Shown here: piece after piece, positions 1 to 64,000 of the stretch
How positions within the stretch are numbered: the first letter of the stretch is position 1
How the letters are laid out: each line of letters starts with the position of its first letter
Assembly: GCA_001777665.1 (NCBI GenBank)
Contig: MFEQ01000006.1
Coordinates: 128,880 to 192,879 of the forward strand
Direction: 5' to 3'
DNA from: Candidatus Doudnabacteria bacterium RIFCSPHIGHO2_02_FULL_42_25
GTDB taxonomy: Bacteria > Patescibacteriota > Doudnabacteria > UBA920 > O2-02-FULL-48-8
Length of the DNA: 64,000 bases
Position numbers and translations under genes: made by a program
Notes under the pieces: model-generated
Database searches by the model: none
Told to the model about the DNA's origin: nothing
What the model saw: only the letters and a program-made list of their open reading frames with translations

Positions 1-432
1 AAAACACATCCGAGGAACTAAATATTTATCAGCTTGACGCCAGACAGTTTCTGATTGAGGCTCGACTCCCATTTTGCCGTCAAATACTACCACTGCTCCG
101 TCCAATACGCGTAGGGATCGTTCAACTTCAACAGTGAAGTCCACGTGACCTGGAGTATCAATGATGTTGATGCGATGAGTATCTTCTGCTTTTGCTCCAC
201 TCTGGAGAGTCTTAGACCAAAAAGAAGTTGTCGCAGCCGCAGTAATTGTGATTCCGCGTTCACGTTCTTGTTCCATCCAGTCCATGGCAGTGTTACCTTC
301 GTGGACCGCACCAATTTTATGAATTTTTCCTGAGTAATACAAAATCGACTCGGTAGTGGTGGTCTTACCGGCATCGATATGGGCTATGATCCCAATGTTT
401 CTGGTTTTTTCTAAAGAATATTCTCTTGGCAT
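1..432 (-). CDS. fusA: Elongation factor G, N-terminal 144 codons; gene runs off window start
   Basis: Minus-strand ATG at 432 translates [64 protein letters not shown]...[11 protein letters not shown] (G1 AHIDAGKT and G3 DTPGH GTPase motifs). Canonical rpsL-rpsG-fusA order. Missing from the ORF track because it has no stop inside the window. Confidence 0.9.
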
Positions 433-486
433 AAATAGGTCGTATAAGTCTTATAAGTCCTATTGGACCTATTAGACCTATTTTAC

Positions 487-972
487 TTATCGTCTCTGGA
501 ATCGTGCAAAATGAGCAAAGGCTTTGTTAGCTTCTGCCATTTTGTGGACATCTTCTCGTTTCTTTATAGCAGCACCCAATTTGTTGTAGGCTTCCATCAA
601 CTCGGCAGCTAATTTAAAAGCCATGGGTTTGCCTTTTTTATTTCGGGCAGCATCAATAATCCATTTCATACCGAGGGAAGTTTTTCGTGGTTCCTGGACT
701 TCCATCGGGACCTGATAGTTCGCTCCACCAATTCTTCGTCCTTTGACTTCGAGGATCGGTGATACATTTCGGATCGCTTGTTCAAATACTGCTTTCGGAT
801 CAGTCTTCATTTCTTTTTCAATTTGATCAAACGCACCATAAACAAGTTTGGTGGCGACAGTTTTTTTACCGCGCTCCATGATGTAATTTATAAATTTGCC
901 GATTTTAATACTATTGTATTTGTAATCAGCAGCTGCTGGATGTTTTTTATATGACTTAGCTTTACGTGGCAT
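487..972 (-). CDS. rpsG: 30S ribosomal protein S7
   Basis: 161 aa. Motifs GGANYQVPMEV and KKREDVHKMAEANKAFAHF are typical of S7. Sits between rpsL and fusA. Confidence 0.95.
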   Translation of the reverse strand: MPRKAKSYKKHPAAADYKYNSIKIGKFINYIMERGKKTVATKLVYGAFDQIEKEMKTDPKAVFEQAIRNVSPILEVKGRRIGGANYQVPMEVQEPRKTSLGMKWIIDAARNKKGKPMAFKLAAELMEAYNKLGAAIKKREDVHKMAEANKAFAHFARFQRR

Positions 973-974
973 AT

Positions 975-1391
975 TTATTCTCCTCTTTTCGCACCATATT
1001 TACTTCGACCGCGTCGGCGACCTTCAACTCCGCCAGCATCTAATTTGCCGCGGACAATGTGATAACGCACACCCGGCAAATCTTTGACCCTACCGCCACG
1101 AATCATGACCACACTGTGTTCTTGTAAGTTATGTCCGATACCCGGGATGTAGGCTGTGACTTCCATACCATTGGATAGACGGACCCTGGCGATTTTACGC
1201 AACGCAGAGTTTGGTTTTTTCGGAGTCTGTGTCGAAACTTTGATGCAGACACCACGAAGAAATGGGCGACCCTTGGATACATAATAAGGACGGCCTTCCA
1301 ATAGGTTAAATCCACGGTGCAGAGCCGGGGCTTTGAGTTTTGAGGATAATTTAGTTCGTCCTTTACGGACGAGTTGATTGATTGTAGGCAT
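975..1391 (-). CDS. rpsL: 30S ribosomal protein S12
   Basis: 138 aa. [12 protein letters not shown]...[10 protein letters not shown]...[30 protein letters not shown] is a near-universal S12 sequence. Confidence 0.97.
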
Positions 1392-1574
1392 AATTTACGG
1401 ATTTACGAATTGTTACGGACATACGGATGGAGGAACAGGCGTCTTTCGTAAAACTTAACAAATTTAAAGCGGTCTTTTGACCGCGTGCAACTCTAACGCA
1501 GTAAATTAAAGATTTTTTAATAAATTAAGTTTACTGGCAAATATTAACAGGAATCCGAGTATATGTCAACCCCG

Positions 1575-2207
1575 TTAAAAACCCAGCCTTACTCCGCTCC
1601 CGACGAAAAATTCCAAGAAATATTTTACTGGCGGAAAAATTAGTAACTGGACTAAACCAGTATACAAAAATAATATTAGGATAAAAAATCCATAACGCTC
1701 AAGTTCTAGGAACGAATGCATCCAGTTATGATTGATATAACCTAAGATACTTGCGAGAACTTTGGAACCATCCAATGGTGGAATTGGAACTAAATTAAAA
1801 AAACATAAAACTAAATTCAAAATTATGGTTTGGAGCAACAAATATTCTCCCATATCCGATAGATTGGGTGTCAGACGGTAAACTACAGCTGCCAGCAATG
1901 CCAATACAAAATTCGTAGCAACACCAGCCAGAGACACCAAAATCATATCTCGACGGACATTGCGAAAGTTCCTGTAATCCACAGGGACAGGTTTGGCTGA
2001 ACCAAAAATTATCGGGGATCCTATAAAAAGTAAAAAGCCAGGAAGTAAAATTGATCCAAATAAATCGATATGCGGGATGGGGTTAAGCGTCAGTCTACCC
2101 GCAAATCGAGCAGTTGGATCCCCCAACCTTTCGGCCATGATTCCATGTGCCACTTCATGAAAGATCACCGAAAACAACAAAATGATGATAAAAATAAGAA
2201 TTTCCAT
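1575..2207 (-). CDS. Site-2 protease family (peptidase M50) membrane metalloprotease
   Basis: 210 aa, polytopic membrane protein. HEVAH zinc motif lies in the first TM; LDG motif downstream. Confidence 0.75.
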   Translation of the reverse strand: MEILIFIIILLFSVIFHEVAHGIMAERLGDPTARFAGRLTLNPIPHIDLFGSILLPGFLLFIGSPIIFGSAKPVPVDYRNFRNVRRDMILVSLAGVATNFVLALLAAVVYRLTPNLSDMGEYLLLQTIILNLVLCFFNLVPIPPLDGSKVLASILGYINHNWMHSFLELERYGFFILILFLYTGLVQLLIFPPVKYFLEFFVGSGVRLGF

Positions 2208-2313
2208 ACAGGGTTGACCCCGTTAGAAGTTAATCAAATTGGCCAACTTCTAACGGGGTTGACCAAATCAGCAGATTATGCTAAACTTTTTTGGTACATT
2301 AATTGTATCACAT

Positions 2314-2496
2314 ATGAGAAAATGTCAGATCTGTGGCAAAGGCTACCTCAATACTTTTACTCGATCTCACTCGATGCGTAAGACTAAAGTTCGACTCTAC
2401 CCGAATCTTCAATGGTTGAAAATCGAACACGGACGGATCAAAGCTTGTACCAAGTGTATCAAGACTCGAAGTAAAAAGATGGCTCTCGCCGTTTAA
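2314..2496 (+). CDS. rpmB: 50S ribosomal protein L28
   Basis: MRKCQICGKG...RSHSMRKTKVRLYPNLQ matches the L28 consensus (C.ICGK...SHS..KTKRRF.PNLQ). Start taken at the internal ATG at 2314 rather than track ORF 2278. Confidence 0.8.
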   Translation: MRKCQICGKGYLNTFTRSHSMRKTKVRLYPNLQWLKIEHGRIKACTKCIKTRSKKMALAV

Positions 2497-2530
2497 AAAT
2501 CCCTGATGGATCAATCAGGGATTTTTATTA
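2496..2530. terminator. Bidirectional rho-independent terminator between convergent rpmB and mscL
   Basis: aaaaatccctgat-ggatca-atcagggattttt is a perfect 13-bp stem, flanked by A-run and T-run. Confidence 0.65.
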
Positions 2531-2911
2531 TTGCAACTGACTCGTACAATGTGGGCAACGGGTCGATTGTTTAGGGATATCAGTGAAACAAAACGGACAC
2601 TCTTTGGTTTTCCCTTCTTCCTTCGATCGAAACCGATTGATTTGCTTGACCAAAATAAATACCGCAAACGCGACCACTAAAAAATTAATAACTGCATTAA
2701 TAAATGATCCGATGCGCAGGACTCCCGGACCTGGCAGGCCGATCGAAATATTTCGAAATTCTACTAAACCAGTAAAAATGTTTAAGACCGGAGTGAATAT
2801 ATCATTGACTATCGAATTCACAACCGTGGTAAATGCAGCACCAATCACAACTCCTACTGCGAGATCAAGTGCGTTACCTCTAATAGCAAACTTTTTAAAT
2901 TCTTGAAACAT
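2528..2911 (-). CDS. mscL: Large-conductance mechanosensitive channel MscL with C-terminal CxxC...CxxC zinc-ribbon extension
   Basis: MFQEFKKFAIRGNALDLAVGVVIGAAFTTVVNSIVNDI is the MscL N-terminus; two TM helices. C-terminal KECPFCFTDIPKQSTRCPHCTSQLQ. Confidence 0.85.
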   Translation of the reverse strand: MFQEFKKFAIRGNALDLAVGVVIGAAFTTVVNSIVNDIFTPVLNIFTGLVEFRNISIGLPGPGVLRIGSFINAVINFLVVAFAVFILVKQINRFRSKEEGKTKECPFCFTDIPKQSTRCPHCTSQLQ

Positions 2912-3023
2912 ATTATTTTATAGCTCCGTTTTTTTATGCTGCTTAATTGATTCTTCGCCGATGGTCATTGATTTATTGTACCACAAACCCTAACCACCCC
3001 GGACTTGATCCGGGGTCCATGAA

Positions 3024-3066
3024 GTGGATCCCGGATCGCCCGTTGTGGCGTCCGGGATGGGGTTAA
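3024..3066. repeat. GC-rich REP-like hairpin repeat (copy 1), 3' of EamA gene
   Basis: gatcccggatcgcccgttgtggcgtccgggatggggttaaac is a near-identical reverse complement of 4908-4950. Internal hairpin cccgga...tccggg. Confidence 0.6.
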
Positions 3067-4001
3067 ACCGTCCGGGCTTCTGCTTCAACCACTTTCTCGC
3101 TGATTTCTGTTTCGTTGACAATCGTGAGACGAGTAATGGCAAATAACAATATCAAACCTCCGACGATTTGCATGCCCGACAATGTCGCACCCAAAAAAAT
3201 CCAGTTCACGAGTACAGCAGCCAGAGGAAAAGCCAATTCACACAAAGTCGCGACAGATGCTTTCGTCGATTTCAAACCATAGTAATAAATAAGCAGTGAT
3301 ACAAATCCAGCTATAATCGCTGTCATGAACACATAAAACCAATCTTTTGATGATGCAGTCGTGATCTGATTTAAAGTACCATAGTAAATGTTCATGAAAA
3401 ACAAAAATATTAGCGCTGATATAAATCTCAAACTCGTCATCATCTGGAAACTAGCTTTGCGCAAAACATAACGTCCAAACACGGTAGATCCACCCCAGAA
3501 AAATGCTGCACCGAGAGCCAAGACAACACCAATCATGTTTGAATCCCAGGTAAATCCTGTTGGCTTCAAATTTGGGAAAGAAATTACGTATGCCCCAAAA
3601 ATTGCGACTATTGCCCACATCCAAAAATTCTTGGACAATCTTTCACCCAAAACAAAAGTTGCTAACCCAATGGCAATCAAGGGCTGCAATTTTTGAAGGA
3701 GAATCGCAACTGTCGGGTTTAGATAATGAAAACTTTGTGTAAATAAAACAGTAGCCAGTGCCGAACCTCCGAAACCGATAAATAATACCGAGACCCATTC
3801 GCGCCCAGATAAATTTTTCAGTTCAGATACTCTCGGGATGAATAGAAATAATACCAAAACTGCAATCAAAATATGCTCCATCAAAACAATTGCAGTCGAA
3901 GACAAATCTGTAGTTAGAAATTTCCGAAACGGAGCATCTATCGCCCAAAGCACTGCGGCCAGAGTCACAAACCAAGGACCCATATTATTTAATTTATTCA
4001 T
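3063..4001 (-). CDS. EamA/DMT-family transporter (10 TM)
   Basis: 312 aa with two EamA-like halves and ~10 hydrophobic helices. Confidence 0.75.
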   Translation of the reverse strand: MNKLNNMGPWFVTLAAVLWAIDAPFRKFLTTDLSSTAIVLMEHILIAVLVLFLFIPRVSELKNLSGREWVSVLFIGFGGSALATVLFTQSFHYLNPTVAILLQKLQPLIAIGLATFVLGERLSKNFWMWAIVAIFGAYVISFPNLKPTGFTWDSNMIGVVLALGAAFFWGGSTVFGRYVLRKASFQMMTSLRFISALIFLFFMNIYYGTLNQITTASSKDWFYVFMTAIIAGFVSLLIYYYGLKSTKASVATLCELAFPLAAVLVNWIFLGATLSGMQIVGGLILLFAITRLTIVNETEISEKVVEAEARTV

Positions 4002-4238
4002 AAAAAATAAAATGCCTTATTTCAGGGCATTGGCAAAAAACACAAGCCTTCTTTCATCCAGACTATACTGTCGCCCCCGGAATTACACCGGATCATGTCC
4101 CGAATCGGGACTCGCGGGGTTTACCGCCGGTGGGGACATTCTCCCCGCCCTGAAGGTTACTTATTGCTTTTATTATATTTAGTAAATAGTAATTAGTAAA
4201 GAGTAATAAGAATTCTAGCTCTTATTACTAATTACTTC

Positions 4239-4589
4239 TTACTTATTACTCTTAAAGAACTCTCGAGCCATCTTTTCGTCTTCTTTCATCTGCTCTATCA
4301 ACTCTTCTTTGGTTTTGAATTTTATACTCGGCCGTGTTTTTTTGATCAGCTCCACTTCTAGCTCTCGATCATATAAGTTGCCTTCAAAGTCCAAAATATA
4401 CACTTCCACTTTCTGCTTTATTTCTCCAAAAGTTTCTGCGGCCCCGACAAAAACCAAAGAGGGTTTAGTATCGGCCAGCCCGAAATACAATCCGTTCTCA
4501 ATTTCGACAGGAATTTTTAAATTCGCTGTCGGAAAACCCATCTCTTTTCCCCGCCCTTTACCTTTTAACACTTTGCCTTTAAATTTCAT
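4239..4589 (-). CDS. Riboflavin kinase (monofunctional, bacterial RibF C-domain type)
   Basis: GKGRGKEMGFPTANL (PTAN motif) and EVYILDFEGNLYDRELEVEL, the riboflavin-kinase core. Overlaps the upstream gene by 11 nt. Confidence 0.85.
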   Translation of the reverse strand: MKFKGKVLKGKGRGKEMGFPTANLKIPVEIENGLYFGLADTKPSLVFVGAAETFGEIKQKVEVYILDFEGNLYDRELEVELIKKTRPSIKFKTKEELIEQMKEDEKMAREFFKSNK

Positions 4590-4896
4590 GGAGCTTTGTT
4601 ACATTAATTACGGGTTCCTCGTATGGATGCGCCGCTCTGACTCTCTCAATTAAATCTTTAAGATATGCCTCACCGACCACTGTTTCAATCCGCTCTTCTT
4701 CAACTTCTTCCAGCTTCCCGACTTCTCCAATTGTAGGGTTTGCTCCAGCTAGCGGTCGAAATCGTCCGACACCGCGCACAGAAAATGAACAAAAATCATA
4801 ATTCCCGATTTTACCACCACCCGCTTCTCCCATGACTTGCCGAATCTTATCAGCTTCCTCCACTGGAACATAAACGATAACTTTGTACTTACTCAT
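4579..4896 (-). CDS. Small PII-like fold protein (NIF3-insert / COG3323-like)
   Basis: 105 aa. MSKYKVIVYVPVEEADKIRQVMGEAGGGKIGNYDFCSFSVRGVGRFRPLAGANPTIGEVGKLEEVEE...AHPYEEPVINV resembles the PII-like insert domain of NIF3/YqfO proteins. Family assignment is from memory only. Confidence 0.5.
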   Translation of the reverse strand: MSKYKVIVYVPVEEADKIRQVMGEAGGGKIGNYDFCSFSVRGVGRFRPLAGANPTIGEVGKLEEVEEERIETVVGEAYLKDLIERVRAAHPYEEPVINVTKLHEI

Positions 4897-4907
4897 TTGT
4901 GCAATTC

Positions 4908-4950
4908 TCCGTTAACCCATCCCGGACACCACGAAGGGTGATCCGGGATC
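4908..4950. repeat. GC-rich REP-like hairpin repeat (copy 2, inverted), between ribL stop and next start
   Basis: Reverse complement reads gatcccggatcacccttcgtggtgtccgggatgggttaac; compare 3024-3066. Confidence 0.6.
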
Positions 4951-4967
4951 TATTACATCAATTAATA

Positions 4968-5381
4968 CTAATTGTTTCTCTTCTTTCTCATTATACTGCT
5001 CTTAAACCTATCTGGTCTAAACGCCTTCAGTCTCACCACTTTAGTCTTTAATCCATTTCTATGCAATTGAACCTTCAAATTTTTTATGTAGTCTCGTTGG
5101 TCGTAGCCTAATGCTATAACGTCTGGCTTTTCTTTTTGAATATGATCCATCGGATTTTTTAATGCTCCCAGTATTACTTTTTTGGCAATTTTCAAATCTT
5201 TCACATGCTTCAATCGTAACTTTTCACTAAAGACCGGACTAAATCCTTTTGTCTTTTTGACATTCACGTCTCGCGCTATTGAAACAATCAAATAATTTCC
5301 AAGCTTCTTCGCTTGTTTCAAAAATGAAATATGACCAGGATGTAATAAATCAAAAACCCCAAACACCATTACCTTTTTCAT
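4968..5381 (-). CDS. ribL: Archaeal-type FMN adenylyltransferase (RibL-like cytidylyltransferase-fold FAD synthetase)
   Basis: MKKVMVFGVFDLLHPGHISFLKQAKKLGNYLIVSIARDVNVKKTKG...ALGYDQ is collinear with M. jannaschii RibL ([41 protein letters not shown]...LGPDQ) as recalled. H.GH nucleotidyltransferase motif. Sits in an operon with the riboflavin kinase. Confidence 0.7.
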   Translation of the reverse strand: MKKVMVFGVFDLLHPGHISFLKQAKKLGNYLIVSIARDVNVKKTKGFSPVFSEKLRLKHVKDLKIAKKVILGALKNPMDHIQKEKPDVIALGYDQRDYIKNLKVQLHRNGLKTKVVRLKAFRPDRFKSSIMRKKRNN

Positions 5382-5455
5382 CTTGACAAGTCTCCAAAAT
5401 CTGTTATAATAGTATCAATCACGATGAGCGGGCACACCTAAGGTTCGTCCGAAGG

Positions 5456-5950
5456 TTACTCCCGCTCTTTTAATTTGCTTAGCTTATTTTCTAAATTTGA
5501 AACAAAAATAAAATATCTTCGAAACCTTCTTAGCAGAGCCGAGAATTTTCTCGAATTTGGTATGAATAATTTTAATAGTTTTTCCTGCTTCTCTAAATAT
5601 TCAATTAAACAGTGGAAATCGCCATCACCAGTAACAATAATTGCCTTATCATAATTAGGGTATTCAATCATAGAGTGAAGAACTAGCTCAGCATCAACAT
5701 TTCCTTTCGTGAATCTTTCACCTTCCTTTTTGTATTCCAAAGTTGGCTTGAAAACTAACACGTATCCAATTTTTTGCAAATAAGTATACAGTGCTTCGTT
5801 CCCAGCAACGTATCCTATAAATAAAAAGGTTTTGCTGACTTTATATTTATCTTTTAAATAAATGAAAAATCTACTGAAATCCAAGGTCCAGCCGCTATCT
5901 TTAATTGCTAAATTTAAATTTTGACTATCAATGAACGCGTAGATTTTCAT
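5456..5950 (-). CDS. NYN/LabA-like PIN-fold domain protein
   Basis: 164 aa. MKIYAFIDSQNL...AIIVTGDGDF pattern of NYN (LabA) domains. Confidence 0.65.
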   Translation of the reverse strand: MKIYAFIDSQNLNLAIKDSGWTLDFSRFFIYLKDKYKVSKTFLFIGYVAGNEALYTYLQKIGYVLVFKPTLEYKKEGERFTKGNVDAELVLHSMIEYPNYDKAIIVTGDGDFHCLIEYLEKQEKLLKLFIPNSRKFSALLRRFRRYFIFVSNLENKLSKLKERE

Positions 5951-6180
5951 ATACTCTTTTTACGCTTTCAAATTCTCGTAAGGATACTATTTCTTTTGCT
6001 TTCCAACGCAAACTCCAACCCATTTTATTTGGCTTACATAAAGCACAGGAATGTTTTTTGATTTTATACCGCTTCCGCATTAATTAACTATAGACAATTA
6101 TCCAACAACAATCAACACTTTTAGAAATTAGGTCCAATTAGCCTGCCCGCCAAAGCTTCAGCGACGACGGGATTAATTAG

Positions 6181-6232
6181 AAATTTTTCTTACTATCCCC
6201 TTATTCGCATCGACTTCGATCAGATCACGTGT
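6181..6232 (-). pseudogene. 3'-terminal stub of a ninth phosphohistidine-swivel paralog
   Basis: Minus strand reads ...DLIEVDANKGIVRKISN*, the conserved C-terminus of the array paralogs. Compare 15150-15200. Homology stops abruptly at the cassette-1 promoter. Confidence 0.6.
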
Positions 6233-6249
6233 TTTAGAAGGGCTTAGTA

Positions 6250-6278
6250 TTGACAAAAGTACGAAAATAAGCTATCAT
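6250..6278 (+). promoter_or_regulatory. sigma70-type promoter of GC-rich cassette 1
   Basis: TTGACA(6250-6255), 17 bp spacer, TATCAT(6273-6278). ~90 nt leader to the ATG at 6371. Confidence 0.6.
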
Positions 6279-6370
6279 ATTTAGTTCATATTGCACATTC
6301 CAAATTTCGGCAACACTGGCAATCATAGCAATTCAGACATTCACACTTTTGCCTGGGAGGGCAAATTAGC

Positions 6371-6850
6371 ATGCTCAAGGCTTACATTGTCACACACGGT
6401 AAACGGTACGATGGTGCCAATCCTCGCATGACACCGGAAGGGTTCGCGAAAGTCGCGAGCCAGCGTTCCAAGCTTCCGGCTACACCCTCTGAAGTCGTCG
6501 TCGGAACGGGCGATCGGCATATCGAGGTTTGCGATGCGGTCGATCTCGAACCGACCCGATACTCGGCTGTCATCGGTGGTGCCGAAGCACTCGACTCCGT
6601 GAAGCACGACGGCGAGGATATGATCGTTCTGCCCGGTGGCAAGATGATTCCCTACCACATGGACACAACCGAGAAGGATTTGGGTCCGTCCATGAGAGCG
6701 CTTGTCCTCGGGCTGAAAGACGACGCGGTCTTGTGCTCGGGTCGTCTCAGTGTGATCGCCCTCGGGCTGACGCTCGAAGAATCGAAATCGGGTGTCGTCT
6801 ATCTCGTCGAGCACGACGGGGTACAGATCTTCACTATCAGTGAAGTCTAG
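6371..6850 (+). CDS. GC-rich histidine-phosphatase (PGAM/SixA-like) family protein, divergent
   Basis: 159 aa. N-terminal YIVTHGKRYDG corresponds to the RHG catalytic-His motif (R replaced by T). Homologous in layout to 9619 and 16454 genes. Strongly GC-rich versus flanks; all other frames also open. Confidence 0.5.
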   Translation: MLKAYIVTHGKRYDGANPRMTPEGFAKVASQRSKLPATPSEVVVGTGDRHIEVCDAVDLEPTRYSAVIGGAEALDSVKHDGEDMIVLPGGKMIPYHMDTTEKDLGPSMRALVLGLKDDAVLCSGRLSVIALGLTLEESKSGVVYLVEHDGVQIFTISEV

Positions 6851-6857
6851 CATGCAG

Positions 6858-6925
6858 AAAGGCGAGTTGGTTCAACCCCCGAGGATTTATATCCTCGACT
6901 GGTTGCCACTCGCCTTTTGCTTTTG
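6858..6925. terminator. Bidirectional terminator after cassette 1 / paralog A
   Basis: aaaggcgagttgg...ccactcgccttttgcttttg with inner hairpin cgaggatttatatcctcg. The 3' tail cgccttttgcttttgtctaaattttt is identical to that at 10311-10336. Confidence 0.55.
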
Positions 6926-6926
6926 T

Positions 6927-8384
6927 CTAAATTTTTTTGACTATTCCCTTGTTTGTATCTAACTCAACTAAATCTCCATCCTTAAAAATCGACGTTGCTA
7001 TTCTTGTTCCTATTATCGAACTGATGCCTAACTCACGGCTTACTATGGCCGCGTGACAAGTCAATCCACCTTCATCTGTCACAACAGCCGCGGCCTTACG
7101 CATTGCTGGCACGAAATCTGGTGAAGTCATTGCCGTCAAAAGAATTTCTCCTTTTTTCATTTTAGATGCTTCTGCAGCGGTTAACATTCTTCTAATCCTA
7201 CCTTTCAGTATAGATTTGCTACCGACGCTCCCCACGATCCCTTTCACTTCATTAGCTTTGCTGATCTTTTCTGTATATTTTGAAAGATGCTGTTTCGCTT
7301 TCTTTCCAATTATAACTTCCAATATTTTTCCATTTTTTGAATTTACAAAAATAACGTTGTTAATCCGTTTTCTGGCCAAATCTTTTAAAATATTCATTTT
7401 CTTTTTCTTTGTTAAAAGATTAATTTCAACCAAATCCAGATATTTTAATTCTTTTAAAGTTAGCTGAGTCTGCTTTGAAATATTTCTCAATAACAAATCT
7501 ACGGCATAGTGAATTCGGAAATGAACACTTTTTCTCTCGTCAGCAGTTGTGATAAGAGTCTGGACAGTATTAATCAATCTTCTATATTTATTTAACTCAT
7601 ATTCATTAATTGTATTTTTTTGTTCTTTGGCTAACTCAAAGTTTTCCAAAAGTATTTTATCAATTTTCGATTTCAACCATTTTTTGTTTTTAACTTCCAA
7701 TGATGTGAGCGTGTCCTCAAAATACTGATTGTCCCAGTATAATGGGCCATCGTAACCAAACGGAATCCATCCAAATTTATCAGATAAATTTCGAGCTAAT
7801 TTTTTCTTATTCTTTCCAGATTTGACGGCAAGAGCTGATTTGTAACGCGCAAGCTCCTCCTGAGTGGTTAAAGAAAGAGTTCTGGGAAGAAATAGTCGAA
7901 CAATTTTTACTCTAGGAATATTCAGTTTTTCCAATTCCAAATATAAATAGTCTTTTAAAGCTTCTGCTCCCACAAACCATGGCAAGGTGTTTATTCGATC
8001 ATATTTAAACCAAAGTTTTTGTAAATAAAACAAAGACTTGATAGATTTCGTTAATGTAAAATTTCCAGTTTTTAATTGTTCAAGAAATGTTAAGACGGCT
8101 TTTTCTAATGCTTGTCCTGTTTTTAACTGGTCCCTATGTATTCGAGAAAAGTAGTTCGGATGATGAATAAAATATCTTAATAAGTGTTGAGCTATTTTAT
8201 TCCACTCCTTTTGTTCATAAATCCAAATCCCCTTACCATCTTCAAAGAATAAGACATCGCAGTTAAATTTAATCCCGTGAATTTTTAGCATCTCGGGATG
8301 ATTTTTAGAAATAGTATTCCAGACCGAGGGGAGATAATCTATATTTCTCGCTCGAGGAATTAAATATCCTTTTTTGGGTAGCAT
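6927..8384 (-). CDS. Swivel-domain paralog A: divergent N-terminal domain + PEP-utilizing-enzyme mobile (phosphohistidine) domain
   Basis: 485 aa. C-terminus GEILLTAMTSPDFVPAMRKAAAVVTDEGGLTCHAAIVSRELGISSIIGTRIATSIFKDGDLVELDTNKGIVKKI matches PF00391 (GG.TSHAAI.ARE.G.P...G). Confidence 0.8.
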   Translation of the reverse strand: MLPKKGYLIPRARNIDYLPSVWNTISKNHPEMLKIHGIKFNCDVLFFEDGKGIWIYEQKEWNKIAQHLLRYFIHHPNYFSRIHRDQLKTGQALEKAVLTFLEQLKTGNFTLTKSIKSLFYLQKLWFKYDRINTLPWFVGAEALKDYLYLELEKLNIPRVKIVRLFLPRTLSLTTQEELARYKSALAVKSGKNKKKLARNLSDKFGWIPFGYDGPLYWDNQYFEDTLTSLEVKNKKWLKSKIDKILLENFELAKEQKNTINEYELNKYRRLINTVQTLITTADERKSVHFRIHYAVDLLLRNISKQTQLTLKELKYLDLVEINLLTKKKKMNILKDLARKRINNVIFVNSKNGKILEVIIGKKAKQHLSKYTEKISKANEVKGIVGSVGSKSILKGRIRRMLTAAEASKMKKGEILLTAMTSPDFVPAMRKAAAVVTDEGGLTCHAAIVSRELGISSIIGTRIATSIFKDGDLVELDTNKGIVKKI

Positions 8385-8385
8385 A

Positions 8386-9486
8386 CTATTTTATCTTCCT
8401 CACAATCCCCTTATTTGCATCAACTTCAATAAAATCTCCATCTTTAAAAACTTTTGTAGCAATTTGTGTTCCAATTACACAAGGTTTCTTCATTTCACGA
8501 GCTGTAATCGCAGCATGAGATAAAATCCCACCTGCATCAGTTACAAATGCTGCCGCCTTATGCATGATCGGCAAAAACTCTGGTCTGGTCGCCCCTGTAA
8601 CCAGAATACTTCCTGGTTTAAAATCTTTAACTTTACTTGGATCTAATACAATTCTTACTTTTCCCGTAACTTTTCCCGGGAAGGCTATTGCCCCTTTAAG
8701 TTCTGATTTTTTCGAGGTTTGTTTTAGTAATCTTTCTATTTTAGAAATATCTGGACCAATTAGGAACTGAAACGAATCTTTTTCTCTTATTAAAACTGCT
8801 CCTGCGTCTCTTTTCTTCAGTTCGAGTTTGTTGGGTAATTTCCTTTTATTAAAATAATCATTTACTTCTTCTTTAATTAAACAAAGTAACAACTGATAAG
8901 AATACTTAGTTTCTTTACTCAGTAGTTTAACAAATCGAATCATAAAATCTTCTGTGCGGTTCAAAACTGGCTCAGCAGTTAGTCTGGCTTCTTGTAAACT
9001 TGGTAAATACTGTTTCAAGAGATCTGGATGCAAATAATCAACAACATACTTCACATTGATATGGGGATGATAGTATGCCAATACTCTTTTCCAAAATTCA
9101 TCATATAACGTTTTTGTAATTAGTCTGCCTTCGTATTGATCTATGAATTTCAAAATACCTTTAGCTTGAAATTTTAATTTATTCGCAATAACCTTAGCCT
9201 CCTTAGGATTCTTTACAATTCTTTGCGCTAGATAATTTCCCAATCGATCGCGATCAGATTGTCTCATCCATCCATTACTGCGCCCGTGAGATATAAAAAT
9301 GATTGATTGGGATTTGAATGGTTTTCCGCCAAACAAAAGTTCTTTGGTGTATTGTTGGATAAAATGCGTGCTCGTTAAAAAACTCCACCGACCATCGTAG
9401 ATTTTAGTCCAATCCTCGTGTTTAAACGATTTGATATTCATGCTACTAATTATGCCAGATAGCGCTATTATTGACAAAAGCGCCAA
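8386..9486 (-). CDS. Swivel-domain paralog B (short class)
   Basis: 366 aa. ...VTDAGGILSHAAITAREMKKPCVIGTQIATKVFKDGDFIEVDANKGIVRKIK. N-terminal region homologous to paralogs C and F. True start may be the internal ATG at 9441. Confidence 0.8.
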   Translation of the reverse strand: MALLSIIALSGIISSMNIKSFKHEDWTKIYDGRWSFLTSTHFIQQYTKELLFGGKPFKSQSIIFISHGRSNGWMRQSDRDRLGNYLAQRIVKNPKEAKVIANKLKFQAKGILKFIDQYEGRLITKTLYDEFWKRVLAYYHPHINVKYVVDYLHPDLLKQYLPSLQEARLTAEPVLNRTEDFMIRFVKLLSKETKYSYQLLLCLIKEEVNDYFNKRKLPNKLELKKRDAGAVLIREKDSFQFLIGPDISKIERLLKQTSKKSELKGAIAFPGKVTGKVRIVLDPSKVKDFKPGSILVTGATRPEFLPIMHKAAAFVTDAGGILSHAAITAREMKKPCVIGTQIATKVFKDGDFIEVDANKGIVRKIK

Positions 9487-9499
9487 ATTGTGCTATTAT
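9471..9499 (+). promoter_or_regulatory. sigma70-type promoter of GC-rich cassette 2
   Basis: TTGACA(9471-9476), 17 bp, TATTAT(9494-9499). Same tattgacaaaag context as cassette 1. ~120 nt leader. Confidence 0.6.
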
Positions 9500-9618
9500 G
9501 GATAGTTTATAATAGTTCTTTTTAAGGTATGAGTCTGTGTTTGGCTTTAATTTTTTAAAACTAGTCTCGGGCTCATACCAATAACTCACCTAACAGTTCA
9601 ACCTCGAATCAGGAGACG

Positions 9619-10233
9619 ATGATGAGAACAGTGACGTTTTATTGTATGCGGCATGGCCACCGACTCAAGGGTGGCGACGAACTCAGTAAACTGGGCTACA
9701 AGCAGGTCGAGGCATCGGCGAAGGAGCACCTCAGCGGCATCAACTTCGTCGCTACCTTCAGCAGTGGGATGCATCGAGCAAACCAAAGCGCGGCCCTGAT
9801 CCTCGGAGCGCTAGGAATTACTGAGCTGTATGTGCAGCGCGAAGAAGGTTTCAGCTTTGAATGGTTCTGGTCTGATCCTAACATGCCGAAGGTCGAGATG
9901 CTGAACTACGCGACGATCGGCGAGTACTTCGACAACATGTTTCCGCTGGCGTTTGCGACCAGAGGTCGCGTGATGCAGACGCTGTTGCATCTGGCGTCCA
10001 GCATCGTGGCCTGGTCCGGTGCCGACCGTGAAGGTCCTCTCAATGTTCTCGTCGTTTCCCATTCCCCGACGATCGACACGGCAGTACCGGAGCCGAAGGG
10101 CTTCCCGCGACTGAAGGAAGCAGACATCTGCGTCTATAACGTCTCCGTCGACGACCAGGGTCACTCAACCATCGAAAGCGCTCGCTACCTCTCGGCGCCG
10201 AAAGTCGAAGAGAACGATACAGCGAAGGTCTAG
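9619..10233 (+). CDS. GC-rich histidine-phosphatase (PGAM/SixA-like) family protein
   Basis: 204 aa. FYCMRHGHRLKGG (RHG catalytic motif), SSGMHRANQSAALI (second Arg region), VLVVSHSPTID (C-terminal His). GC-rich. Confidence 0.7.
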   Translation: MMRTVTFYCMRHGHRLKGGDELSKLGYKQVEASAKEHLSGINFVATFSSGMHRANQSAALILGALGITELYVQREEGFSFEWFWSDPNMPKVEMLNYATIGEYFDNMFPLAFATRGRVMQTLLHLASSIVAWSGADREGPLNVLVVSHSPTIDTAVPEPKGFPRLKEADICVYNVSVDDQGHSTIESARYLSAPKVEENDTAKV

Positions 10234-10270
10234 TCGAACGTGAGTCACACTCAAGGAGGGTGTGCGAATC

Positions 10271-10326
10271 AAAAAGGCGATCGGCCGAATTCCATTGTGG
10301 AATTCCCGCTCGCCTTTTGCTTTTGT
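10271..10326. terminator. Bidirectional terminator after cassette 2 / paralog C
   Basis: aaaaaggcga...(gaattccattgtggaattc)...tcgccttttgcttttg. Confidence 0.55.
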
Positions 10327-11364
10327 CTAAATTTTTCTAACTGTGCCCTTATTCGCATCTACTTCTACCGAATCTCCGTCTTTTAGAACTCTAGTAGCAT
10401 ACTTAGTTCCTACTATACATGGTTTCTTCAACTCACGGGCAGAAATTGCAGCATGTGAAAGCATACCTCCCGCATCTGTTACAAAAGCGGCAGCTTTTCT
10501 CATTAGCGGCAAAAATTCTGGCCTCGTCATTCCGGTGACTAAAATATCTCCTTTTTTAAACCCTTTTGATTCTTTAGGATCAAGTATAACTAAAGCCTTA
10601 CCCTTTACTAATCCTGGAAATGCTGGTTGACCCTTTATCTCCTCTCCTGTTTTTTCTATGCTTTTTTCAAATTTATCTGAATCTCTGCCCACTTTAAGCT
10701 GAACTAATCCATTCCTGTAAATAATAGCGCACGACTTATATCTACTCGCCAATTCCTTTTTTGCTGGAAGGTTCCCAGTTTTCCAGTACTGATCAATCTC
10801 CTCACGCGTGACATATAAAACATGTTCTTTCTTGTAGCGAGTCTTTGTTGCGATTTGCTTTGCCATTAATTCCATGAATTTTTCTGTTTCGGCAAAAACA
10901 GGTTCTGCATATAACCGCGCCTTTTGAAGCTGCGGCAAGAATTCTTTATACTTAGCGGGAGGCAAACTATCAACAACCACCTTCACTACACGATGTGGGA
11001 CGCAGTACTCATAAAGATATTTAACAAATTTATTATAGTCTTCAGCATCTATAGTTTTCTTTCTTGAAGTGACATTGATAAAATTTAGAATCTGATCGGT
11101 TTTAGCAATTAAATCCTGGGTCCAATGCAGTAGTTGTCGTTTATTCGTTACAATTTTATCAGCCAAATACTGACTGAATTTTTTATAGTTACCCGCGTTG
11201 AGATAACAAGTACTGTAACCAGAATGAGAAATGAATATCGCTCTATCAAAACCATACCCCAAAGACTTTTTGAGTAGTTTAGTATATTGATAACCGAGAT
11301 GGGAGTTATTAAGTAATTTCCAATGCCCAGCCCAATGTTTTATCCATTCTTCTCGATTACTCAT
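10327..11364 (-). CDS. Swivel-domain paralog C (short class)
   Basis: 345 aa. ...VTDAGGMLSHAAISARELKKPCIVGTKYATRVLKDGDSVEVDANKGTVRKI. N-terminus aligns with B along its length. Confidence 0.8.
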   Translation of the reverse strand: MSNREEWIKHWAGHWKLLNNSHLGYQYTKLLKKSLGYGFDRAIFISHSGYSTCYLNAGNYKKFSQYLADKIVTNKRQLLHWTQDLIAKTDQILNFINVTSRKKTIDAEDYNKFVKYLYEYCVPHRVVKVVVDSLPPAKYKEFLPQLQKARLYAEPVFAETEKFMELMAKQIATKTRYKKEHVLYVTREEIDQYWKTGNLPAKKELASRYKSCAIIYRNGLVQLKVGRDSDKFEKSIEKTGEEIKGQPAFPGLVKGKALVILDPKESKGFKKGDILVTGMTRPEFLPLMRKAAAFVTDAGGMLSHAAISARELKKPCIVGTKYATRVLKDGDSVEVDANKGTVRKI

Positions 11365-11367
11365 TTT

Positions 11368-12246
11368 TTATGTCAGGTCTAATGCTTCTTTATCTTTAAT
11401 TATTTCATCAATCAATTCCGGAGTTAGCTCCCACTGTTGATCTTTATATTTCAAGACTATATCAGTGCCTGTTTCATCCCCAACCAAATCAAGACTAAAC
11501 CCTTCGCTGAATCCAAACCCATTTTTATCTGGTAAGGACTCTATAAATTTCATAACATCGTCTCGCCCCTTTGTCTTTTCGATGACTTTCATTAAAAAAC
11601 TTTCAGTGACCGTAGCATGAGAACCCAAAAATCGTTGTAATTCATTTTGAAATTTAAGATATTTATCTGGATTGTCAGCAACTAACCGCTGAAAGTTAGG
11701 TAAAATTTCTAAATATCTCCTTACTATCTCTGCAATTCCTGCCGCTTGTCTGCTATAACTGGTGGAGGAATGATCTTTAAGTTTTCGAACAAGATCGTCG
11801 CTTTCTTCTACAGCAAATAATAAATAATCTTTTTTATTTACATAATGATCCATAGCTGCATCTTTAAATTCACCCTCCCAAACAAAATTCAATCTTTCGT
11901 CTACCATGTCCTTTCTTCCAACTTTCACCGATCCGGCCACCAACTCTTTGATGTCTTCAAGAGTTGTATCTTCTCCGATTTCGGGTTGGTCAGCCAACAT
12001 CTGGCGCATCGCGGTTTCCACAGAACGTTCACGGGAGGATCCGAATGCCACAGCCACTTCAGGATTGGGATTTTTTTCTTTGCCTACTTCGGATGCATGT
12101 TTTCTTCCTTTTTCTGTTAAACGCACTGTGGTATCGGGTTGCCCTTCTGCAGCCTTAGCTTTATCATCATGCCTAAAAAATTCCAAATGAATCGAAGCTT
12201 TGGGTAATGACTCTCGACTTTCACGACCTAAATCTCTTGTTTCCAT
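11368..12246 (-). CDS. AT-rich, in-line histidine-phosphatase-like protein (divergent)
   Basis: 292 aa. EFFRHDDKAKAAEG (RH. motif), VAFGSSRERSVETA (second Arg). Native codon usage, same strand as the array. Confidence 0.45.
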   Translation of the reverse strand: METRDLGRESRESLPKASIHLEFFRHDDKAKAAEGQPDTTVRLTEKGRKHASEVGKEKNPNPEVAVAFGSSRERSVETAMRQMLADQPEIGEDTTLEDIKELVAGSVKVGRKDMVDERLNFVWEGEFKDAAMDHYVNKKDYLLFAVEESDDLVRKLKDHSSTSYSRQAAGIAEIVRRYLEILPNFQRLVADNPDKYLKFQNELQRFLGSHATVTESFLMKVIEKTKGRDDVMKFIESLPDKNGFGFSEGFSLDLVGDETGTDIVLKYKDQQWELTPELIDEIIKDKEALDLT

Positions 12247-12259
12247 ATATTTTTATTAA

Positions 12260-13744
12260 TTATCTTAATTTTCGCACAATTCCATTGTTCGCGTCCACCT
12301 CCACCATATCGCCATCTTTAAAAACTCGAGTTGCCACTTTAGTTCCTATAATGCAGGGAATTTTTAGTTCCCTTGAAATAATTGCAGCATGTGAGGTAAT
12401 TCCACCTTCATCGGTAACAATAGCCGAGGCCTTATTCATGGCGGAAATCATTTCTGGTCTAGTCATAGAAGCTATAATTATGTTTCCCTTTTTCATCTTT
12501 TTCATATCTTGAAAAGTAAGAATGACCTTTACTGTCCCTTTTGCGATACCAGTTGAAGCCACCATCCCGGAAATCTTTTCTAATGAATTCGAAGTTTTGG
12601 GATAAATTAACTTCTTTAATTTTTTAGCATCTGGTCCTTCATAAACAAAAATACCTGAACCACGAGTAGCCACTACTGCACTTGCTTGTTTGCGCTTTTT
12701 AATCAAAACTTTCAATTTTACTTTATCGAGAGATATTAATTGAGGTAATTCATCAATATAGGTATATTTCATCTCCTCAAAAGAAATTTTTAAACGAGAT
12801 GAATATTCTTTCATAAATAAACCGATTATATTGTTAGACATCATTGAGTACTTTTTTCTTTCGTCCTGCATATAAGCAAACGCTTCTACCACTCTTATTA
12901 AAGTCTTTGACCAGCTATCTAGCTTGAGCTTTTTAATTAGGTCTTTTTTCTTTGTACCACTCTTTCTAAGTTGATATTGAGTATTTTCAATTGCCACCTT
13001 AGCCTTTTGAAGAGTTAATTTATTCAGTTGTTGACCAAAGTAAGTCGCATCCAACCAAGGAATATATGCATAATTACTATGAATCCAAAAATATTTCTTA
13101 GAATGCTCTTTGAGTAGTGATTGTTTGAGTTTTGGGTCTGTTTTTTTTAATTTTATTTTTGCTAAGTCAAGGGCTTCTGCTTTAACAAAAGATAAGTTCA
13201 CCGGCTGGATAAGAATAGTATAAAGCTCTATAAAACGATTTTTGTAGCCAAGCGAAGAAATTACTTTATCAAAATGAGGAACCAAAAATTCCTCGGTTGT
13301 CATCGTAAATGGGTCCTGGATGGCTATTCCATAACTAAATTCTTCTCCGTAAGCATCATCAAATTTTTTGTAAAATTCAAATAATTCTTGATTTGAAAGC
13401 TTTTTTAAATCTATACGAATTACCCTCGCAATAACCCTATCTAAGATTATTACTTTCTCTTCCCAAATATCGACTAATTTGTCTAAATATTTAGGATTTG
13501 CCTTCAACTTTCTTATAAACAAATCTCTTATTCTAACCGAATCCTCATAACACCAACTCCATTCTCCATGTTCCTTACTATCAAAAAAATCCATAATTAC
13601 ATTATGGGAAGTACCAAAAAACTTACGAAACTCGAAAGCCGCTCTATGCACTGGATAGTGGAAATGTAAAACACCGTGATAACCTTTTCTAAACCAGTTT
13701 AGTTTGTTTAACCCATATTTCTTAACTAATTGTGCCGGCTTCAT
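12260..13744 (-). CDS. Swivel-domain paralog D (long class)
   Basis: 494 aa. ...VTDEGGITSHAAIISRELKIPCIIGTKVATRVFKDGDMVEVDANNGIVRKLR. Overlaps E by 4 nt. Confidence 0.8.
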   Translation of the reverse strand: MKPAQLVKKYGLNKLNWFRKGYHGVLHFHYPVHRAAFEFRKFFGTSHNVIMDFFDSKEHGEWSWCYEDSVRIRDLFIRKLKANPKYLDKLVDIWEEKVIILDRVIARVIRIDLKKLSNQELFEFYKKFDDAYGEEFSYGIAIQDPFTMTTEEFLVPHFDKVISSLGYKNRFIELYTILIQPVNLSFVKAEALDLAKIKLKKTDPKLKQSLLKEHSKKYFWIHSNYAYIPWLDATYFGQQLNKLTLQKAKVAIENTQYQLRKSGTKKKDLIKKLKLDSWSKTLIRVVEAFAYMQDERKKYSMMSNNIIGLFMKEYSSRLKISFEEMKYTYIDELPQLISLDKVKLKVLIKKRKQASAVVATRGSGIFVYEGPDAKKLKKLIYPKTSNSLEKISGMVASTGIAKGTVKVILTFQDMKKMKKGNIIIASMTRPEMISAMNKASAIVTDEGGITSHAAIISRELKIPCIIGTKVATRVFKDGDMVEVDANNGIVRKLR

Positions 13745-15138
13745 TTAATTTTCCTTACCATTCCTTTACTTGTATCTACTTCGATCCTGTCACCATTTTT
13801 AAAAATTGTGGTAGCAATTTTGGTTCCAACTATACATGGCACGCCTAGCTCTCTGGAAACTACCGCGGCATGGGACATTAATCCGCCAACGTCAGTAACA
13901 ATCGCTTTGGCTTTACGCATGAGTACAATATAATCCGGTTCAGTCATGGTAGTAATAAGAACTTCACCAGCTTTCATTTTTTCAGGATTACGAGCTGATA
14001 ACATAATTCTGGCCCGACCTATCACTAAAGGTCCTCGGCTGACGGTAATTCCTGTGACACTACCCTGATTCACGTTATTTCGAGTTTGATACTTTTTGGC
14101 GATTTTCGCTGCTGCTCTACCGGTCAGAATCTTGTATTCTTTATTCTTCATCGAGATAACACAAAGTTTTTTTCTCTGATTTATTTCATCATTAGAAAGT
14201 TTTTTTCCAGTGGTATCCAGATCCACCCATTCTTCAGCAGTGTAATATTGTAAATCATTAAGAGATATTCGATATTTTCGGCTAGTCAGCCGAAGCAAGT
14301 TATCAATCTTGTAAAGCGTTCGCCAAACTTCCGCCTTACGATCATCCTGCCACCAGATAGAAAAAGATAAAATCTCTGCCTGATTGATCACAGATTTAGG
14401 TAACTTAAATTTCTTAATAATGTCAGCTTTTCTTTTCTTAACACTCTTTATGTAATTTTCAATTTTTTGTATTTCGAATTTTAACCGTTTTTTATTCAGG
14501 CCTTTCAATCTCTGATAAAAGTCATTTCTAGTCAGTCTTCTGGTTTCGTAATAACTATTTTCAATCCATCCCCAGTTTTGACTATGTTTTTCTAATAATG
14601 TCGTCAGACTTTTTTTATTTCTGGCTCTTAGTCCAGCTTTAAATAATTCTAAATCTGATTCCTGATGGAAGCTCGGTCGATCCAAAGCTAAGAGCGCTTC
14701 CAATACTTCATCCAAATTGTTTTTCGGAACAAATTTACGGATTTGATTTCTTAGAAATACTGGAGCGCTATAATTGGCAGTTTCTGGGATTAATGCAATA
14801 TTCCAAAATTGTATGAATTTATCATAAAGTTCCTTAACAGATTCAGATTGGAACTGATTTAATTCTTTTTTTGCTTTCATATAAACTTTCCAAACTTGTC
14901 TTCTTATCTGTGCAGGTAACAGCCATCTTTTAATAATCTGCAATCCGTGACGTTCGACAGCTACTTTATCCCAACGATAAGTTAATCGATCATGATCTAA
15001 TATTCCAAAGGTCCCTGGCCAAAAAATATCATAAGAGTTCAATTTTCCTGCCCAAGGCAATATAAAAAAAGAATGATACAAAATCTTTGAATCAATCGGC
15101 CCCCACTGTTCCAGTTCTTTCGAAATTGCTCTACTCAT
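13741..15138 (-). CDS. Swivel-domain paralog E (long class)
   Basis: 465 aa. ...VTDVGGLMSHAAVVSRELGVPCIVGTKIATTIFKNGDRIEVDTSKGMVRKIK. Confidence 0.8.
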   Translation of the reverse strand: MSRAISKELEQWGPIDSKILYHSFFILPWAGKLNSYDIFWPGTFGILDHDRLTYRWDKVAVERHGLQIIKRWLLPAQIRRQVWKVYMKAKKELNQFQSESVKELYDKFIQFWNIALIPETANYSAPVFLRNQIRKFVPKNNLDEVLEALLALDRPSFHQESDLELFKAGLRARNKKSLTTLLEKHSQNWGWIENSYYETRRLTRNDFYQRLKGLNKKRLKFEIQKIENYIKSVKKRKADIIKKFKLPKSVINQAEILSFSIWWQDDRKAEVWRTLYKIDNLLRLTSRKYRISLNDLQYYTAEEWVDLDTTGKKLSNDEINQRKKLCVISMKNKEYKILTGRAAAKIAKKYQTRNNVNQGSVTGITVSRGPLVIGRARIMLSARNPEKMKAGEVLITTMTEPDYIVLMRKAKAIVTDVGGLMSHAAVVSRELGVPCIVGTKIATTIFKNGDRIEVDTSKGMVRKIK

Positions 15139-15141
15139 TAT

Positions 15142-16275
15142 TTATTTAATCTTTCTCACTATCCCCTTATTCGCATCTACTTCGACTCTGTCGCCGTCTT
15201 TTAAAAGCTTAGAAGCTAATTTGGTTCCAGTAATACAAGGTATTTTCAGCTCGCGGGAAACAATCGCTGCATGACACGTAATACCCCCTTCATCAGTAAT
15301 GACAGCTTTTGCTTTTTTCATTATCGGAACAAAAAAAGGATTGGTCATTACTGTGACTAAGATATTGCCAGGTTTGAAATTATTAATTTCTTCATTTTTC
15401 AAAATGATCGAAACTGTTCCTTTAATCGAAGCTGGCCCTCGAGATGAGACAGATCCTACAATTTGGTTATGGGTAGTGCCTTTTTCGGGCAAATATTCAA
15501 AACCTTTCTTTTTAAAGAAGGTTTCTCTGGAGACTCCGGTAAAAACTGCTTTGCCAAAAAATATATAACCTTTTAATCTTGAGTGAAGCTCTTTTCGATT
15601 AGGAGAGAATGTTTGATCCGTAAGCATTTTCTCCAATTCTTTGAATGTAATGAAAGCAGAATACTTTGTCGATAAATTTCTCTTTTGCAAAAGCTCATGT
15701 CCTATACTCCGCCAATATTCAACAAGCTCCTCAATGACTCCTTCAGAGACATGTCTTGCATGTATCAATCTTTTCAAAATTTCTTTGGCTTGTTTTGGAT
15801 ATTTCTTATGAATTTCTGGAGCCCATTGATCTTGGGGTAGTAAATAACTCGCAGTATACCACGGATACATTTCTGCGACATAAATTTTTAATTTTTTGAA
15901 CCTTCCATGATCTTTAAAATTTTTATCCTTGTTCGCATTTTGAAGTAACTTTCTAATTTGTTTCGTAAGAAAGATATATCTTTTAATTCTTTGCTCGCTT
16001 AGCACACTAAGTTTGGAGTTAGCCACAGCTTTTATAAACGCTTTGGACTCTTTCGTCAATCGATAAGTTTCTAGCAATCGTCCATTGTAAACCGAAAGTT
16101 GATTTGGAACACCAGTGCCAAAAACTTCAATAAGCCTAGGATTCATATGGACTGACCACCATTCTGCCCACGCTAGTGTAAAATCACGCGTCCAAGCTAA
16201 TTTAATTTCCTTTTTCATGGTTTTATTATGACAAATAACCCCACCTATTGACAAATTGGCTAAAATGGTGTACAA
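15142..16275 (-). CDS. Swivel-domain paralog F (short class)
   Basis: 377 aa. ...ITDEGGITCHAAIVSRELKIPCITGTKLASKLLKDGDRVEVDANKGIVRKIK. By homology to B/C, the start is probably MKKEIKLAW at 16218. Confidence 0.8.
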   Translation of the reverse strand: MYTILANLSIGGVICHNKTMKKEIKLAWTRDFTLAWAEWWSVHMNPRLIEVFGTGVPNQLSVYNGRLLETYRLTKESKAFIKAVANSKLSVLSEQRIKRYIFLTKQIRKLLQNANKDKNFKDHGRFKKLKIYVAEMYPWYTASYLLPQDQWAPEIHKKYPKQAKEILKRLIHARHVSEGVIEELVEYWRSIGHELLQKRNLSTKYSAFITFKELEKMLTDQTFSPNRKELHSRLKGYIFFGKAVFTGVSRETFFKKKGFEYLPEKGTTHNQIVGSVSSRGPASIKGTVSIILKNEEINNFKPGNILVTVMTNPFFVPIMKKAKAVITDEGGITCHAAIVSRELKIPCITGTKLASKLLKDGDRVEVDANKGIVRKIK

Positions 16276-16276
16276 T
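16248..16276 (+). promoter_or_regulatory. sigma70-type promoter of GC-rich cassette 3
   Basis: TTGACA(16248-16253), 17 bp, TACAAT(16271-16276). ~175 nt leader to ATG 16454. Confidence 0.55.
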
Positions 16277-16453
16277 TGATCGTTATAATTAAGTATTTAT
16301 AAATGCCGCAAGGCGTGAATAAATCGATTGTAACTTGTGTACCTTACAATCTAATGGTATGGGTTTATGCCTCAAGTTCTCAAGAGGACTTTGGACACGA
16401 ACCCATACCAAGATCTCAACTACTCACGTTCCACTTTCGTTCTGGAGAGCGAC

Positions 16454-17047
16454 ATGAAAACTCTGACCTATCGGCGCCATTCTTTGAAGGATGGCCACTA
16501 CATCAGCAAGGCTGGCATCGAACTGGCTCGGGATGAAGCTGAGGTGTACGAGAGCAGGCCGGACGCCGTGGAATTCAGCTGCGTTTTCCACGGACCATTC
16601 GTTCGTACTGCTCAGACCGCCCTCGCCTTCTGCTGCGCACTGACAGTGACGCCGCCGGACGCAATGCCGATCATCGAAGAAATCGGCAACGACGCGATCG
16701 TCGCTCTCATCGTCAACGATGCATTCAAGGCTGCGGTCGCCAAGGGCGAGTCCAACTATCAGGCGACCGTCTCGTCCCACAGTGCAACGGAGCTCAGCGA
16801 CCTCTCACGGACGGCGATGGCAGCGGTGACCAAGATGTTCGATGCGATGAAAGACAAGAACGACGTCGGAATCGCGTTTGGTCACAGCCCGATCATCGAG
16901 CTGGCTGTATGCAACATGTCCGGCCTGCCCGACGGCTGGAATGAGCTCAATGAGATGGATGGGCTGGTCCTCGAACAGGATGACGCCGGTCAGATTCGCG
17001 TCGTGGAGCTCATCCGCGCGAACCGCGAGCAGCCGGCGACGGCGTAG
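16454..17047 (+). CDS. GC-rich histidine-phosphatase (PGAM/SixA-like) family protein
   Basis: MKTLTYRRHSLKDGHY (RHS), HGPFVRTAQTALAF, IAFGHSPIIEL. Start moved from track ORF 16367 to the ATG at 16454, which has a ggagag SD; the GC shift begins here. Confidence 0.65.
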   Translation: MKTLTYRRHSLKDGHYISKAGIELARDEAEVYESRPDAVEFSCVFHGPFVRTAQTALAFCCALTVTPPDAMPIIEEIGNDAIVALIVNDAFKAAVAKGESNYQATVSSHSATELSDLSRTAMAAVTKMFDAMKDKNDVGIAFGHSPIIELAVCNMSGLPDGWNELNEMDGLVLEQDDAGQIRVVELIRANREQPATA

Positions 17048-17078
17048 TAGAGATCACCCCCGTAAGGGGCACAACCGC

Positions 17079-17127
17079 AAAAGGCGGGCATTTCCAGGTC
17101 AATATGACTGGACTGCCCGCCTTTTTT
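17079..17127. terminator. Bidirectional terminator after cassette 3 / paralog G
   Basis: aaaaggcgggca...tgcccgcctttttt. Confidence 0.6.
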
Positions 17128-17147
17128 CATTGTTATGTTTTTATCGT

Positions 17148-18644
17148 TTATAACTTTCGAACGATACCCTTATTTGCATCCACTTCGACTTTGTCACCAT
17201 CTTTTAAAACCTTCGTTGCTATTTTGGTACCAATAATGCACGGGGTGCCTAGCTCGCGAGAAACAATTGCTGCATGAGAAGTAATGCCGCCTTGTTCAGT
17301 AATAATTGCCGCAGCTTTTTTCATCGCAGGTACTACATCAACATCTGTAGCGATACTAACCAAAATATCGCCTTGTTTCATCTTCGGCATGTCCTTTGCC
17401 CTGATGATTATTTTCACGGTTCCTTTTGCATAACCAGGTTGAACGGTTTGGCCTGTAAATTCTTTTACATTTTTATTGATCTTCGTGGCTACCATTGATC
17501 TCAACTTTTTTTCCATTGCTCCCATGTATACAGTTTCAAAACCCTCTTCAGTATAAAGGACACAATGTTTTAATCTTATAGACAAAATATTTTTATCTAT
17601 CCTGCCATTTAATAAAGCATCTTTGACTTCTGCTTGAAGCATAAATTGGAGTTGATACCTAGAAATTCCAAGACGTTTTGCAATTTCCTTGAGTAATGTT
17701 TTATGAACAAAATATAAATTTAAAAGCTGGGCGTTTCTGCGAATTAGTTTTGACAACGCAAAATCTTTGGCGTTTTCGAAAAGCCTTTTATATTGCACAG
17801 AGACTTTTAATTTTTTATAGATCTTTTTCTGCTTCTCTCTAGCGGTTTTCAAGTATTGTTCTTGCTTTGCCAATATTTTCTTGGTATTGATTCCTGTTTT
17901 CGCTAATTCGAATAATTCTTTGAGATAGTGATCCACTCCAAAGGGATCAACATTCCCAGCGTAAATGTAGCCGAGATGACCCCATTTTTGCGCATGCTTA
18001 GTTAGGGCATCTTTCAAATGCTGAGGTATAGTTCTCGCTTTAAGAAATTTTTTGTATTTCTCATGAATAACTAGGAAATCTTTCCGCTCATCGGCGACGA
18101 TAGTTTTCCTTGAGGGCGTAGTTAAAACAACAAATGCCTGTTCTGCCTCTTCTTTACTGTTACTAACTGCGTATAAATAGCTCTTTAATTTATTCGTGAA
18201 ATTATTATGAAATAAGTCTGCGGCAACCGGTATCCACCCATAGGTATAAAGTTTGGTCTGAAGCTTATCGGTATCCTTGTACAATTTCCAAAGCTGCTTA
18301 TTATTATATTTCTCAAGCGGTAACTTATCTAATTTCTTGGAAAACAAAATTAACTTATGGGACCAAGAAATAATGTTTCTATCCAGTTCTTTACCGAATT
18401 TAGGTCTTTCTAGCAATGCTCTTATAATTGATTCAGCAACTTCATTGGAGTCTTTTTCTCCAACATAAAAATCCAAAGTAAAACCTTTGTATAGTCCCAA
18501 GAACTTTTTGTATCTTTTTATAAAATCGTAACTCCAATCAGAAGCAAAACAAGAGGCCGGGACTTGGAAAAAATAAATATCGCAATCCGGAATATTTTCT
18601 CCAAAAAGCCACTTGTCCTTATCAAACAATAACTTCGGCTTCAT
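17148..18644 (-). CDS. Swivel-domain paralog G (long class)
   Basis: 498 aa. ...ITEQGGITSHAAIVSRELGTPCIIGTKIATKVLKDGDKVEVDANKGIVRKL. Overlaps H by 4 nt. Confidence 0.8.
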   Translation of the reverse strand: MKPKLLFDKDKWLFGENIPDCDIYFFQVPASCFASDWSYDFIKRYKKFLGLYKGFTLDFYVGEKDSNEVAESIIRALLERPKFGKELDRNIISWSHKLILFSKKLDKLPLEKYNNKQLWKLYKDTDKLQTKLYTYGWIPVAADLFHNNFTNKLKSYLYAVSNSKEEAEQAFVVLTTPSRKTIVADERKDFLVIHEKYKKFLKARTIPQHLKDALTKHAQKWGHLGYIYAGNVDPFGVDHYLKELFELAKTGINTKKILAKQEQYLKTAREKQKKIYKKLKVSVQYKRLFENAKDFALSKLIRRNAQLLNLYFVHKTLLKEIAKRLGISRYQLQFMLQAEVKDALLNGRIDKNILSIRLKHCVLYTEEGFETVYMGAMEKKLRSMVATKINKNVKEFTGQTVQPGYAKGTVKIIIRAKDMPKMKQGDILVSIATDVDVVPAMKKAAAIITEQGGITSHAAIVSRELGTPCIIGTKIATKVLKDGDKVEVDANKGIVRKL

Positions 18645-20107
18645 ACTTTTCTTACGATTCCTTTGTCTGCATCCACTTCAATCATATCCCCATCTTTAAA
18701 AAGCTTAGTTGCGAATTTAGTACCAATGACACACGGTTTCTTCATCTCGCGAGCAACAATTGCAGCATGAGATGTGATGCCTCCACTATCGGTAACGAAC
18801 CCACGCGCTCTGCCCATTGCGGGTAAAACATCTGGAGTTGTAGTAACCGCAACGAGAATATCGTCGTGGGTAACTTTTTGTAGATCTGGAATCCCAAACA
18901 CTAATTTCGCCCGTCCTCGTGCTTTGCCCGGGAATGCAGATTGACCCTCGATGTAATCTTGTTTAATCTCAATGGCTTTTTCAAGAATTCTACCCAAGGT
19001 CGCATCGATTTTATTTGCAGGAATAAACTTAATTTTTCTATTCGAAACAATTTTAAGCACTCGGTGCCTTCTCCTTAAAATTTCAACCGTATCTATTTTT
19101 TTACCTGAAACGAAATCTAAAATCTCGTTCCTTAGTGCATAGCGAAAAAAGTAAACAGGGACCGCATGTTTTTTTGCTAATTGAAGAAATACTGTCTCTA
19201 AAGCATATTGAATGACATGTCGAACATTTAGCCGATAGGCTTTCGTAAACATAAGCGTACGCGCTTGATCAAACATATAAATTTCGTGGTCGGATAACCC
19301 AAGATCTTTTTCTATTCTCCTTTGTTCTTTTTCTAAATTTCTGAAGTAGTTTCTATGTTCATTCAACTGCTCTTGAGCAGTTTTTTCATTCTTGAGAATT
19401 TTCCTCACTCTCTGAATAAAATCTTCATCTGTCCAAAGTGGACCTTGATAACCAAAATTTAACCACTTGTACTTTTTAGCATGGGCTTTAAATTTCTTGG
19501 AAACAACTATTTTATTGAGAGTTTTATACTGCTTTATTATTTCTAATAGTCTCAATAGCTCTGCCCAATTTAAATCAGGTTGATCGGGACTAATCAATAT
19601 TGCCAAATACTTCTGCGTGGGATTCTTGGGAGTACTATATTTCTCTAAAATTCCTGCGAGACGATTGCTGAAAAAATTGTGATCATAATCACTTACAACA
19701 GCTAAGCAGCCCAATCCGTTTAACTCAACGTAATGTTTGAACACTTGTTTTAGCCACGAAAGATATTTCTTATCATTCCACCTTCTCAAATCTTGATCAA
19801 TGACTTGATGAGCAAGTTTAAAGACAATTTGGCCATGATAAATATGCTCTTCTAAATTGCCGTGAGCATCTAGTTTTCCTTTGGTCAATCTATCTTGGAT
19901 TTTTTGGCCGAGTCTATTCCACAATTTAATATCTACACCCCATTGACCTTCATCCTGACTGACATGCATTACGGTGTTACTAAAATAGTCACCGACAAAT
20001 CGCTTTACAGATGGTGAGAACAGAAACCCATCCTCAATCATTGTCCATGAAAACAAGTTCATATTTGTTTCCATTATTAAGTTTTTTATCGAGTGCGGTT
20101 TAATCAT
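18641..20107 (-). CDS. Swivel-domain paralog H (long class)
   Basis: 488 aa. ...VTDSGGITSHAAIVAREMKKPCVIGTKFATKLFKDGDMIEVDADKGIVRKV. Overlaps the ATP-grasp gene by 4 nt. Confidence 0.8.
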   Translation of the reverse strand: MIKPHSIKNLIMETNMNLFSWTMIEDGFLFSPSVKRFVGDYFSNTVMHVSQDEGQWGVDIKLWNRLGQKIQDRLTKGKLDAHGNLEEHIYHGQIVFKLAHQVIDQDLRRWNDKKYLSWLKQVFKHYVELNGLGCLAVVSDYDHNFFSNRLAGILEKYSTPKNPTQKYLAILISPDQPDLNWAELLRLLEIIKQYKTLNKIVVSKKFKAHAKKYKWLNFGYQGPLWTDEDFIQRVRKILKNEKTAQEQLNEHRNYFRNLEKEQRRIEKDLGLSDHEIYMFDQARTLMFTKAYRLNVRHVIQYALETVFLQLAKKHAVPVYFFRYALRNEILDFVSGKKIDTVEILRRRHRVLKIVSNRKIKFIPANKIDATLGRILEKAIEIKQDYIEGQSAFPGKARGRAKLVFGIPDLQKVTHDDILVAVTTTPDVLPAMGRARGFVTDSGGITSHAAIVAREMKKPCVIGTKFATKLFKDGDMIEVDADKGIVRKV

Positions 20108-21039
20108 AGTGTTGTTATTGGTCTGCTTTGAGTAATGTAAAACTTACCCTTAACATAAGCCCACTCGATGTCTTGAGGATGTTTGTAATGTTTTTCAATA
20201 TTTTTTGCAATTTTAGCAAACTCTACAATTTGTTTACCAGTCAGTTTCTGTTTGCCACCGGCTCTTGGTGATAATTTTTTGTGCAAATTCTTATTCCCGG
20301 ATTTTACTATCATCATGCTTTGCTCCGAGACATTGATATCGAGAATAGAAAAATCATCTTTATGAACGATATATGTATCCGGAGTTACCGATCCTGAAAC
20401 AATCGCCTCGCCCAAACCAAAACCAGCTTCAATCACCATTTGATTATAATCTTTGGTCACTGGGTGTACCGTAAAGCAAATTCCAGAAACTTCGGATTGG
20501 ACCATGGTTTGGACGACTACTGCCACAGAAACAAATTTTTTGTGGAGTTTTTTCTCAAACCGATAAAAAATAGCTCGTGGAGTAAATAGTGATGACCAGC
20601 ATTTCTGGACATTTTTCAGCAAATCTTTTTCAGTAGTATTGAGGTAAGTTTCCAGCTGCCCTGCCCATGCATCAGTTGAGCTGTCTTCTGCGGTTGCCGA
20701 TGAACGCACAGCAACAAAACGACTTTTCAAAAGTTTGAAGTGCTTTTTAATTTTCTCGGCTATGTCCCTCGGCATTTTTGCACCAGCTATTAATGCTCTG
20801 ATTTTTTCCGAAGCCCGCTCGACACTATTGATATCTTTGTGATTAACTTTTTTCAAAATCGATTCAATCTCCACATCCAAATCAGTTTCTTTTAGAAACT
20901 GCTCAAAAGAAGATGCCAGCACGACGAAACCTGGCGGTACTGGAATTCGAGCATTCGTCATTTCACCAAGCGAAGCCCCTTTACCACCGGCTTCAGAAAC
21001 ACTCTTCTTATTTAGTTGTTTGAAAGATTTGATAAACAT
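20104..21039 (-). CDS. Stand-alone PEP-synthase/PPDK-type ATP-grasp nucleotide-binding domain protein (PPDK_N)
   Basis: 311 aa. SEAGGKGASLGEMTNARIPVPPGFVV (GGKGANLGEM...VP.GF signature) ... FVAVRSSATAEDS ... EIEWAYVKGKFYITQSRPIT (PPDK_N domain end). No swivel or TIM-barrel domain in this gene. Confidence 0.8.
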   Translation of the reverse strand: MFIKSFKQLNKKSVSEAGGKGASLGEMTNARIPVPPGFVVLASSFEQFLKETDLDVEIESILKKVNHKDINSVERASEKIRALIAGAKMPRDIAEKIKKHFKLLKSRFVAVRSSATAEDSSTDAWAGQLETYLNTTEKDLLKNVQKCWSSLFTPRAIFYRFEKKLHKKFVSVAVVVQTMVQSEVSGICFTVHPVTKDYNQMVIEAGFGLGEAIVSGSVTPDTYIVHKDDFSILDINVSEQSMMIVKSGNKNLHKKLSPRAGGKQKLTGKQIVEFAKIAKNIEKHYKHPQDIEWAYVKGKFYITQSRPITTL

Positions 21040-21163
21040 AATCTATAGGAATCATAGCTAATTTTGAGGTATTCGAAAAGGTCAACTCCGACGCACGAAG
21101 TGGTCGGAGTTCCGACATCGACTTCGTCGATCGTCGGAAAAAAAGAAGCCCCGATGACTGGAG

Positions 21164-21547
21164 CTAATGGATGACTTGTACCAGGGACCGAATAGTGGGC
21201 TTGCCCGATTTCGGCCAAATAGTGACCAATGGTTGATAGTCGTTGTCGGTATCGTATCCCGGTGGGTAGACGTGAGTAACTTCTGCGATCCTGCCTTCCT
21301 TATTGCGACGGATGATGCCGAAGGAAAGCTGATGAACCATGACGTTTGCGATGTGTATGCCGTACGTGTCTTCGCAATAGATGACACGTTCATCTTCGCA
21401 ATCACAGTCTTCGATAAATTCGATCAGGGAGTTGGTGTCCACTGGATCGAAGTTATAAGGCTTGACCTTGACGTCATCACCGTGAATGAGAATAAGGATC
21501 CGCGCGTCGTCGCGATTGATCGTTTTGGTGGGCAGAAAGACTTTCAT
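21164..21547 (-). CDS. Hypothetical protein, moderately GC-rich
   Basis: 127 aa ORF with no recognisable motif. Followed on the minus strand by hairpin aactccga...tcggagtt. Confidence 0.35.
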   Translation of the reverse strand: MKVFLPTKTINRDDARILILIHGDDVKVKPYNFDPVDTNSLIEFIEDCDCEDERVIYCEDTYGIHIANVMVHQLSFGIIRRNKEGRIAEVTHVYPPGYDTDNDYQPLVTIWPKSGKPTIRSLVQVIH

Positions 21548-21655
21548 CGGTTCCTCCGATGTGGTTGGGGAAACTTGTTAACCCCAGCATAACAGAATTT
21601 GTAATTACTTACTAGTGTTATATACTTATGTTAGACAATTAAAAAAATAAATTAC

Positions 21656-22225
21656 ATGAAAGATAAACTTTTGTTTGGAGTTGTGGGTTTGGTCTTAGGC
21701 ATTGTGGTTGTGCAATTCCTTCGTCCGTCCACGCCGATGATGATGGATAGTTCTAGTATGGATTATCAATTTATAAATCAAATGATCCCGCATCACGAAG
21801 ATGCCATCACGATGTCTGAATTGGCTTTGGAAAAAGCCGAACATGAGGAGATAAAAACTCTGGCCCAAAGCATTATCACCTCTCAATCCAAAGAAATTGA
21901 GCAGATGCAAGGATGGCAAAAAGATTGGTTTAGTAGCTTGTTTATTTCAAAAGCTTTAGCTCACGGCACGTCGCACGGGCTAAATATGGGTCTGATGGGT
22001 AATGAGAGTGACCTTGAAGAATTAGGAAACGCCCAACCGTTTGATAAAAAGTTTATCGAAGAAATGATCCCGCATCACCAGATGGCGGTAATGATGGCAC
22101 AAATGGTTTGGAACACTACAAATCGAGAGGAAATGAAACAATTAGCAAAAAATATTGTCACTGCGCAAAATCAAGAAATTGATCAAATGAGAAATTGGTA
22201 TAATCAGTGGTACAAATCAAATTAA
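21656..22225 (+). CDS. DUF305-family protein (duplicated four-helix metal-binding repeat), N-terminal TM/signal
   Basis: Two repeats of MIPHH(E/Q).A..M. ... QEI.QM. .W. Typical DUF305. Confidence 0.7.
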   Translation: MKDKLLFGVVGLVLGIVVVQFLRPSTPMMMDSSSMDYQFINQMIPHHEDAITMSELALEKAEHEEIKTLAQSIITSQSKEIEQMQGWQKDWFSSLFISKALAHGTSHGLNMGLMGNESDLEELGNAQPFDKKFIEEMIPHHQMAVMMAQMVWNTTNREEMKQLAKNIVTAQNQEIDQMRNWYNQWYKSN

Positions 22226-22360
22226 CTTGTAGCGAGGATTAAATTTTTGGACGCTTTGCGTATTTCTTCAGAAATCGCAACGCGAGTAAAAATCTACTCT
22301 GAAGTACATAACAGTTGCAGATTTTTACGTTCACAAAAATTTCAATCCGAGCGTTCTTGG

Positions 22361-22431
22361 TCGGGGTGCCGGGAATTGAACCCGGTCTACACCCACCCCA
22401 TGGGCGCGTACTACCGGTATACTACACCCCG
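22361..22431 (-). tRNA. tRNA-Pro (anticodon GGG)
   Basis: Hand-folded. Acceptor CGGGGTG/CACCCCG, anticodon stem CGCCC/GGGTG, loop ATGGGGT (U33, GGG, G37), T-arm CCGGG-TTCAATT-CCCGG, discriminator A. 71 nt, no encoded CCA. Confidence 0.8.
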
Positions 22432-23614
22432 TTCTTCGCAGACTCTATTATAGTTAATTTTTAGAGATAAAAAAAGAGGTCCAACTAGTTGCTAGTTGTA
22501 ACCTCGGTCCTCTTCGTGAGGATCGTCCTCGTCGCCAGGATCAGGACCGCTCTCGAAATCTGGCGGGGATTTCGAGTCAGACTCAGTCTGCTCAGGTACC
22601 AATGGTTCGGGACTCGACATACTCATCTTCTCTCTACTGTTTCAAACCGGGCGGCCAATCGTCGACCAAATCGGTCAAAGCGCGCCCCAACATTCACCTG
22701 AAGCTCGAAGGACTGGCTCGGCAGTTGTCGCTGCGGACAACACCTCCGATTGTGACCCGGCTGCCGGCATAGTGCACAAATCTTCTTTCTTCGTCCCTGG
22801 ATGTTCGACATGGACACTCCTATGTCTGGGTCTTGGGTTTGCAGGGTTGGATCGTAATGGGCATTCCCTTCTGACACCGACCACAGATTTTTCCTTCACG
22901 ACCAGCCTCGTCGTGAGATGGGTCAGGCTCATATCCGGCATTGCGTTCGAGTGTTGTGGGCGCCATGTTCACCTGCCTATCCGGCGTAGCGTTCGTTGAC
23001 GATGTCTTCATCCGGATCAACGTATTGAACCGGAGGGTGCCTTAGTTCTTCCTCCTGTGGAGTCATTCGTTCATCGTTCGACTGCTGGTGTGCGTCCATA
23101 ACCTGGCCTTCCTCCAGTATCAGCTGGGACATATGTTTCCTCCGTGACCTTGGTCTTGCTGTCTAGTGTAGTGTTGCTGAATTCACATCTCATGTTCCTA
23201 TTTTTCATAAAATCTGAATTCAGACTTGGCCAACAAAAATCCGACCACTTCGGTCGGTTCATTCAGCTTGATCTTTGATCGTTGTTACGTGATCATTGAC
23301 GCTTATCTGAACCGACTCGAACTGGGACTTGGTCAACCTTAATAATCCCCAAAACGATTTGGGCGATAGAGGAGATCAAGTTGTGGATAGTTAGTCGATT
23401 CATCCCGTTAGAAATAATGATTAGTTGCTTGATAATAATCGTTTATAATTGCCACACTAGATTATATTTTAACAATAGCTTTTTACTATGTCAAAATTTC
23501 TAACGGTATTCATAAACTTAGTAATATTATATAGCAGCAAAAAAACTAAGTCAACAAAGCCTATCACAATAGTTACCTATTTGCCCCATATGGGGCAAAT
23601 AGGTACTCACCGGA

Positions 23615-23645
23615 AAAGAAAAAAGGTCAAGAACGGGTCTTGACC
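23615..23645 (-). terminator. Rho-independent terminator (minus) after ORF 23662-23946; adjacent perfect palindrome 23576-23603
   Basis: ggtcaaga-acggg-tcttgacc stem with a T-run on the minus strand. Neighbouring cctatttgcccca-tat-ggggcaaatagg 12-bp stem. Confidence 0.5.
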
Positions 23646-23661
23646 TAAGGACTGAATCAGG

Positions 23662-23946
23662 TTACAGCCAGAGTGACAGCGGAGTGGGCTGCCATGTGCG
23701 ATTGAAGGCACGATGGCGCCTAGCCACCTCGGCGCGTTCACGTCTGACGTCGTTGAGGTACGTCAGATGGGTGATCTGCGTTTGTGCAGCTCTCAGCTGA
23801 TCTTCCTCAAGCCTCGTCCGCTCCGGCTTGGATTCAAAGCGTCGGACCTTTCTTAGCAGCGTTCTGATTTCCTTCTGACGACCGCTGATCGTGCGTAGGA
23901 GCGGATCCCGCATTGCAATGCCCGGTGTTTTCACAAACATTAGCAT
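23662..23946 (-). CDS. Hypothetical Arg-rich small protein in GC-rich island
   Basis: 94 aa ORF followed by a terminator. No motif. Coding status uncertain. Confidence 0.3.
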   Translation of the reverse strand: MLMFVKTPGIAMRDPLLRTISGRQKEIRTLLRKVRRFESKPERTRLEEDQLRAAQTQITHLTYLNDVRRERAEVARRHRAFNRTWQPTPLSLWL

Positions 23947-24663
23947 CTCCTCTACGACATAAACTCTGACGCTTTGCTTCCGGGTGGGGTCGAACCGACA
24001 TCGATGGGTCTTGCCGTTTTGCGACTGCCCGTCGGTGACGGGACAGCCTTGGGCTGCTTACCCTCTACAGCTGGATCGGGATCCACAGGACGGGTAACCT
24101 GCTCGGGTTTCAACGACATATTGTTATTCCCCCTTAAAGCTACGGCAGATAAAAAAAACACCAGCCGGATGGCTGGGTTCGGTTTGCGAAAATTTCTATG
24201 CAAACTCAACCAACCACCTCGGGATGGCTAAACCAAAAATAGAAATTCGGTCTGATTGATTGCATAACAAAAGTATTATAATGCCTAGGAACCAGAGAGT
24301 CAAGGCATAAAAAAGGACCCAGGCACCCTGAGAAGGGTGCACTGGGCTCAAGACGTACGACGCTAATTCCTCGGCGTCTTACGTCGATCGACTTTAGGCC
24401 GCAATCCAAGGAAACATGTCTGGTCCGATAACGCCTTTGGTGTCGTCCCGCTAGATACGCAGGCACAACTCAGGACGTCGACTCCCGCTTGCCTGATGAC
24501 GGTGACCTCTTTGTGATCACCAACTTCGATGAATTTTGCGGCAGTTTCTTCAGCTCTGGCCAATCAATCCTCCTATCAAGCAAACAAAAACACCGGCCAA
24601 CTGGGTCAGTGTTTGCATTTGCAAACCTTGAGTAAGTTTACATGTAGTTTAGCTTTGTGTCAA

Positions 24664-24755
24664 TAGGCGCGTCTGGCGTTATTCGTCGGCGCCACGCGTA
24701 TCGTCTGACGGTTACCGATACGCGCTGCGCTGCCGTACAATCATTAACGCATTTT
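24664..24755. repeat. GC-rich palindromic repeat element (copy 1) immediately 3' of parB
   Basis: cgttattcgtcg-gcgccacgcgtatcg-tctgacggttac-cgatacgcgctgcgc...ttaacgcatttt. Second, inverted copy at 52971-53040. Confidence 0.6.
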
Positions 24756-24756
24756 A

Positions 24757-25689
24757 TTACTCTTGAAGTCTCTTCACTTTGTCCAAGAAATTTTGGAGTT
24801 CTTCTTGGGAGAAAAATTCAATAGTGATTTTTCCGGCTTGGCCGCTTTTTTGAACCTTGACTTTGGTCCCAAATTTGCTGCGTAGATCACTTTCCAAAGC
24901 TGCAGACTCAGGATCAACTGGGCCTCGAGGCGCTTTGACCTGTTTCGGACGTTCCAGCATTTCTCGAACTTTGTCTTCGACTTGGCGCACAGTCATTTGT
25001 TGCAGGACGATCATATCGTACAAAGCCAACTGCTTCTCCATTCCTGGTAAAGCCAGGATAGACCGCGCATGCCCTTCAGTGATTTTACCTTCGGCGAGAG
25101 CATTTTGAATTTTCAGTGGCAAATTCAAAAGTCGCAACATATTCGTCACAGTTGTGCGACCCTTACCCACTTTCTTCGCAACTTCTTCTTGAGTCAGTTT
25201 GTACTGATCAATCAATTGTTTATAAGCCAGGGCTTCTTCGATCGGGTCTAGGTTATGACGCTGAATGTTTTCAATCAAAGCCAATTCCAATTTGTTCTGC
25301 TCTTCCAGATAATCGCGAATCACCACAGGGACTTTCGCCAACCCGGCCATTTTTGAAGCACGGAGTCTGCGTTCCCCGACGATCAACTGAAAAGTGCCAT
25401 CAGGAAGTGGAACCACAACCAACGGTTGCAGGATGCCGTGTTCTTTGATGGAAGCAGATAATTCAGCTAACTTTTCATCGTCAAAGACTCTTCGCGGCTG
25501 CCAGGGATTGGGTTTGATAATCTCGACTGGAATTTCCGCCATGCTGACCATGGGCAGATTCTCCGGTACGGCTTCCTTCACCGGTTCGGCCAGAGGCTCG
25601 GCCAATTCCATGGGGCTAGCAGGTGGCAGCTCTGGTGTTTCTACAATTTGAGAAATTGGTTCTAAAGGTTGTTGTGCTGGTTCATCCAT
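24757..25689 (-). CDS. parB: ParB/Spo0J partition protein with Pro/Glu-rich N-terminal extension
   Basis: QPRRVFDDEKLAELSASIKEHGILQPLVV...GERRLRA (ParB box II) ... HTH KVGKGRTTVTNMLRLL. No parA adjacent in this window. Confidence 0.85.
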   Translation of the reverse strand: MDEPAQQPLEPISQIVETPELPPASPMELAEPLAEPVKEAVPENLPMVSMAEIPVEIIKPNPWQPRRVFDDEKLAELSASIKEHGILQPLVVVPLPDGTFQLIVGERRLRASKMAGLAKVPVVIRDYLEEQNKLELALIENIQRHNLDPIEEALAYKQLIDQYKLTQEEVAKKVGKGRTTVTNMLRLLNLPLKIQNALAEGKITEGHARSILALPGMEKQLALYDMIVLQQMTVRQVEDKVREMLERPKQVKAPRGPVDPESAALESDLRSKFGTKVKVQKSGQAGKITIEFFSQEELQNFLDKVKRLQE

Positions 25690-25798
25690 TCGTTTGTTTC
25701 TTGATTACAAAATATTACGTAACGATTATAGCATAAAGTTTAAAAAACTATAAGCTTTTCAAAAGCCTTGATTTAAGTTAGAATATATTGCGAGTTAG

Positions 25799-25883
25799 GC
25801 CGGTGTGGCGGAATGGCAGACGCACACGACTCAAAATCGTGCGAGGTTTCCTCATGTGGGTTCGACTCCCTCCACCGGCACCA
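25799..25883 (+). tRNA. tRNA-Leu (anticodon CAA), CCA encoded
   Basis: Acceptor GCCGGTG/CACCGGC, anticodon stem CACGA/TCGTG, loop CTCAAAA, long variable arm (GAGG-TTT-CCTC), T-loop TTCGACT, 3' ACCA. One T-stem mismatch in my hand fold. Confidence 0.7.
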
Positions 25884-25905
25884 AAAAGACCCAAAAGGGG
25901 CCTTT

Positions 25906-26418
25906 TTATTTTTGTTGAAATTTAATTTTATGTAATTTAAGCAGAACCAAACTCACCGCGGCTCCGATAATAGCGCCGACCAAAATATCAGATGGGTAAT
26001 GCACTCCGACAAAAATCCTAACAATGGATCCTAAAGTTGCGATTATGAACATTGGCCAGAACCAGCGTGTTCCCCAGAACGCAAATGCTATACTGAAAAA
26101 AATGACAGTGTGGCCGGATGGAAAAGATTTACCACTCCCTTCATCCACTAGCAACTGATGGACATCCAGGACTTCAAATGGTCTCGGTCGATCGATTAAT
26201 CTTTTAATAATTTCAACAAGTATGACACGCGAGATCAAAGCAGAAATAAAAGCGATGTAGACACGTTTGCGAAGGTTCCATTGTTTATTTGCTAACAACC
26301 CCCCGATGAAACCTAAGAAAATAAAAATCAAAACTGTTGCTAGAAAAATCCCGAAGCCATCGAGAAAAGAAGATTTTCCAGCTAGCCCATTGATTGCTTC
26401 AAATATAGCGTAGTCCAT
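25906..26418 (-). CDS. PAP2-family membrane phosphatase (undecaprenyl-diphosphatase-like)
   Basis: KRLIDRPRP ... PSGH ... VGVHYPSD, the three PAP2 motifs. 170 aa, 4-5 TM. Confidence 0.8.
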   Translation of the reverse strand: MDYAIFEAINGLAGKSSFLDGFGIFLATVLIFIFLGFIGGLLANKQWNLRKRVYIAFISALISRVILVEIIKRLIDRPRPFEVLDVHQLLVDEGSGKSFPSGHTVIFFSIAFAFWGTRWFWPMFIIATLGSIVRIFVGVHYPSDILVGAIIGAAVSLVLLKLHKIKFQQK

Positions 26419-27653
26419 TATAGTCCAGGTGCGGGGAAGTTTTTAGTGAACTTTTTGATTTCGTCTTTAACTTTTGGCGCGACTAAAGGTTCAGTAATTA
26501 CTGCTGTAATCCACGATGCAATTTTACTCATATCTTTTTCTTTCATACCGCGTGAAGTAACTGCTGGTGTCCCAATTCGTATACCAGATGGATCCCATGG
26601 TTTTCGTGTATCAAATGGGATCATGCTACGGTTCGTAACAATCCCAGCACTATCAAGTAAATCTTGGGCTTGTTTACCCCCAATATTTTTGTTCGTCAAA
26701 TCCATAATCAACATATGATTATCCGAACCTCCTGAAACTAATTTAAATCCAAAATCCATCAAGGATTTTGCCAATGCTTTCGAATTTTTTACCACCTGCT
26801 CTGCATATTTACGAAAAGCAGCGGTATTCACTTCCTTCATCGCTACGGCCATGGAAGCAATAGCGTTTTCATGTGGGCCGCCCTGCATCCCAGGAAACAC
26901 CGCTTTATCGATGGCAACTGCATGTTTTTCTTTACACATGATCAAACCGCCTCGTGGACCTCGCAATGTTTTGTGGGTAGTAGTAGTGACGACATCGAAA
27001 AATGGAATGGGTGAAGCATGTACCCCGGCTGCCACTAACCCACCGATGTGAGAAATGTCTGCCATGGAAACAGCGTTGACATCTTGGGCGATTTCTTTAA
27101 ATCGTTTAAAATCAATTTCGCGAGGGTAAGCGGTAAAACCGGAAAGAATTAATTTCGGTCGAACTTTGTCAGCCATTTTGGCAATCTCTTCATAATCCAA
27201 TTTATGACTTTTCGGCGAAACCCCGTAGTGAACAAATTTATACTGTTTGCCAGAAAAATTCACAGGACTGCCGTGAGTGAGATGTCCGCCATGGTCCAAA
27301 TTCATAGCCATGACAGTATCCCCAGGACTAAGTAGTGCTGCATAGACTTCCAAATTCATCGGACTTCCCGAATATGGCTGGACGTTTACATGCCAATCAT
27401 CGGGTAAATGAAATGCGGCCTTGGTGCGGGCAATGGCCAAATCTTCGATTTGATCGACTATTTCATTACCGGCGTAATATCGTTTGTGCGGATAACCTTC
27501 GGCGTATTTGTTCGTTAACACTGATCCCAGAGCTTCGAGAACTTCGTCGGAAACATAATTTTCAGAAGCAATCAATTCCAAAACATCCGCTTGCCTTTTG
27601 CGTTCTTGTAAAATCAAACTATGCAGTTCGGAATCGTTTTGCTTAAGAGACAT
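26418..27653 (-). CDS. glyA: Serine hydroxymethyltransferase
   Basis: 411 aa. ...NLDHGGHLTHGSPVNFSGK..., PLP-lysine region TTTTHKTLRGPRGG. Confidence 0.95.
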   Translation of the reverse strand: MSLKQNDSELHSLILQERKRQADVLELIASENYVSDEVLEALGSVLTNKYAEGYPHKRYYAGNEIVDQIEDLAIARTKAAFHLPDDWHVNVQPYSGSPMNLEVYAALLSPGDTVMAMNLDHGGHLTHGSPVNFSGKQYKFVHYGVSPKSHKLDYEEIAKMADKVRPKLILSGFTAYPREIDFKRFKEIAQDVNAVSMADISHIGGLVAAGVHASPIPFFDVVTTTTHKTLRGPRGGLIMCKEKHAVAIDKAVFPGMQGGPHENAIASMAVAMKEVNTAAFRKYAEQVVKNSKALAKSLMDFGFKLVSGGSDNHMLIMDLTNKNIGGKQAQDLLDSAGIVTNRSMIPFDTRKPWDPSGIRIGTPAVTSRGMKEKDMSKIASWITAVITEPLVAPKVKDEIKKFTKNFPAPGL

Positions 27654-27654
27654 A

Positions 27655-28815
27655 TTATTTTTTAATTAAACTATATAACATTGTCAGAGCGCCGACAGCA
27701 ATAAAAACTTCGATGATTGACCCATTTGAGGTAAGAATCCAAATCGCCAACAATGCCGTGACGACTTTTCCGATAGCCAGACTAAACTCAAAAAATACCC
27801 CGTAGGCGATGGCAAAATCTGGTCCTCTGGCTCCTGCGATTTGAAAAGTCCGATGCAAAAGTGGTACGCCTATAAAGGCCTTGCCGACTCTGGTGAGGAC
27901 ATCGAAGATCACGACCCCACTAAACGAATTGGCGAAAATCCGGAAGACCCAAGTTAGTCCATAGAATACCGCAGCTGTTGGCAGTAAATTCAGTTTCTGG
28001 TATCGATCGAGTATCCGTCCTAAATATAACATTAACATGACTGCAATCACACTGGCAAACGTCACGATAATCCCAATTGATGAAAATTTCGGAACAATTG
28101 TAAAAATAAAAATCGGCCACAAAGTCATGAGCATTAAATCTTCAGCATAACCCCAGTACCCAAAAAAGTTCCGTGGATATAACCTGAAAATTCGCCAAAA
28201 ATTTTTAAATCGAAATTCGTGCCTGGTATAAATTTCTGGAGAAAGAAAAAGCGGATATACAGAAATCACAGTCAGAGTGGCCGCGCATACAAACAAAATC
28301 AGAAAACCAAATTGATACGAAATAAATCCCCCCAATATCGGTCCGAGGATCGCTGCGAATTCAATCACTGAAAATAATACGCCGACTTCCCGCCCTCGTT
28401 GAATTTTTACATTGTTCAAGGCAACATCAGCATTGTAAGGCGGCCAGAACAAAGATTTCTGGAATGCAAATAAAATCGGGGCGACATAAAACAACAAAGG
28501 TTCGGATTCTATACCATATAGCGTTAACCAATAAGTGATTTGAAAAATCGCGGCATAAAGCATAGCGTGCTTATAGCCAATGATGCTCGTGACTTTTGTA
28601 ATTGGAATAACAAACAACGCATACGCCACATAAACCATCAAATAAAAATACATTATATCGACCACCGAATAGCCCAAAGTAATTAGGTAAATTGGTTCGA
28701 AGATATATGCCAAATTTATGGCCAAATTAAAAAGACCGGTATTCCAGTAAAGTTCTTTTACTTCACGATTTAGTTCATGGGAAAAGTAATGATATCTTCT
28801 GGGTATTAAGAGCAT
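27655..28815 (-). CDS. MFS-type transporter
   Basis: 386 aa, ~11-12 TM. MFS motif A LGRILDRYQK. Confidence 0.65.
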   Translation of the reverse strand: MLLIPRRYHYFSHELNREVKELYWNTGLFNLAINLAYIFEPIYLITLGYSVVDIMYFYLMVYVAYALFVIPITKVTSIIGYKHAMLYAAIFQITYWLTLYGIESEPLLFYVAPILFAFQKSLFWPPYNADVALNNVKIQRGREVGVLFSVIEFAAILGPILGGFISYQFGFLILFVCAATLTVISVYPLFLSPEIYTRHEFRFKNFWRIFRLYPRNFFGYWGYAEDLMLMTLWPIFIFTIVPKFSSIGIIVTFASVIAVMLMLYLGRILDRYQKLNLLPTAAVFYGLTWVFRIFANSFSGVVIFDVLTRVGKAFIGVPLLHRTFQIAGARGPDFAIAYGVFFEFSLAIGKVVTALLAIWILTSNGSIIEVFIAVGALTMLYSLIKK

Positions 28816-29476
28816 TTGCTATTTGTTTCTCTGTTATCGGGCCTACTCTTAATATTTTAGCATCTTTAATCATAGAAACCACTGTGGATGGTTTAGTTTT
28901 CCGGAGTTTGCCACCATCTAGGTAGAAATCGGGCTTTCCGCCAGCTGGCGGATTTGAACTTTGAAATTGCTTTTTTACTTGCTCCACCGAATAAGTATTG
29001 GGTTGTCCAGAAACATTGGCGGATGTCGTGGTGATCGGTTTACCGAACTTTTTCACGAGTTCTAATGCAATTTTGTTCTTCGGCCAACGGATGCCCAGTG
29101 TTCCAGTTCCGGCTGATAATTTTTTCCAAGACTTCCCTTTTGCCTTAAGTGGCAAAACAATCGTCAAGGGGCCTGGCCAAAACTTTCGGATTAACTTCTT
29201 CGCATCAGGAGTTACCTTCACAATCCGACTTAGCCATTTACTACCATACTCTGTAGTATGATAGTATTCGCCAGGGATTATTACATGAGTTGGCTTTCGA
29301 AAGTGACGGCCCTTGAGTCGATAAAGTTTGGCCACTGCTTCTGGATTTGTCGCATCAACAGCCAAACCATAAGCGGTGTCAGTTGGGTAAACGACGATAC
29401 CACCAGCTTTGAGGATTTTTACAGCGAAAATTATTTCCGCTATTCTTCTCCCCTTGCGGGAGAAGATGTCAGCCAT
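28775..29476 (-). CDS. tsaC: L-threonylcarbamoyladenylate synthase (TsaC/YrdC/Sua5 family)
   Basis: VYPTDTAYGLAVDATNPEAVAKLYRLKGR...KPITTTSAN YrdC motifs. Start taken at MADIFSRKG (29476), not track ORF 29566. Confidence 0.8.
   Translation of the reverse strand: MADIFSRKGRRIAEIIFAVKILKAGGIVVYPTDTAYGLAVDATNPEAVAKLYRLKGRHFRKPTHVIIPGEYYHTTEYGSKWLSRIVKVTPDAKKLIRKFWPGPLTIVLPLKAKGKSWKKLSAGTGTLGIRWPKNKIALELVKKFGKPITTTSANVSGQPNTYSVEQVKKQFQSSNPPAGGKPDFYLDGGKLRKTKPSTVVSMIKDAKILRVGPITEKQIANALNTQKISLLFP
29443..29468. repeat. 25-nt hairpin-containing direct repeat, copy 1 (inside tsaC 5' codons), flanking DUF559 gene
   Basis: tcttctccc-cttgc-gggagaagatg; copy 2 at 29888-29913 is catcttctccc-gtcaa-gggagaagatg. 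Confidence 0.6.
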
Positions 29477-29840
29477 TTCGGCTTTTGACAAGCCGGCTGA
29501 CAGATGAGGGGGAGTTGAGGTAGTCTTTGATTTTATTAATAAGCTGTTTTTCATGTTTAAGTTCACTATTCCAAAACCTAAGAACGATAAAACCTTGAGA
29601 TTCTAAATGCTTACCCCTTGTTGTATCTTTTATTTTTGCTTCAGCTTGACGGTGAGGATTACCGTCCAGCTCAATAATTAACCTTTTTTCAAAACAACAA
29701 AAATCAACTATGTAATTATCTATCCAAACCTGTCTTCTGAACTTATACCCCAGCTGACGATCTTTAATTAAAAACCAGAGTCTCTTCTCTTCAGGTGTTT
29801 GTTGCTTTCGTAATTCTTTTGATAACTTAGCCTTTGGCAT
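29469..29840 (-). CDS. DUF559 / Vsr-like endonuclease-domain protein
   Basis: 123 aa. ...FKFRRQ..IDNYIVDFCCFEKRLIIELDG..H... typical of DUF559 (very-short-patch-repair-endonuclease fold). Stop overlaps the tsaC start. Confidence 0.65.
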   Translation of the reverse strand: MPKAKLSKELRKQQTPEEKRLWFLIKDRQLGYKFRRQVWIDNYIVDFCCFEKRLIIELDGNPHRQAEAKIKDTTRGKHLESQGFIVLRFWNSELKHEKQLINKIKDYLNSPSSVSRLVKSRNG

Positions 29841-29887
29841 ATAACACCCTCATCTGTCCGAGCACAAATATATTCTTACAATCGGAC

Positions 29888-29913
29888 ATCTTCTCCCGTC
29901 AAGGGAGAAGATG
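29888..29913. repeat. 25-nt hairpin direct repeat, copy 2
   Basis: See 29443-29468. Confidence 0.6.
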
Positions 29914-29922
29914 ATTTGTAAT

Positions 29923-32829
29923 TTACTTAACCACGAAATTTATCAATTTATCCTGAACGAAAATCTCTTTGACTATTTGTTTGCCTTCCAGGTGACGCTT
30001 GACGTTTGGATCTACTATCACTTTTAATCGAACTTCGTCTTGGGAGGTGCCTACAGGAAAATCCAAAGTCGCCCGAACCCGGCCCAAAACTTGTACAACT
30101 ATTTTTACGTTTTTATCTTCAGTCATTTTTTCATCAAACTTTGGCCAGGGTTGTGTATGGATAGAATCTGTCTGCCCAAGTTGGCTCCATAATTCCTCTG
30201 TGATGTGGGGAGCGAAAGGTGCTAGTAAAATCAAAAATGTTTCCCAGTTTGCTTTCGACATCTGTTTATTTTCATTCAGGAATTCCATAAACGCCGCAAT
30301 TGATGTGTTGAATTTAAAATTCGGAATATCTGAAGTGATTTTTTTGATGAGTTTGTGTAACCCCATCTCGACCGACGGGAGAGATCGCTCTTGAGAGGGA
30401 TTTCTCACTTCGTTCGAAATGGTTCTAAAAACCTTATCTAAGAACCTTCTAGCGCCGATTAGACCTTTGGTATTCCAAGGCTGACCATCTTCAAACGGTC
30501 CCATGAACATTTCATATATACGCATGGAATCAGCACCCACACTTTCCACCACTTCGTCAGGATTGACTACATTACCCCTACTCTTACTCATTTTCTGACC
30601 ATCCGCCCCTTGGATCAATCCGAGATGACGAAGTTTATTAAAGGGTTCTGCAACTTTCACAAATCCAGCGTCAAACAAAAATTTTGTTAAAAACCGGGAA
30701 TAAAGTAAGTGAAGTGTTGCGTGTTCGGGTCCGATGACATAAAGATCCACTGGCATCCAATGATCGACTTTTGACTGTTCAAAAATTTCTTGGTCATTAT
30801 GCGGATCAGTATATCGCAAATAATACCAAGAAGAATCAAAGAAAGTATCGAGAGTCTCTGGTTCTCTTTTGGCAGGTCCGCCACAATTCGGACAACTAAC
30901 ATTTAAGAATTGTTCTGAACTGGCGAGCGGAGGCATTCCTTTGGGGCGAAAATCGACATCGTCCGGCAGAACCACTGGTAAATCTTTTTCAGGGACTGGA
31001 TGAATTCCACATTTTTCGCAATTGATCATCGGGATGGGCACGCCCCAATATCGCTGCCTGGAGATAGACCAATCACGGAGTCGATACTGAACTTTAGGTG
31101 TACCGAAATCTTTAGCCATTTGAGATCTAATCGTCGAGGAACTAACATCATTGTATTTCCCAGAATTCATAATCCGACCTTCGCGAGTATAAGGTAGTCT
31201 GCGATCACCTTCATCATTCACCACCCGAACAATTGGCAATTCAAATTTTTTCGCAAATTCAAAGTCACGCTCATCGTGTGCCGGGACAGCCATAATCGCT
31301 CCTGATCCATAAGTCGACAACACATAATCCGCAACCCAGATTTGAATTTTATCTTTCGTTGCCGGGTTAATCGCAAAAGCCCCAGTGAATACTCCGGTTT
31401 TATCTTTTTCTAGAGCAGTGCGTTCTAGTTCAGTTTTCTTAGCTGCACTTTCTACGTAGTTAACTACGTAGTTTTTCTGTTCTTTGGTCGTAATCTGGCT
31501 AACTAGAGGATGTTCTGGAGCCAAAACCATATACGTCGCACCAAAAATTGTATCCGGCCGGGTCGTGAAAACTTTTATTTTTGGTAAAACAACTTTGAGC
31601 AACTCTGGTTCTTGTAGATCAGTAAAATGTTGTTTAGACGCAGTAGTTTCAAAAAACCCTGAACCAAGCTTCTCTTTTAAGAATTTTAAATACTCTCCCC
31701 GTTTCTTGTCCTCTAACAAATCAGATACCACGGTTCGAAATTTCGTTAACTCTTTTACTTTCTCATAATCGATATCCCAACTAAAGTTTTTCCAAAACGG
31801 TCGTTCTATAGAGCCTGGGAATGTTTTATCAGTAGCAGAAGCAATCAAAATTAATCCCATAATACGACTGTTGTGTCTCATTAGCACTTTTTGCGCGACA
31901 ACACAACCTAAACTATGACCAACGATAATTGTATTCTTATCAATTTTACAATTTTGTAAAACAAAATTAACTTGCTCTTCCTCTTTAGGATCATTGCTAT
32001 TTGGCATTTCAGGAGCTTGAACTTTATACCCTTTACTCTCAATTTCTTGCTTCAACCAAGGAATAAAATTTTTGCCTGGCAAACCAGTATAGCCGTGCAG
32101 AATCAAAAAATTTGGCTCGGATTCAAAGTCAACTTTGAAATCAATATCAGCACCTTCAGACCGGCCGATCCAGTTCTTTTGCATTTGCTTCGTGGCTTCC
32201 GGCCAGTCCAGTCCGTCTAAGTCCGCGAGCAGTCTGTCCGCATAGTCCGTGATTTTGAGAAACCACTGTTCCATTTCTTTCTGGATGACCACTGTACCAC
32301 AACGATCGCACTTACCATCTATTACCTGTTCATTAGCCAGAACTGTTTGATCGTTTGGACACCAGTTGATTTTGGCTTTGGCGCGATAAGCTAACCCTTT
32401 CTTATAGAGCTGGATAAATAACCACTGAGTCCATTTGTAATAATCCGGGCTCGATGTATTGATTTCTCGATCCCAATCATAAGACAGTCCAAACATCTGG
32501 ACTTGGCGTTTGAAATTGGCAATATTTTCCGCTGCAACTTCTTTTGGATTCTTCCCGACCTTGATCGCATAATTTTCTGTAGGCAACCCAAAAGCATCCC
32601 AACCCATGGTGTAGAGCACTTCTTTACCATTGGCACGCGTAAATCTAGCATGAATGTCTTCCGCGATATAACCTTTCGGATGCCCGACATGAAGACCTGC
32701 TGCTGATGGGTAAGGGAAAGTTTCTAATTGATAGAACTTGGGCTTCTTTGAATCATCCTTGGCTTGATAAAGTTTATTATCTGCCCAAAATTTTTGCCAT
32801 TTTGATTCTATTTCTTTGTGGTTATACAT
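29923..32829 (-). CDS. leuS: Leucyl-tRNA synthetase with inserted alpha/beta serine-hydrolase domain
   Basis: HIGH (LHVGHP), KMSKS (KMSKSRGN), editing-domain motifs FTTRPDT and AVPAHDERD. Extra ~185 aa between NWIGRSEG and the CP1 domain carries LILHGYTG...IIVGHSLGCV (GxSxG). Start taken at MYNHKEIESKWQKFW (32829). Confidence 0.9.
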   Translation of the reverse strand: MYNHKEIESKWQKFWADNKLYQAKDDSKKPKFYQLETFPYPSAAGLHVGHPKGYIAEDIHARFTRANGKEVLYTMGWDAFGLPTENYAIKVGKNPKEVAAENIANFKRQVQMFGLSYDWDREINTSSPDYYKWTQWLFIQLYKKGLAYRAKAKINWCPNDQTVLANEQVIDGKCDRCGTVVIQKEMEQWFLKITDYADRLLADLDGLDWPEATKQMQKNWIGRSEGADIDFKVDFESEPNFLILHGYTGLPGKNFIPWLKQEIESKGYKVQAPEMPNSNDPKEEEQVNFVLQNCKIDKNTIIVGHSLGCVVAQKVLMRHNSRIMGLILIASATDKTFPGSIERPFWKNFSWDIDYEKVKELTKFRTVVSDLLEDKKRGEYLKFLKEKLGSGFFETTASKQHFTDLQEPELLKVVLPKIKVFTTRPDTIFGATYMVLAPEHPLVSQITTKEQKNYVVNYVESAAKKTELERTALEKDKTGVFTGAFAINPATKDKIQIWVADYVLSTYGSGAIMAVPAHDERDFEFAKKFELPIVRVVNDEGDRRLPYTREGRIMNSGKYNDVSSSTIRSQMAKDFGTPKVQYRLRDWSISRQRYWGVPIPMINCEKCGIHPVPEKDLPVVLPDDVDFRPKGMPPLASSEQFLNVSCPNCGGPAKREPETLDTFFDSSWYYLRYTDPHNDQEIFEQSKVDHWMPVDLYVIGPEHATLHLLYSRFLTKFLFDAGFVKVAEPFNKLRHLGLIQGADGQKMSKSRGNVVNPDEVVESVGADSMRIYEMFMGPFEDGQPWNTKGLIGARRFLDKVFRTISNEVRNPSQERSLPSVEMGLHKLIKKITSDIPNFKFNTSIAAFMEFLNENKQMSKANWETFLILLAPFAPHITEELWSQLGQTDSIHTQPWPKFDEKMTEDKNVKIVVQVLGRVRATLDFPVGTSQDEVRLKVIVDPNVKRHLEGKQIVKEIFVQDKLINFVVK

Positions 32830-32837
32830 GAATTCTC

Positions 32838-32912
32838 CTGCCCGCCCGCAACGCCTGAGCAAGACCGCAAGCAAAAAAATCAGGCTTGCGATGGCGGGCG
32901 GGCCATTTCTTT
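32838..32912. repeat. GC-rich long hairpin repeat (copy 1) in leuS 5' region
   Basis: cccgcccgcaacgcctgagcaaga...tcaggcttgcgatggcgggcggg. Reverse complement of 63058-63122 has the same arms with a different loop. Confidence 0.65.
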
Positions 32913-32942
32913 TCTATTTCTTTGTGATTATAAGCTTCCATA

Positions 32943-33764
32943 CTATCTTATATTAAACAATTTCTTCGCATTTGAGAATGTCTGGAATGCGACCTCTTCA
33001 GGTTCAACCTTATTTAGCTCTGCAATTTTTTCGACAATATACCTCACATAACTCGGCTCGTTGCGTTTTCCACGGTATGGCGGAGGTGTTAAATATGGCG
33101 CGTCAGTCTCTGTCAGTAATCTATCAGCCGGCGTGTTCGCTACCACTTCTGCAAGTTTCCCGGTTTTATCAAAGGTCAAAATGCCATTCAGAGCGATGTA
33201 AAATCCTAAATCCAAAAACTTTTTAGCTATTTCCCAAGTATCCGTAAATGAATGTGCCACACCTTGCAATCCTGCATATTCACTTTTCAAAATTTCTAAC
33301 AAATCGGCATAGGCGTCTCTGCAATGAATAATCACTGGTAGTTTGTGCTTTTTCGCAAAGTGTAATTGTTTTACAAATTCCTCTTTCTGTTTTTTGATAA
33401 CAGATTCTCGATCACTATCTGAAGGCAATCGAAAATAATCCAATCCACACTCACCTACTGCAACAACTTTTTCTGTCAGCATCTGCTCGTAGTCCGACTC
33501 AACGAAAACTTCTGTTCGGGATTGAAAATGACTTTCTTCTTCGTCCAACATCTGCTGATAAGTATGCACTGGGTGTAGACCAATCGCAGCAAAAACTCCT
33601 TCCGGATAAATTTTCGCCACTTCAACTGCTAATTTAGATGTATCAGTTTGCGTGCCGACATTGATCATCCAAGTATTTCCATCTAGTGCTCGTTTGATAG
33701 TTTCGGATTGATCATCTTTAAATGCTGCGAAGTTGACGTGGGTATGGGTGTCAAAGTATTTCAT
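32943..33764 (-). CDS. tatD: TatD-family metal-dependent DNase/hydrolase
   Basis: MKYFDTHTHVNF ... GLHPV ... GECGLDY ... IHCRDA, TatD motifs. Start at 33764. Confidence 0.85.
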   Translation of the reverse strand: MKYFDTHTHVNFAAFKDDQSETIKRALDGNTWMINVGTQTDTSKLAVEVAKIYPEGVFAAIGLHPVHTYQQMLDEEESHFQSRTEVFVESDYEQMLTEKVVAVGECGLDYFRLPSDSDRESVIKKQKEEFVKQLHFAKKHKLPVIIHCRDAYADLLEILKSEYAGLQGVAHSFTDTWEIAKKFLDLGFYIALNGILTFDKTGKLAEVVANTPADRLLTETDAPYLTPPPYRGKRNEPSYVRYIVEKIAELNKVEPEEVAFQTFSNAKKLFNIR

Positions 33765-33946
33765 GAGGTTTATCGAGTTATTCCCCCTCTTAGGATAAGA
33801 GATGCTCACTCCCTCATCAACCGCCGGGGGCTGGGATAGGGGGAGTTACGGTCAGAGCGTTAAACTGCAGCCTAACCCTTATAGATAACCCCTCCTAACC
33901 TCCCCTTATATTAAGGGGAGGAACAACTGCTGCGTTTTTCAAATCT
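33765..33946. repeat. GC-rich hairpin-dense intergenic element between metG and tatD
   Basis: cctcccctta-tat-taaggggagg perfect 10-bp stem, ctcttaggataagag, and ccgccgggggctggg in an otherwise AT-rich genome. Confidence 0.5.
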
Positions 33947-35392
33947 TTATTCAATCTTTTGGAACAACGGCTCTGGTTTCTTTATATCTCCACTTTCCAA
34001 AACTGCTTTAATTTTTTGGGCGGTCTCGGGTAGAACTGGTGCGAGCTTGAGTGCTATGTCATAAAGCAGTGCGGCCAAATTCAAAAGCAACTCTTTGACT
34101 TTGTCTGGGTGTTCTTTGACCAACTCCCACGGTTTGGCTTTATCGATCAATTGATTGGCCCAAGCAATCTCTTCCCAAATCCGAATTAATCCCCCGGCAA
34201 AATCAGAATTATAAAAAGCATCAGACGCAGCGGACAGATCCTTCGGTGACGCTACAAACTCTTCGATGTGACCATCCAGATATTTTTCTATCATGTTTGT
34301 GGTACGAGAAAACAAATTTCCTAGGCCATTGGCCAAATCGCCATTGAAACGAGCTTTCAATTTCTCTTCACTGACATCGCCGTCAGCTCCAAATGGAATT
34401 TCCCGCAACATAAAGTATCGCACTGCCTCGCTCCCGTATTTCGCCACCCAATCATTCGGGTCGATGGCATTGTCCAAACTTTTCGACATCTTCTCACCAT
34501 TGATCGTAAAAAATCCATGCGCAAAAACTCTTTTTGGTGTATCGAGTCCTATCGCCAAAAGTAGTGCTGGCCAGATAATACAGTGGAACTTGATAATATC
34601 TTTCCCCACTATATGTAAATCCGCTGGCCAAAATTTCGCAAAATTTTCAGGATCTGATCCAAACCCGACACCAGAGCAATAATTGAATAACGCTTCCACC
34701 CAAACATACACAGTTTGGTTCTTATCCCAGGGAATCGGAATTCCCCATTTGACGTTCGGTCGGGAAATCGCAATATCTTCGAGGCCTTGTTTGATAAACG
34801 ACAAGACTTCGTTCTTTCGGGAGAATGGACGAATTTCTAATTGATCTGAATCAATCAATTCTACAAGTTGTTTCTGGTAATCAGACAGTTTAAAAAACCA
34901 ATTTTTTTCTTTTAACTTCTCCGGTTTAGTTTTATGATCTGGACAAAGTCCGTTTACTAATTCTGATTCTTTAATATACGCCTCGTGCCCGACACAATAC
35001 AATCCTTCGTATTCGCCTTCATAAATTTTTCCCGAAGCTTTGAGTTGATGTAAAAAAATCTCCACTGCCGCTTCATGTTCTGGGTCTGTGGTACGGATAA
35101 ACTTATCTGGGGCTATGCCGAGTTGGTCAAAAGCCAAAGAAAATTGTGCGGCAACGGTGTCAGCAAATTCCTTTGGTGCCTTACCGGCTTTTTTAGCAGC
35201 GGCTTCAATTTTTGCGCCGTGTTCGTCTGTGCCAGTTTGAAAAAATACTTCTTCACCTAATTGGCGATGCAGACGAGCCAAAACATCCGCCGCAATCGCC
35301 GGATAAGCTGACCCGATATGTGGTTTATCATTCACATAAAATATCGGGGTCGTGACATAGAATTTTTTCTGCTCGTTTTCCATAGTTTTCAA
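33947..35392 (-). CDS. metG: Methionyl-tRNA synthetase (short form)
   Basis: PIFYVNDKPHIGSAY (HIGH-class), KMSKSLDN, zinc-knuckle region. 481 aa. Confidence 0.9.
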   Translation of the reverse strand: MKTMENEQKKFYVTTPIFYVNDKPHIGSAYPAIAADVLARLHRQLGEEVFFQTGTDEHGAKIEAAAKKAGKAPKEFADTVAAQFSLAFDQLGIAPDKFIRTTDPEHEAAVEIFLHQLKASGKIYEGEYEGLYCVGHEAYIKESELVNGLCPDHKTKPEKLKEKNWFFKLSDYQKQLVELIDSDQLEIRPFSRKNEVLSFIKQGLEDIAISRPNVKWGIPIPWDKNQTVYVWVEALFNYCSGVGFGSDPENFAKFWPADLHIVGKDIIKFHCIIWPALLLAIGLDTPKRVFAHGFFTINGEKMSKSLDNAIDPNDWVAKYGSEAVRYFMLREIPFGADGDVSEEKLKARFNGDLANGLGNLFSRTTNMIEKYLDGHIEEFVASPKDLSAASDAFYNSDFAGGLIRIWEEIAWANQLIDKAKPWELVKEHPDKVKELLLNLAALLYDIALKLAPVLPETAQKIKAVLESGDIKKPEPLFQKIE

Positions 35393-35445
35393 TCAAAAAA
35401 GCCTTATTCAGGCCTGTTTATTATAGCAATTAATTCCAAACTTAA

Positions 35446-36477
35446 CTAGTCTGTGGATTCGGGGTTTTGCTGATTATCTTCCATCATATCAACGACAAAT
35501 ACTGAAATTCCAGAAATAATCGGAATGGCGATAATCGCGCCCATGATTCCACCCAAAGTGCCACCAATCAAAACTCCCAAAATAACTATCACTGGATTTA
35601 AGCCTACACTCCGACTCATAACCACAGGTACGATGACGTGATTTTCTAATTGTTGAACCACGACATAGAGAATCAGCACTGCTAAGGCCAAAGCTGGGCT
35701 TTGCAAAAAAGCGAAAAATATCGCCGGGATCGCCGCGATCACAGGACCGATAAATGGAATAACTTCTAACAAGCCGGCAATTAGGGCGAGCAACAACGCA
35801 AATTCAATTTTTAGAAATGTTAATCCCGCAAAAGTTAAACCAAAAATCACAGTGGATAAAATCAGCTGTCCCAAAACCCAAGCGCCCATTTTCCTTTGAA
35901 TTTTGTTAACAAGTTTCAATACATAAGCTTGGTGCTTAAACGGAGTCAGGTGCTTCACGAAATTTTTCATACCGTTTTCTTCTGCCGTGAGATAGAACGA
36001 AACGGCCAAGACCGTAATTACTGAAACAAACCCACTAAAGACACCTTTGGTGGTTTGAAACAATGTCCCAGCGAAACTGCCAGCCAAGCCTTTTATACTA
36101 TTCGAAATTTCTCTGCCGATCCCAGTTGAGTTCAGTGAGTCGCGATAGATACCGACTTTCTCTGTGAATTTCTGATAAAAATCTTGCTGACTTAATTCTT
36201 GAAATTGTTGATTGATCGGCGGCACCATCAGGTAGACTACCAATACAACCACTCCGACGAATAGCGCATAAACAACCAAGACGCTCAAGCCTCGAGGAAT
36301 TTTATTGCGTTGTAAAAAATCTGCGAGCGGGTCGATAGCGGAGGCAATAATAATGGAAATTATCAGGAGTAAAACGATTTCACGAATCTCGAACAAAAAC
36401 CATATGAATAGCAAAATCAGCGCTACTTTTAGTATCGTTAAAGTCGAGATATTTACTGTATTATTCCGCTCTGACAT
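35446..36477 (-). CDS. AI-2E family (UPF0118/PerM) transporter
   Basis: 343 aa, 8 TM, typical AI-2E topology and Gly-rich C-terminal helices. Confidence 0.75.
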   Translation of the reverse strand: MSERNNTVNISTLTILKVALILLFIWFLFEIREIVLLLIISIIIASAIDPLADFLQRNKIPRGLSVLVVYALFVGVVVLVVYLMVPPINQQFQELSQQDFYQKFTEKVGIYRDSLNSTGIGREISNSIKGLAGSFAGTLFQTTKGVFSGFVSVITVLAVSFYLTAEENGMKNFVKHLTPFKHQAYVLKLVNKIQRKMGAWVLGQLILSTVIFGLTFAGLTFLKIEFALLLALIAGLLEVIPFIGPVIAAIPAIFFAFLQSPALALAVLILYVVVQQLENHVIVPVVMSRSVGLNPVIVILGVLIGGTLGGIMGAIIAIPIISGISVFVVDMMEDNQQNPESTD

Positions 36478-36489
36478 ACCACAAGTATA

Positions 36490-37326
36490 TCAAAGCTTCT
36501 GTAAAATAGCTATATTCCTCGGGTCATCTTTTGGAGTATCTTTTGGCGTTTCTAAAATCCAATCCAGCTTACTCAAAGCCTTATGATTAACTAGAGCTTT
36601 AAACCCGTCTAACCCGATGTGACCATCACCAATATGCTGGTGCCGGTCGAGATGCTTACCTAATTCAGCCAAGGAATCATTGGCGTGAATCATCACTAAT
36701 TTCTCAAGACCAATTACTTTATCAAATTGTTTAAGGGTTGCATCAACGTCTTTTTTTGTCCGCAAATCATAACCAGAAGCAAACGCATGGCAAGTATCAA
36801 AACAAATCCCAATATTATATTTTTTGAGAAGTTTATGTTCTAAAATCGCCGCAATCTCTTCGAATGTATCGCCAACAATCCGTCCAGCGCCGGCGGAAAT
36901 TTCGAGGAGTAATTGAGTGGATCCCTCATATCTCTCCATGGTTTTTGAAATCGATTTGGCGACTATTTCTATCCCTTCTTTGTCAGTTAATTCTCCAAAG
37001 CTGCCCAAATGCGTCATGACCGCGCGACAACTAAGCAGCGAGCCACGGTCCAATTCCTGACGAACGACGCTTATGGATCCGTATCGAATATTATTTTTCG
37101 TAGAGGCAAAATTAATAAAGTATGGGGTGTGAATATAAAAAGTATCAAGCTTCTGTTTTTTCATTTCAGCTTGAAATTCTTTGACCACATCTGGTGTGAT
37201 TGGTTTGAAAGGACCTCCGTGAGGAGATCTGGAAAAAATTTGAAAAACTTCCGCCCCAACTTTCGCCGCATTTGCAGGTGCTTTCCAAATCCCTCCGGCT
37301 ATTGATACATGTGAACCAATTCGCAT
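36490..37326 (-). CDS. nfo: Endonuclease IV (AP endonuclease, Nfo)
   Basis: MRIGSHVSIAGG...IHTPYFINFAS...HANDS. TIM-barrel Nfo motifs. Confidence 0.9.
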   Translation of the reverse strand: MRIGSHVSIAGGIWKAPANAAKVGAEVFQIFSRSPHGGPFKPITPDVVKEFQAEMKKQKLDTFYIHTPYFINFASTKNNIRYGSISVVRQELDRGSLLSCRAVMTHLGSFGELTDKEGIEIVAKSISKTMERYEGSTQLLLEISAGAGRIVGDTFEEIAAILEHKLLKKYNIGICFDTCHAFASGYDLRTKKDVDATLKQFDKVIGLEKLVMIHANDSLAELGKHLDRHQHIGDGHIGLDGFKALVNHKALSKLDWILETPKDTPKDDPRNIAILQKL

Positions 37327-38606
37327 TAGAGTTTTAATTTTTTTTCAAAAACTGTTTTGTCGGCAAATGGACCAACGATAGCCATATTTAGATTCTCGTT
37401 TGACATCAAATCTTTCGTCACGACTTCTACCTGTTCCACAGTAACCTTATCTAATTCTTCAAATGCTTGTTTGATCGTTCGGATGCGCCCTGTAAACGCT
37501 TCTTGACCCAAGTACCATTCCAGTTTTTCATGTGGGTCTTCCATAGCCAAAGCAATTTTACCTTTGATGTATTCTTGCGCTTTTTTCAGTTCTTTCGTGG
37601 TGATCCCAGAAGTTTGAACTTTTCGCAACTCATCCAAAATAATTTCTAATGCTGTAGGGGCCGAAGCGACTTTTAATCCTGACTGCACAAAAAAATCACC
37701 AGTGTCTAAATAATTATTAAATGATGTCGAAACATAATATGCTAACCCCATCCGTTCGCGGATCCGAATAAACAGCCGACTACTCATGCCGCCGCCTAAA
37801 ATGGTTGATAAAATTCGGAGCGGATAATTATGTTTGTGTCGGTACGGATATGCTCCAAAACCGACGATCATGTGCGCTTGTTCTGTAACTTTGTTTTGAA
37901 CAGAAAGTCTGGGCTTGGATTGTTTTTCGAATGCAGCTTTAAAGCCATTGGTTTTTTTATTCGGTTGGACTGACCAATGTTCCTCGATCAAATCTTCAAA
38001 TTGTTTTTGGTCAAAATTTCCGGAAATCGCAATGATAATGTTTGATGGTTGATAAAAGCGATTACGGTACTTCAAAATATCTTCGCGTGTAATCGATCGA
38101 ATGACATCAGCGGTGCCGGCGATATCCCGACCCAATGATTGCTCCGGCCATAACGTTTCCTCAAACAAAGATTCGACATGAATTTGGGGGTTATCTTTGT
38201 ACATGTTGATCTCTTCGATGATCACACCCTTTTCCCGTTGCATTTCTTTTTCGTCAAACAGAGGATTCTGCAACATATCTGTCAGCACCCCGAAAACTAG
38301 AGGCAGATGCTCATATGCCGACCGGATAAAATATTGGGTGTGCTCTTTTCCAGTATTGGCGTTAAATTCGCCGCCAATGCCATCTATGGTTTCGGATAAT
38401 TTTTTCGCTGTCGGATATTTTTTCGTGCCTTTGAAATGTAAATGTTCCAAAAAGTGGGAAATGCCGTTGATTGGTTTTTCTTCGTAACGACTTCCGGCTT
38501 TGACGAATATCGACATTGTGATTGAAGACGCATCTTCGATCGGGACCATGAGAACCGTTAACCCATTTTTTAGAATTTTTTTCTCGTAGACTGAATGTAT
38601 AGACAT
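37326..38606 (-). CDS. M16-family (insulinase/pitrilysin-like) zinc peptidase
   Basis: GISHFLEHLHFKGT (inverted HxxEH zinc motif), 426 aa. Confidence 0.8.
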   Translation of the reverse strand: MSIHSVYEKKILKNGLTVLMVPIEDASSITMSIFVKAGSRYEEKPINGISHFLEHLHFKGTKKYPTAKKLSETIDGIGGEFNANTGKEHTQYFIRSAYEHLPLVFGVLTDMLQNPLFDEKEMQREKGVIIEEINMYKDNPQIHVESLFEETLWPEQSLGRDIAGTADVIRSITREDILKYRNRFYQPSNIIIAISGNFDQKQFEDLIEEHWSVQPNKKTNGFKAAFEKQSKPRLSVQNKVTEQAHMIVGFGAYPYRHKHNYPLRILSTILGGGMSSRLFIRIRERMGLAYYVSTSFNNYLDTGDFFVQSGLKVASAPTALEIILDELRKVQTSGITTKELKKAQEYIKGKIALAMEDPHEKLEWYLGQEAFTGRIRTIKQAFEELDKVTVEQVEVVTKDLMSNENLNMAIVGPFADKTVFEKKLKL

Positions 38607-38612
38607 GTTAAC

Positions 38613-39962
38613 TTAACAATCTTGCAACTTATTTTTGAAATAATCAAGCAATTCACTGACCTTTACTCGATCTTGCTCCATCGTGTCACGATCTCGAACT
38701 GTCACTGACTGATCTTTTTCAGTATCGAAGTCCACAGTAATACAGTATGGCGTGCCTATCTCGTCTTGTCGACGATATCTTTTGCCAATAGATCCAGTTT
38801 CGTCGTACTGGCACATCCAGTTCTTGTTCAAGCTGTGTAAAATTTCTTCAGCTTGGCGGGTCAACGGTTCTTTCTTAGATAAGGGCAAGATAGCAATTTT
38901 AATTGGCGCTAAAACTTTTGGTAATTTCAAAGTGACTTCCATCTCATGCACAGCATCTTCTTTCCCAGACCTGGCTTCGGATTCAGAGTAAGCATCAACT
39001 AAGACAGCTAGCATAATGCGATCCATCCCAAATGTTGGTTCGACGACATAAGGAATAAATTCTTCGTTAGACTTTTCGTCTTTGACTCGAAGATTGGCAC
39101 CCGAAAGTTCGATGTGATTTTTTAAATCATAATCGGTTCTGTTTGCAATCCCCGCAATTTCATCCCAGCCGAACGGAAACTGATAATAAGTATCAACGGT
39201 TCGTTTCGAATAATGAGCCAACTCATCCTTCGGTAATTCAACTTTTTTGATGTTCTCTGCTTTCAAACCGAGATCTTTAATAAAAAAATCTTGTTGATAA
39301 TTTAACCAATCCTCAAATGAGGCATCATCTTCACCCGGTTTCACAAAATATTCGAGCTCGGCAATTGTAAATTCTTTCATTCGAAAGGTTAAATTACCCG
39401 TAGTTATTTCATTGCGAAAAGAACGACCAATCTGGGCAATACCAAATGGTAGCTTGCGTCGCATGGTTTCCATGACCAACTTAAAATCAGTAAACATAGT
39501 TTGAGCAGTTTCGCCTCTTAGATAAACCGTGGATTTGTTATCTTCAGTGGTTCCAATAAAGGTTTTAAATAAGAGATTGAAATTTTTGGGTTCAGTCCAT
39601 TCGACTTTCTTGCCGTCATGGGTTCGTTCATGCTCTTCGATATCTTTCGCTTTATCCGCACGCATGCGGGTATGACAAATTTTACATTCCACTAAAGGAT
39701 CAGTGAAATTTTTGACATGGCCTGACGCTTCCCATACTTTGGCATTCATAATAATCGGACCGCGGATCCCGACCATATCGGGTCGTTCTTGAACTATTTT
39801 CTTCCACCAAAGGTTTCTGATGTTGTTGAACAGTTCAGCGCCCAAGGGTCCATAATCATAACTATTCGCCAAACCGCCGTAAATTTCTGAACCGGGAAAT
39901 ATAAAACCTCGCCTTTTACTAAGCGAGATTATCTTCTCCATCAAATCATGTTGTTGCTTCAT
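38613..39962 (-). CDS. glyQS: Glycyl-tRNA synthetase (alpha2 dimeric type)
   Basis: MKQQHDLMEKIISLSKRRGFIFPGSEIYGGLANSYDYGPLGAEL..., class II motifs, anticodon-binding C-terminus. Confidence 0.9.
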   Translation of the reverse strand: MKQQHDLMEKIISLSKRRGFIFPGSEIYGGLANSYDYGPLGAELFNNIRNLWWKKIVQERPDMVGIRGPIIMNAKVWEASGHVKNFTDPLVECKICHTRMRADKAKDIEEHERTHDGKKVEWTEPKNFNLLFKTFIGTTEDNKSTVYLRGETAQTMFTDFKLVMETMRRKLPFGIAQIGRSFRNEITTGNLTFRMKEFTIAELEYFVKPGEDDASFEDWLNYQQDFFIKDLGLKAENIKKVELPKDELAHYSKRTVDTYYQFPFGWDEIAGIANRTDYDLKNHIELSGANLRVKDEKSNEEFIPYVVEPTFGMDRIMLAVLVDAYSESEARSGKEDAVHEMEVTLKLPKVLAPIKIAILPLSKKEPLTRQAEEILHSLNKNWMCQYDETGSIGKRYRRQDEIGTPYCITVDFDTEKDQSVTVRDRDTMEQDRVKVSELLDYFKNKLQDC

Positions 39963-40050
39963 GTTATTTTATGCGTCGCTGGATGGCATTGTCTGACAAT
40001 ACCTGGCTGCGCCGCCCTTTCTTTCATTCATACTAGCACAGATTTCAGCC

Positions 40051-40090
40051 AAAAAAAAGTCCCCTCAGCAGAAAAGGTTACCTAGGGGAC
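40051..40090 (-). terminator. Rho-independent terminator after ORF 40082-40471
   Basis: gtcccctcagcagaaaaggttacctaggggac with a T-run on the minus strand. Confidence 0.5.
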
Positions 40091-40471
40091 GGACAGTTTT
40101 CGTTCAAAGTCGAAAATGTCGTATTCGTTTGTCCTTACATAGAGATAAGAGCCCTTTTGTTCTTTACAACGCGTCGTCTTCTCGAAGTTGAGGCGATGAA
40201 AGATCAAAACAGGATTCTTGTGTTTGGTCTTGCCCACCAGCCAAATCGCGTAGTGGTTGGCTTCGTTGACGCGGACAGTGGTTTGCTTTTCCTTCTCGAG
40301 AAAAACTTGAAGCTCTTTCTGATCACGGAAGCAGCCGATGCGATTACTGACCCGGGGTCCTTGAGATTTTTTCTGGGTTCCAGAAACTGTCGCTCCCTGG
40401 AGTGACAGAAACACCGCGATGACAGCAAATAGAAGCACCAGCCACGACCTCCGTTTCGCTTTTTGTTTCAT
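40082..40471 (-). CDS. Hypothetical secreted protein (signal peptide)
   Basis: MKQKAKRRSWLVLLFAVIAVFLSLQGA signal peptide. No other motif. Confidence 0.45.
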   Translation of the reverse strand: MKQKAKRRSWLVLLFAVIAVFLSLQGATVSGTQKKSQGPRVSNRIGCFRDQKELQVFLEKEKQTTVRVNEANHYAIWLVGKTKHKNPVLIFHRLNFEKTTRCKEQKGSYLYVRTNEYDIFDFERKLSVP

Positions 40472-40568
40472 GACCCCACACCTCCTCATACCGATATGAT
40501 TCTAGAAACAAAAAACTCGCATGTCAAAAATTAACCACTTCGCATACGATCGTGGGGTAAGTGGTTAA

Positions 40569-42058
<1,490 letters not shown>

Positions 42059-42248
42059 ATATGTCCTTTCTCAATCAATTATAGCAATTACCCTTAACGT
42101 TTAATAGCATGGGGTACATAAAAGTACGATCGGACTAAATATGTCCAACTGCGATAATTTTCCCATTTCGGCACATATGTGAAAAATTGGGAAACAAAAA
42201 CACCCCGGGCTAAGCCGGGATGCTCTATAATTTTTATAGTGAGGATAG

Positions 42249-42332
42249 TTGTAAAATTAACTCGCGCAGGTCGACGGACCGAGCGCGTAGGCCAAAAATT
42301 CAGCAGAATTTTATGGCCGATAATTTTACAAC
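42249..42332. repeat. Structured intergenic element bounded by 12-bp inverted repeat gttgtaaaatta / taattttacaac
   Basis: Seen directly. GC-rich core actcgcgcaggtcgacggaccgagcgcgtaggcc. Confidence 0.4.
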
Positions 42333-42343
42333 CTGCCCGAGCG

Positions 42344-43105
42344 TCATTGAGCCCAAATGATATGGGTGATGACTGCGTTACCGTTGCCTAAATCTTTGAC
42401 GAACAGAGACGGCTTGCCATCCGATGAGGTTCGGATCGAACGACCCCAGTCCGAAGCTTCTTCGCCGAATTCTTGTCCTCTAGAATTAAGTATGGATGAA
42501 CCGATAGTTGTAGTGCTGTCCAGATGCGCATAAATTAATTCCAGCTCTTCATAATCATGGGCATTTGGATGTTGGTTTGTCGAAGGGTTGCTAGTGTAGT
42601 CCATGCAAGTATTCATATTTGGGTTATCAAAATTCTCATCTTGGTGATCCAACCCAAATGTATGACCGACTTCCTGGCAGACCACAAATTGTTTCCAGGC
42701 AGGAGTGTTGTATCGAGAAGTGTTGAAATAAGTATCATTCATTTTCACGGTGCCGGCAGTAATATGAGATCCAGAAATCCAAATTGAAGCAATGCCGAGC
42801 CAGCCGTTGTTGCCGTATCGGCTGTTACAAACTTGCACCTGACCAGACACAGCCTTACAGTTTTTTGGATTGGCACTGCCCGGAACCACTGTGGTGTCCA
42901 AAACTGTAGACTGACTCCAATCGGCTGAAGCTACATTCAAATAGCTGTCCCAGCTAGTGCTAAGATTATCGCCTAGTTTAAGCGTAAAAGGATTGGAAGT
43001 TCTGGCCCAATGGTAGCCACCCCAAGCATGGTTAGCAGAAGCCAAGTTAATGTTAAAAGCTAATGCAAAAAGGCCAAACAGAGACAAAATACGAAATAGT
43101 TTCAT
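42344..43105 (-). CDS. Secreted metzincin-like protease with variant QExxHxxGxxH motif
   Basis: Signal peptide MKLFRILSLFGLFALAFNINLASA. CQEVGHTFGLDHQDE fits HExxHxxGxxH except first H is Q. Met-turn candidate NTCMDY. Confidence 0.6.
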   Translation of the reverse strand: MKLFRILSLFGLFALAFNINLASANHAWGGYHWARTSNPFTLKLGDNLSTSWDSYLNVASADWSQSTVLDTTVVPGSANPKNCKAVSGQVQVCNSRYGNNGWLGIASIWISGSHITAGTVKMNDTYFNTSRYNTPAWKQFVVCQEVGHTFGLDHQDENFDNPNMNTCMDYTSNPSTNQHPNAHDYEELELIYAHLDSTTTIGSSILNSRGQEFGEEASDWGRSIRTSSDGKPSLFVKDLGNGNAVITHIIWAQ

Positions 43106-43174
43106 GTTTTTTCTTTAAGATTAATTGCTTCTTTTATTATATTGCTATAGCAATTTACTGGCAAGCAATAATTA

Positions 43175-43217
43175 AATTGCTACCTATTTTATACAAATGT
43201 AAAAAATAGAGTAAAAT
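43175..43217. promoter_or_regulatory. Palindromic operator-like motif, copy 1 (upstream of protease gene)
   Basis: aattgctacctattttatacaaatgtaaaaaatagagtaaaat. Shared with 44037-44080 and 44753-44793. Confidence 0.55.
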
Positions 43218-43229
43218 TATTCTAAATCA

Positions 43230-43985
43230 TCAAGTTTGTCCATAAATTTTTAATGCTTTTTGATGAAGCGTCTCTAATCGATCCATAAGCTCTCGTTTAA
43301 TCTGAAGCCCGGTTGATATATATTCACCAAAGTTAAAAATAATTTTATTTTCATTCTCTAACTTTGATAAGGATTCTAAACATCGATTCAAAAAAGTTAA
43401 AGATAGTGTATAGCCGACCCATGAAATATTCCAAGCCAAATCATTAAAATTTTCAATTACATCTTCAAAATCATAATCGTTCGAGGCATAAACAATTTTG
43501 GACGCTACATAATTGCAATTTTTTAAGATTCTAAATAAATGAATAAACTTGTGCCTCTCATACAAATCACAGCTCCTTTTTAGCATGTCAATGCTCCAAA
43601 CTTTAGCGATTTTGTATAACTTATCATCTTTCCATTTCTCGCGTCGTTCTTGAAACCGCATTTCTGATTCTAATGAAAAATTATGGTCTGAAAATAACTC
43701 ATCCTCAATTAAAGCCATTTCTCGCCGAAATTTAAGATACTCAAAGTCCTCAATCATTTTTTTCCTAACAATTTCTTCTAACTCTTTAGACCGTTGCTGC
43801 TCTCTCTGATTCCAATATTCCTCATCCAAGGTTCCTTTAAAATACTCTTCAAAATTATCATGCCACATGGCACGAAAACCGAGGTTATATTTAAATAACT
43901 CCTGCTCCAGTTCTTTTACAACTTCCAGTTCCTCTTGCGAATAATTGTTTCCAGCGTTCCACATATAATAAATAAAACGGCTCAA
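43230..43985 (-). CDS. Hypothetical protein
   Basis: 251 aa ORF preceded by operator motif copy 2. Confidence 0.5.
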   Translation of the reverse strand: MSRFIYYMWNAGNNYSQEELEVVKELEQELFKYNLGFRAMWHDNFEEYFKGTLDEEYWNQREQQRSKELEEIVRKKMIEDFEYLKFRREMALIEDELFSDHNFSLESEMRFQERREKWKDDKLYKIAKVWSIDMLKRSCDLYERHKFIHLFRILKNCNYVASKIVYASNDYDFEDVIENFNDLAWNISWVGYTLSLTFLNRCLESLSKLENENKIIFNFGEYISTGLQIKRELMDRLETLHQKALKIYGQT

Positions 43986-44036
43986 TCCGCCGCTTTTATT
44001 AATATAAACCCAAAGCTCGGGTTTGTCAATTTGAAG

Positions 44037-44080
44037 AATTGCTACCTATTTTATACAAATGTAAAAAATGAGTAGCAATT
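44037..44080. promoter_or_regulatory. Palindromic operator-like motif, copy 2
   Basis: aattgctacctattttatacaaatgtaaaaaatgagtagcaatt. Confidence 0.55.
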
Positions 44081-44083
44081 TTC

Positions 44084-44749
44084 TTAAATTAAATTTTTCT
44101 TCTTGAAAAAATTCTTCAAAACCTTTTCGTCTTCAATATCCATGCGATTTATCTCCATCAAAGTCACATATCGCGATATGTAATAATAACTGGCCACATA
44201 TTCTACTACCTTACGGGGATCATAAGGATAAAACCACAAAGTTCTCTGTAATGGGTAGAAACCTAACTCCTTCAATTTTCTTCGTAATAAATCAGCACTT
44301 TGTCTATACTGCTTGGTGGGAATATCAGCTGCTACTTGCCACCATTTACCATCCCAAAATTTTTGTTTTTCGATTTCTGCCGTCGCGATATTAATTTTTT
44401 GTGCTCGCTTTTTTCCTTCATCAGTTATAAATGCAAAAATTTCCTTGTTTGTTTTTTTAAATTTAACTAGTCCAGATTTTTTCAAATAGAAAAATGATCT
44501 GGTAATTTGATCGGCTTTTTCTTTTTTCGTCCACTTTTTTCCAGGATATTTATTCTTATTTAATCGACCAACCGCTGAGAATAAATTTGGAGCAACAACC
44601 GCGACTGCGACAATCCCAGTAATCGCGACTGACGCAAGGACAATATTCCTAATTGTTTTCATCTTCTCAATTTGAGCAGGAGTGAAAACTGACTGCTTAT
44701 CTTCGGGAATAGCTTGCGAAATGGCTTTATTTATTTTGAAATATGTCAT
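44084..44749 (-). CDS. Hypothetical single-TM protein, weak PaaX_C-like motif (candidate membrane-anchored regulator)
   Basis: TM helix IRNIVLASVAITGIVAVAVVAPNLF. C-terminal LKELGFYPLQRTLWFYPYD resembles the PaaX C-domain; weak. Confidence 0.4.
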   Translation of the reverse strand: MTYFKINKAISQAIPEDKQSVFTPAQIEKMKTIRNIVLASVAITGIVAVAVVAPNLFSAVGRLNKNKYPGKKWTKKEKADQITRSFFYLKKSGLVKFKKTNKEIFAFITDEGKKRAQKINIATAEIEKQKFWDGKWWQVAADIPTKQYRQSADLLRRKLKELGFYPLQRTLWFYPYDPRKVVEYVASYYYISRYVTLMEINRMDIEDEKVLKNFFKKKNLI

Positions 44750-44752
44750 ATA

Positions 44753-44793
44753 AATTGCTACCTATTTTATACATTTGGATAAAATAGGGTAGA
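44753..44793. promoter_or_regulatory. Palindromic operator-like motif, copy 3 (best palindrome), 4 nt upstream of start of 44084-44749
   Basis: aattgctacctattttatacatttggataaaatagggtag: arms ctacctattttat / ataaaatagggtag. Confidence 0.55.
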
Positions 44794-44861
44794 ATTTTTA
44801 AAGTATATTATTGCTTAAGGATTATTGTCAAGATTTTTATTGTCAAATGGCTGACAAATAA

Positions 44862-45455
44862 TCAGCGTGTAGAAATTGGCTTGGGGATTTTTTGGCGGCG
44901 GATCAGACAAATTACGGCGACCGTCAGATTGCTTACTATAACCATTAGCACGTAGGGTAAAGTTAAAGCATTGTAAGCTTGTAACGAAAGAAGCGCAAAA
45001 CACATCGCGATGAAAAATCCAATCCATGATTTTACGGTTTCGCTCCATGGTTCTTGCCAGGATTTTCTATACGTGGGGAAGTAACCGACAAAATCGATAA
45101 CGGTAACCATGATCACTGCAATCAGTGGCTGATCAAGTTGCCACCAGACGACTATCGCTGCTAGTGCTCCAATTAAAATAATTGTATCGCTTTTGGTAAT
45201 ATTTTTCGTGCCGTACTTGAGAGCAAGTAAAAAAACTAGAGTGTTTACAGTCGCGGCCATAAACATTCCGCCAGCTCCCCAACCACCTCCGCCAGCAAGA
45301 GATGCGAATGCCGCAGTGTACTGGGTGATTGCCCAAATCAGCCATGTATAAAGATGGGGCTGGGTTCGCTTTTTAAAAATATCTACAAAATAGGGAATAC
45401 TAAACCCCAATCCGAAGATTGAGGCTAGTATAAAGAAAAATAATTTGATGTCCAT
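44862..45455 (-). CDS. Hypothetical 6-TM membrane protein
   Basis: 197 aa, hydrophobic helices, Gly-rich GGGGWGAGG loop. Confidence 0.5.
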   Translation of the reverse strand: MDIKLFFFILASIFGLGFSIPYFVDIFKKRTQPHLYTWLIWAITQYTAAFASLAGGGGWGAGGMFMAATVNTLVFLLALKYGTKNITKSDTIILIGALAAIVVWWQLDQPLIAVIMVTVIDFVGYFPTYRKSWQEPWSETVKSWIGFFIAMCFALLSLQAYNALTLPYVLMVIVSNLTVAVICLIRRQKIPKPISTR

Positions 45456-45465
45456 TTAAGAACTT

Positions 45466-47679
45466 TTAGTGCCTGGCGAGGTGTCTACCGCCACCGTTAT
45501 GTCTCGGACCCCCATGACCATTATCTCTTGGAGGTCTTGGGCGATCGTCAAATGTTCCGCCTTCTGGTTTCGACAATAAAATTTTCCGTGAAAGATTAAC
45601 TCTGCCCATGTGATCAATTTCGATAACTTTAACTTCAATTTCATCCCCGACATTGACCACATCTTCCACTCGGCCTACTCGATGCCATTCCAATTCTGAA
45701 ATATGCACCAAACCTTCATGACCCGGCACGAGTTCGACGAAAGCGCCGAAATCCATGATCCTGGAAACCTTGCCTTTAAAAACTTCACCAACTTTAATTT
45801 CCCGAGTGAGATCCTCAATCCATTTCAGAGCTTTTTTCATTCCTTCTGCGTCATTAGATGCAACCATAACTAATCCAGAATCTTCAATATCAATCTTCAC
45901 TCCAGTTTCAGCAATGATTTTGTTGATGATTTTGCCGCCAGTACCGATGACATCGCGAATTTTATCTGGATTAATCTGCATAGTCACGATTCGTGGAGCC
46001 AGTGGTGACATTTCTGTCCTTGGTTCAGCGATAGCGCTCTTCATCACAGATATAATATGCATCCGGCCTTCTTTGGCCTGGATTAAGGCTTTCTCCATGA
46101 TCTCCACGGTTAAGCCTTTGGCTTTGATGTCCATTTGCAGTGCGGTAATTCCTTTTTCTGATCCAGTGACTTTAAAATCCATATCACCGTTGGCATCTTC
46201 GATACCCTGGATATCAGTCAGGACTTTAAAGTTGCCTGATTCTTTATCCAAAACCAAACCCATGGCTACACCGCCAATAATTGCTTCGATCGGGACTCCA
46301 GCATCCATCAGCGCCAAGGTCGACCCACATGTCGAGGCCATAGAGGTCGAGCCATTGGATGACAAAACTTCGGATACTAATCGCAAGGTGTAGGGGAACT
46401 TTTCTTTTTCCGGTATCACGACTTCGACGGCTCGTTCAGCTAAAGCACCATGTCCGACTTCACGTCGGCCAGGGCCACGGATGGGAGCAACTTCTCCCAC
46501 AGAAAAACCTGGGAAATTGTAATGATGAATATAACGTTTGGTCGTACCCTCTGCATTGAAATCTTCCATCCCGTCTAGAATCTGGGCATCGCCTGCTGAA
46601 CCGAGGGTCACAGTAGTCAGGACTTGAGTCTCGCCACGATTAAACAGGGCAGAGCCATGAGTTCGAGGAAGGACTCCGACTTGAGCCGAGACTTCCCGAG
46701 TTTTATTTAAGGGGCGCATATCGACCCGTTTTTCATGATCGAGAATATTTTTACGGATAATTTTTTTCAATAACTTTTCGAAGGCTAACAAAATATGTTT
46801 CGCCGCATCAAGTTCAGTATTCCCGGCAAATGCTTCGGCTACTTCTTTTTCAATTTGTTCTCGGACAGTGTCCAGGTTTGTTTCGCGTTGTTCTTTGGGA
46901 AAGGTGCCATAAAGTGCGGTTTCGATTTTTTCAGTGTAGCCTTCTACTTTTTTCATAACCCCTGCATCGACAGCTAGCAAAACAACTTCGGCTTTCGCTT
47001 CACCCACTTGTTTCTGCAAATTGTTTTGTAAATCAATCAGAGCCTTAAGATGTGGCATAGCGAACTTCAAAGCCTCGGTCATATCTTCTTCCGTCACTTG
47101 TCCGGCGCCAGCTTCCACCATCATGATGTGCTCTCCAGTTCCAGAGACTACCAAATCCAAATCCCCATTCTTACGTTCGTCGTAAGACGGGTTGATTACA
47201 AACTCATTATTTACTCGTCCAACACGGACTGCAGCTATCGGCCCTTCAAACGGGATGTTTGAAATAGATAAAGCAGTAGAAGCTGCGTTGATAGCTAGAA
47301 TATCTGGGTCATTAATTTCATCTACTGACAATATCGTTGCGACGACTTGCACTTCATTCCGCATGCCATCTGGAAAGAGGGGACGGATAGAACGGTCGAT
47401 GAGGCGGCCTGACAAAATCGCTTCGTCAGTCGCGCGCCCTTCTCTTTTTATAAATCTCGAGCCTTTAATTTTACCAGCAGCGTACAATCTTTCCTCGTAA
47501 TCAACCATCAGCGGGAAATAATCCATTCCGTCCTTAATTTTTCCCATGACTGCTGTAGCCAGTACGACAGTATCGCCCAATTTTGCGAGCACCGAACCAT
47601 TGGCTTGTTTCGCCAAAACACCAGTCTCCAGAGAAAGTTTCTTCCCTGAGATATCACTTTCTACTTTTCCTATACCCAT
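45466..47679 (-). CDS. pnp: Polynucleotide phosphorylase with C-terminal Arg/Gly-rich tail
   Basis: Two RNase PH domains (GRLIDRSIRPLF), KH and S1 domains, tail DDRPRPPRDNGHGGPRHNGGGRHLARH. Start at MGIGKVESD (47679). Confidence 0.95.
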   Translation of the reverse strand: MGIGKVESDISGKKLSLETGVLAKQANGSVLAKLGDTVVLATAVMGKIKDGMDYFPLMVDYEERLYAAGKIKGSRFIKREGRATDEAILSGRLIDRSIRPLFPDGMRNEVQVVATILSVDEINDPDILAINAASTALSISNIPFEGPIAAVRVGRVNNEFVINPSYDERKNGDLDLVVSGTGEHIMMVEAGAGQVTEEDMTEALKFAMPHLKALIDLQNNLQKQVGEAKAEVVLLAVDAGVMKKVEGYTEKIETALYGTFPKEQRETNLDTVREQIEKEVAEAFAGNTELDAAKHILLAFEKLLKKIIRKNILDHEKRVDMRPLNKTREVSAQVGVLPRTHGSALFNRGETQVLTTVTLGSAGDAQILDGMEDFNAEGTTKRYIHHYNFPGFSVGEVAPIRGPGRREVGHGALAERAVEVVIPEKEKFPYTLRLVSEVLSSNGSTSMASTCGSTLALMDAGVPIEAIIGGVAMGLVLDKESGNFKVLTDIQGIEDANGDMDFKVTGSEKGITALQMDIKAKGLTVEIMEKALIQAKEGRMHIISVMKSAIAEPRTEMSPLAPRIVTMQINPDKIRDVIGTGGKIINKIIAETGVKIDIEDSGLVMVASNDAEGMKKALKWIEDLTREIKVGEVFKGKVSRIMDFGAFVELVPGHEGLVHISELEWHRVGRVEDVVNVGDEIEVKVIEIDHMGRVNLSRKILLSKPEGGTFDDRPRPPRDNGHGGPRHNGGGRHLARH

Positions 47680-47900
47680 GTATACCCTTTTTGTTTCCGC
47701 ATTTGTGCAAAGCACAGAAGTTGTAACAGTTGGTCAATATTTGGCCAACTAATACAGCCTCTTTGCTATCAGCACTCTACGGAATTAATTATTATTACTT
47801 CTACGAAAGTACGAATTCTCGAATTACGAACTGTTCGCCCGCCTGCCATGACGGCATGTCGGGCAGGTAGTTTCGCAATTTCGTATTTCGTAGAAGACAA

Positions 47901-48167
47901 CTACTTGTTTAACTTGAGCTTGTCCGTCAGCTTATCCCAGCGCTTTTCATCTTCGACTTTCAAATAGCGAAGCAGTCTACGACGATTGCCGACCATTTTC
48001 AGAAGACCTCGACGAGAGTGGTTGTCTTTTTTGTGCTCATTGAGATGCTCGGAAACTTTTTCAATTTCTCGAGTCAAAATCGCAACCTGTACTTCTGGAC
48101 TCCCAGTGTCGTCTTTGTGAACCTGGAATTTCTTAATAATTTGCTCTTTCTCTTTAGGAGTTAACAT
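47901..48167 (-). CDS. rpsO: 30S ribosomal protein S15
   Basis: [35 protein letters not shown]...[29 protein letters not shown]. Confidence 0.95.
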
Positions 48168-48260
48168 CTAGTTCCTTTCTGCACGAGTCAGCCAGAGATT
48201 AGCTAACCGTGGATTAATTCTCATTGATTCTAACATAATCAGTTTGTTTTGACAAGATAG

Positions 48261-49357
48261 TGTCCTGGTTCATATGATACCCTGCAATTGACTGGAAGAA
48301 ATTATGAGGGGCAGATACTCTGGTAGGACTATGACAACATATGGATATATCCTTCCTGGAGCAAGTAAGATTGCAAGATTAGCAACTAGTCTAAGCTCCA
48401 AAGCCAAACATCGAATTAAAGTCATTGACTGGTATAGAGCTCATGGCAAGAACAAAAGCTTAACAGCTAGGTATTTTGGAATGAACCGAGAGACATTGGA
48501 TATCTGGCTTGATCGGTTCAAGCTTCAAGGCATCAAAGGCTTGGAGGATCGATCGCATAGACCTAAACATTTAAGAACTACGAGCACGCCTTTGCCAGTC
48601 CAAGATGAAGTAGTCAAACTCAGAAAAGCTTTCCCGTATTACTCTAAATACAAAATCGTTCATTTGCTCTCAACGAAAATTAGTTCATCAACTGTCGGTA
48701 GGATATTAAAAAAGAAAGATTTAATTAATCCCAAAGTATCTAGAAAGAAAATTAAAGCAGCTAAGCACCCCAAGAAGCGATTTCCAAGGGAGTTAGTCGT
48801 AAATATGCCAGGAAAACTAATCCAAATTGATACTAAGCATCTGAGAACCTTTCAGGGAGTAAAGATCTACCAGTTCACGGCTATTGATGTTTTAACCAAA
48901 GTTCGAGTGCTTTGGGTGAGTACACATTTATCATCTGTCATGGCTGCAAAGTTCTTAAGGCACTGTGTTAGAAGTTTCCCCTTTAAGATCGAGAATATTC
49001 AAACAGACAATGGTTCAGAATTTAACAAACATTTTGACCGTTTGTGCCAGAAGCTTGGAAACACCCATTATTACATCGAGGCACACAGTCCCCAGCAGAA
49101 CAGCTACGTCGAACGCTCACACTTAACTGATGAGCTTGAGTTTTATCAGCAAGGTAACATGCATAATACTTTGGGCCAATTGCTTCCAAGGCTTAAGGCT
49201 TGGGAACATCAGTACAATCACCAAAGACCACATCAATCGCTCAACTACTTAACACCGATTCAGTATTTAAAAAAGTATCAAACTGAAACTTTAGCCACTA
49301 AAGATTACGTTGCATTACAAACTAACTAACTGTCGGATATCTATCTGAACCTAGACA
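48261..49357 (+). mobile_element. IS481-family-like insertion sequence with ~22-bp imperfect terminal IRs and 5-bp TSD (gatag)
   Basis: IRL tgtcctggttcatatgatacc (48261-) versus rc of IRR tgtctaggttcagatagatatcc (-49357). gatag at 48256-48260 and 49358-49362. Confidence 0.7.
48304..49329 (+). CDS. DDE transposase (HTH + rve integrase core)
   Basis: N-terminal HTH. Catalytic core IQIDTKHL...FTAIDVLTK...IQTDNGSEF...SPQQNSYVERSH (D, D, 35, E). Confidence 0.85.
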   Translation: MRGRYSGRTMTTYGYILPGASKIARLATSLSSKAKHRIKVIDWYRAHGKNKSLTARYFGMNRETLDIWLDRFKLQGIKGLEDRSHRPKHLRTTSTPLPVQDEVVKLRKAFPYYSKYKIVHLLSTKISSSTVGRILKKKDLINPKVSRKKIKAAKHPKKRFPRELVVNMPGKLIQIDTKHLRTFQGVKIYQFTAIDVLTKVRVLWVSTHLSSVMAAKFLRHCVRSFPFKIENIQTDNGSEFNKHFDRLCQKLGNTHYYIEAHSPQQNSYVERSHLTDELEFYQQGNMHNTLGQLLPRLKAWEHQYNHQRPHQSLNYLTPIQYLKKYQTETLATKDYVALQTN

Positions 49358-49416
49358 GATAGCTTTTCAAAACAAAATAAGCTATGCTTACGGCTCAGAA
49401 CAGAGGAGGAGTCACC

Positions 49417-50337
49417 GTGAAAAAGCTGGTCCTGCTTGTACTGCTAACGACTGCTGTGGGTACTGCGCACGCACAGCTCATTCAACCCCGGACGATTACC
49501 AACATAGAGGACTTATCACGAATCGGCGCCGAGATGCCGACCAACACCGAAACCTACGACGTTTACAAGGTCGGGGGCCGCTACCAAATCTACTACTTTC
49601 AAGTATCCTCTTTCAGTACGATGCTGGATTACCTGGGCCGGGTATTGCTCTGGAGCGATCTCCAAACTACCCAACTCAAGGGTCTGGGGGACGGCGTCAT
49701 CAACCAGCTCGACGACTACAACCATGATGGCAAGCTGGACGAAAAGGATGTCCTCTACGCCGTACTCGTTATATGGGGCGCTCGAGGACAAGCCGCTGGA
49801 GTCACCTACGATCTTGCGCATACCATGAAAGCGTTCAATGCTTACCTCGCGGCAGGAAGGACACTCCAGGTCTCTATGAGTCGAGCAGAAAGGTCGTTTC
49901 TCTCTGACCTCGAACGCTTCGGTTTGATCAAAGAGATCAGTGGTCAGTACGAAGTCCTGAAGCCGGCGTCGATAGTCATGGTCCAGCCACTCAATTTTTT
50001 CCGCGATCTGGATCCGAAGTCGGTCATTCTCCACGAGCTGAATCATGCAGTGGTTTTCCAAGAGCCGCGGTTCCGTCAGGCCGTAGCCGAAATATGGAAA
50101 ACCATGTTGCCGGCCGAGCAGGCTGCTATCAAAGAGCGCCTAGGTCGTATCGGACTCAATGTCGAGAACTTTGAACTGCTGACTGAGGAATTCGCTGCCT
50201 ATGCGGAAGAGGGGTTTACTGACTCTGTTCTCAATTCGTTCGGAGAACTAAACCTCATAGTGCCTTCGGCAACCCTGACACGTTTACAGGGAGCAGTAGT
50301 ACAGGCACTTAAGACCTTCAACGCCTTCGGTCAATAA
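49417..50337 (+). CDS. GC-rich secreted protein with HExxH zinc-peptidase motif
   Basis: GTG start with gaggagga SD. Signal peptide VKKLVLLVLLTTAVGTAHA. VILHELNHAV motif. GC-rich codon usage. Confidence 0.55.
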   Translation: MKKLVLLVLLTTAVGTAHAQLIQPRTITNIEDLSRIGAEMPTNTETYDVYKVGGRYQIYYFQVSSFSTMLDYLGRVLLWSDLQTTQLKGLGDGVINQLDDYNHDGKLDEKDVLYAVLVIWGARGQAAGVTYDLAHTMKAFNAYLAAGRTLQVSMSRAERSFLSDLERFGLIKEISGQYEVLKPASIVMVQPLNFFRDLDPKSVILHELNHAVVFQEPRFRQAVAEIWKTMLPAEQAAIKERLGRIGLNVENFELLTEEFAAYAEEGFTDSVLNSFGELNLIVPSATLTRLQGAVVQALKTFNAFGQ

Positions 50338-50456
50338 CGGATCTGCGTCTGAAAAATTCCTAGCCTGGATTCTTCGGACGTTTTTTTATTACTATTTTTC
50401 TGTTATACTTATGTCGTACAATATTGAGTTTTTCGTGATGTGCGAACATCTACTTT

Positions 50457-51422
50457 ATGCCAGAAACCAAATCAAAACTCCAAAGATATTACCAACAATT
50501 CCTGGAATATTTAGAAATCGAACGCAATCGATCGAAATTAACTTTGCGTAATTACGATCATTATCTGAAGCGCTTCGTAGATTTTTGCGCATCGCGCGGT
50601 GTAAATGATCCTGAAGATGTAGATTTAGAATTAGTTCGATCATTTCGACTTTTTTTAAACCGGATGACTGCCAAAGATAAGAATCTAAAAATCATTACCC
50701 AAAATTATCATCTCATTGCCCTACGCAGTTTTTTGAAATATTTAGCCAGACGTGATGTAAAATCTTTAACTGCCGAAAAAATTGAGTTACCTAAAACACC
50801 AGGCCGTACTGTGGAATTTCTGGATATCGATGACGTCGAGCGGCTCATCAAATCTACAGATGAAGAAAAAAGCAAACTCACTCGCCTACGCGACCGCGCA
50901 ATTTTGGAAATGCTTTTTTCCACCGGTCTTCGAATTTCCGAGCTAGTCAGCATTAAGAAAGACGGTTTGAACCTGAAAAGGGGGGAGTTTGCCGTCCGCG
51001 GCAAAGGCGACAAAATGCGTCTGGTCTTTCTCTCTCACAAGGCCATCGAATCACTGAATCAATACCTAAAAGAAAGAAAAGATAACTCAAAAGCCTTGTT
51101 TATCCGCCATGATGCCAAAGAATCAGTGGATAAACAAATGGAGTCAATGTCCGAATCCGCCAGCTGGCGGACTGGCTTAACACCCAGATCGATCCAGCGA
51201 ATTATAAAAAAATATGCGAAACTCGCTGGTATTACGAAAAAAATTACACCACATACTTTAAGACATTCCTTTGCGACAGATTTGCTAACCAATGGCGCTG
51301 ACCTGCGCTCGGTTCAAGAATTACTTGGCCACTCGTCTATTTCTACCACACAAATTTATACTCACCTTACAAATAAGCGTCTCCGCGACGTCTATGAAAA
51401 CTTCCACCGATTAGGCAAGTAG
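50457..51422 (+). CDS. Tyrosine site-specific recombinase (XerC/XerD-like)
   Basis: N-terminal SAM-like domain. Catalytic R...LRHSFATDLL...HSSISTTQIYTHL (R-H-R-H-Y). Confidence 0.85.
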   Translation: MPETKSKLQRYYQQFLEYLEIERNRSKLTLRNYDHYLKRFVDFCASRGVNDPEDVDLELVRSFRLFLNRMTAKDKNLKIITQNYHLIALRSFLKYLARRDVKSLTAEKIELPKTPGRTVEFLDIDDVERLIKSTDEEKSKLTRLRDRAILEMLFSTGLRISELVSIKKDGLNLKRGEFAVRGKGDKMRLVFLSHKAIESLNQYLKERKDNSKALFIRHDAKESVDKQMESMSESASWRTGLTPRSIQRIIKKYAKLAGITKKITPHTLRHSFATDLLTNGADLRSVQELLGHSSISTTQIYTHLTNKRLRDVYENFHRLGK

Positions 51423-51473
51423 GCTATACTGAAACCTACAAGACCTCACCCGAGGTCATTCACGGAGGCACTC

Positions 51474-51854
51474 ATGGTCGACACTCCCAGCGTCAGTCGC
51501 GCGGCAGCCGTGCAAAAAGTCGTGATCGTCAACGGCAACACCGAAGTGCTTGGAATGGTTGAGCCCATTCTGGAAGCCGGTCGCTACGACATGGTGTTCG
51601 TGGAAACCGATGAACATGCCTATTCGCAGATCAAAAAACAGCTACCGAGTCTCGTCATCCTCTGCACCCGCATCGAGCACCTCGACGGTTTCCAGCTCCT
51701 GACTATGCTCAAACTCGATCCTGCGACTAAGGACATCCCAGTTCTGACCTGCACCACCGAGCATGAGGGCCAGGACTTCGACACCGCCATTAGCCAACTG
51801 GCTGACGAAGAGGAAGACACAATCCCGAGTCAGCCAGCGCTGCGAATGAATTAG
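51474..51854 (+). CDS. GC-rich receiver-like (pseudo-receiver) domain protein
   Basis: CheY-like layout KVVIVNGN...VFVET...LVILCTRIEHLDGFQLLTMLK, but the phospho-acceptor Asp position is Cys and the acidic pocket is degenerate. Confidence 0.45.
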   Translation: MVDTPSVSRAAAVQKVVIVNGNTEVLGMVEPILEAGRYDMVFVETDEHAYSQIKKQLPSLVILCTRIEHLDGFQLLTMLKLDPATKDIPVLTCTTEHEGQDFDTAISQLADEEEDTIPSQPALRMN

Positions 51855-52084
51855 GGGGCCTATGAGACCCCAACCACAAGCCAGCTGGGCACTTTTCTGC
51901 CCACTGGCTATTCTTTTGGACTTTCAACCACTAATTTATAATATATAGGTAAGATAATTTGTAATATGAAAGGCTACAAAATGAGGGCAATTTGTCTTTC
52001 TTGCCACGTCCAAAAATTAACCATTTGTTCACGATCGTATATTAATGGTTAAAAACCAGAATACTCCGACGCTACGGATCGGAG

Positions 52085-52267
52085 TTATTTTTGCTTCGCA
52101 AAAATAACAAAAGCGCCGGGGACTATGCTGGGAAGAATAGTCCTCGAATTTTGGCCGCGTCGCTGAAAAGGACGAATAGCTTCTACGACTTTGTCACGCG
52201 AGATTTCGATGTCATCGAGATGGGTATTAGGAAACGCCGACTCGAGTACATGTGTCCAATCAGCCAT
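52085..52267 (-). CDS. Hypothetical small protein
   Basis: 60 aa ORF followed on the minus strand by hairpin ctccga..tcggag + T-run. Weak. Confidence 0.25.
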   Translation of the reverse strand: MADWTHVLESAFPNTHLDDIEISRDKVVEAIRPFQRRGQNSRTILPSIVPGAFVIFAKQK

Positions 52268-52349
52268 GGTATTCCTCCTTTTGGACTGATTCCTTATAAA
52301 AGTCTAGTACCAGATTGAAACCTTGTCTAGGGTCAGTTACAATAATGGC

Positions 52350-52994
52350 ATGAGTTTAAAAACTTATCACAAAAAACGAAAATTTAACGAGACACCGGAA
52401 CCAAAAGGTAGAGCTGTTAAAACAGCAAAGGCTTTACACTTTGTAATCCAAAAACACGAAGCAACTCGGCTGCATTATGATTTTCGGCTCGAGCACCGAG
52501 GCGTACTTTTGAGTTGGGCCGTACCGAAAGGTCCAGCTTTAAGAGTAGAGGATAAAAGATTGGCTATGATGGTCGAGGATCATCCGGTCGACTATATGAA
52601 ATTTGAAGGCACGATTCCAGAAGGGAATTATGGCGCTGGGACCGTCATGGTTTGGGATTTTGGGAATTATTTAGCGCTTGGAGCGGATTCATTAGCAGAA
52701 AGCGAAAAATTGATCAAAGCCGGGCTGAAAAAAGGAGAATTGAAATTTATATTGAATGGCAAAAAACTTCAGGGCGGATTTGCATTGATCAAAACTAAAT
52801 TTGGCGGAGCCAAAAATTCTTGGCTCCTGATCAAAGAAAAAGATCAGTATGTCAAAAATGTTGATGTGACAAAGAAAGCTAGGTCAGCACTAACTGGGAA
52901 ATCTATGACGCAGATATCTAAAGGCGATAGAATCTGGAAAAGCAATAAGAAAAAGCGTCTTAAGTTTATCGGCAGCGCCACGCGTATCGGTTAA
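52350..52994 (+). CDS. LigD 3'-phosphoesterase (PE) domain protein, stand-alone
   Basis: KRKFNETPEP...HFVIQKHEATRLHYDFRLE..GVLLSWAVPKGP LigD_N/PE signature. Start at 52350. Confidence 0.8.
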   Translation: MSLKTYHKKRKFNETPEPKGRAVKTAKALHFVIQKHEATRLHYDFRLEHRGVLLSWAVPKGPALRVEDKRLAMMVEDHPVDYMKFEGTIPEGNYGAGTVMVWDFGNYLALGADSLAESEKLIKAGLKKGELKFILNGKKLQGGFALIKTKFGGAKNSWLLIKEKDQYVKNVDVTKKARSALTGKSMTQISKGDRIWKSNKKKRLKFIGSATRIG

Positions 52995-53040
52995 CGTAAG
53001 ACGATACGCGCAGCGCCGACGAATAACGATTAACGCATTT
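52971..53040. repeat. GC-rich palindromic repeat element (copy 2) spanning PE stop to ligase start
   Basis: ggcagcgccacgcgtatcg-gttaacgtaaga-cgatacgcgcagcgc-cgacgaataacg-attaacgcattt. Inverted relative to 24664-24755. Confidence 0.6.
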
Positions 53041-53961
53041 ATGCGATATATCAAACCCATGCTAGCAACTTTAGTCAAAGAACCCTTCAATCGTGAGGGG
53101 TGGATTTTTGAGATCAAATGGGATGGCTTCCGTGCAGTTGCTGATATTAATCGCTCCGAAGTTCGGCTTTATTCCAGAAATTTTTTAAATTTTAACGAAA
53201 AGTTTCAGCCAATTGTCCAAGCTTTGCAAAAACTCAAACTCCAGGCAATTTTTGACGGTGAAGTTGTCGTCCTCGACAAACGCGGCAAATCGCATTTCCA
53301 GCTGCTTCAAAATTTTCAGGAAACAGGGGAGGGACAACTAACCTATTACGTCTTTGACATTTTAAGCTTGAATGGTAAAAATCTGATGACCACTCCCCTC
53401 CTGGAACGAAAAAAAATTTTGAAGAAAATTTTGCCCAAAAATAAGCTAATTAAGTACTCGGATCACATAGAAAAAAACGGGATTAATTTTTTCAAAATTG
53501 CGAAGAAAAGTGGGTTGGAAGGAATCATAGCCAAAGAAGCTTCAAGTCCCTATCGACCTGGAAAACGAACCCTAGAATGGCAAAAAATCAAGGTTCACAT
53601 GCAGCAAGAAGCTGTTATAGCTGGCTTTACCGAACCCCGGGGTGGTCGCAAAAAATTCGGAGCTCTAGTTTTAGGAGTTTATAACAGAGACAAATTAGTT
53701 TATATCGGTCATACTGGTGGTGGCTTTAATGAAGAAAGTTTAAATCTGATTTACAATAAGCTGAAACCGATAGTGCAGAAGCGATCCCCTTTTGATGTAG
53801 CTCCCAAAACCAATACCCCGGTAACCTGGGTCAAACCCAAATTAGTCTGTGAGATTACTTTCAGTGAATGGACCTCTGATGGGCACATGCGACAACCGAT
53901 TTTCCTCGGGATTCGACCAGATAAAAGTCCAAAAGAAGTAAAACGAGAAAGACCAATATGA
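53041..53961 (+). CDS. ATP-dependent DNA ligase (LigD ligase-domain type)
   Basis: Motif I EIKWDGFR (KxDG), ...YVFDIL..., OB domain. 306 aa. Confidence 0.85.
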   Translation: MRYIKPMLATLVKEPFNREGWIFEIKWDGFRAVADINRSEVRLYSRNFLNFNEKFQPIVQALQKLKLQAIFDGEVVVLDKRGKSHFQLLQNFQETGEGQLTYYVFDILSLNGKNLMTTPLLERKKILKKILPKNKLIKYSDHIEKNGINFFKIAKKSGLEGIIAKEASSPYRPGKRTLEWQKIKVHMQQEAVIAGFTEPRGGRKKFGALVLGVYNRDKLVYIGHTGGGFNEESLNLIYNKLKPIVQKRSPFDVAPKTNTPVTWVKPKLVCEITFSEWTSDGHMRQPIFLGIRPDKSPKEVKRERPI

Positions 53962-54845
53962 AAAAAGAAGTAAAATTATCCAATCTTAAGAAAATTTTTT
54001 GGCCAAAAGAAAAAATTACTAAGGGTGATGTGATTAATTATTATGAAAAAATATCTCCTTACATCCTCCCCTACCTCAAAGACCGACCAGAGTCCCTAAA
54101 TCGTCATCCAAATGGAATTAATGGAGGAAGTTTTTTTCAAAAAGACGTAGACCACATGCCACCGGCTTGGGTTAAAACCCAAAAGGTGTTTTCAGAGTCC
54201 ACAGATTCCGATATTAATTATCTGGTCTGCAATGATAAAGAAACCTTACTTTACATGGCCAATTTGGGTTGCATCGAAATCAATCCCTGGTTTTCTACAA
54301 CCAAACATTTAGAAAAACCGGATTATGCAGTGCTAGATTTAGACCCGGAAGAAATTGGGTTCGACAAAGTTATCGAGGTCGCACAGGCCACGCATAATAT
54401 TTTAGAAAAGTTAAAAGTCCTCAATTATTGCAAAACGTCAGGAGCCACTGGACTTCATATCTATATTCCACTGGGTGCGAAATATTCTTATGAACAAGCA
54501 AAACACTTCATCCAACTAATCGCAGCCCTCGTAAATAAAAAACTACCGGACATTACCAGTTTGGAGCGAAGGCCAGCTAACCGAAAGAAGAAAATCTATT
54601 TGGATTATTTACAGAATCGTAAAGGACAAACATTAGCAGCTCCTTATAGCTTGCGCCCGAAGCCTGGTGCTCCTGTGGCTACTCCCTTAGAATGGAGGGA
54701 AGTCAAAAAAGGATTGAAGCCCACAGATTTTCATATCAAAAATATTTTTACTCGATTAAACAAAAAAGGTGATCTGTTCAAGCCTGTGCTGGGCAAAGGC
54801 ATTGACCTATCGACCACCCTTAAGCGAATAGAGAAACTAAGCTAG
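53958..54845 (+). CDS. LigD polymerase/primase (PrimPol) domain protein, stand-alone
   Basis: ...LNRHPNGINGGSFFQKD..., LDLDP catalytic motif, ...SGATGLHIYIPL.... 4-nt overlap with the ligase gene. Confidence 0.8.
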   Translation: MKKEVKLSNLKKIFWPKEKITKGDVINYYEKISPYILPYLKDRPESLNRHPNGINGGSFFQKDVDHMPPAWVKTQKVFSESTDSDINYLVCNDKETLLYMANLGCIEINPWFSTTKHLEKPDYAVLDLDPEEIGFDKVIEVAQATHNILEKLKVLNYCKTSGATGLHIYIPLGAKYSYEQAKHFIQLIAALVNKKLPDITSLERRPANRKKKIYLDYLQNRKGQTLAAPYSLRPKPGAPVATPLEWREVKKGLKPTDFHIKNIFTRLNKKGDLFKPVLGKGIDLSTTLKRIEKLS

Positions 54846-54846
54846 A

Positions 54847-55866
54847 TTACTGTACGGTGACTTTTATACTATAGTTTTTAGATGATTGGTTTGCAACCGA
54901 ATACGGAGTAAACACAAACGATTGATCTGCTTTAAACGAGATCGTTTTGCTGTTGCCTGGAGCGACAAGACCTGAATTCACTACCGAGCTTCTGAAATCC
55001 AATCCCGAGCTCATACTCTCATGAACTTTGAAAGTAACTTGTACTATCGCATCTTTCGTTACGGTAATTTCACCAGGATTAGAAGCCACATCATCAGCTG
55101 TGATGGTAAAACTCTGAATCGCTGGTGGCGGTGGAGTAGTGGTTGTAGTCGTGGTCGTTATACTCGCCGCTTGAACAGAAGAGCTAGCTTCAGCTTTTGA
55201 GAATTTGAAAGTTGAGAGAATCCCGACAAAATCTGTAGCGGCTGTGAGCTCGCCATAATTTGCTCCACCGTAACCTTTCGAATAACCGTCAACGAATACA
55301 TCATAGTTTGCTCCAGCGATATATGCATACTTCGCAGGACCGCCTTCACCATTACACGAAACAGCTCTCACGCTTACGACATCAGGATTTGTCACTGTCT
55401 CGAGTTTGCACTCTACCGCAACTTCTATCCCCTGTTGGGCCGGTTGTGGGTTACTGGCAGCTGTGTAAACGCCGTTGAAATAATCTTGCGCGTCTTTTTT
55501 GATTGTCGCGTCTTTCAAAACTACGAGCACTAATGGTCCGACATGGAAACCATGAACTGGTGCTTGAAAGGTTCCAAGTACAGAATTATCAGAAATAGCT
55601 CCGGCTTGTAAATTGGTCGGGTGTCGAAGACTGAAAACGTGCTTCTCATTCTCGTAAACTTTCCAACCTGTGGTAGAAACTGCAGGCGCTTCTTCCTCCT
55701 GTACTGGAGGAGTTGGTGGAGGTGTTGTAGGCGAATTTAGAGTTTGGGTATTATCTTGCTCCACTTGCAGCGGTTCGACTCTTTGATTTAAAATATAAAA
55801 TCCAAAACCCAAAGCTAACGCAGCAACCACTAACATAGTTAGTAAAACCTTGGTTCCTTTTTTCAT
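54847..55866 (-). CDS. Membrane-anchored surface protein with Thr/Pro-rich linker
   Basis: TM anchor KVLLTMLVVAALALGFGFYIL. TTTTTTTTPPPP and TPPPTPP linkers, beta-rich C-terminus. Start at MKKGTKV (55866). Confidence 0.5.
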   Translation of the reverse strand: MKKGTKVLLTMLVVAALALGFGFYILNQRVEPLQVEQDNTQTLNSPTTPPPTPPVQEEEAPAVSTTGWKVYENEKHVFSLRHPTNLQAGAISDNSVLGTFQAPVHGFHVGPLVLVVLKDATIKKDAQDYFNGVYTAASNPQPAQQGIEVAVECKLETVTNPDVVSVRAVSCNGEGGPAKYAYIAGANYDVFVDGYSKGYGGANYGELTAATDFVGILSTFKFSKAEASSSVQAASITTTTTTTTPPPPAIQSFTITADDVASNPGEITVTKDAIVQVTFKVHESMSSGLDFRSSVVNSGLVAPGNSKTISFKADQSFVFTPYSVANQSSKNYSIKVTVQ

Positions 55867-56009
55867 AGTAGATGATGGTCTTAATGGTGTATCTAAAATC
55901 CTATTTTGTATCTTTGTAGGGACTTTTCTAGGCATTTTATTTTAGCGAAACTCTAATATTATTGTTACTTCCAGATATTAGCACAAAAAAAACCACCAAG
56001 CCATTGCTC

Positions 56010-56153
56010 TTAGTGGTATTGTCGACTTGTGCCTATTCGTCCGCAATTGTCACAGACGTATAACCCCAATACTATTCGATACCAGGGCCGTCCGTTGCCA
56101 CAACGCGGACACTTCTTCGGCTTGTCGTCCTTAACCATACAGTGCTCTCCCAT
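56010..56153 (-). CDS. Small 4-Cys zinc-ribbon protein (47 aa)
   Basis: ggagg SD + ATG. MGEHCMVKDDKPKKCPRCGNGRPWYRIVLGLYVCDNCGRIGTSRQYH. A minus-strand terminator hairpin accac..gtggt + T8 overlaps the stop. Confidence 0.35.
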   Translation of the reverse strand: MGEHCMVKDDKPKKCPRCGNGRPWYRIVLGLYVCDNCGRIGTSRQYH

Positions 56154-56161
56154 CACGCCTC

Positions 56162-56437
56162 CTACAAAGGTTCAATCCGTTGGATTATGAATTCCTCGTA
56201 CACGGGGTTGGCCAGCAGCTTTCTGGCTAGAACAGGCGCTCGCCCCTTGGCTTGGCGGAGGGTCACGTTTTCAAGATCGACTTGGAAGTACTTTCCTGTC
56301 GTGACTGATGTGACAGGGAGCCCTAGATCGCAAAGCTGTTCCTTCTTCGCAGCTCCTTCCGGGTTCGGTATGTGTCCTTTGTGCTTGACGAGTATTTCTA
56401 CTCGCACCTTCGCGAACTTCTGAGCATTGATCCGCAT
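56162..56437 (-). CDS. purS: Phosphoribosylformylglycinamidine synthase subunit PurS
   Basis: 91 aa. GKYFQVDLE and ARKLLANPVYEEFII match the PurS C-terminus. GC-rich. Confidence 0.7.
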   Translation of the reverse strand: MRINAQKFAKVRVEILVKHKGHIPNPEGAAKKEQLCDLGLPVTSVTTGKYFQVDLENVTLRQAKGRAPVLARKLLANPVYEEFIIQRIEPL

Positions 56438-56515
56438 GGTTCCTCCCGGTTTTGGTTTTCATAGCAGTATAACAAAAAACTCCCCTTTCGGGGAGTGCTT
56501 TGAAATGCCCAAAAA

Positions 56516-56758
56516 TTACATACTTGCCGAGTGATCGTGGCCCATGTGACTCATTTCACCACGACATTCTTTACAGCGCATACCATGAGTAGCAATTTCA
56601 TAAATCGCTGATAGTGCCACCAGCGCATAAACAGTTCGAACTAAACCAGACGGTAGACCCCATTGGGCGACATCCCAGTTAAAAAGATACAGTCCCCAAT
56701 TCAAAGCTCCGATCATTGCTAAGGTAAAAGTCACGGTATGTAAACCTCGAATATGCAT
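56516..56758 (-). CDS. DUF378-family small membrane protein
   Basis: LAMIGALNWGLYLFNWDV is the DUF378 signature; His-rich C-terminus. Confidence 0.65.
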   Translation of the reverse strand: MHIRGLHTVTFTLAMIGALNWGLYLFNWDVAQWGLPSGLVRTVYALVALSAIYEIATHGMRCKECRGEMSHMGHDHSASM

Positions 56759-56883
56759 ATTTTATTCCTTTATTTAATGCTTAACGTAAGCATATGCCTA
56801 AAAAATTCGTTTGTAAAATACCCGAGTAATTGGTAATCTATAAGGCTTGGTTCCCTTCACTTTCAACTCGGAGGAGTTTAAAA

Positions 56884-57492
56884 ATGGCTAATAAGAAGCG
56901 GCTGGGTATTCTGATCTCTGGTCGCGGGAGCAACATGGTTAACATCGCTCGGAAAGTTGAGTCCGGCATCATTGATGCCAAAGTCTCTATCGTCATCTCA
57001 GACGTCGCTGAAGCTCCAGGGCTTGATCTGGCAAAAGGGTTGGGTCTCAAAACCCTCCACCTCTCCCCGAAAGGCATGCCAAAACTCGACTACGACAATC
57101 TACTCGCCGGCACACTTCTCGAGTATGAAGTGAATATCGTGATCCTTGCCGGCTTCATGCGCTTGGTCAAAGAACCGTTGCTGGCGGCTTTTCGCAACGA
57201 CATCTTGAACATCCACCCTTCTCTACTTCCGTCGTTTCCAGGACTGCACGCTCATCGCGACGTTCTCGCACACGGTGCGAAAGTCTCCGGGTGCACAGTT
57301 CATCTGGTCAACAACAAGACTGATGACGGTCCGATCATCGTCCAGCGCACCTGTCCGGTATGGGACACTGACACGGAAGAAACTTTGGCAGCGCGGGTAC
57401 TGGAACAGGAACACATTGCCTTTCCAGAGGCAATCAACATTCATCTCGCTGGCAAATGGATGATCAACGGCCGGCGTTTCGTGAGAGGATAA
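56884..57492 (+). CDS. purN: Phosphoribosylglycinamide formyltransferase
   Basis: ggagga SD. MANKKRLGILISGRGSNM..., NIHPSLLPSFPG. GC-rich. Confidence 0.85.
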   Translation: MANKKRLGILISGRGSNMVNIARKVESGIIDAKVSIVISDVAEAPGLDLAKGLGLKTLHLSPKGMPKLDYDNLLAGTLLEYEVNIVILAGFMRLVKEPLLAAFRNDILNIHPSLLPSFPGLHAHRDVLAHGAKVSGCTVHLVNNKTDDGPIIVQRTCPVWDTDTEETLAARVLEQEHIAFPEAINIHLAGKWMINGRRFVRG

Positions 57493-57497
57493 ACGAC

Positions 57498-58823
57498 ATG
57501 CGAATTTGGCTACTAGGAACTGAGGGTCGGCTGGCCAAGATGGCACGACATCTCAACAAGTTCGGACACGACGTGTTCTTTTCCGGGCCCGGTTGTCCTG
57601 GAACTGAACGACATGCTTCGCGCATCAAATTCGATCTCAAGGAACTGGACTTCCAGAAGATGCGGCAACTCGCATCGGACCACGCGATCGATTTGGCTGT
57701 TCCAGGTTCCGAGGACCTACTCGATCAAGGAATCGTCAACGAGTTCGAAGGAGTTTGCCGGGTATTCGGTCCGACGCGTGAAGCGGTCAAACTCGAAACC
57801 GACAAACGGTTCTCCTACGAAATCATGACGAATGTCAAAATCCCACAGGCCTTCACCCGATGGTACGAGAACTTCCATATCGCTTACGGGGATCTCAAAT
57901 CCCACTTCGATAACTTCGACCTGCCGCTCGTAATCAAGCCACAAGGTCCCACTGCCGGGAAAGGTGTTATCGTCGCACACGATCTGGCAACTGGCAAAAA
58001 AGCCTTGAAGGACATGCTGGTTGATCATAAGTACAAAGAAGCCAGCCGCATGATCGGACTCGCTGACTACCTGACAGGCTCGGAGTGCACTGTATTCGTC
58101 CTCAGCGACGGGCACGAAGACTCGATCCGATTTTTTGCAGCGGCACGTGACTGCAAAGCCGCCTGGCCAGCCAAGGATGGCAAGCCTGCAGGACCGAACA
58201 CGGGTGGCATGTGGGGACTTTCAAGCATCCCAGAATGGGATGAGTTCCTTTACGAAGAAGTAATGGGCTATGCACGAAACGTTATCAGACTCATGCGTCG
58301 AATGCGGCATCCTTTCCGAGGGTGCCTCTATATCTCGCTGAAGCTCGTACCCATGGAAGATCTCCCACGACTTGTGACACCTACGGTGGTCGAATTCAAC
58401 GGCAGATTCGGTGATCCGGAAGCGCAAGCCACGTTCGAGCGACTCGAAAGTGACCTCGCTCCGATTCTCTGGGCTTGCACGGAATCAGGCAAGCTCAATT
58501 CAGTCGAAATCAAGATGAGCGATCGCGTCGGTGGTTGTCTCGTCATTGCCGCCCCGGGTTATCCGGAATCCTCTCAGAAGGGAGGAAAGATCACTGGGAC
58601 CGAGGAAGCCGAAGCCCTAGGTGTGGAAGTCGAACATTGCGGCACCAAACTCAACGACGCCAACGAACTAGTCGTCGACGGCGGCAGGGTTCTCAACCTC
58701 AATGCTTCTGATGCTAACGTTGAGGCACTCCGCGACAAACTGAACAGAGCAGCGGCCTGCATCCACTTCGAAGGAGGTCAGCACTGGCGCAACGACTTCG
58801 GTGATCCCTCAGTAGCGTCATAG
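57498..58823 (+). CDS. purD: Phosphoribosylamine--glycine ligase
   Basis: MRIWLLGTEGR..., ATP-grasp LVIKPQGPTAGKGVIVA. GC-rich. Confidence 0.85.
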   Translation: MRIWLLGTEGRLAKMARHLNKFGHDVFFSGPGCPGTERHASRIKFDLKELDFQKMRQLASDHAIDLAVPGSEDLLDQGIVNEFEGVCRVFGPTREAVKLETDKRFSYEIMTNVKIPQAFTRWYENFHIAYGDLKSHFDNFDLPLVIKPQGPTAGKGVIVAHDLATGKKALKDMLVDHKYKEASRMIGLADYLTGSECTVFVLSDGHEDSIRFFAAARDCKAAWPAKDGKPAGPNTGGMWGLSSIPEWDEFLYEEVMGYARNVIRLMRRMRHPFRGCLYISLKLVPMEDLPRLVTPTVVEFNGRFGDPEAQATFERLESDLAPILWACTESGKLNSVEIKMSDRVGGCLVIAAPGYPESSQKGGKITGTEEAEALGVEVEHCGTKLNDANELVVDGGRVLNLNASDANVEALRDKLNRAAACIHFEGGQHWRNDFGDPSVAS

Positions 58824-58865
58824 TCTGCAAGCATCAAGCGAGCAATTCGCTTGGTGTTCTTTTTT

Positions 58866-60080
58866 TTAAAATTTATATTGGCCATTGGTGTAGATAATCT
58901 TTGATCGGCCATTGTTCCAATGCGCAGTGATTGTTCGAGGTGTAGTCGTAACCACATCAGTGTGCACAGTGGATTCGTTGTATCCCAATTTTAATTTATC
59001 AGCTTTCGTAAGTTTAGCTGGGTTACCTACGTAGGTATCTACGTAGGAAGCGCCCAGGGCAACGTGAGAGTTGCCATATTCGCCTCCGATATTTTCATCA
59101 AACAAAGTCTCGGCCATGAATTTATCAATTTTCGAAAACCGGCGATCAGTCATGGAGAATTCCCCTAGCTTATTTGCGTTCGGGGTAGCGATCATGTGTT
59201 TGAGGAGAGCTTCATTTTTTTTCGCAGTCGCTTTGGTCACCAGTCCGTTTTTGAATTCTAGATAGATTCCAGTGACTATATTCCCATATCGATACAGCGG
59301 TTGATTGAATCGCATCCAACCATTCGTCCCTCGCCAGTCTGGAGAAGTAAAAATCTCAAAGCTCGGAATATTCCGGCCACTTCCACCCAGCCAATTCCGG
59401 GTTTTACCTATCGTCACCCACAAATTCGCATCAGAGCCAGTGACATGCACTTTATCAATTTTCATTTTATTCAATTTCAATCGGTAAGACTCCAACTGAT
59501 TGGCAACCGATTTCCATTTGGCAATCGGATTTTTTTCATTGAGAAAACAAGCTTTGATAATCTGATTCCAGTACTCTTTCAAACTCAGCCCAGCTTCATG
59601 AGCCATGGCTTCTGTCCCATAGAGTGCTAGGGTCCAAGTAAATTTTCCTTTGTGCTCTTTGGCATTGCGCCACTCGATGTATGGTTTATGTGATTCACCT
59701 CTCGCCATAATTTTCTGTGGATCGACACCGTGGAGAGCCCTGACATCTGTCTCACTTAATACATAAATCGAATGATCAATCTCATCCACTATCCCCTTCA
59801 TGTATTTGCTCGGAAAAAATTTGATCTGATGATCCTGGGCATTCACGAAAAATTCTTTTTCAAAGTTATACGGATGATGTTGATCTGGTCGATAAGATGA
59901 GATAACATGACCACCTGCTTTGAGTACAGCTCGGTATAATTCCAAATACAGGGGTTTGGCCGATTCATGACAAATAAGCATGACTACATCACCATGCTGA
60001 ATACCCTTGCCGCCGTTGAGGGCGTAATTGACTAAGACATTGGCGTAGTTTTTCAAAATCTTCTGGGATGGTGTATACAT
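58866..60080 (-). CDS. M29-family aminopeptidase (AmpS/PepS-like)
   Basis: 404 aa. N-terminal KNYANVLVNYALNGGKGIQHGDVVMLI and overall M29 (thermophilic aminopeptidase) layout. Confidence 0.75.
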   Translation of the reverse strand: MYTPSQKILKNYANVLVNYALNGGKGIQHGDVVMLICHESAKPLYLELYRAVLKAGGHVISSYRPDQHHPYNFEKEFFVNAQDHQIKFFPSKYMKGIVDEIDHSIYVLSETDVRALHGVDPQKIMARGESHKPYIEWRNAKEHKGKFTWTLALYGTEAMAHEAGLSLKEYWNQIIKACFLNEKNPIAKWKSVANQLESYRLKLNKMKIDKVHVTGSDANLWVTIGKTRNWLGGSGRNIPSFEIFTSPDWRGTNGWMRFNQPLYRYGNIVTGIYLEFKNGLVTKATAKKNEALLKHMIATPNANKLGEFSMTDRRFSKIDKFMAETLFDENIGGEYGNSHVALGASYVDTYVGNPAKLTKADKLKLGYNESTVHTDVVTTTPRTITAHWNNGRSKIIYTNGQYKF

Positions 60081-60137
60081 AGGGTTACTTTATGGTATAA
60101 TAAGACAAAGATCAACCTTAAAAAGGATACAAAAAAT

Positions 60138-61280
60138 ATGAAAATTGAGCAAAAACGCTGGACGAAGGATGGAGGCTGGGAGAATCTTTCCACTCAAGCT
60201 GGAATTAATCCCCAATTAGTTTTGGCATTTGGCGAACGGACGCTTATCGAAGACCCCAATAATTTTCAACAGATCAAAAGCTTTTACCCAAGCGCGAACA
60301 TTATCGTCTGCTCCACGGCTGGTGAAATTTTAGGGGATAAAGTTACGGATAATTCTATCGTGGTCAGTGCTATCGAATTCGAAAAAACTCAACTCCAGTT
60401 CCAACAAGCAGTGATCGGACAAGCCGATGACAGTAAAAAAGTTGGTAACCAGTTAGCAGAAACTTTGCCGAAAGAAGGATTGGTTCACGCCATGGTGTTT
60501 TCCGATGGCTTGAAAGTCAACGGCACGGCCCTAGTCAATGGGCTAAATGAAAAACTTCCGCCAACGGTATCAGTGACAGGAGGCTTGGTCGGCGATGGGG
60601 CGAATTTCAAAAAAACTTCACTGGGACTAAATGAACCTGGTCAGGAAGGTAAGGTTATTTTAGTCGGCTTTTATGGAACCAATCTCAAAATTGGTTATGG
60701 GTCCCTTGGAGGTTGGGATGCGTTTGGTGTAGAACGTGTAATTACCAAAGCTAAAAATAATATCCTATATGAATTGGATGGCCAGCCAGCCCTAAAACTT
60801 TATAAAGAATATCTGGGCGACCAAGCTGCAGGACTGCCTTCGACCGGCCTCCTCTTTCCTCTACGCTTACGTTTAAATGACGGCAAACAGACCGAAGTTG
60901 TCCGAACGATTCTAGCAGTGGATGAAAAAGAACAAAGTATGACATTTGCCGGGGACATGCCCGAAGGCACACCAGCGGCACTAATGAAGGCAAATTTCGA
61001 ACGCTTAATCGATGGAGCTTCTGGCGCTGGCAACATGAGTGTCGAACAACTAGGCAAACAAGAACCAGAACTAGCGGTCCTGATTAGTTGTGTCGGCCGG
61101 AAACTGGTGCTGAAAGAACGAATCGATGAAGAAATCGAAGCGGTTCGCACAGCGATTGGTAAAAATTCAGCCATCACTGGGTTCTATTCTTATGGAGAAC
61201 TCTGTCCCACCGCAGCCACGGAAAAACAATGCCAGCTCCACAACCAAACCATGACCATCACGACATTTCGCGAAGTCTAA
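60138..61280 (+). CDS. FIST (FIST_N + FIST_C) sensory domain protein
   Basis: 380 aa. Layout and motifs (IVCSTAGEILG ... VTGGLVGDG ... GFYSYGE) typical of FIST domains. Confidence 0.65.
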   Translation: MKIEQKRWTKDGGWENLSTQAGINPQLVLAFGERTLIEDPNNFQQIKSFYPSANIIVCSTAGEILGDKVTDNSIVVSAIEFEKTQLQFQQAVIGQADDSKKVGNQLAETLPKEGLVHAMVFSDGLKVNGTALVNGLNEKLPPTVSVTGGLVGDGANFKKTSLGLNEPGQEGKVILVGFYGTNLKIGYGSLGGWDAFGVERVITKAKNNILYELDGQPALKLYKEYLGDQAAGLPSTGLLFPLRLRLNDGKQTEVVRTILAVDEKEQSMTFAGDMPEGTPAALMKANFERLIDGASGAGNMSVEQLGKQEPELAVLISCVGRKLVLKERIDEEIEAVRTAIGKNSAITGFYSYGELCPTAATEKQCQLHNQTMTITTFREV

Positions 61281-61286
61281 TCATAA

Positions 61287-62657
61287 ATGCATCGAATCCT
61301 CAAAAGACAAGTTGAACGAACCTTCGAAGATGTCTCAAAACTGACGCCGGAGGTTAAATCATTACTCGATCTGGTCAGTAACACTTACGACCATTTCGAC
61401 GAAGATCGGAAATTACTCGATCGGTCTTTGAGTTTGAGTTCTCAAGAATTTTTGGAGAAAAGTAAAAATTTAGTCGAAGCTAAAACGAAAATTGAAGAAA
61501 TCGTCCATGAACGGACCCAAGAACTTCGCAAAACCCAGGCACGACTAATCGCTTCCATCGAAAGTTTGTCTCTCGGGTTTTTGATTTTAGATGAAAAGGG
61601 TAAGGTTTTTTTGGGCAACCGAATGTTCAACGAAATTCTGGGGGTAAGTGCTGATAATTCAGTGGAACAAATTGACGATCAGCTCGGTGACAAAATCAAT
61701 CTCAAATCAATGTTTGACGATGCGATTACCAATCGAAAAACTCTGTCTGCAAAAATTCCTTACGGCCAGAAATCATTGACCGTTTTTGTCAGCCCGATTG
61801 CCCTCAATCCTGCCAAAAGTATTGGCGCTGTGCTGGTGATCGAGGATATCACCAAAGAACAACAAATCGACCGGGCGAAAACCGAATTCGTGAGTATGGC
61901 CAGCCACCAGCTGCGCACTCCCCTGACCATCGTCAAATGGCACATCGAAGCCATGCGGCTAAAGCTGCTCAATCATCCCTACGAACGAGTGATTAAAAAA
62001 AACCTCGATCATATCGACGAGGGAACGAAACGGATGATTGCTTTGGTCAAGGCCTTACTCAACGCCTCCAGAGTTGAACTCGGGAAAATGTCAGTCATCC
62101 CAGAACCGCTCGATTTTTTGGAACAATGCAAAAACGTCATGGAAGAACTAACTGAAGAAATTAAAGTTAAAAATCTCCATGTCGTGGAAACGTTTGATCC
62201 GAATTTGCCTGAAATGACCGCGGACCAGAATATTTTAACTATGATTATCCAAAACTTATTAACCAACTCTGTGAAATACACTCCTCCAGATGGCAACATC
62301 CTCATAACAGCCAACCTTGCTGAAAACAACATGATCTTGTTTAAAATCACAGACAGTGGTTATGGTATCCCGAAAGAAGCGCAGAACAAAATTTACACAA
62401 AACTCTTCCGGGCTGATAACGTTAAACTCCTGAAACTCGGCGGTACGGGATTGGGTTTATACATCACCAAAGCCATCGTCGAAGCCGCCGGTGGAAAAAT
62501 ATGGTTTGAATCACCAGCAGCCATGCCCGCAGGAGTATTCAATACTACTCCGGAACAACCTGGAACCGCCTTCTCTGTCCTCCTTCCCATTAAATGGAAA
62601 CCGAAAGAAGAAGGAGTCTCACTGACTGCTGACGATAGTGATTTGCTTTATACATAA
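61287..62657 (+). CDS. Sensor histidine kinase (cytoplasmic; coiled-coil/PAS-like N-term + HisKA + HATPase_c)
   Basis: H-box EFVSMASHQLRTPLT, N-box NLLTNSVKYT, G-boxes DSGYGIP / GGTGLGL. Confidence 0.85.
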   Translation: MHRILKRQVERTFEDVSKLTPEVKSLLDLVSNTYDHFDEDRKLLDRSLSLSSQEFLEKSKNLVEAKTKIEEIVHERTQELRKTQARLIASIESLSLGFLILDEKGKVFLGNRMFNEILGVSADNSVEQIDDQLGDKINLKSMFDDAITNRKTLSAKIPYGQKSLTVFVSPIALNPAKSIGAVLVIEDITKEQQIDRAKTEFVSMASHQLRTPLTIVKWHIEAMRLKLLNHPYERVIKKNLDHIDEGTKRMIALVKALLNASRVELGKMSVIPEPLDFLEQCKNVMEELTEEIKVKNLHVVETFDPNLPEMTADQNILTMIIQNLLTNSVKYTPPDGNILITANLAENNMILFKITDSGYGIPKEAQNKIYTKLFRADNVKLLKLGGTGLGLYITKAIVEAAGGKIWFESPAAMPAGVFNTTPEQPGTAFSVLLPIKWKPKEEGVSLTADDSDLLYT

Positions 62658-62668
62658 TTAATTTTTTC

Positions 62669-63079
62669 ATGGCTAGTACTTTTGGGGACAAATTAATACT
62701 AATTGTTGAAGACGAAGACGCCTTAGCCGAGGTTTTGGCTGATACTTTAGAGATCGAAGGATTCAAAGTCAAAGTTTGCGGCAATGGTGAAGAAGGTCTG
62801 AAGTATGCGTTAGAAAGCCATCCGGACTTGATACTTTTGGATATGCTGATGCCGAAAATGAATGGTATGACCATGCTCACCGAACTTCGCAAACAGCAAA
62901 AATCCCCCATCAGTCCCGTGATTTTCTTTACCAATCTCAACCAGCTGGACAAAATCGCCAGCGCCGTCGAAGAAGGTGCTGAAGGCTACATGATCAAAGC
63001 CGAAACCTCACTCGAAGAAATAGTCAAAAAAGTTATAGATTTTTTCGAAAAAAAGGCCCGCCCGCCATCGCAAGCCTGA
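62669..63079 (+). CDS. Stand-alone CheY-like response regulator receiver
   Basis: LILIVEDEDAL...DLILLDMLMPKMNG...MIKAE. Intact acidic pocket and conserved K. Confidence 0.85.
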   Translation: MASTFGDKLILIVEDEDALAEVLADTLEIEGFKVKVCGNGEEGLKYALESHPDLILLDMLMPKMNGMTMLTELRKQQKSPISPVIFFTNLNQLDKIASAVEEGAEGYMIKAETSLEEIVKKVIDFFEKKARPPSQA

Positions 63080-63122
63080 TAGTATTGCTTTAATTCTTGC
63101 TCAGGCGTTGCGGGCGGGAAGC
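63058..63122. repeat. GC-rich long hairpin repeat (copy 2, inverted), overlapping RR stop
   Basis: cccgcccgccatcgcaagcctga...tcaggcgttgcgggcggg. See 32838-32912. Confidence 0.65.
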
Positions 63123-63153
63123 TACCAGTAAAGCTAAGCCAAGCGTTTAAATC

Positions 63154-63888
63154 CTAGTCTGAAACCAAGATATTCCCGGTCATGGTCGAGGCATGGGCGC
63201 TGCAATGGTATGGATAAATTCCATTAGTTGTAAAAAGAATGGTATAACTTTCCCCGGTCTTCAATGCCTGGGAATTTTGAGCTGGATAATAAGTATGATC
63301 GGGGTGGGAGTCAGTGTTTACATAGTGCTCGACGACCTCATCGTTAACCCAAGTCACTTTGGTTCCGGGTTTGATTTTTATATCCCTTGGCTTAAACATT
63401 AATTCAGACATTTTTATAGTTACTTCGTTTTCGTTAATTTCCTGATAGTTAAGCGCAAGGAAATGATCAATCGCAAATTCAAAGTGACCCTCATGGCAGG
63501 ATCGGTCTGGCCAGCAAGCCGTATAATTAACTTTATATAGTCCATTTGGTGCTGCTGGATTAAAATTTCTCCGCATCGCTAATTTATCGGAATCAATTTG
63601 AAGATCCCCGACACCATACTCCACGTCGTCTTTGATGATGGAAATCGACGACGGCGGGGCCAGATCAAAATTAAAATCAATAACAATATTTATTGGGGCA
63701 GCGGCTAAAACCGATCCGTGTGCCGGTGTGTTAGTTTCATAATGCGCACTTTTCTTTGGTGTGTTAAAAGAAATTGGGTTACTTTCAGTCTTTAAGTTAG
63801 TCGGCTCACTATTGGTATTATCGAGAAATAACCAAATTCCTAGAGCAATTACAACCAAAATAACCGGCAAAATAATTTTTTTTGACAT
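63154..63888 (-). CDS. Secreted CopC-domain + cupredoxin (plastocyanin/azurin-like) fusion protein
   Basis: Signal/TM at N-terminus. TPAHGSVL (CopC H.GS motif). C-terminal YPYHCSAHASTMTGNILV (Cys-x2-His-x4-Met type-1 copper ligands). Confidence 0.6.
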   Translation of the reverse strand: MSKKIILPVILVVIALGIWLFLDNTNSEPTNLKTESNPISFNTPKKSAHYETNTPAHGSVLAAAPINIVIDFNFDLAPPSSISIIKDDVEYGVGDLQIDSDKLAMRRNFNPAAPNGLYKVNYTACWPDRSCHEGHFEFAIDHFLALNYQEINENEVTIKMSELMFKPRDIKIKPGTKVTWVNDEVVEHYVNTDSHPDHTYYPAQNSQALKTGESYTILFTTNGIYPYHCSAHASTMTGNILVSD

Positions 63889-64000
63889 AATTTTTTTATT
63901 AATGACGATAATTAGAATAAATCAAACTCAATATTTTTGCTAAATTGATTACAATCAAGCCCGTCAACAGCCAATAATCTAAATTGTGAGTAAATAATTG

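Follow-up and report, generated by a model that had tools for sequence, protein, structure and literature searches.

A probable riboflavin salvage and FAD-synthesis module with a RibL-type enzyme in Candidatus Doudnabacteria

How does Candidatus Doudnabacteria, a tiny-genome groundwater bacterium of the CPR, come by its flavin cofactors? Members of the CPR/Patescibacteria keep flavoenzymes, yet Nelson and Stegen (2015, PMC4508563) reported the absence of riboflavin synthesis and, for Parcubacteria, that of ribK, ribL, ribF, transporters of riboflavin and FMN riboswitches as well. These reported absences leave the source of FMN and FAD open in such organisms. In a literature search of incomplete coverage, that 2015 statement of absence was all that we found on RibL, FAD synthase or FMN riboswitches in the CPR, and no paper describing bacterial RibL homologues was found. 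Here, we analysed one 64-kb stretch of a Doudnabacteria genome (hereafter, the window), in which 3063-5381 of the minus strand is likely to be a module for riboflavin salvage and FAD synthesis, leading from import to FMN and on to FAD (Table 1). An earlier note on this DNA had described an operon at 4239-5381. Its three open reading frames (4239-4589, 4579-4896 and 4968-5381) are all present on the minus strand at those coordinates, but the range was too narrow, as the unit runs downstream to 3063 and takes in an FMN riboswitch and an EamA transporter gene. Those two elements, absent from the note, are the strongest evidence for a flavin module: the position of the riboswitch between the riboflavin kinase (RFK) gene and the transporter gene marks the unit as probably one of riboflavin salvage. 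The core of the earlier reading was borne out, namely a monofunctional RFK of bacterial type, a RibL-type enzyme in place of the RibF N-terminal domain, and a PII-like gene between them.

Table 1. Features of the locus (positions are those of the window)
Feature	Position	Strand	Remarks
ribL-like gene	4968..5381	-	137-aa candidate RibL-type (archaeal-type) FMN adenylyltransferase / FAD synthase; HPGH at residues 14-17
GC-rich 12-bp hairpin	4919..4949	-	in the 71-nt spacer between ribL and the PII-like gene; without a U-run after it
Stand-alone YqfO-like protein, 105 aa	4579..4896	-	COG3323, DUF34 'subgroup D'; CutA/PII-like fold; HPYEEP motif
Riboflavin kinase, monofunctional, 116 aa	4239..4589	-	bacterial/eukaryotic Flavokinase type
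AT-rich 11-bp hairpin	4202..4229	-	10 nt past the RFK stop codon
Sigma-70-like promoter match TTTACT-17-TATAAT	4172..4200	-	consensus scan 10/12; ends ~10 nt before the riboswitch; pattern match only
FMN riboswitch aptamer (RFN element)	4042..4161	-	Rfam RF00050; directly downstream of the kinase gene
Candidate expression platform	4002..4031	-	6-bp hairpin AAUGCC/GGCAUU, then UUUAUUUUUU, directly ahead of the AUG
EamA/DMT-family membrane transporter, 312 aa	3063..4001	-	two EamA domains; putative riboflavin importer

The kinase was matched by the Pfam Flavokinase profile PF01687 over positions 6-124 of 124 (E 5.3e-31, 107.9 bits against a gathering score of 19.6), and carries the GxGRG...PTAN motif as GKGRGKEMGFPTAN. 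It aligned with the RFK modules of the RibF proteins of T. maritima and C. ammoniagenes (PDB 1mrz and 5a88), the PTAN motif and the VEVYILDF Glu being retained. The FAD_syn domain (PF06574) was absent from the 116-aa protein, and NCBIfam RibF models matched it with their C-terminal third only (profile ~170-320), far under cut-off. Its closest relatives (19 retrievable with the RFK as query) were all monofunctional proteins of 118-138 aa, and the UniRef name is 'riboflavin kinase'. The PF01687 match and the missing FAD_syn domain thus uphold the claim of a monofunctional, bacterial-type kinase with a PTAN motif, which is predicted to phosphorylate riboflavin to FMN with ATP. Bacterial RibF joins an FMN adenylyltransferase domain (FMNAT, PF06574) to an RFK domain (PF01687). 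The kinase of this locus is homologous to the C-terminal RibF module, and the output of the pathway would be the same, but here adenylylation would fall to a separate gene, whose product belongs to another family of nucleotidyltransferases.

A module of this kind might be real and still redundant, with a bifunctional ribF of the canonical kind and/or genes of riboflavin biosynthesis elsewhere in the genome and the cluster serving as a transferred accessory salvage route instead of a RibF replacement. We regard this as unlikely. The inspection covered 64 kb of a genome whose contigs reach 413 kb, and many bacteria possess transporters and biosynthesis together (PMC4418817); on the other hand, the RFK stands alone, as do 19 of its 19 retrievable close relatives, and CPR genomes have been reported without rib biosynthesis and ribF (PMC4508563). 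Within the 64-kb window there was likewise no ribF or ribF-type motif, and neither a second HxGH nucleotidyltransferase nor a second PTAN kinase.

The 137-aa protein is the candidate for the second step. A Pfam search placed a PF01467 domain at residues 6-133 (E 2e-18), a match that the earlier note had proposed to look for, and the HPGH motif was invariant in an alignment of the protein with its homologues (alignment A1). The claimed collinearity with archaeal RibL extends to the full length: identity with the characterised M. jannaschii RibL (MjRibL; MJ1179, the query sequence confirmed as Q58579 by exact look-up) was 45% over 129 aa (E 7e-34), and both are single-domain proteins of the cytidylyltransferase fold, ~140 aa long, with an HxGH motif. 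The RibL family is catalogued as HAMAP MF_02115 and KEGG K14656. The protein is 100% identical to A3I07_00455 of Candidatus Doudnabacteria at NCBI, and some of its relatives have already been named FAD synthetase or FAD synthase by IMG and NCBI. It differs from archaeal RibL in being bacterial, in missing both C-terminal cysteines, and in its pairing with an ATP-type RFK of PF01687 instead of the archaeal CTP-dependent RibK.

Alternatively, the protein could be another small nucleotidyltransferase (a glycerol-3-phosphate (G3P) cytidylyltransferase, an ADP-heptose synthase domain, an archaeal-type PPAT or an NMNAT), its place beside RFK a coincidence, and FAD either made by another enzyme or imported. 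Its top NCBIfam matches were indeed rfaE_dom_II (69.9 bits) followed by g3p_cytidyltrns, its top PDB match (archaeal 3glv, full length, E 3e-26) was deposited as a 'lipopolysaccharide core biosynthesis protein', and flavin neighbours are missing at 79 of 80 homologous loci. However, both NCBIfam scores lie far under their cut-offs (69.9 against 181.5, and 46.6 against 165.4), and MjRibL itself gives an identical pattern of sub-threshold matches and the same PDB match profile, with 3glv first. No equivalog cut-off in NCBIfam or Pfam was passed by either protein, and these collections seem to hold no RibL-specific model. Whereas the alignment with MjRibL is full-length, TagD, ECT and CCT matched at the N-terminus only: the PDB matches to ECT (9e-15) and TagD (3.5e-11) covered the N-terminus, and the alignment with TagD was confined to a 46-aa region around HxGH. 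In a neighbour-joining tree of 136 columns, calculated without bootstrap support and read for family cohesion only and not for direction of transfer, the protein fell within a tight cluster of RibL, DPANN and CPR sequences, separated from TagD by a long branch. The best homologues are thus not the G3P or ADP-heptose cytidylyltransferases that, according to the earlier note, would have refuted its reading, and G3P cytidylyltransferase, ADP-heptose synthase and PPAT were rejected as identities on the scores and the matching MjRibL pattern. Together with a gene order with RFK that is kept in ~8 distinct loci, this makes the other-nucleotidyltransferase reading very unlikely in our judgement.

On the preferred reading, the RibL-type enzyme would adenylylate FMN to FAD, taking the place of the FMNAT domain found in ordinary bacterial RibF in what would be a non-orthologous displacement by an archaeal-type enzyme. 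MjRibL accepts CTP too, and the product of the 137-aa protein could therefore include FCD. The RibF FMNAT domain is an antibacterial target, and the locus would offer a bacterial example of its displacement. One further property ascribed to the protein, air sensitivity, does not carry over. In MjRibL, air sensitivity and metal binding have been linked to two C-terminal cysteines (PMC11423594), both of which are missing from the 137-aa protein; it contains no cysteine at all, and the label 'air-sensitive' was dropped for that reason. Five Doudnabacteria relatives are also free of cysteine, as are 38 of the 88 RibL family members examined. A Cys-less homologue is already known in Entamoeba histolytica, where EhFADS (EHI_198800), an archaeal-type FAD synthase gained by lateral transfer, is 41% identical to MjRibL and active as an FAD synthase (PMC11423594). 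Being free of cysteine, the 137-aa protein is probably closer in behaviour to this Entamoeba enzyme than to the air-sensitive one of the methanogen. By its description, EhFADS follows the same hybrid logic, being a Cys-less RibL homologue outside the archaea alongside a riboflavin kinase of the PF01687 family (PMC11423594), but it is eukaryotic, does not lie in an operon, and has neither a riboswitch nor a PII-like partner.

RibL had been taken to be essentially archaeal, a view contradicted by at least 576 species-level matches to RibL homologues in GTDB, mostly from CPR and DPANN genomes. The spread of the same RibL-type gene over many genomes of both groups adds another case of archaeal-type enzymes common to CPR and DPANN. 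The flavin context is far narrower: at 79 of 80 GTDB loci sampled (RibL homologues of CPR and DPANN at 44-57% identity), RFK, riboswitch and EamA were all missing within 6 kb, locus L002 being the sole exception. The tie to flavin genes is therefore limited to a single clade, and a general CPR operon was ruled out in favour of a clade-specific one. Within that clade, the order RibL-RFK-riboswitch-EamA recurs at ~8 distinct Doudnabacteria-type loci, with genes overlapping or adjacent. RibL-(PII)-RFK-riboswitch-EamA was found at L002, L082, L171, L083/84, L085, L086/87 and on the P0042 contig, and PII-RFK-riboswitch-EamA at L094 and L114, the latter with no adjoining RibL; at L173, RFK adjoins riboswitch-EamA. 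The riboswitch upstream of EamA was scored by RF00050 at gathering level (74-106 bits) in L002, L082, L085, L171, L086, L094 and L114, and was detected by nhmmer in L173.

In the window, the riboswitch matched the full RF00050 model (positions 1-138; 98.3 bits against a gathering score of 66.2, E 1.5e-21) and ends 40 nt ahead of the EamA start. Between the two lies the candidate expression platform, which could serve as either a terminator or a sequestrator of the ribosome-binding site; the fold of its hairpin alone was not significant against shuffles. We propose that this leader lowers expression of the transporter when FMN is plentiful. PF00892 matched the transporter in two stretches (E 1e-41). 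No NCBIfam equivalog scored past cut-off for it, with generic DMT matches below threshold only. FMN-riboswitch-controlled transporters have been shown by experiment to be riboflavin importers (PMC4418817), among them RibN, annotated to the DMT family, and ImpX (PMC4418817, PMC10012899). The locus shares with RibN, ImpX, RibU and RibM a transporter gene directly behind an FMN riboswitch, and its EamA domains place the 312-aa protein in the DMT superfamily, the annotated family of RibN, so that both features of a RibN-like importer, two EamA domains and control by an FMN riboswitch, are found together. By analogy, we infer that it imports riboflavin. It differs from these importers in belonging to a CPR bacterium and in adjoining genes for flavin-nucleotide enzymes; RibN has been reported in Proteobacteria only and ImpX in riboflavin prototrophs only (PMC4418817).

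Upstream of the riboswitch, ribL, the PII-like gene and RFK would form a single transcription unit. The AT-rich hairpin behind RFK (-14.5 kcal/mol, z -3.85, as good in 0 of 200 shuffles) was not picked up by a terminator scan, and is a candidate for the end of this transcript. The spacer between ribL and the PII-like gene folds at -22 kcal/mol (z -1.9), and its GC-rich hairpin may be an element of RNA stability or processing. A GGAG lies ~11 nt upstream of the ATG of ribL and of the PII-like gene. RFK has none, and its start overlaps the stop of the PII-like gene by 11 nt (ATGAAATTTAA). The overlap is as the earlier note described it and, with RFK lacking a Shine-Dalgarno of its own, fits translational coupling, by which translation of RFK would be linked to that of the PII-like gene.

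Taken as a whole, each component family is already known and databases already label the enzymes. The sequence establishes what the genes are, the riboswitch, the overlaps between genes and a conserved gene order; the substrates, the direction in which the transporter works, the logic of regulation and the part played by the PII-like protein are predictions. Judged from sequence, the locus would nevertheless provide a complete, self-consistent answer for one CPR lineage, with an importer under riboswitch control, a split kinase and an FAD synthase of archaeal type, and its genes make cofactor salvage in ultra-small symbionts open to direct test.

The role of the PII-like gene is the weakest step of the scheme. 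The earlier note had placed a PII-like protein of the NIF3-insert type between RFK and the adenylyltransferase, and its identity held: the 105-aa protein is homologous to the YqfO insert (44-50% identity to that of B. cereus), carries the HPYE motif and has a PII/CutA-like fold, and it gave no Pfam match to canonical PII (GlnB/GlnK, PF00543). In motif, fold and length (~105 aa) it resembles CutA1 and the stand-alone YqfO-like proteins of COG3323, from which it differs in being embedded in a flavin operon and translationally coupled within it; the DUF34 survey that describes the stand-alone family nowhere mentions flavin in its text (PMC8469502). The fold thus stood, but the proposed 'regulatory subunit' remains speculation, because the gene is facultative and, outside this operon, mostly lies apart from flavin genes. 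About 6 Doudnabacteria-type operons include it, and 3 that are otherwise identical (L082, L171 and L083/84) lack it. Among 80 metagenome loci of its homologues (47-71% identity), 75 had no RFK, RibL or EamA nearby, contexts were heterogeneous with no common neighbour emerging, and a flavin link at only 2 of the 80 ruled out a general tie of the family to flavin genes. In Bradyrhizobium, homologues at 60-65% identity adjoin MFS and CAP genes. These observations give an even chance that the gene is an unrelated passenger of a generic YqfO-like/CutA-like family with no role in flavin metabolism. Against this, wherever the gene is present it lies directly 5' of RFK with stop and start codons overlapping (by 11 nt in the window and in L086; by a few nt in each of L085, L114 and the P0042 contig), RFK in the window has no Shine-Dalgarno of its own, and the PII-RFK pair is kept in L114, where no RibL is adjacent.

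If the gene does have a flavin role, it would be a facultative, lineage-specific addition, partnered with RFK and not with RibL. Its product would most likely bind a small ligand, adenylate or flavin, and so modulate or assist the kinase; the idea of a partner of RFK that senses a ligand or carries flavin or adenylate is a tentative suggestion, and one that we consider doubtful. No other operon context that we found links a stand-alone YqfO-like protein with a defined pathway, and a partnership with RFK, if true, would give a first functional handle on a widespread and highly conserved family (COG3323; 60-65% identity between CPR bacteria and Bradyrhizobium). Elsewhere, NUDIX hydrolase genes repeatedly adjoin YqfO-like genes, an adjacency that, were the partnership real, might indicate that the family acts more generally with nucleoside-diphosphate-linked cofactors, FAD among them.

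The 137-aa protein that the earlier note had read as an archaeal-type RibL adenylyltransferase keeps that identity. It shares 45% identity over 129 residues, essentially its full length (E = 7e-34), with the characterised RibL of M. jannaschii (MjRibL; Q58579/WP_010870692, 'FAD synthase', sequence verified by exact look-up), and a provisional B. subtilis TagD sequence aligned solely over the N-terminal 46 residues that surround HxGH. The best PDB match was the archaeal (T. volcanium) structure 3glv (full length, E = 3e-26), followed by ethanolamine-phosphate and glycerol-3-phosphate cytidylyltransferases over the N-terminal part only, a ranking that recurred with MjRibL as query. Assignment to a glycerol-3-phosphate or ADP-heptose cytidylyltransferase could draw on the top NCBIfam scores, rfaE_dom_II (69.9 bits, cut-off 181.5) and g3p_cytidyltrns (46.6 bits, cut-off 165.4). 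Since MjRibL itself reproduces these sub-threshold matches (83.8 and 57.9 bits), we read them as a signal of the superfamily and of the absence of a RibL model, and rejected them as a rival identity; over its full length, the protein is closer to RibL. In a neighbour-joining tree (88 sequences, no support values), it fell in a Doudnabacteria clade inside a tight RibL cluster with MjRibL, 3glv, DPANN and CPR sequences, separated from TagD by a long branch. The air sensitivity also ascribed to it does not carry over: in MjRibL this property is attributed to two C-terminal cysteines (PMC11423594), whereas the window protein and the close relatives whose sequences we inspected contain none. Their absence counts as evidence against air sensitivity but not against activity, since an Entamoeba homologue (41% identity to MjRibL) that also lacks cysteine is active as an ATP-specific FAD synthase (PMC11423594).

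All three reading frames of the proposed hybrid operon lie on the minus strand exactly where they had been placed, and the riboflavin kinase (RFK) is indeed monofunctional and of bacterial type, matching Flavokinase end to end and the NCBIfam RibF models only in their C-terminal third, far below cut-off. In an alignment with the RFK modules of RibF from T. maritima and C. ammoniagenes, it retains both the GxGRG...PTAN motif and the Glu of VEVYILDF. Scanned for motifs in all six frames, the 64 kb contained no further nucleotidyltransferase of the FD.LH.GH type and no other convincing PTAN kinase; two additional matches to P[TS][AIL]N were judged to be chance. The 19 retrievable RFK relatives were likewise monofunctional, with one exception, a 199-aa fragment; related genes stand alone in one locus (L172) and adjoin a riboswitch-EamA gene in another (L173). 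The 11-nt overlap (ATGAAATTTAA) claimed for the end of the PII-like gene and the start of RFK was confirmed, and GGAG precedes the ATG by ~11 nt in both ribL and the PII-like gene, with none found upstream of the RFK start in the window. The overlap and the missing GGAG are consistent with translation of RFK being coupled to that of the PII-like gene.

The earlier note had not noticed an FMN riboswitch, detected by an Rfam scan of the window in the 238 nt that separate the RFK stop from the EamA start, or the transporter gene behind it. In this gap, a strong AT-rich hairpin follows RFK (fold z −3.85), a promoter-like match (TTTACT-17-TATAAT) lies 5′ of the aptamer, and a short hairpin with a U-tract between the aptamer and the EamA AUG is a candidate terminator or sequestrator of the ribosome-binding site. 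A transporter gene placed behind an FMN riboswitch is the classical mark of a riboflavin importer; several such importers have been verified by experiment, including ImpX and RibN (annotated as DMT-family) (PMC4418817; PMC10012899), and the functional unit therefore extends over 3063–5381.

Features of the operon and its surroundings in the window
Feature	Position	Strand	Description
M50 peptidase gene	1575–2207		
MscL	2528–2911		
EamA/DMT transporter	3063–4001	−	312 aa, two domains; PF00892, E 1e-41
FMN riboswitch	4042–4161	−	full length; 98.3 bits (gathering score 66.2), E 1.5e-21
RFK	4239–4589	−	116 aa; Pfam Flavokinase, E 5.3e-31
PII-like (YqfO-like)	4579–4896	−	105 aa
ribL-like	4968–5381	−	137 aa; PF01467 nucleotidyltransferase, HPGH motif
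Sigma-70 consensus match	5383–5410	+	TTGACA-16-TATAAT, 12/12, extended TG
NYN-domain gene	5456–5950	−	
Tandem array	6927–21039	−	~10 paralogous genes, 345–498 aa
PPDK_N (ATP-grasp) gene	20104–21039		separate gene at array end
Opposite-strand genes with the array	6371–6850, 9619–10233, 16367–17047	+	

Doudnabacteria are a CPR/Patescibacteria lineage, filed by NCBI under the candidate phylum Doudnaibacteriota, and the proteins studied here each have a 100% identical counterpart among Candidatus Doudnabacteria bacterium RIFCSP* MAGs. Scanning GTDB species genomes by pattern and by tblastn with a RibL alignment gave at least 576 confirmed matches, the best 80 of which (44–57% identity) came from DPANN archaea and CPR lineages, including Kerfeld-, Paceibacter-, Nomura-, Sacchari-, Magasanik-, Curtiss- and Peregrinibacteria. 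The PII-like gene, RFK, EamA and riboswitch accompanied RibL in one of these 80 loci (L002). The cluster is conserved in closer RibL relatives (62–79% identity, retrieved gene by gene), ordered RibL-RFK-riboswitch-EamA-MscL in L082 and L171, RibL-RFK-EamA in L083/84 (with a degenerate riboswitch at 6862–7279 between RFK and EamA; nhmmer E 4e-4, below the Rfam gathering score), RibL-PII-RFK-EamA in L085 (riboswitch confirmed) and the contig encoding the homologue P0042, and RibL-PII-RFK-(278-aa protein)-riboswitch-EamA in L086/87. With the PII-like protein as query (47–71% identity), PII-RFK-riboswitch-EamA appeared in two of 80 metagenome loci, L094 and L114, the latter preceded not by RibL but by MsrA-, IMP dehydrogenase- and adenylosuccinate synthetase-like genes (N-terminal sequences judged by eye). 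From these gene orders, the most stable pairing is that of RFK with riboswitch-EamA, which RibL joins in the Doudnabacteria clade; the PII-like gene is an insertion that some of the loci have and others do not, always immediately upstream of RFK and overlapping it.

Several other features of these loci were recorded. The 278-aa protein between RFK and riboswitch (L086 5692–6528; L094 663–1496) has a hydrophobic N-terminus and no match in a Pfam/NCBIfam scan. MscL follows EamA in most Doudnabacteria-type loci (the window, L002, L082, L171, L085 and the P0042 contig), with S12/S7/EF-G genes nearby, probably a conserved gene order without functional link to flavins; in L083/84 EamA and MscL are separated by a MazE/PIN toxin-antitoxin pair (8374–9002). 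Several contigs carrying CPR- or DPANN-type RibL (among L002, L027, L034, L065, L068, L015, L038, L047 and L058) bear discordant MAG titles (Methylomirabilota, Gammaproteobacteria, Bdellovibrionales or Methanosarcinales), likely through mis-binning; in L002 the Doudnabacteria synteny is complete. In 18 Paceibacteria-, Nomurabacteria- or Saccharibacteria-type loci (L004 5025–6173, L018, L022, L023, L026, L029, L030, L039, L040, L042, L043, L045, L046, L048, L050, L063, L067, L070) an MFS transporter gene (PF07690) on the opposite strand starts 9 nt to ~3.5 kb downstream of a solo RibL gene. These 18 loci gave no FMN riboswitch match, and the MFS gene could encode a flavin-related transporter or simply reflect conserved gene order.

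In the pathway we propose, the EamA transporter would import riboflavin, RFK would convert it to FMN and the RibL-type enzyme would adenylylate FMN to FAD, while FMN would feed back on transporter expression via the riboswitch. The PII/CutA-fold protein may act on RFK as a modulator or helper, with an adenylate or a flavin as its ligand; we consider this role and that of a passenger about equally likely. Outside the Doudnabacteria-type clade, stand-alone YqfO-like genes occur in unrelated contexts: those of Bradyrhizobium beside MFS and CAP genes, others beside gyrA, LexA, metallo-beta-lactamase-fold or NUDIX genes. The window protein is 60–65% identical to the Bradyrhizobium 'YqfO family' proteins (P0158, P0165, P0212 and others; L088), which across such distant lineages suggests strong constraint or recent transfer. 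NUDIX hydrolase genes lie within ~1 kb of a stand-alone YqfO-like gene in ~10 of 80 metagenome loci, in two unrelated neighbourhood types (L098, L121, L150, L161; L145, L147, L149, L151, L158, L159), and a COG3323-NUDIX fusion was noted in F. nucleatum by a DUF34 survey (PMC8469502), which possibly hints at a role of the family in handling nucleoside-diphosphate-linked compounds.

Every part of the operon belongs to a known family, and relatives are already named 'FAD synthetase/synthase' and 'riboflavin kinase' by IMG and NCBI. Its hybrid logic is that shown in Entamoeba, where a PF01687-type RFK is paired with a RibL-type FAD synthase (PMC11423594). The literature we searched contained no description of a bacterial hybrid operon that includes a YqfO-like gene and an importer gated by a riboswitch, and this arrangement appears to be undescribed. 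The one CPR paper found on this question states that Parcubacteria keep flavoenzymes but lack ribK, ribL, ribF, FMN riboswitches and riboflavin transporters (PMC4508563). For at least one CPR lineage, the operon offers a concrete, testable answer to how FMN and FAD are made, and it gives a stand-alone YqfO-like protein its first setting in a pathway.

Two features upstream of ribL deserve mention. The perfect sigma-70 consensus match in the ribL-NYN spacer points antisense into the NYN-domain gene with no plus-strand ORF downstream, and may drive an antisense RNA or be a chance match. The tandem array beyond is an unusual expansion, at least six of its paralogues matching the PEP-utilising-enzyme mobile domain (PF00391); of the plus-strand genes interrupting it, one belongs to the histidine-phosphatase superfamily and two have no Pfam match. 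A PF00391-type array also precedes ribL in L085.

Follow-up and report, generated by a model that had tools for sequence, protein, structure and literature searches.

The window analysed here, a 64-kb stretch of Doudnabacteria DNA from Rifle groundwater, contains an array of about 35% GC in which a split, stand-alone PPDK_N ATP-grasp gene is followed downstream by eight paralogs, P8 to P1 (H to A in the preliminary description of this DNA). Each paralog ends in a C-terminal PF00391 swivel domain (E=1e-22 to 1e-26), and the TDEGG(I/L)T(S/C)HAA motif is visible in their translations. Three plus-strand genes of 55-60% GC (c1, c2 and c3, the genes of cassettes 1 to 3) interrupt the array, and a short minus-strand stub lies at its edge beside cassette 1. 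Identical contigs are also present in ENA and JGI; two independent assemblies among them agree base for base with the window over 1-16850, with no population variants there, and the P1 protein recurs unchanged in at least 43 metagenome collection blocks. An Rfam search of 5400-21600 for structured RNA returned nothing credible. The features of the region are as follows.

5456-5950, minus strand: NYN-domain gene, downstream of the stub, missing from the corresponding position in the syntenic relative L095
6173-6248, minus strand: the stub, a 3' relic of a ninth swivel-domain paralog (P0), recognised by homology to the eight paralog tails
6250-6278, plus strand: cassette-1 promoter, TTGACA-17-TATCAT (11/12 consensus), with its -35 hexamer at 6250-6255
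6371-6850, plus strand: c1, 159 aa, GC 57%, GC3 66%, THG motif, histidine-phosphatase (PGAM-like) fold
6854-6936, both strands: bidirectional hairpin terminator common to c1 and P1 (-37 kcal/mol, z=-6.7)
6927-8384, minus strand: P1 (paralog A), 485 aa, intact swivel-domain protein, convergent with c1
8386-21039, minus strand, with c2 and c3 on the plus strand: remainder of the array, comprising the seven swivel paralogs P2-P8, the PPDK_N gene, a native-GC histidine-phosphatase-like gene and the interleaved c2 and c3
9619-10233, plus strand: c2, GC-rich, His_Phos_1 match
16367-17047, plus strand: c3, GC-rich, His_Phos_1 match
20104-21039, minus strand: the PPDK_N ATP-grasp gene (PPDK_N E=3.4e-98)

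We liken this layout to that of the split small-molecule dikinases HpeHI/CreHI/PpsAB and of the single-chain rifampin phosphotransferase RPH (PMC12167813; PMC4844700). Like them, the array has a separate ATP-grasp subunit (PPDK_N) and partners with a C-terminal phosphohistidine swivel domain, so that both parts of a two-component dikinase are present. Unlike them, it has one ATP-grasp gene followed by eight (formerly nine) highly diverged swivel subunits and is interleaved with histidine-phosphatase-fold genes; a dikinase role of the array is predicted from these genes. The paralogs are 20-34% identical to each other in their N-terminal parts and 42-70% identical in their swivel parts, a divergence that on these values is ancient. 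Residues 322-491 of P4 align with residues 700-864 of RPH (E=6.5e-14), a span only slightly exceeding the swivel domain, and the N-terminal domains of the paralogs had no match among Pfam and PDB sequences.

On the paralog strand within the array, at 11368-12246, the window also encodes a 292-aa protein of native GC with a weak His_Phos_1 match (RHD motif) and a 37% identical counterpart in the related locus L097; the phosphatase superfamily is thus represented in the array by native-GC as well as GC-rich genes. Relatives of the NYN gene beside the stub (59-82% identical) occur in unrelated contexts on at least 245 metagenome contigs; this gene may circulate widely and have been inserted here recently. 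A split PPDK_N gene with four swivel-domain matches was also observed on CAYWRI010000016.1 (L006), which is binned as an uncultured Methanosarcinales archaeon of 27% GC, indicating either a wide distribution of this type of array or a binning error.

The cassette genes

The predicted structure of c1 (pLDDT 88, confident) has the histidine-phosphatase/PGAM fold. A collection of 5.8 billion proteins yielded only three c1 homologs, in the loci L010, L011 and L012. The orthologs in L010 and L011 are 66% and 59% identical to c1 at the amino-acid level and have a GC3 of 0.73 and 0.79, respectively, in flanks of 30-40% GC; both carry the same ATTGACAAAAGT promoter and an orthologous terminator hairpin, and both lie at the array edge, convergent with a swivel paralog. 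The L012 homolog is 41% identical, of native GC (GC3 0.17) and co-directional with its paralog. The c3 orthologs in L093 and L095 are likewise GC-rich. Since GC-rich orthologs of c1 and c3 occur in other genomes, the cassettes are long-standing residents of these arrays, and c1 is old rather than a recent arrival. The GC-rich composition persists in the following orthologs of cassette genes.

L010, 2513-2995: c1 ortholog
L011, 1237-1743: c1 ortholog
L093, 4441-5049: c3 ortholog
L095, 5685-6302: c3 ortholog

Overall, the cassette genes have a GC3 of 0.66-0.79, as compared to 0.27-0.37 in their neighbours, and this composition is kept in orthologs that are only 34-66% identical. It is foreign-looking, and it coexists with a native AT-rich promoter. 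A further GC-rich island was observed near the array of L010, where a 431-aa ORF of 60% GC (3-1295, minus strand), cut by the contig end, stands beside an OTCase gene; it has no Pfam match, and the host genome is of about 35-40% GC.

Extent, homology and coding history of the stub

The preliminary description had placed a decayed minus-strand 3' stub of a ninth swivel paralog at 6181-6232. The stub is present, and its true extent is 6173-6248: a TAA at 6173-6175 moves the start of the feature 8 nt to the left of 6181. The minus strand reads ...KTRDLIEVDANKGIVRKISN followed by a stop, with the ending ...DLIEVDANKGIVRKISN and stop, and the reverse complement of 6173-6241 translates to PSKTRDLIEVDANKGIVRKISN and stop. 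Its parts, all in minus-strand sense, are listed below.

6173-6175, minus strand: P0 stop codon, TAA
6176-6181, minus strand: two extra codons, S-N
6182-6226, minus strand: clean codons DLIEVDANKGIVRKI, the 15-codon core
6227-6241, minus strand: variant codons PSKTR
6240-6241, minus-strand frame: 2-nt insertion (gg), a frameshift at the 5' edge
6242-6248, minus strand: ACTAAGC (gcttagt on the plus strand), T-K-L codons, matching P8 at 7/7 positions

The match between the stub and the paralogs is true homology and not chance. A repeat search aligned 6183-6239 in register with the 3' ends of all eight paralogs (65-74% identity), and an nhmmer profile built from the eight tails matches 6183-6240 with E=1.1e-9. 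When 48-mers at all positions of both strands were compared with the eight tails, the stub scored 38/48 and the best unrelated site 28/48. The resemblance to the 3' ends of paralogs F and C noted earlier was reproduced by blastn-short, which aligned the stub with the tails of P6 (F; 32/34 positions identical, E=6e-9), P3 (C; 33/37, E=5e-6) and P2 (21/23); at the protein level, tblastn aligned 14/15 residues with P2. The similarity also persists when the 3' ends of all paralogs are aligned with the stub, whose core agrees with them at 31-37/45 positions. Across the 64 kb, tblastn with all eight paralogs found no fragment besides the stub and no 5' half of P0. A full-length gene in an alternative frame was sought and none found, the only ORF over the stub being one of 27 aa. 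The hairpin downstream of the stub (-17 kcal/mol, z=0.11) is not significant as a terminator.

The homology is clean to about 6241 and, in a gapped alignment that allows for the 2-nt insertion, extends through 6248. It had been described as ending exactly where the promoter context of cassette 1, gcttagtattgacaaaag, begins; as the homology runs through 6248, part of that string consists instead of paralog-derived bases. Beyond codon 20, the sequence upstream of the stub is 20-33% identical to the paralogs, which is the random level, and 5' of 6248 (in stub sense) lies the c1 promoter sequence.

The eight intact tails agree among themselves at 27-36/45 core positions, and the highest identity of the stub to any extant tail is 82% (37/45, to P6 and P3). 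All 15 core residues fall within the residue sets of the eight intact paralogs, and the codon differences between stub and paralogs are mostly synonymous (8 synonymous and 1 non-synonymous against P2), which argues that P0 evolved as a coding gene. The stub has K-T-R-D where most paralogs have K-D-G-D; because K-T-G-D and K-T-K-D occur in intact paralogs of other genomes, this variant does not necessarily reflect decay. Its RKISN ending and its KTRD variant are found in none of the window paralogs and resemble variants in intact paralogs of other genomes, and endings in ...KKIS and stop are also seen in intact paralogs. The term "decayed" was therefore mostly wrong, given 15 core codons compatible with the family, and applies only to the 5' edge with its 2-nt frameshift. 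By this pattern of differences the stub is a distinct ninth paralog, P0, and not a dead copy of P6 or P3, in keeping with the earlier view that the array once had one more member.

Alternatively, the stub could be a partial duplication or ectopic copy of an existing tail (P6 or P3), produced by illegitimate recombination or gene conversion. P6 and P3 are indeed its closest relatives (37/45), a 20-nt exact match is shared with the P6 tail, and conversion of tails occurs in such arrays: in L095, two adjacent paralogs (514 and 425 aa) are nearly identical over some 120-150 nt at their 3' ends (8590-8736 and 9855-10001), including the unusual C-terminal extension ...GIVRLVSSKKLENESRRVRKI, a clear case of gene conversion or recent duplication between paralog tails. 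We nonetheless regard this explanation as improbable. The best identity is only 82%, and the 8-10 differences are mostly synonymous or at family-variable positions. In simulations of neutral decay on the nearest tails, all 15 residues remained compatible with the family in about 1% of runs with 4 substitutions and about 0.01% with 8, so that a dead copy gives the difference pattern of the stub in at most about 1% of simulations. The RKISN ending and the KTRD variant, present in no window paralog, also speak against a copy from within the array.

For P0 as a separate paralog, the clean core points to a probably late loss of the gene body, provided that an older relic was not refreshed by gene conversion. 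Conversion of tails as in L095 could make an old stub look fresh, which weakens the term "recent"; relative to the ancient divergence of the paralogs, the truncation nevertheless appears to be recent.

The stub itself is nothing out of the ordinary, a gene remnant bordering a tandem paralog array. Like other deletion remnants in tandem paralog arrays, it is a short, in-register, same-strand and conserved 3' fragment at the array edge, without the rest of the gene, the start codon or the catalytic motif. It differs from them in that its 15 retained codons are unusually clean (no stops or frameshifts, family residues throughout) and in that its breakpoint spares the neighbouring promoter by only 1-5 nt.

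Promoters, terminators and the loss of P0

Cassettes 1-3 are each preceded by a near-consensus promoter, TTGACA-17-TAnnAT. On the opposite strand, the TTGACA box of cassettes 2 and 3 reads TTGTCA and is the -35 element of a divergent paralog promoter, that of P2 and P6, respectively; these divergent promoter regions, in which the two -35 elements overlap back to back, lie at 9441-9477 and 16216-16254. In both paralogs (ATG at 9441 for P2 and at 16218 for P6), a TG-extended CATAAT ends 6-7 nt ahead of the ATG, which suggests that the P2 and P6 transcripts may be leaderless. With leaderless starts, the TTG-start ORFs of 366 and 377 aa would be too long and the real products would have 351 and 358 aa; the start positions of the gene callers agree with these ATGs.

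At cassette 1 the shared box is kept, and the -10 element (CATAAT) and the ATG are missing, with the P0 tail in their place. The junction falls within about 6245-6249, at a distance of 1-5 nt to the c1 -35 box.

It might be argued that the stub is functional, through translation of a 27-aa micro-ORF or by serving the c1 promoter as upstream DNA (UP-element or operator). The frame and the family-typical residues are perfectly kept over 15 codons, the stub occupies positions -1 to about -75 relative to the -35 box, and one gene caller annotated a 30-residue gene over 6173-6326, spanning it. Nevertheless, the 27-aa ORF has no ribosome-binding site, its only start is a TTG within the -35 box, formed by the reversed hexamer, and the -10 found at the equivalent divergent promoters is absent. 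In L010 and L011, moreover, the c1 orthologs function with no such stub upstream. As compared to a functional gene, the stub lacks a start, a ribosome-binding site or leaderless promoter, and the full length. Its swivel-domain homology comprises the last ~20 of the 72 PF00391 profile positions, and the phosphocarrier histidine motif T/S-x-x-G-G-x-x-x-H, whose place is about 45 codons upstream of the retained part, is missing. As the catalytic motif lies outside what is retained, the stub is a fragment and not a domain, and, unlike the intact paralogs of the dikinase family, it is without every catalytic part. We know of no independent role for a 15-20 residue beta-strand fragment of a 72-residue domain. 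A function of the stub is thus quite improbable, and we consider it a non-functional relic.

The loss of the paralog had been attributed to insertion of the cassette or to an associated deletion. A simple insertion is excluded, because the c1 terminator abuts the P1 stop and no other P0 fragment exists in the 64 kb. With no 5' part of P0 anywhere in the window, the loss requires that about 1-1.4 kb was deleted or replaced; the promoter architecture of the three cassettes points to a deletion, the form of the event that we infer. Overall, the stub is probably the relic of a formerly functional P0 that was truncated by a single deletion or replacement. In the proposed course of events, P0 would have been a separate functional gene for most of its history, encoding a swivel substrate subunit of a split RPH/PpsA-type dikinase array. 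Its -10 element, its start codon and all but the last ~23 codons would then have been lost in one deletion or replacement, which would measure about 1 kb for a short-type P0 and about 1.4 kb for a long-type one. One breakpoint would have fallen 1-5 nt from the -35 hexamer of the divergent c1 promoter, leaving that promoter intact. After the deletion, only the 2-nt frameshift, and perhaps a few substitutions, would have accumulated at the 5' edge of the stub.

We also considered a rule by which a cassette is always divergent from a paralog of the short type. It holds in the window and fails for L093 and L095, where the c3 orthologs are divergent from P7 orthologs; given these exceptions, the rule is not used as evidence.

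At the other end, each cassette has a strong hairpin terminator that also serves the convergent paralog. A terminator tail had been reported to be identical after cassettes 1 and 2 and to abut the stop codons of A (P1) and C (P3). This was confirmed as a 28-nt block, CTCGCCTTTTGCTTTTGTCTAAATTTTT, which occurs exactly at 6909-6936 and 10309-10336, contains the stops of P1 (6927-6929) and P3 and is the second-longest exact direct repeat in the window. The recent segmental duplication that had been read from it is unsupported, because the cassette proteins of c1 and c2 are not alignable (E=20), those of c2 and c3 barely so (E=5e-4), and the paralogs are anciently diverged (20-34% in their N-terminal parts). 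Around the block the hairpin interiors differ and the P1 and P3 tails agree at 33/45 positions; instead of the extended near-identity of a recent duplication, only the 28-nt exact block is common. The identity does not extend beyond this patch, and a short gene-conversion tract, or constraint on the shared bidirectional terminator, accounts for it better.

Other repeats were observed in the window. An 8-nt inverted repeat flanks cassettes 1 and 2, its promoter copy reading GACAAAAG and its copy in the terminator tail CTTTTGTC. As a candidate terminal inverted repeat of the cassettes it was rejected; it is not conserved at the c1 orthologs of L010 and L011 and is therefore probably incidental. 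Between 43173 and 44785, an exact 21-33 nt repeat, AATTGCTACCTATTTTATACA(AATGTAAAAAAT), occurs three times and may be a promoter or operator present in several copies. A GC-rich inverted repeat consists of two blocks, each about 24-26 nt long, 30 kb apart.

6251-6258 and 6918-6925: 8-nt inverted repeat at cassette 1
9472-9479 and 10318-10325: 8-nt inverted repeat at cassette 2
43173/43175, 44037 and 44751/44753: copies of the 21-33 nt repeat, including the longest exact direct repeat in the window
32841-32905 and 63055-63118: GC-rich inverted repeat

Cassette 1 could also be an integrative element that inserted in the 3' end of a paralog and carried a replacement end, the stub being the displaced tail. 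The resemblance to the attL/attR 3'-end duplications of islands (e.g. in tRNA/tmRNA genes) is that a partial 3' copy lies beyond a unit that looks inserted and is foreign in composition. Direct repeats of one gene segment, the stub and the P1 tail, stand on either side of the cassette, the terminator module holds the last codons and the stop of a paralog (P1, P3), and a relic tail is present in L011. Yet the P1 tail is among the least stub-like (32/45, as opposed to 37/45 for P3 and P6), and no identical core is duplicated. No integrase or recombinase gene is found among the array ORFs, conserved end repeats are lacking, as the 8-nt inverted repeat illustrates, promoter-end stubs are absent at cassettes 2 and 3, and a motif scan found none at the c1 orthologs of L010 and L011. 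We therefore hold integration to be highly improbable. As for a chance match in AT-rich intergenic DNA, for which nothing speaks beyond the short length of the match, its probability is negligible given E-values of 1e-9 and 6e-9, 38/48 identities against a background maximum of 28/48, and a position in register, in frame and on the array strand.

Related arrays and the turnover of paralogs

Comparison with relatives was expected to inform on the number of paralogs. Related arrays contain 1-5 swivel paralogs in differing order; none of the relatives found has an intact P0 on the promoter side of c1. The promoter-side neighbour of the c1 ortholog is an OTCase gene in L010 and an unrelated 348-aa gene in L011. 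The latter was rejected as a P0 ortholog (hhalign probability 1.7-12.9%, no PF00391 match). A scan for the swivel-tail motif upstream of the cassette in L010-L012 found no stub; we attribute one weak Smith-Waterman match upstream of the L011 c1 ortholog (p ~0.004) to promoter and ribosome-binding-site sequence.

Among syntenic relatives, L095 is the closest: its PPDK_N gene is 81% identical to that of the window, its P2 and P7 orthologs 70% and 69%, and its CTP_transf_like and flavokinase genes 72% and 52%, respectively. Its array terminates in an intact 496-aa paralog, the stop of which overlaps the CTP_transf_like start; in the window, the position next to CTP_transf_like is occupied by the stub and the NYN gene. 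The 496-aa paralog has no ortholog among the eight of the window (best 31%), and its tail matches the stub at an unexceptional 32/45. By position, the stub would be compatible with a remnant of the ortholog of this terminal paralog.

Two broader scans were anchored on genes of the window. Among 80 loci on metagenome contigs with an NYN gene of 59-82% identity, none (0/80) has an adjacent swivel array, and hence none offers an orthologous junction. In GTDB, the arrays recovered with P1 were all distant (29-36% identity), and none of them contained GC-rich islands.

L011 shows another trace of paralog loss beside cassette 1: joined to the terminator of its c1 ortholog is a 28-nt relic (1817-1844) that reads NGIVRKI and stop and whose distance to the stop codon of the 491-aa gene now adjacent is about 110 nt (Smith-Waterman p<0.002; by nhmmer alone E=9, not significant). 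A broader and rather unlikely idea, which we put forward tentatively, is that the histidine-phosphatase cassettes are discrete promoter-to-terminator modules that retain their composition (GC3 about 0.7), promoter and terminator from genome to genome and are reshuffled within arrays, with paralog 3' ends as preferred breakpoints or recombination substrates. The stub, the L011 relic and the 28-nt tail would then be products of one recurring process and not of an isolated, accidental deletion.

The value of the stub is that of a dated marker: it indicates that the Doudnabacteria dikinase array had at least nine substrate-subunit paralogs and, as its clean codons suggest, lost one recently, in an event that stopped a few bases short of the neighbouring cassette promoter. 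Alongside the differently ordered arrays of relatives, it points to an array in flux. The stub bears on, without answering, the question of why histidine-phosphatase genes with a GC3 of about 0.7 persist in the AT-rich dikinase arrays of the CPR (candidate phyla radiation). The more unusual object is the surrounding system, in which one ATP-grasp subunit is combined with many diverged swivel subunits and with persistently GC-rich histidine-phosphatase genes.

Follow-up and report, generated by a model that had tools for sequence, protein, structure and literature searches.

GC-rich phosphatase genes opposite a split dikinase array of a Doudnabacteria bacterium look like a conserved design

Introduction

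Why does an AT-rich gene array in a tiny CPR genome hold three GC-rich genes on its opposite strand, and what might these genes do for the system in which they are embedded? The array belongs to Candidatus Doudnabacteria bacterium RIFCSPHIGHO2_02_FULL_42_25 (GCA_001777665.1, contig MFEQ01000006.1, positions 128,880-192,879 of the forward strand); this whole 64-kb stretch is called the window here, and coordinates refer to it. Approximately 15 kb are spent on one ATP-grasp gene, eight phospho-His carriers and four phosphatases, an array type for which a full-text literature search and a defence-system library yielded no description. The original prediction saw the three genes (A, B and C) as SixA-like phosphatases acquired repeatedly as foreign cassettes.

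Architecture of the array

The array runs on the minus strand and starts with a stand-alone gene for a PPDK_N ATP-grasp nucleotide-binding subunit (20104-21039; PF01326, 3.4e-98), which aligns with the N-terminal third of the PEP synthase, RPH and PigC models. Eight paralogs combine a variable domain with a phospho-His swivel: sw8 (18641-20107), sw7 (17148-18644), sw6 (15142-16218), sw5 (13741-15138), sw4 (12260-13744), sw3 (10327-11364; PF00391, 2.2e-25), sw2 (8386-9441, 351 aa) and sw1 (6927-8384; variable N-terminal domain and C-terminal PEP-utilizers swivel, PF00391, 1.6e-22). PF00391 matches were found in all eight (1e-22 to 1e-26), and the carrier motif (T/L)(S/C)HAA is kept in every one of the eight swivel domains, which form the most conserved portion of the array. 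The locus has the features of a split PEP-utilising dikinase, namely a PPDK_N module and a C-terminal swivel with a T/S-H carrier motif. In some population variants (L002, L005) sw5 is present as two ORFs.

Genes A, B and C lie on the strand opposite to this AT-rich array, while a fourth phosphatase gene, D, lies in-line. Directly left of the A promoter, 57 nt on the minus strand (6183-6239) are what is left of a ninth swivel paralog after its deletion; this 3'-terminal relic is a member of the direct-repeat family D2 of swivel-gene 3' ends (65-74% identity). Six contigs that differ in sample and assembler are at least 99.9% identical over all cassette junctions, which rules out an assembly chimera; the independent assemblies agree at every cassette border. 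Searches with PADLOC models gave no significant match for PPDK_N, sw1, sw7, sw8 or A-D; the sole PADLOC match was a NYN protein neighbouring the array (NYN model).

Four divergent phosphatase-fold proteins

Membership of A, B and C in the histidine-phosphatase superfamily had been proposed from short motifs, which read as claimed. All three and D have the histidine-phosphatase fold (PGAM, branch 1): B alone passes PF00300 (32.2 bits, cut-off 21.7), and A, C and D are placed there by predicted folds and family profiles. C and D stay below this cut-off with 17.8 and 18.0 bits, and A itself has no match, while PF00300 is matched by 7 of 69 members of its family (best 1.4e-5). The four represent mutually very distant, barely alignable families. 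The catalytic core, consisting of an R-H nucleophile motif, a second Arg and a C-terminal His, is found in B, C and D.

B (9619-10233, plus strand, 204 aa) is canonical, with RHG, HRANQSA and VSHSP. Its only relatives in a word-index homology search came from its own cluster, and a B homolog (33%) is found in the L073 array. C (16454-17047, plus strand, 197 aa) carries R8-H9-S, R51 and G-H144-SP; in an alignment of 26 sequences H9, R51 and H144 are invariant and R8 is kept in at least 90%. Its start is at 16454 (MKTL..., kept in 26 homologs) rather than at 16367, the start of a 226-aa ORF. Public annotation lists A, B and C as hypothetical and makes C 29 residues too long. The in-line, AT-rich fourth member that had been suggested is confirmed as D (11368-12246, minus strand, 292 aa), a His_Phos_1-type protein with a C-terminal extension. 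R25, H26 and R74 are invariant in its family and GSH is present in most members; the family profile retrieves PGAM-superfamily structures (1e-6 to 1e-4), and hhalign pairs it with the C family at 88.7% probability.

In A (6371-6850, plus strand, 159 aa; 293 family representatives) the catalytic core is rearranged, as the conserved T8-H9-G10 (without Arg), R49-H50 and G124-R125, the latter where the C-terminal His is expected, replace the canonical residues. With no Arg before its HG and no C-terminal His in the customary place, A may be a non-canonical or inactive superfamily member. AlphaFold models of A (pLDDT 98) and C (pLDDT 95) each gave only PGAM-superfamily chains among the 50 Foldseek matches listed (50/50), at E of about 3e-7 and TM 0.55-0.65.

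SixA is the phosphohistidine phosphatase of the ArcB HPt domain and of NPr. It resembles the proteins described here in its small His_Phos_1 fold, its N-terminal catalytic His and the predicted action on a phospho-His carrier domain. However, SixA is one conserved enzyme, whereas the locus has four divergent families, and a SixA-like identity is not borne out: no SixA model was matched, and PGAM5, phosphoserine phosphatase, TIGAR and SixA score alike in Foldseek. By fold and by profile, SixA is one of a large number of PGAM-type proteins at equal distance. At E <= 0.01, NCBIfam gave nothing for A, C and D and only weak dPGM matches for B. PGAM5, Sts and PhoE-type enzymes are PGAM-family phosphatases of broad specificity. 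They include the best structural matches of C (PGAM5, E 3.5e-7, TM ~0.6) and share the catalytic R-H, R and H with B, C and D. They differ in identity (11-19% among the structural matches listed), in the residues absent from A and in that the genes studied here are embedded in dikinase arrays.

Promoters, leaders and terminators

Sequence and spacing of the three TTGACA-17 promoters are exactly as predicted: TTGACA-17-TATCAT for A (6250-6278), a TG-extended TTGACA-17-TATTAT for B (9471-9499) and TTGACA-17-TACAAT for C (16248-16276), all on the plus strand. With 11 of 12 consensus positions each, they are the three best sigma-70 matches between 5900 and 21700; sites of this quality number 12 in the whole window on both strands. 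The A and B promoters are 74% identical over 46 nt (repeat D4). At B and C, the -35 element overlaps that of a minus-strand promoter. In the case of B this is the promoter of the sw2-sw1 sub-operon (9449-9477, TG-extended TTGTCA-17-CATAAT), and in the case of C that of the sw6-sw5-sw4-D-sw3 sub-operon (16225-16254, TTGTCA-18-CATAAT). Judged by this geometry, sw2 and sw6 are probably leaderless, starting at the ATGs at 9441 and 16218. The same back-to-back, overlapping promoters with leaderless swivel genes are kept at B and C of the window and at L007, L008, L016 and L030.

Long leaders 5' of the three genes (~86 nt for A, ~113 nt for B, ~171 nt for C) had been noticed before and proposed as regulatory RNAs. 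Significantly stable hairpins lie in two of them, on the plus strand at 9526-9579 in the B leader (GGUAUGAG...CUCAUACC; leader MFE -26.9, z -3.07) and at 16355-16410 in the C leader (GGUAUGGG...CCCAUACC; inverted repeat I1, leader z -4.96). The two hairpins have a stem sequence in common, with one compensatory pair, and long leader hairpins also occur at homologous loci. The leaders at homologous loci show no sequence conservation, and Rfam covariance models returned nothing at gathering score between 6200 and 17200 (E <= 1 gave only a spurious miRNA model).

As predicted, a strong bidirectional hairpin terminator follows each gene. A is separated in this way from sw1 (6854-6920; dG -37.3 kcal/mol, z -7.6), B from sw3 (10272-10318; dG -36.6 kcal/mol, z -3.3) and C from sw7 (17079-17125; dG -38.1 kcal/mol, z -5.2), each hairpin lying between an A-tract and a U-tract. 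A, B and C would thereby form separate transcription units, each with a near-consensus promoter, and every terminator would also end the convergent kinase sub-operon. At the B and C promoter pairs, where the divergent promoter would give rise to the leaderless mRNA of the next kinase sub-operon, RNA polymerase would load in only one direction at a time, and phosphatase and kinase expression would therefore be coupled and competing.

GC-richness and recurrence in other CPR arrays

The striking GC-richness of the three genes against their AT-rich surroundings was corroborated, as A, B and C are the top three peaks of 500-nt GC in the window (0.574-0.608, z 2.8-3.4). Their whole-gene GC is 0.57, 0.57 and 0.60 and their GC3 0.67, 0.71 and 0.76, respectively, which corresponds to z 3.2-4.3 relative to the 57 other genes of the window (mean 0.40, sd 0.085). 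GC3 is 0.28-0.35 in the array genes and 0.30 in D. Only the coding sequence and the terminator have this high GC, whereas promoters and leaders have a GC of 0.26-0.42. The statement that all six frames are open was exaggerated: besides the coding frame, a single antisense frame is open (0, 2 and 1 stops), and the remaining frames of A, B and C hold 3-10 stops.

The same arrangement recurs in distantly related CPR bacteria. C-family genes occur in or beside PPDK_N/swivel arrays at every locus with sufficient context, and on the opposite strand except at the GC-rich L015 and L023; A-family genes lie likewise in or beside arrays on the opposite strand at L012, L013, L105, L106 and L107. Across 80 metagenome loci, the swivel genes (229 of 229) are co-directional, and all six C-like matches and the single B-like match are on the opposite strand. 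Orthologs of sw7 usually adjoin C-family genes at other loci. The linkage kept across CPR loci bears out the earlier proposal that the phosphatases are partners of the swivel array.

Composition follows strand in a similar manner. A GC3 exceeding that of the array by at least 0.2 was seen in 11 of 21 opposite-strand ORFs and in 1 of 60 same-strand ORFs inside arrays (Mann-Whitney p 5e-5), and nearly all of the GC-shifted opposite-strand ORFs have an RH motif or a His_Phos_1 match. GC-rich opposite-strand phosphatase genes are present in most of the examined related CPR arrays that carry such a gene; enrichment is mild or absent at L064, L071 and L107. In-line, D-like phosphatases elsewhere are AT-rich like their arrays.

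Origin of the GC-rich genes

Since the same backwards, GC-rich arrangement is found in distantly related CPR, the comparison of sequences seems to point to a conserved design and not to a set of recent foreign insertions. GC-richness would then be a conserved feature of opposite-strand coding sequences and not a mark of recent import. Four-fold sites are at saturation expectation in ppdkN and near saturation in the C family, and yet those of the C family stay at a GC of 0.6-0.9. A gene-level compositional anomaly thus persists at saturated synonymous sites, a persistence not foreseen by standard amelioration theory.

Alternatively, GC-rich donors could be the source of the genes through recent and repeated horizontal transfer, perhaps in a role as anti-system genes. 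GC1, GC2, GC3 and amino-acid usage of the cassettes resemble those of a GC-rich genome, and their codon usage is generic for one; arrays whose phosphatases are compositionally native occur in GC-rich CPR genomes (L023, L073), and other GC-rich genes of the window adjoin an integrase and an IS481-type transposase. For these reasons import from GC-rich relatives keeps some probability. Where C lies with respect to sw7 also varies among genomes. Repeated acquisition of foreign cassettes is nevertheless poorly supported. Promoters and leaders share the AT-rich composition and the type of the host, at B and C with the overlap into the neighbouring kinase promoter, and the arrangement recurs despite near-saturated sites. 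No signs of a mobile cassette (terminal repeats, attC-like sites, border recombinase) and no adjacent integrase were found at A, B and C, and the repeats around them are swivel 3' ends, the shared promoter, the leader hairpin and short scattered matches. Only one of about 15 C-family loci is on a GC-rich contig, and the shift is confined to phosphatases, never affecting kinase paralogs or in-line phosphatases. A role as anti-system genes is weakened as well, as no C-family homologs were found in viral contigs and C divergence tracks, if weakly, that of the array (rho 0.46 with ppdkN). Taken together, we consider recent import improbable. If import were continual instead, it would imply that GC-rich donors form an unseen reservoir and that a single functional class of genes is replaced in a targeted way.

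Perhaps, GC-richness is actively maintained in AT-rich CPR, by selection or by a locus-specific GC-biased process. In this tentative and rather doubtful scenario, selection would act on composition or codon content, and AT-shifted kinases and their GC-shifted antagonists would respond oppositely to one global factor. Candidates for this factor would be codon or tRNA supply, the activity of the array itself, or an RNase or silencer that prefers AT. Composition would then encode a regulatory layer and, together with mutually exclusive promoters, a phosphorylation/dephosphorylation toggle. If composition is indeed selected, it would amount to a constraint, regulatory or evolutionary, of a novel type.

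Proposed function

With moderate confidence, we propose a split dikinase array with long-standing cognate antagonist phosphatases on their own opposite-strand units. One PPDK_N ATP-grasp subunit would serve eight carrier/substrate paralogs, each with a variable N-terminal domain and a C-terminal swivel, and the four interleaved histidine-phosphatase-fold enzymes would be integral antagonists, whose conserved His nucleophile would remove phosphoryl groups from the system. The predicted target is either a phosphorylated product or a phospho-enzyme recognised via its variable domain. If the GC-rich genes are such conserved partners, and not contaminants or recent imports, the locus represents a biochemically testable kinase/phosphatase system.

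A different target would be the swivel phospho-histidine itself. Hydrolysis there, as by SixA, would drain all paralogs whatever their substrate. Such a reset would fit the intact His nucleophile in a fold that SixA shares, the SixA structures among the Foldseek and profile matches, the (T/L)(S/C)H phospho-carrier motif in 8 of 8 swivel domains and the tight, conserved linkage to swivel genes. However, there are at least four barely alignable phosphatase families, with C diverging 3-4 times faster than ppdkN, against a conserved swivel; a single conserved target would need no such diversity, and PGAM5, phosphoserine phosphatase and TIGAR match the scores of SixA. Phosphatases this diverse and fast-evolving speak to some degree against a phospho-His target common to all, and a SixA-type reset appears unlikely. 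As many fast-evolving phosphatases are tied to paralogs (C with sw7-type genes) while the swivel is highly conserved, a paralog-specific target seems more likely from the sequences, although four phosphatases and eight swivel paralogs allow no one-to-one pairing.

Superfamily members, mutases included, act via a phospho-His intermediate. The His of a PGAM-like protein could accordingly be phosphorylated by the swivel His and hand the group on to a further acceptor in the manner of a mutase or phosphotransferase, extending the relay rather than opposing it, and the rearranged active site of A (THG, RH, GR) suggests altered chemistry. We regard this as highly improbable: the opposite strand, the separate strong promoters and the overlap between promoters are more in keeping with an antagonist than with a component of the pathway, a role in which the in-line D would be more natural.

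Known systems resemble parts of the proposed antagonist arrangement. The regulatory proteins of PPDK and PEP synthase (PDRP/PSRP, DUF299) are dedicated proteins that switch a swivel dikinase off or on beside its catalytic His; they differ as bifunctional kinase/pyrophosphorylases of unrelated fold that act on Thr, and DUF299 is absent from this locus. Glucan water dikinase, also a swivel-His dikinase, forms a cycle with the dedicated product phosphatases SEX4 and LSF2, but these are plant dual-specificity phosphatases without PGAM fold, and the genes are unclustered. Rifampin phosphotransferase (RPH) and two-component dikinases such as HpeHI hydroxyphenylethanone kinase (PMC12167813), phenylphosphate synthase and PigC/RedH share the PPDK_N ATP-grasp, a substrate-binding domain and the C-terminal His swivel, and the ATP-grasp can be a separate subunit in dikinases (PMC4844700). 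In contrast to these, the array described here combines one ATP-grasp gene with eight different carrier/substrate paralogs and phosphatases of its own.

A split dikinase array and its phosphatase-fold genes

In this Candidatus Doudnabacteria (CPR) genome, the minus-strand locus at 6927-21039 is a split dikinase array, in which a stand-alone ATP-grasp gene (PPDK_N, PF01326, E 3.4e-98) precedes eight paralogs (sw1-sw8), 345-498 aa in length. Each paralog has a variable N-terminal domain and then a C-terminal PEP-utilizers swivel phospho-His domain (PF00391, 1e-22 to 1e-26), and the (T/L)(S/C)H carrier motif is kept in all eight swivel domains. NCBIfam maps the ATP-grasp gene to the first third, and the swivel paralogs to the C-terminal part, of the PEP synthase, rifampin phosphotransferase and PigC models, and a PDB sequence search agrees with this placement.

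In two of the six population contigs of this locus (L002, L005), sw5 (13741-15138) is called as two ORFs of 136 and 310 aa; the split goes with a single-base difference, which points to inactivation of one paralog in part of the population. Directly left of the promoter of gene A, a remnant (6183-6239, 57 nt) of the 3' end of a swivel gene suggests that a ninth paralog was deleted there. Residues 296-329 in the variable domain of sw7 (17148-18644) show a weak, below cut-off match to sigma-70 region 4 (helix-turn-helix, E 2e-4). Just upstream of the PPDK_N gene, a 127-aa gene of moderate GC content (21164-21547, minus strand; GC ~0.49) is preceded by a strong Shine-Dalgarno sequence and followed by a terminator of its own (21147-21165), and the overlapping ORF tested gave no Pfam match.

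Four genes with the histidine-phosphatase fold and plausible catalytic residues accompany the array: A (6371-6850), B (9619-10233) and C (16454-17047) on the plus strand, hereafter cassettes, and D (11368-12246) in-line on the minus strand. The fold had been proposed in the original prediction and is upheld, for B by Pfam, for A and C by fold and for D by profile. The accompanying label "SixA-like" does not stand as a family assignment, as no model supports SixA membership for any of the four genes. B scores above and C below the Pfam His_Phos_1 threshold. The C family comprises 26 sequences with 35-56% identity to C and invariant H9, R51 and H144; a Foldseek search with the AlphaFold model of C (pLDDT 95) returned PGAM-superfamily structures for all 50 matches listed (PGAM5, phosphoserine phosphatase, TIGAR, PhoE, SixA, RosC). 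A has no His_Phos_1 match in Pfam, where a weak DJ-1/PfpI match (E 0.057) is the only one noted; that identity was rejected on the weakness of the match and on the fold search, in which the A model (pLDDT 98) matched PGAM-type structures only, among the matches listed. An exhaustive profile search gave 293 cluster representatives of the A family, and PF00300 is matched by 7 of 69 aligned members. The active site of A is rearranged, with T-H-G for R-H-G, a conserved R49-H50, and G124-R125 in the usual place of the C-terminal His motif. The D family consists of ~290-aa proteins in which R-H and R are invariant and a GSH motif is kept in most members; its profile matches PGAM-type structures (1e-6 to 1e-4), and its alignment to the C family has a probability of 88.7%. 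Pairwise, A, B, C and D are barely or not alignable.

The start of C lies at 16454 (MKTL, conserved in 26 homologs, with GGAG upstream), giving a protein of 197 aa. Public gene calls begin at 16367 and give 226 aa, the extra 29 codons being leader including its hairpin (16367-16453). At A, an antisense gene (6341-6853, minus strand) was considered in its place and rejected, since homologs, Shine-Dalgarno sequence, promoter and terminator all fit the plus strand.

Composition of the opposite-strand genes

The GC shift of the three cassettes is real and statistically clear in a window-based computation: at 500-nt resolution their GC content is 0.57-0.61 (z 2.8-3.4), forming the top three peaks of the whole window. 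GC3 (GC at the third codon position) reaches 0.67 in A, 0.71 in B and 0.76 in C, versus 0.28-0.35 in the array and a mean of 0.40 over 57 other genes. The earlier statement that all six frames are open was overstated, as just one antisense frame is open besides the coding frame. Within each coding sequence the enrichment sets in after ~40 nt, and it stops with the terminator, while promoters and leaders have a GC content of 0.26-0.42. Cassette codons favour GCC, GGC, CTG and CCG, unlike usual optimal codons; the codon set is generic for a GC-rich genome, with Ala, Gly, Arg and Pro up and Lys down.

Many open frames, together with a promoter and terminator for each island, had prompted a reading of the cassettes as GC-rich non-coding RNAs. 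This was rejected on the lack of Rfam matches, a GC3 far above GC2, the conserved protein families and the pLDDT of 95-98 of their models. Structured RNA hidden within the coding sequences was likewise dismissed, with codon-shuffle z values of -1.7, +0.4 and -1.7 and thus no excess mRNA structure. Codon bias of highly expressed genes fits neither the codon choice of the cassettes nor the GC3 of ribosomal protein genes (0.35-0.40), and a general strand effect is excluded by other opposite-strand genes of the window and many at array edges, all lacking the enrichment.

Promoters, leaders and terminators

The three consensus promoters quoted in the original prediction were recovered as the three best sigma-70 matches (11/12) in 5900-21700; the whole window holds 12 matches of this quality, both strands counted. 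The promoter type, TATTGACAAA...TGnTAnnAT, recurs 5' of cassette homologs in many loci, and the A and B promoters share 74% identity over 46 nt. The strong bidirectional terminators were also confirmed. The hairpins of A, B and C (dG ~-37 kcal/mol; z -7.6, -3.3 and -5.2) are flanked by an A-tract and a U-tract and, lying between a phosphatase gene and a convergent kinase gene, can terminate both.

At B and C a second promoter faces the opposite strand (TTGTCA-17/18-CATAAT, 10/12), its -35 element one base off that of the phosphatase. Its -10 element ends 7-8 nt 5' of the ATG of sw2 (9441) or sw6 (16218), the promoter-to-ATG stretches covering 9441-9477 and 16218-16254 on the minus strand. With a -10 so near the ATG, the sub-operons headed by sw2 and sw6 are probably leaderless. 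From this geometry, the overlapping -35 elements should make polymerase binding in the two directions mutually exclusive, and the expression of B and C would compete with that of the adjacent kinase sub-operon. The same back-to-back arrangement occurs in four comparison loci (L007, L008, L016, L030). The B and C leaders each form a stable hairpin with a stem common to both (z -3.1 and -5.0). Homolog leaders carry long hairpins too, with unrelated sequences too divergent to align, and an Rfam search of the leaders gave no family matches. The hairpins are probably stabilising or processing elements.

Conservation in relatives

Linkage and orientation of the phosphatases with the array are conserved. 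At every locus with enough context, C-family genes are located within or next to PPDK_N/swivel arrays, usually adjoining a sw7-type paralog and on the opposite strand everywhere except in the GC-rich loci L015 and L023; A-family genes show the same linkage and orientation in L012, L013, L105, L106 and L107. Across 80 metagenome loci fetched by sw7 alignment, 229 of 229 recognisable swivel genes are co-directional, six C-like matches and one B-like match all lie on the opposite strand, and D-like matches are in-line.

The compositional contrast is also shared. In AT-rich hosts, GC3 is 0.55-0.91 in opposite-strand phosphatases versus 0.22-0.6 in array genes. Inside arrays, a GC3 exceeding that of the array by at least 0.2 was found for 11 of 21 opposite-strand ORFs versus 1 of 60 same-strand ORFs (p 5e-5), and nearly all outliers have an N-terminal RH motif or a His_Phos_1 match. 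In-line D-like phosphatases have the same composition as the array. Exceptions are the opposite-strand phosphatases of L064, L071 and L107, with no or mild enrichment, and in the GC-rich hosts L023 and L073 phosphatase composition equals that of the surroundings. The compared genomes are old relatives (protein identity 78% for S7, 51-85% for PPDK_N). At four-fold degenerate sites, PPDK_N identity equals the saturation expectation and the C family is near saturation, still with a GC content of 0.6-0.9. C-family divergence correlates with that of PPDK_N (rho 0.46) and is 3-4 times faster.

Hydrolases of other families accompany C-type phosphatases in two relatives, namely a GC-enriched opposite-strand NUDIX hydrolase in L010 (11379-11813) and a HAD-family hydrolase in L008 and L010 (~10640-11456). 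Further phosphohydrolase types may thus be recruited to such arrays.

Origin of the GC-richness

An assembly chimera is excluded: six contigs, which come from different samples and were built with different assemblers, show at least 99.9% identity throughout the locus, and their independent agreement shows that the cassette junctions are real. The same contigs hold too few differences to give the direction of substitutions. The view of the cassettes as foreign, self-contained units found no support, as their promoters are host-type and interlocked, their leaders are AT-rich, and no transposon-like repeats or mobile-element borders were found around them. A phage origin was set aside after a scan of viral contigs for the C family returned no homologs.

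We favour the explanation that the GC-rich composition is maintained in place, whether through selection acting on composition or codons or through a locally GC-biased process. The promoters are host-type and physically interlocked, the shift is restricted to opposite-strand phosphatases, and family members are scarce in GC-rich contigs, all of which argue for maintenance at the locus. Alternatively, cassettes could be continually replaced by copies from GC-rich relatives. This explanation remains in contention, as the codon usage is of the generic kind noted above, GC-rich CPR arrays exist, and further GC-rich genes of the same genome lie close to an integrase and a transposase. Of all features of the system, the conserved and unexplained GC enrichment of the putative antagonists is the most interesting.

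Possible function

The phosphatases may take off phosphoryl groups that the array installs. Their targets would be paralog-specific, as the swivel domain is highly conserved while the phosphatases are numerous, evolve fast and are each linked to particular paralogs. A serious rival is direct, SixA-type hydrolysis of the swivel phospho-His itself; a relay or transferase role of the phosphatases is a minor one. PADLOC gave no match to known defence systems, and such an identity was discarded. A full-text literature search found stand-alone RPH and two-component dikinases and no arrays of this type. That search gave no published description of the system, which combines known parts, RPH-like split dikinases and PGAM-fold phosphatases, in a new form.

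Other observations in the window

Further GC-rich genes lie at 48304-51854 and 56830-58823. The genes for an unknown 317-aa protein (GC3 0.60) and a response-regulator receiver (GC3 0.69) have an IS481-type transposase on one side and a tyrosine integrase on the other, a position that suggests import of DNA at other sites of this genome; purN and purD have a GC3 of 0.58-0.59.

Between tRNA-Pro (22358-22431, minus strand) and parB (24757-25689, minus strand), 2.3 kb (22453-24750) contain no ORF longer than 94 aa. Near-consensus minus-strand promoters (24303, 23554 and 23494; 11/12) lie upstream of each of the two GC-rich islands in this stretch (~22500-23150 and 23550-24200; GC 0.53-0.58). An Rfam search gave no match in the islands up to E<=1, and no phosphatase-gene remnants were found in the region (22.4-24.8 kb). 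The islands may represent GC-rich non-coding RNAs of an unknown kind, close to the region of chromosome partition.

The sole perfect (12/12) sigma-70 consensus of the window, TTGACA-16-TATAAT at 5383-5410 on the plus strand, lies between the cytidylyltransferase-like and NYN genes and reads antisense into the NYN nuclease gene (5456-5950, minus strand), where it may drive an antisense RNA. An FMN riboswitch (4042-4161, minus strand; 98 bits) precedes an EamA-family transporter gene (3063-4001), and its neighbours are a riboflavin kinase gene (4239-4589) and a separate cytidylyltransferase-like gene (4968-5381); the transporter may import riboflavin. In other Doudnabacteria the arrays are flanked by the same gene neighbourhood.
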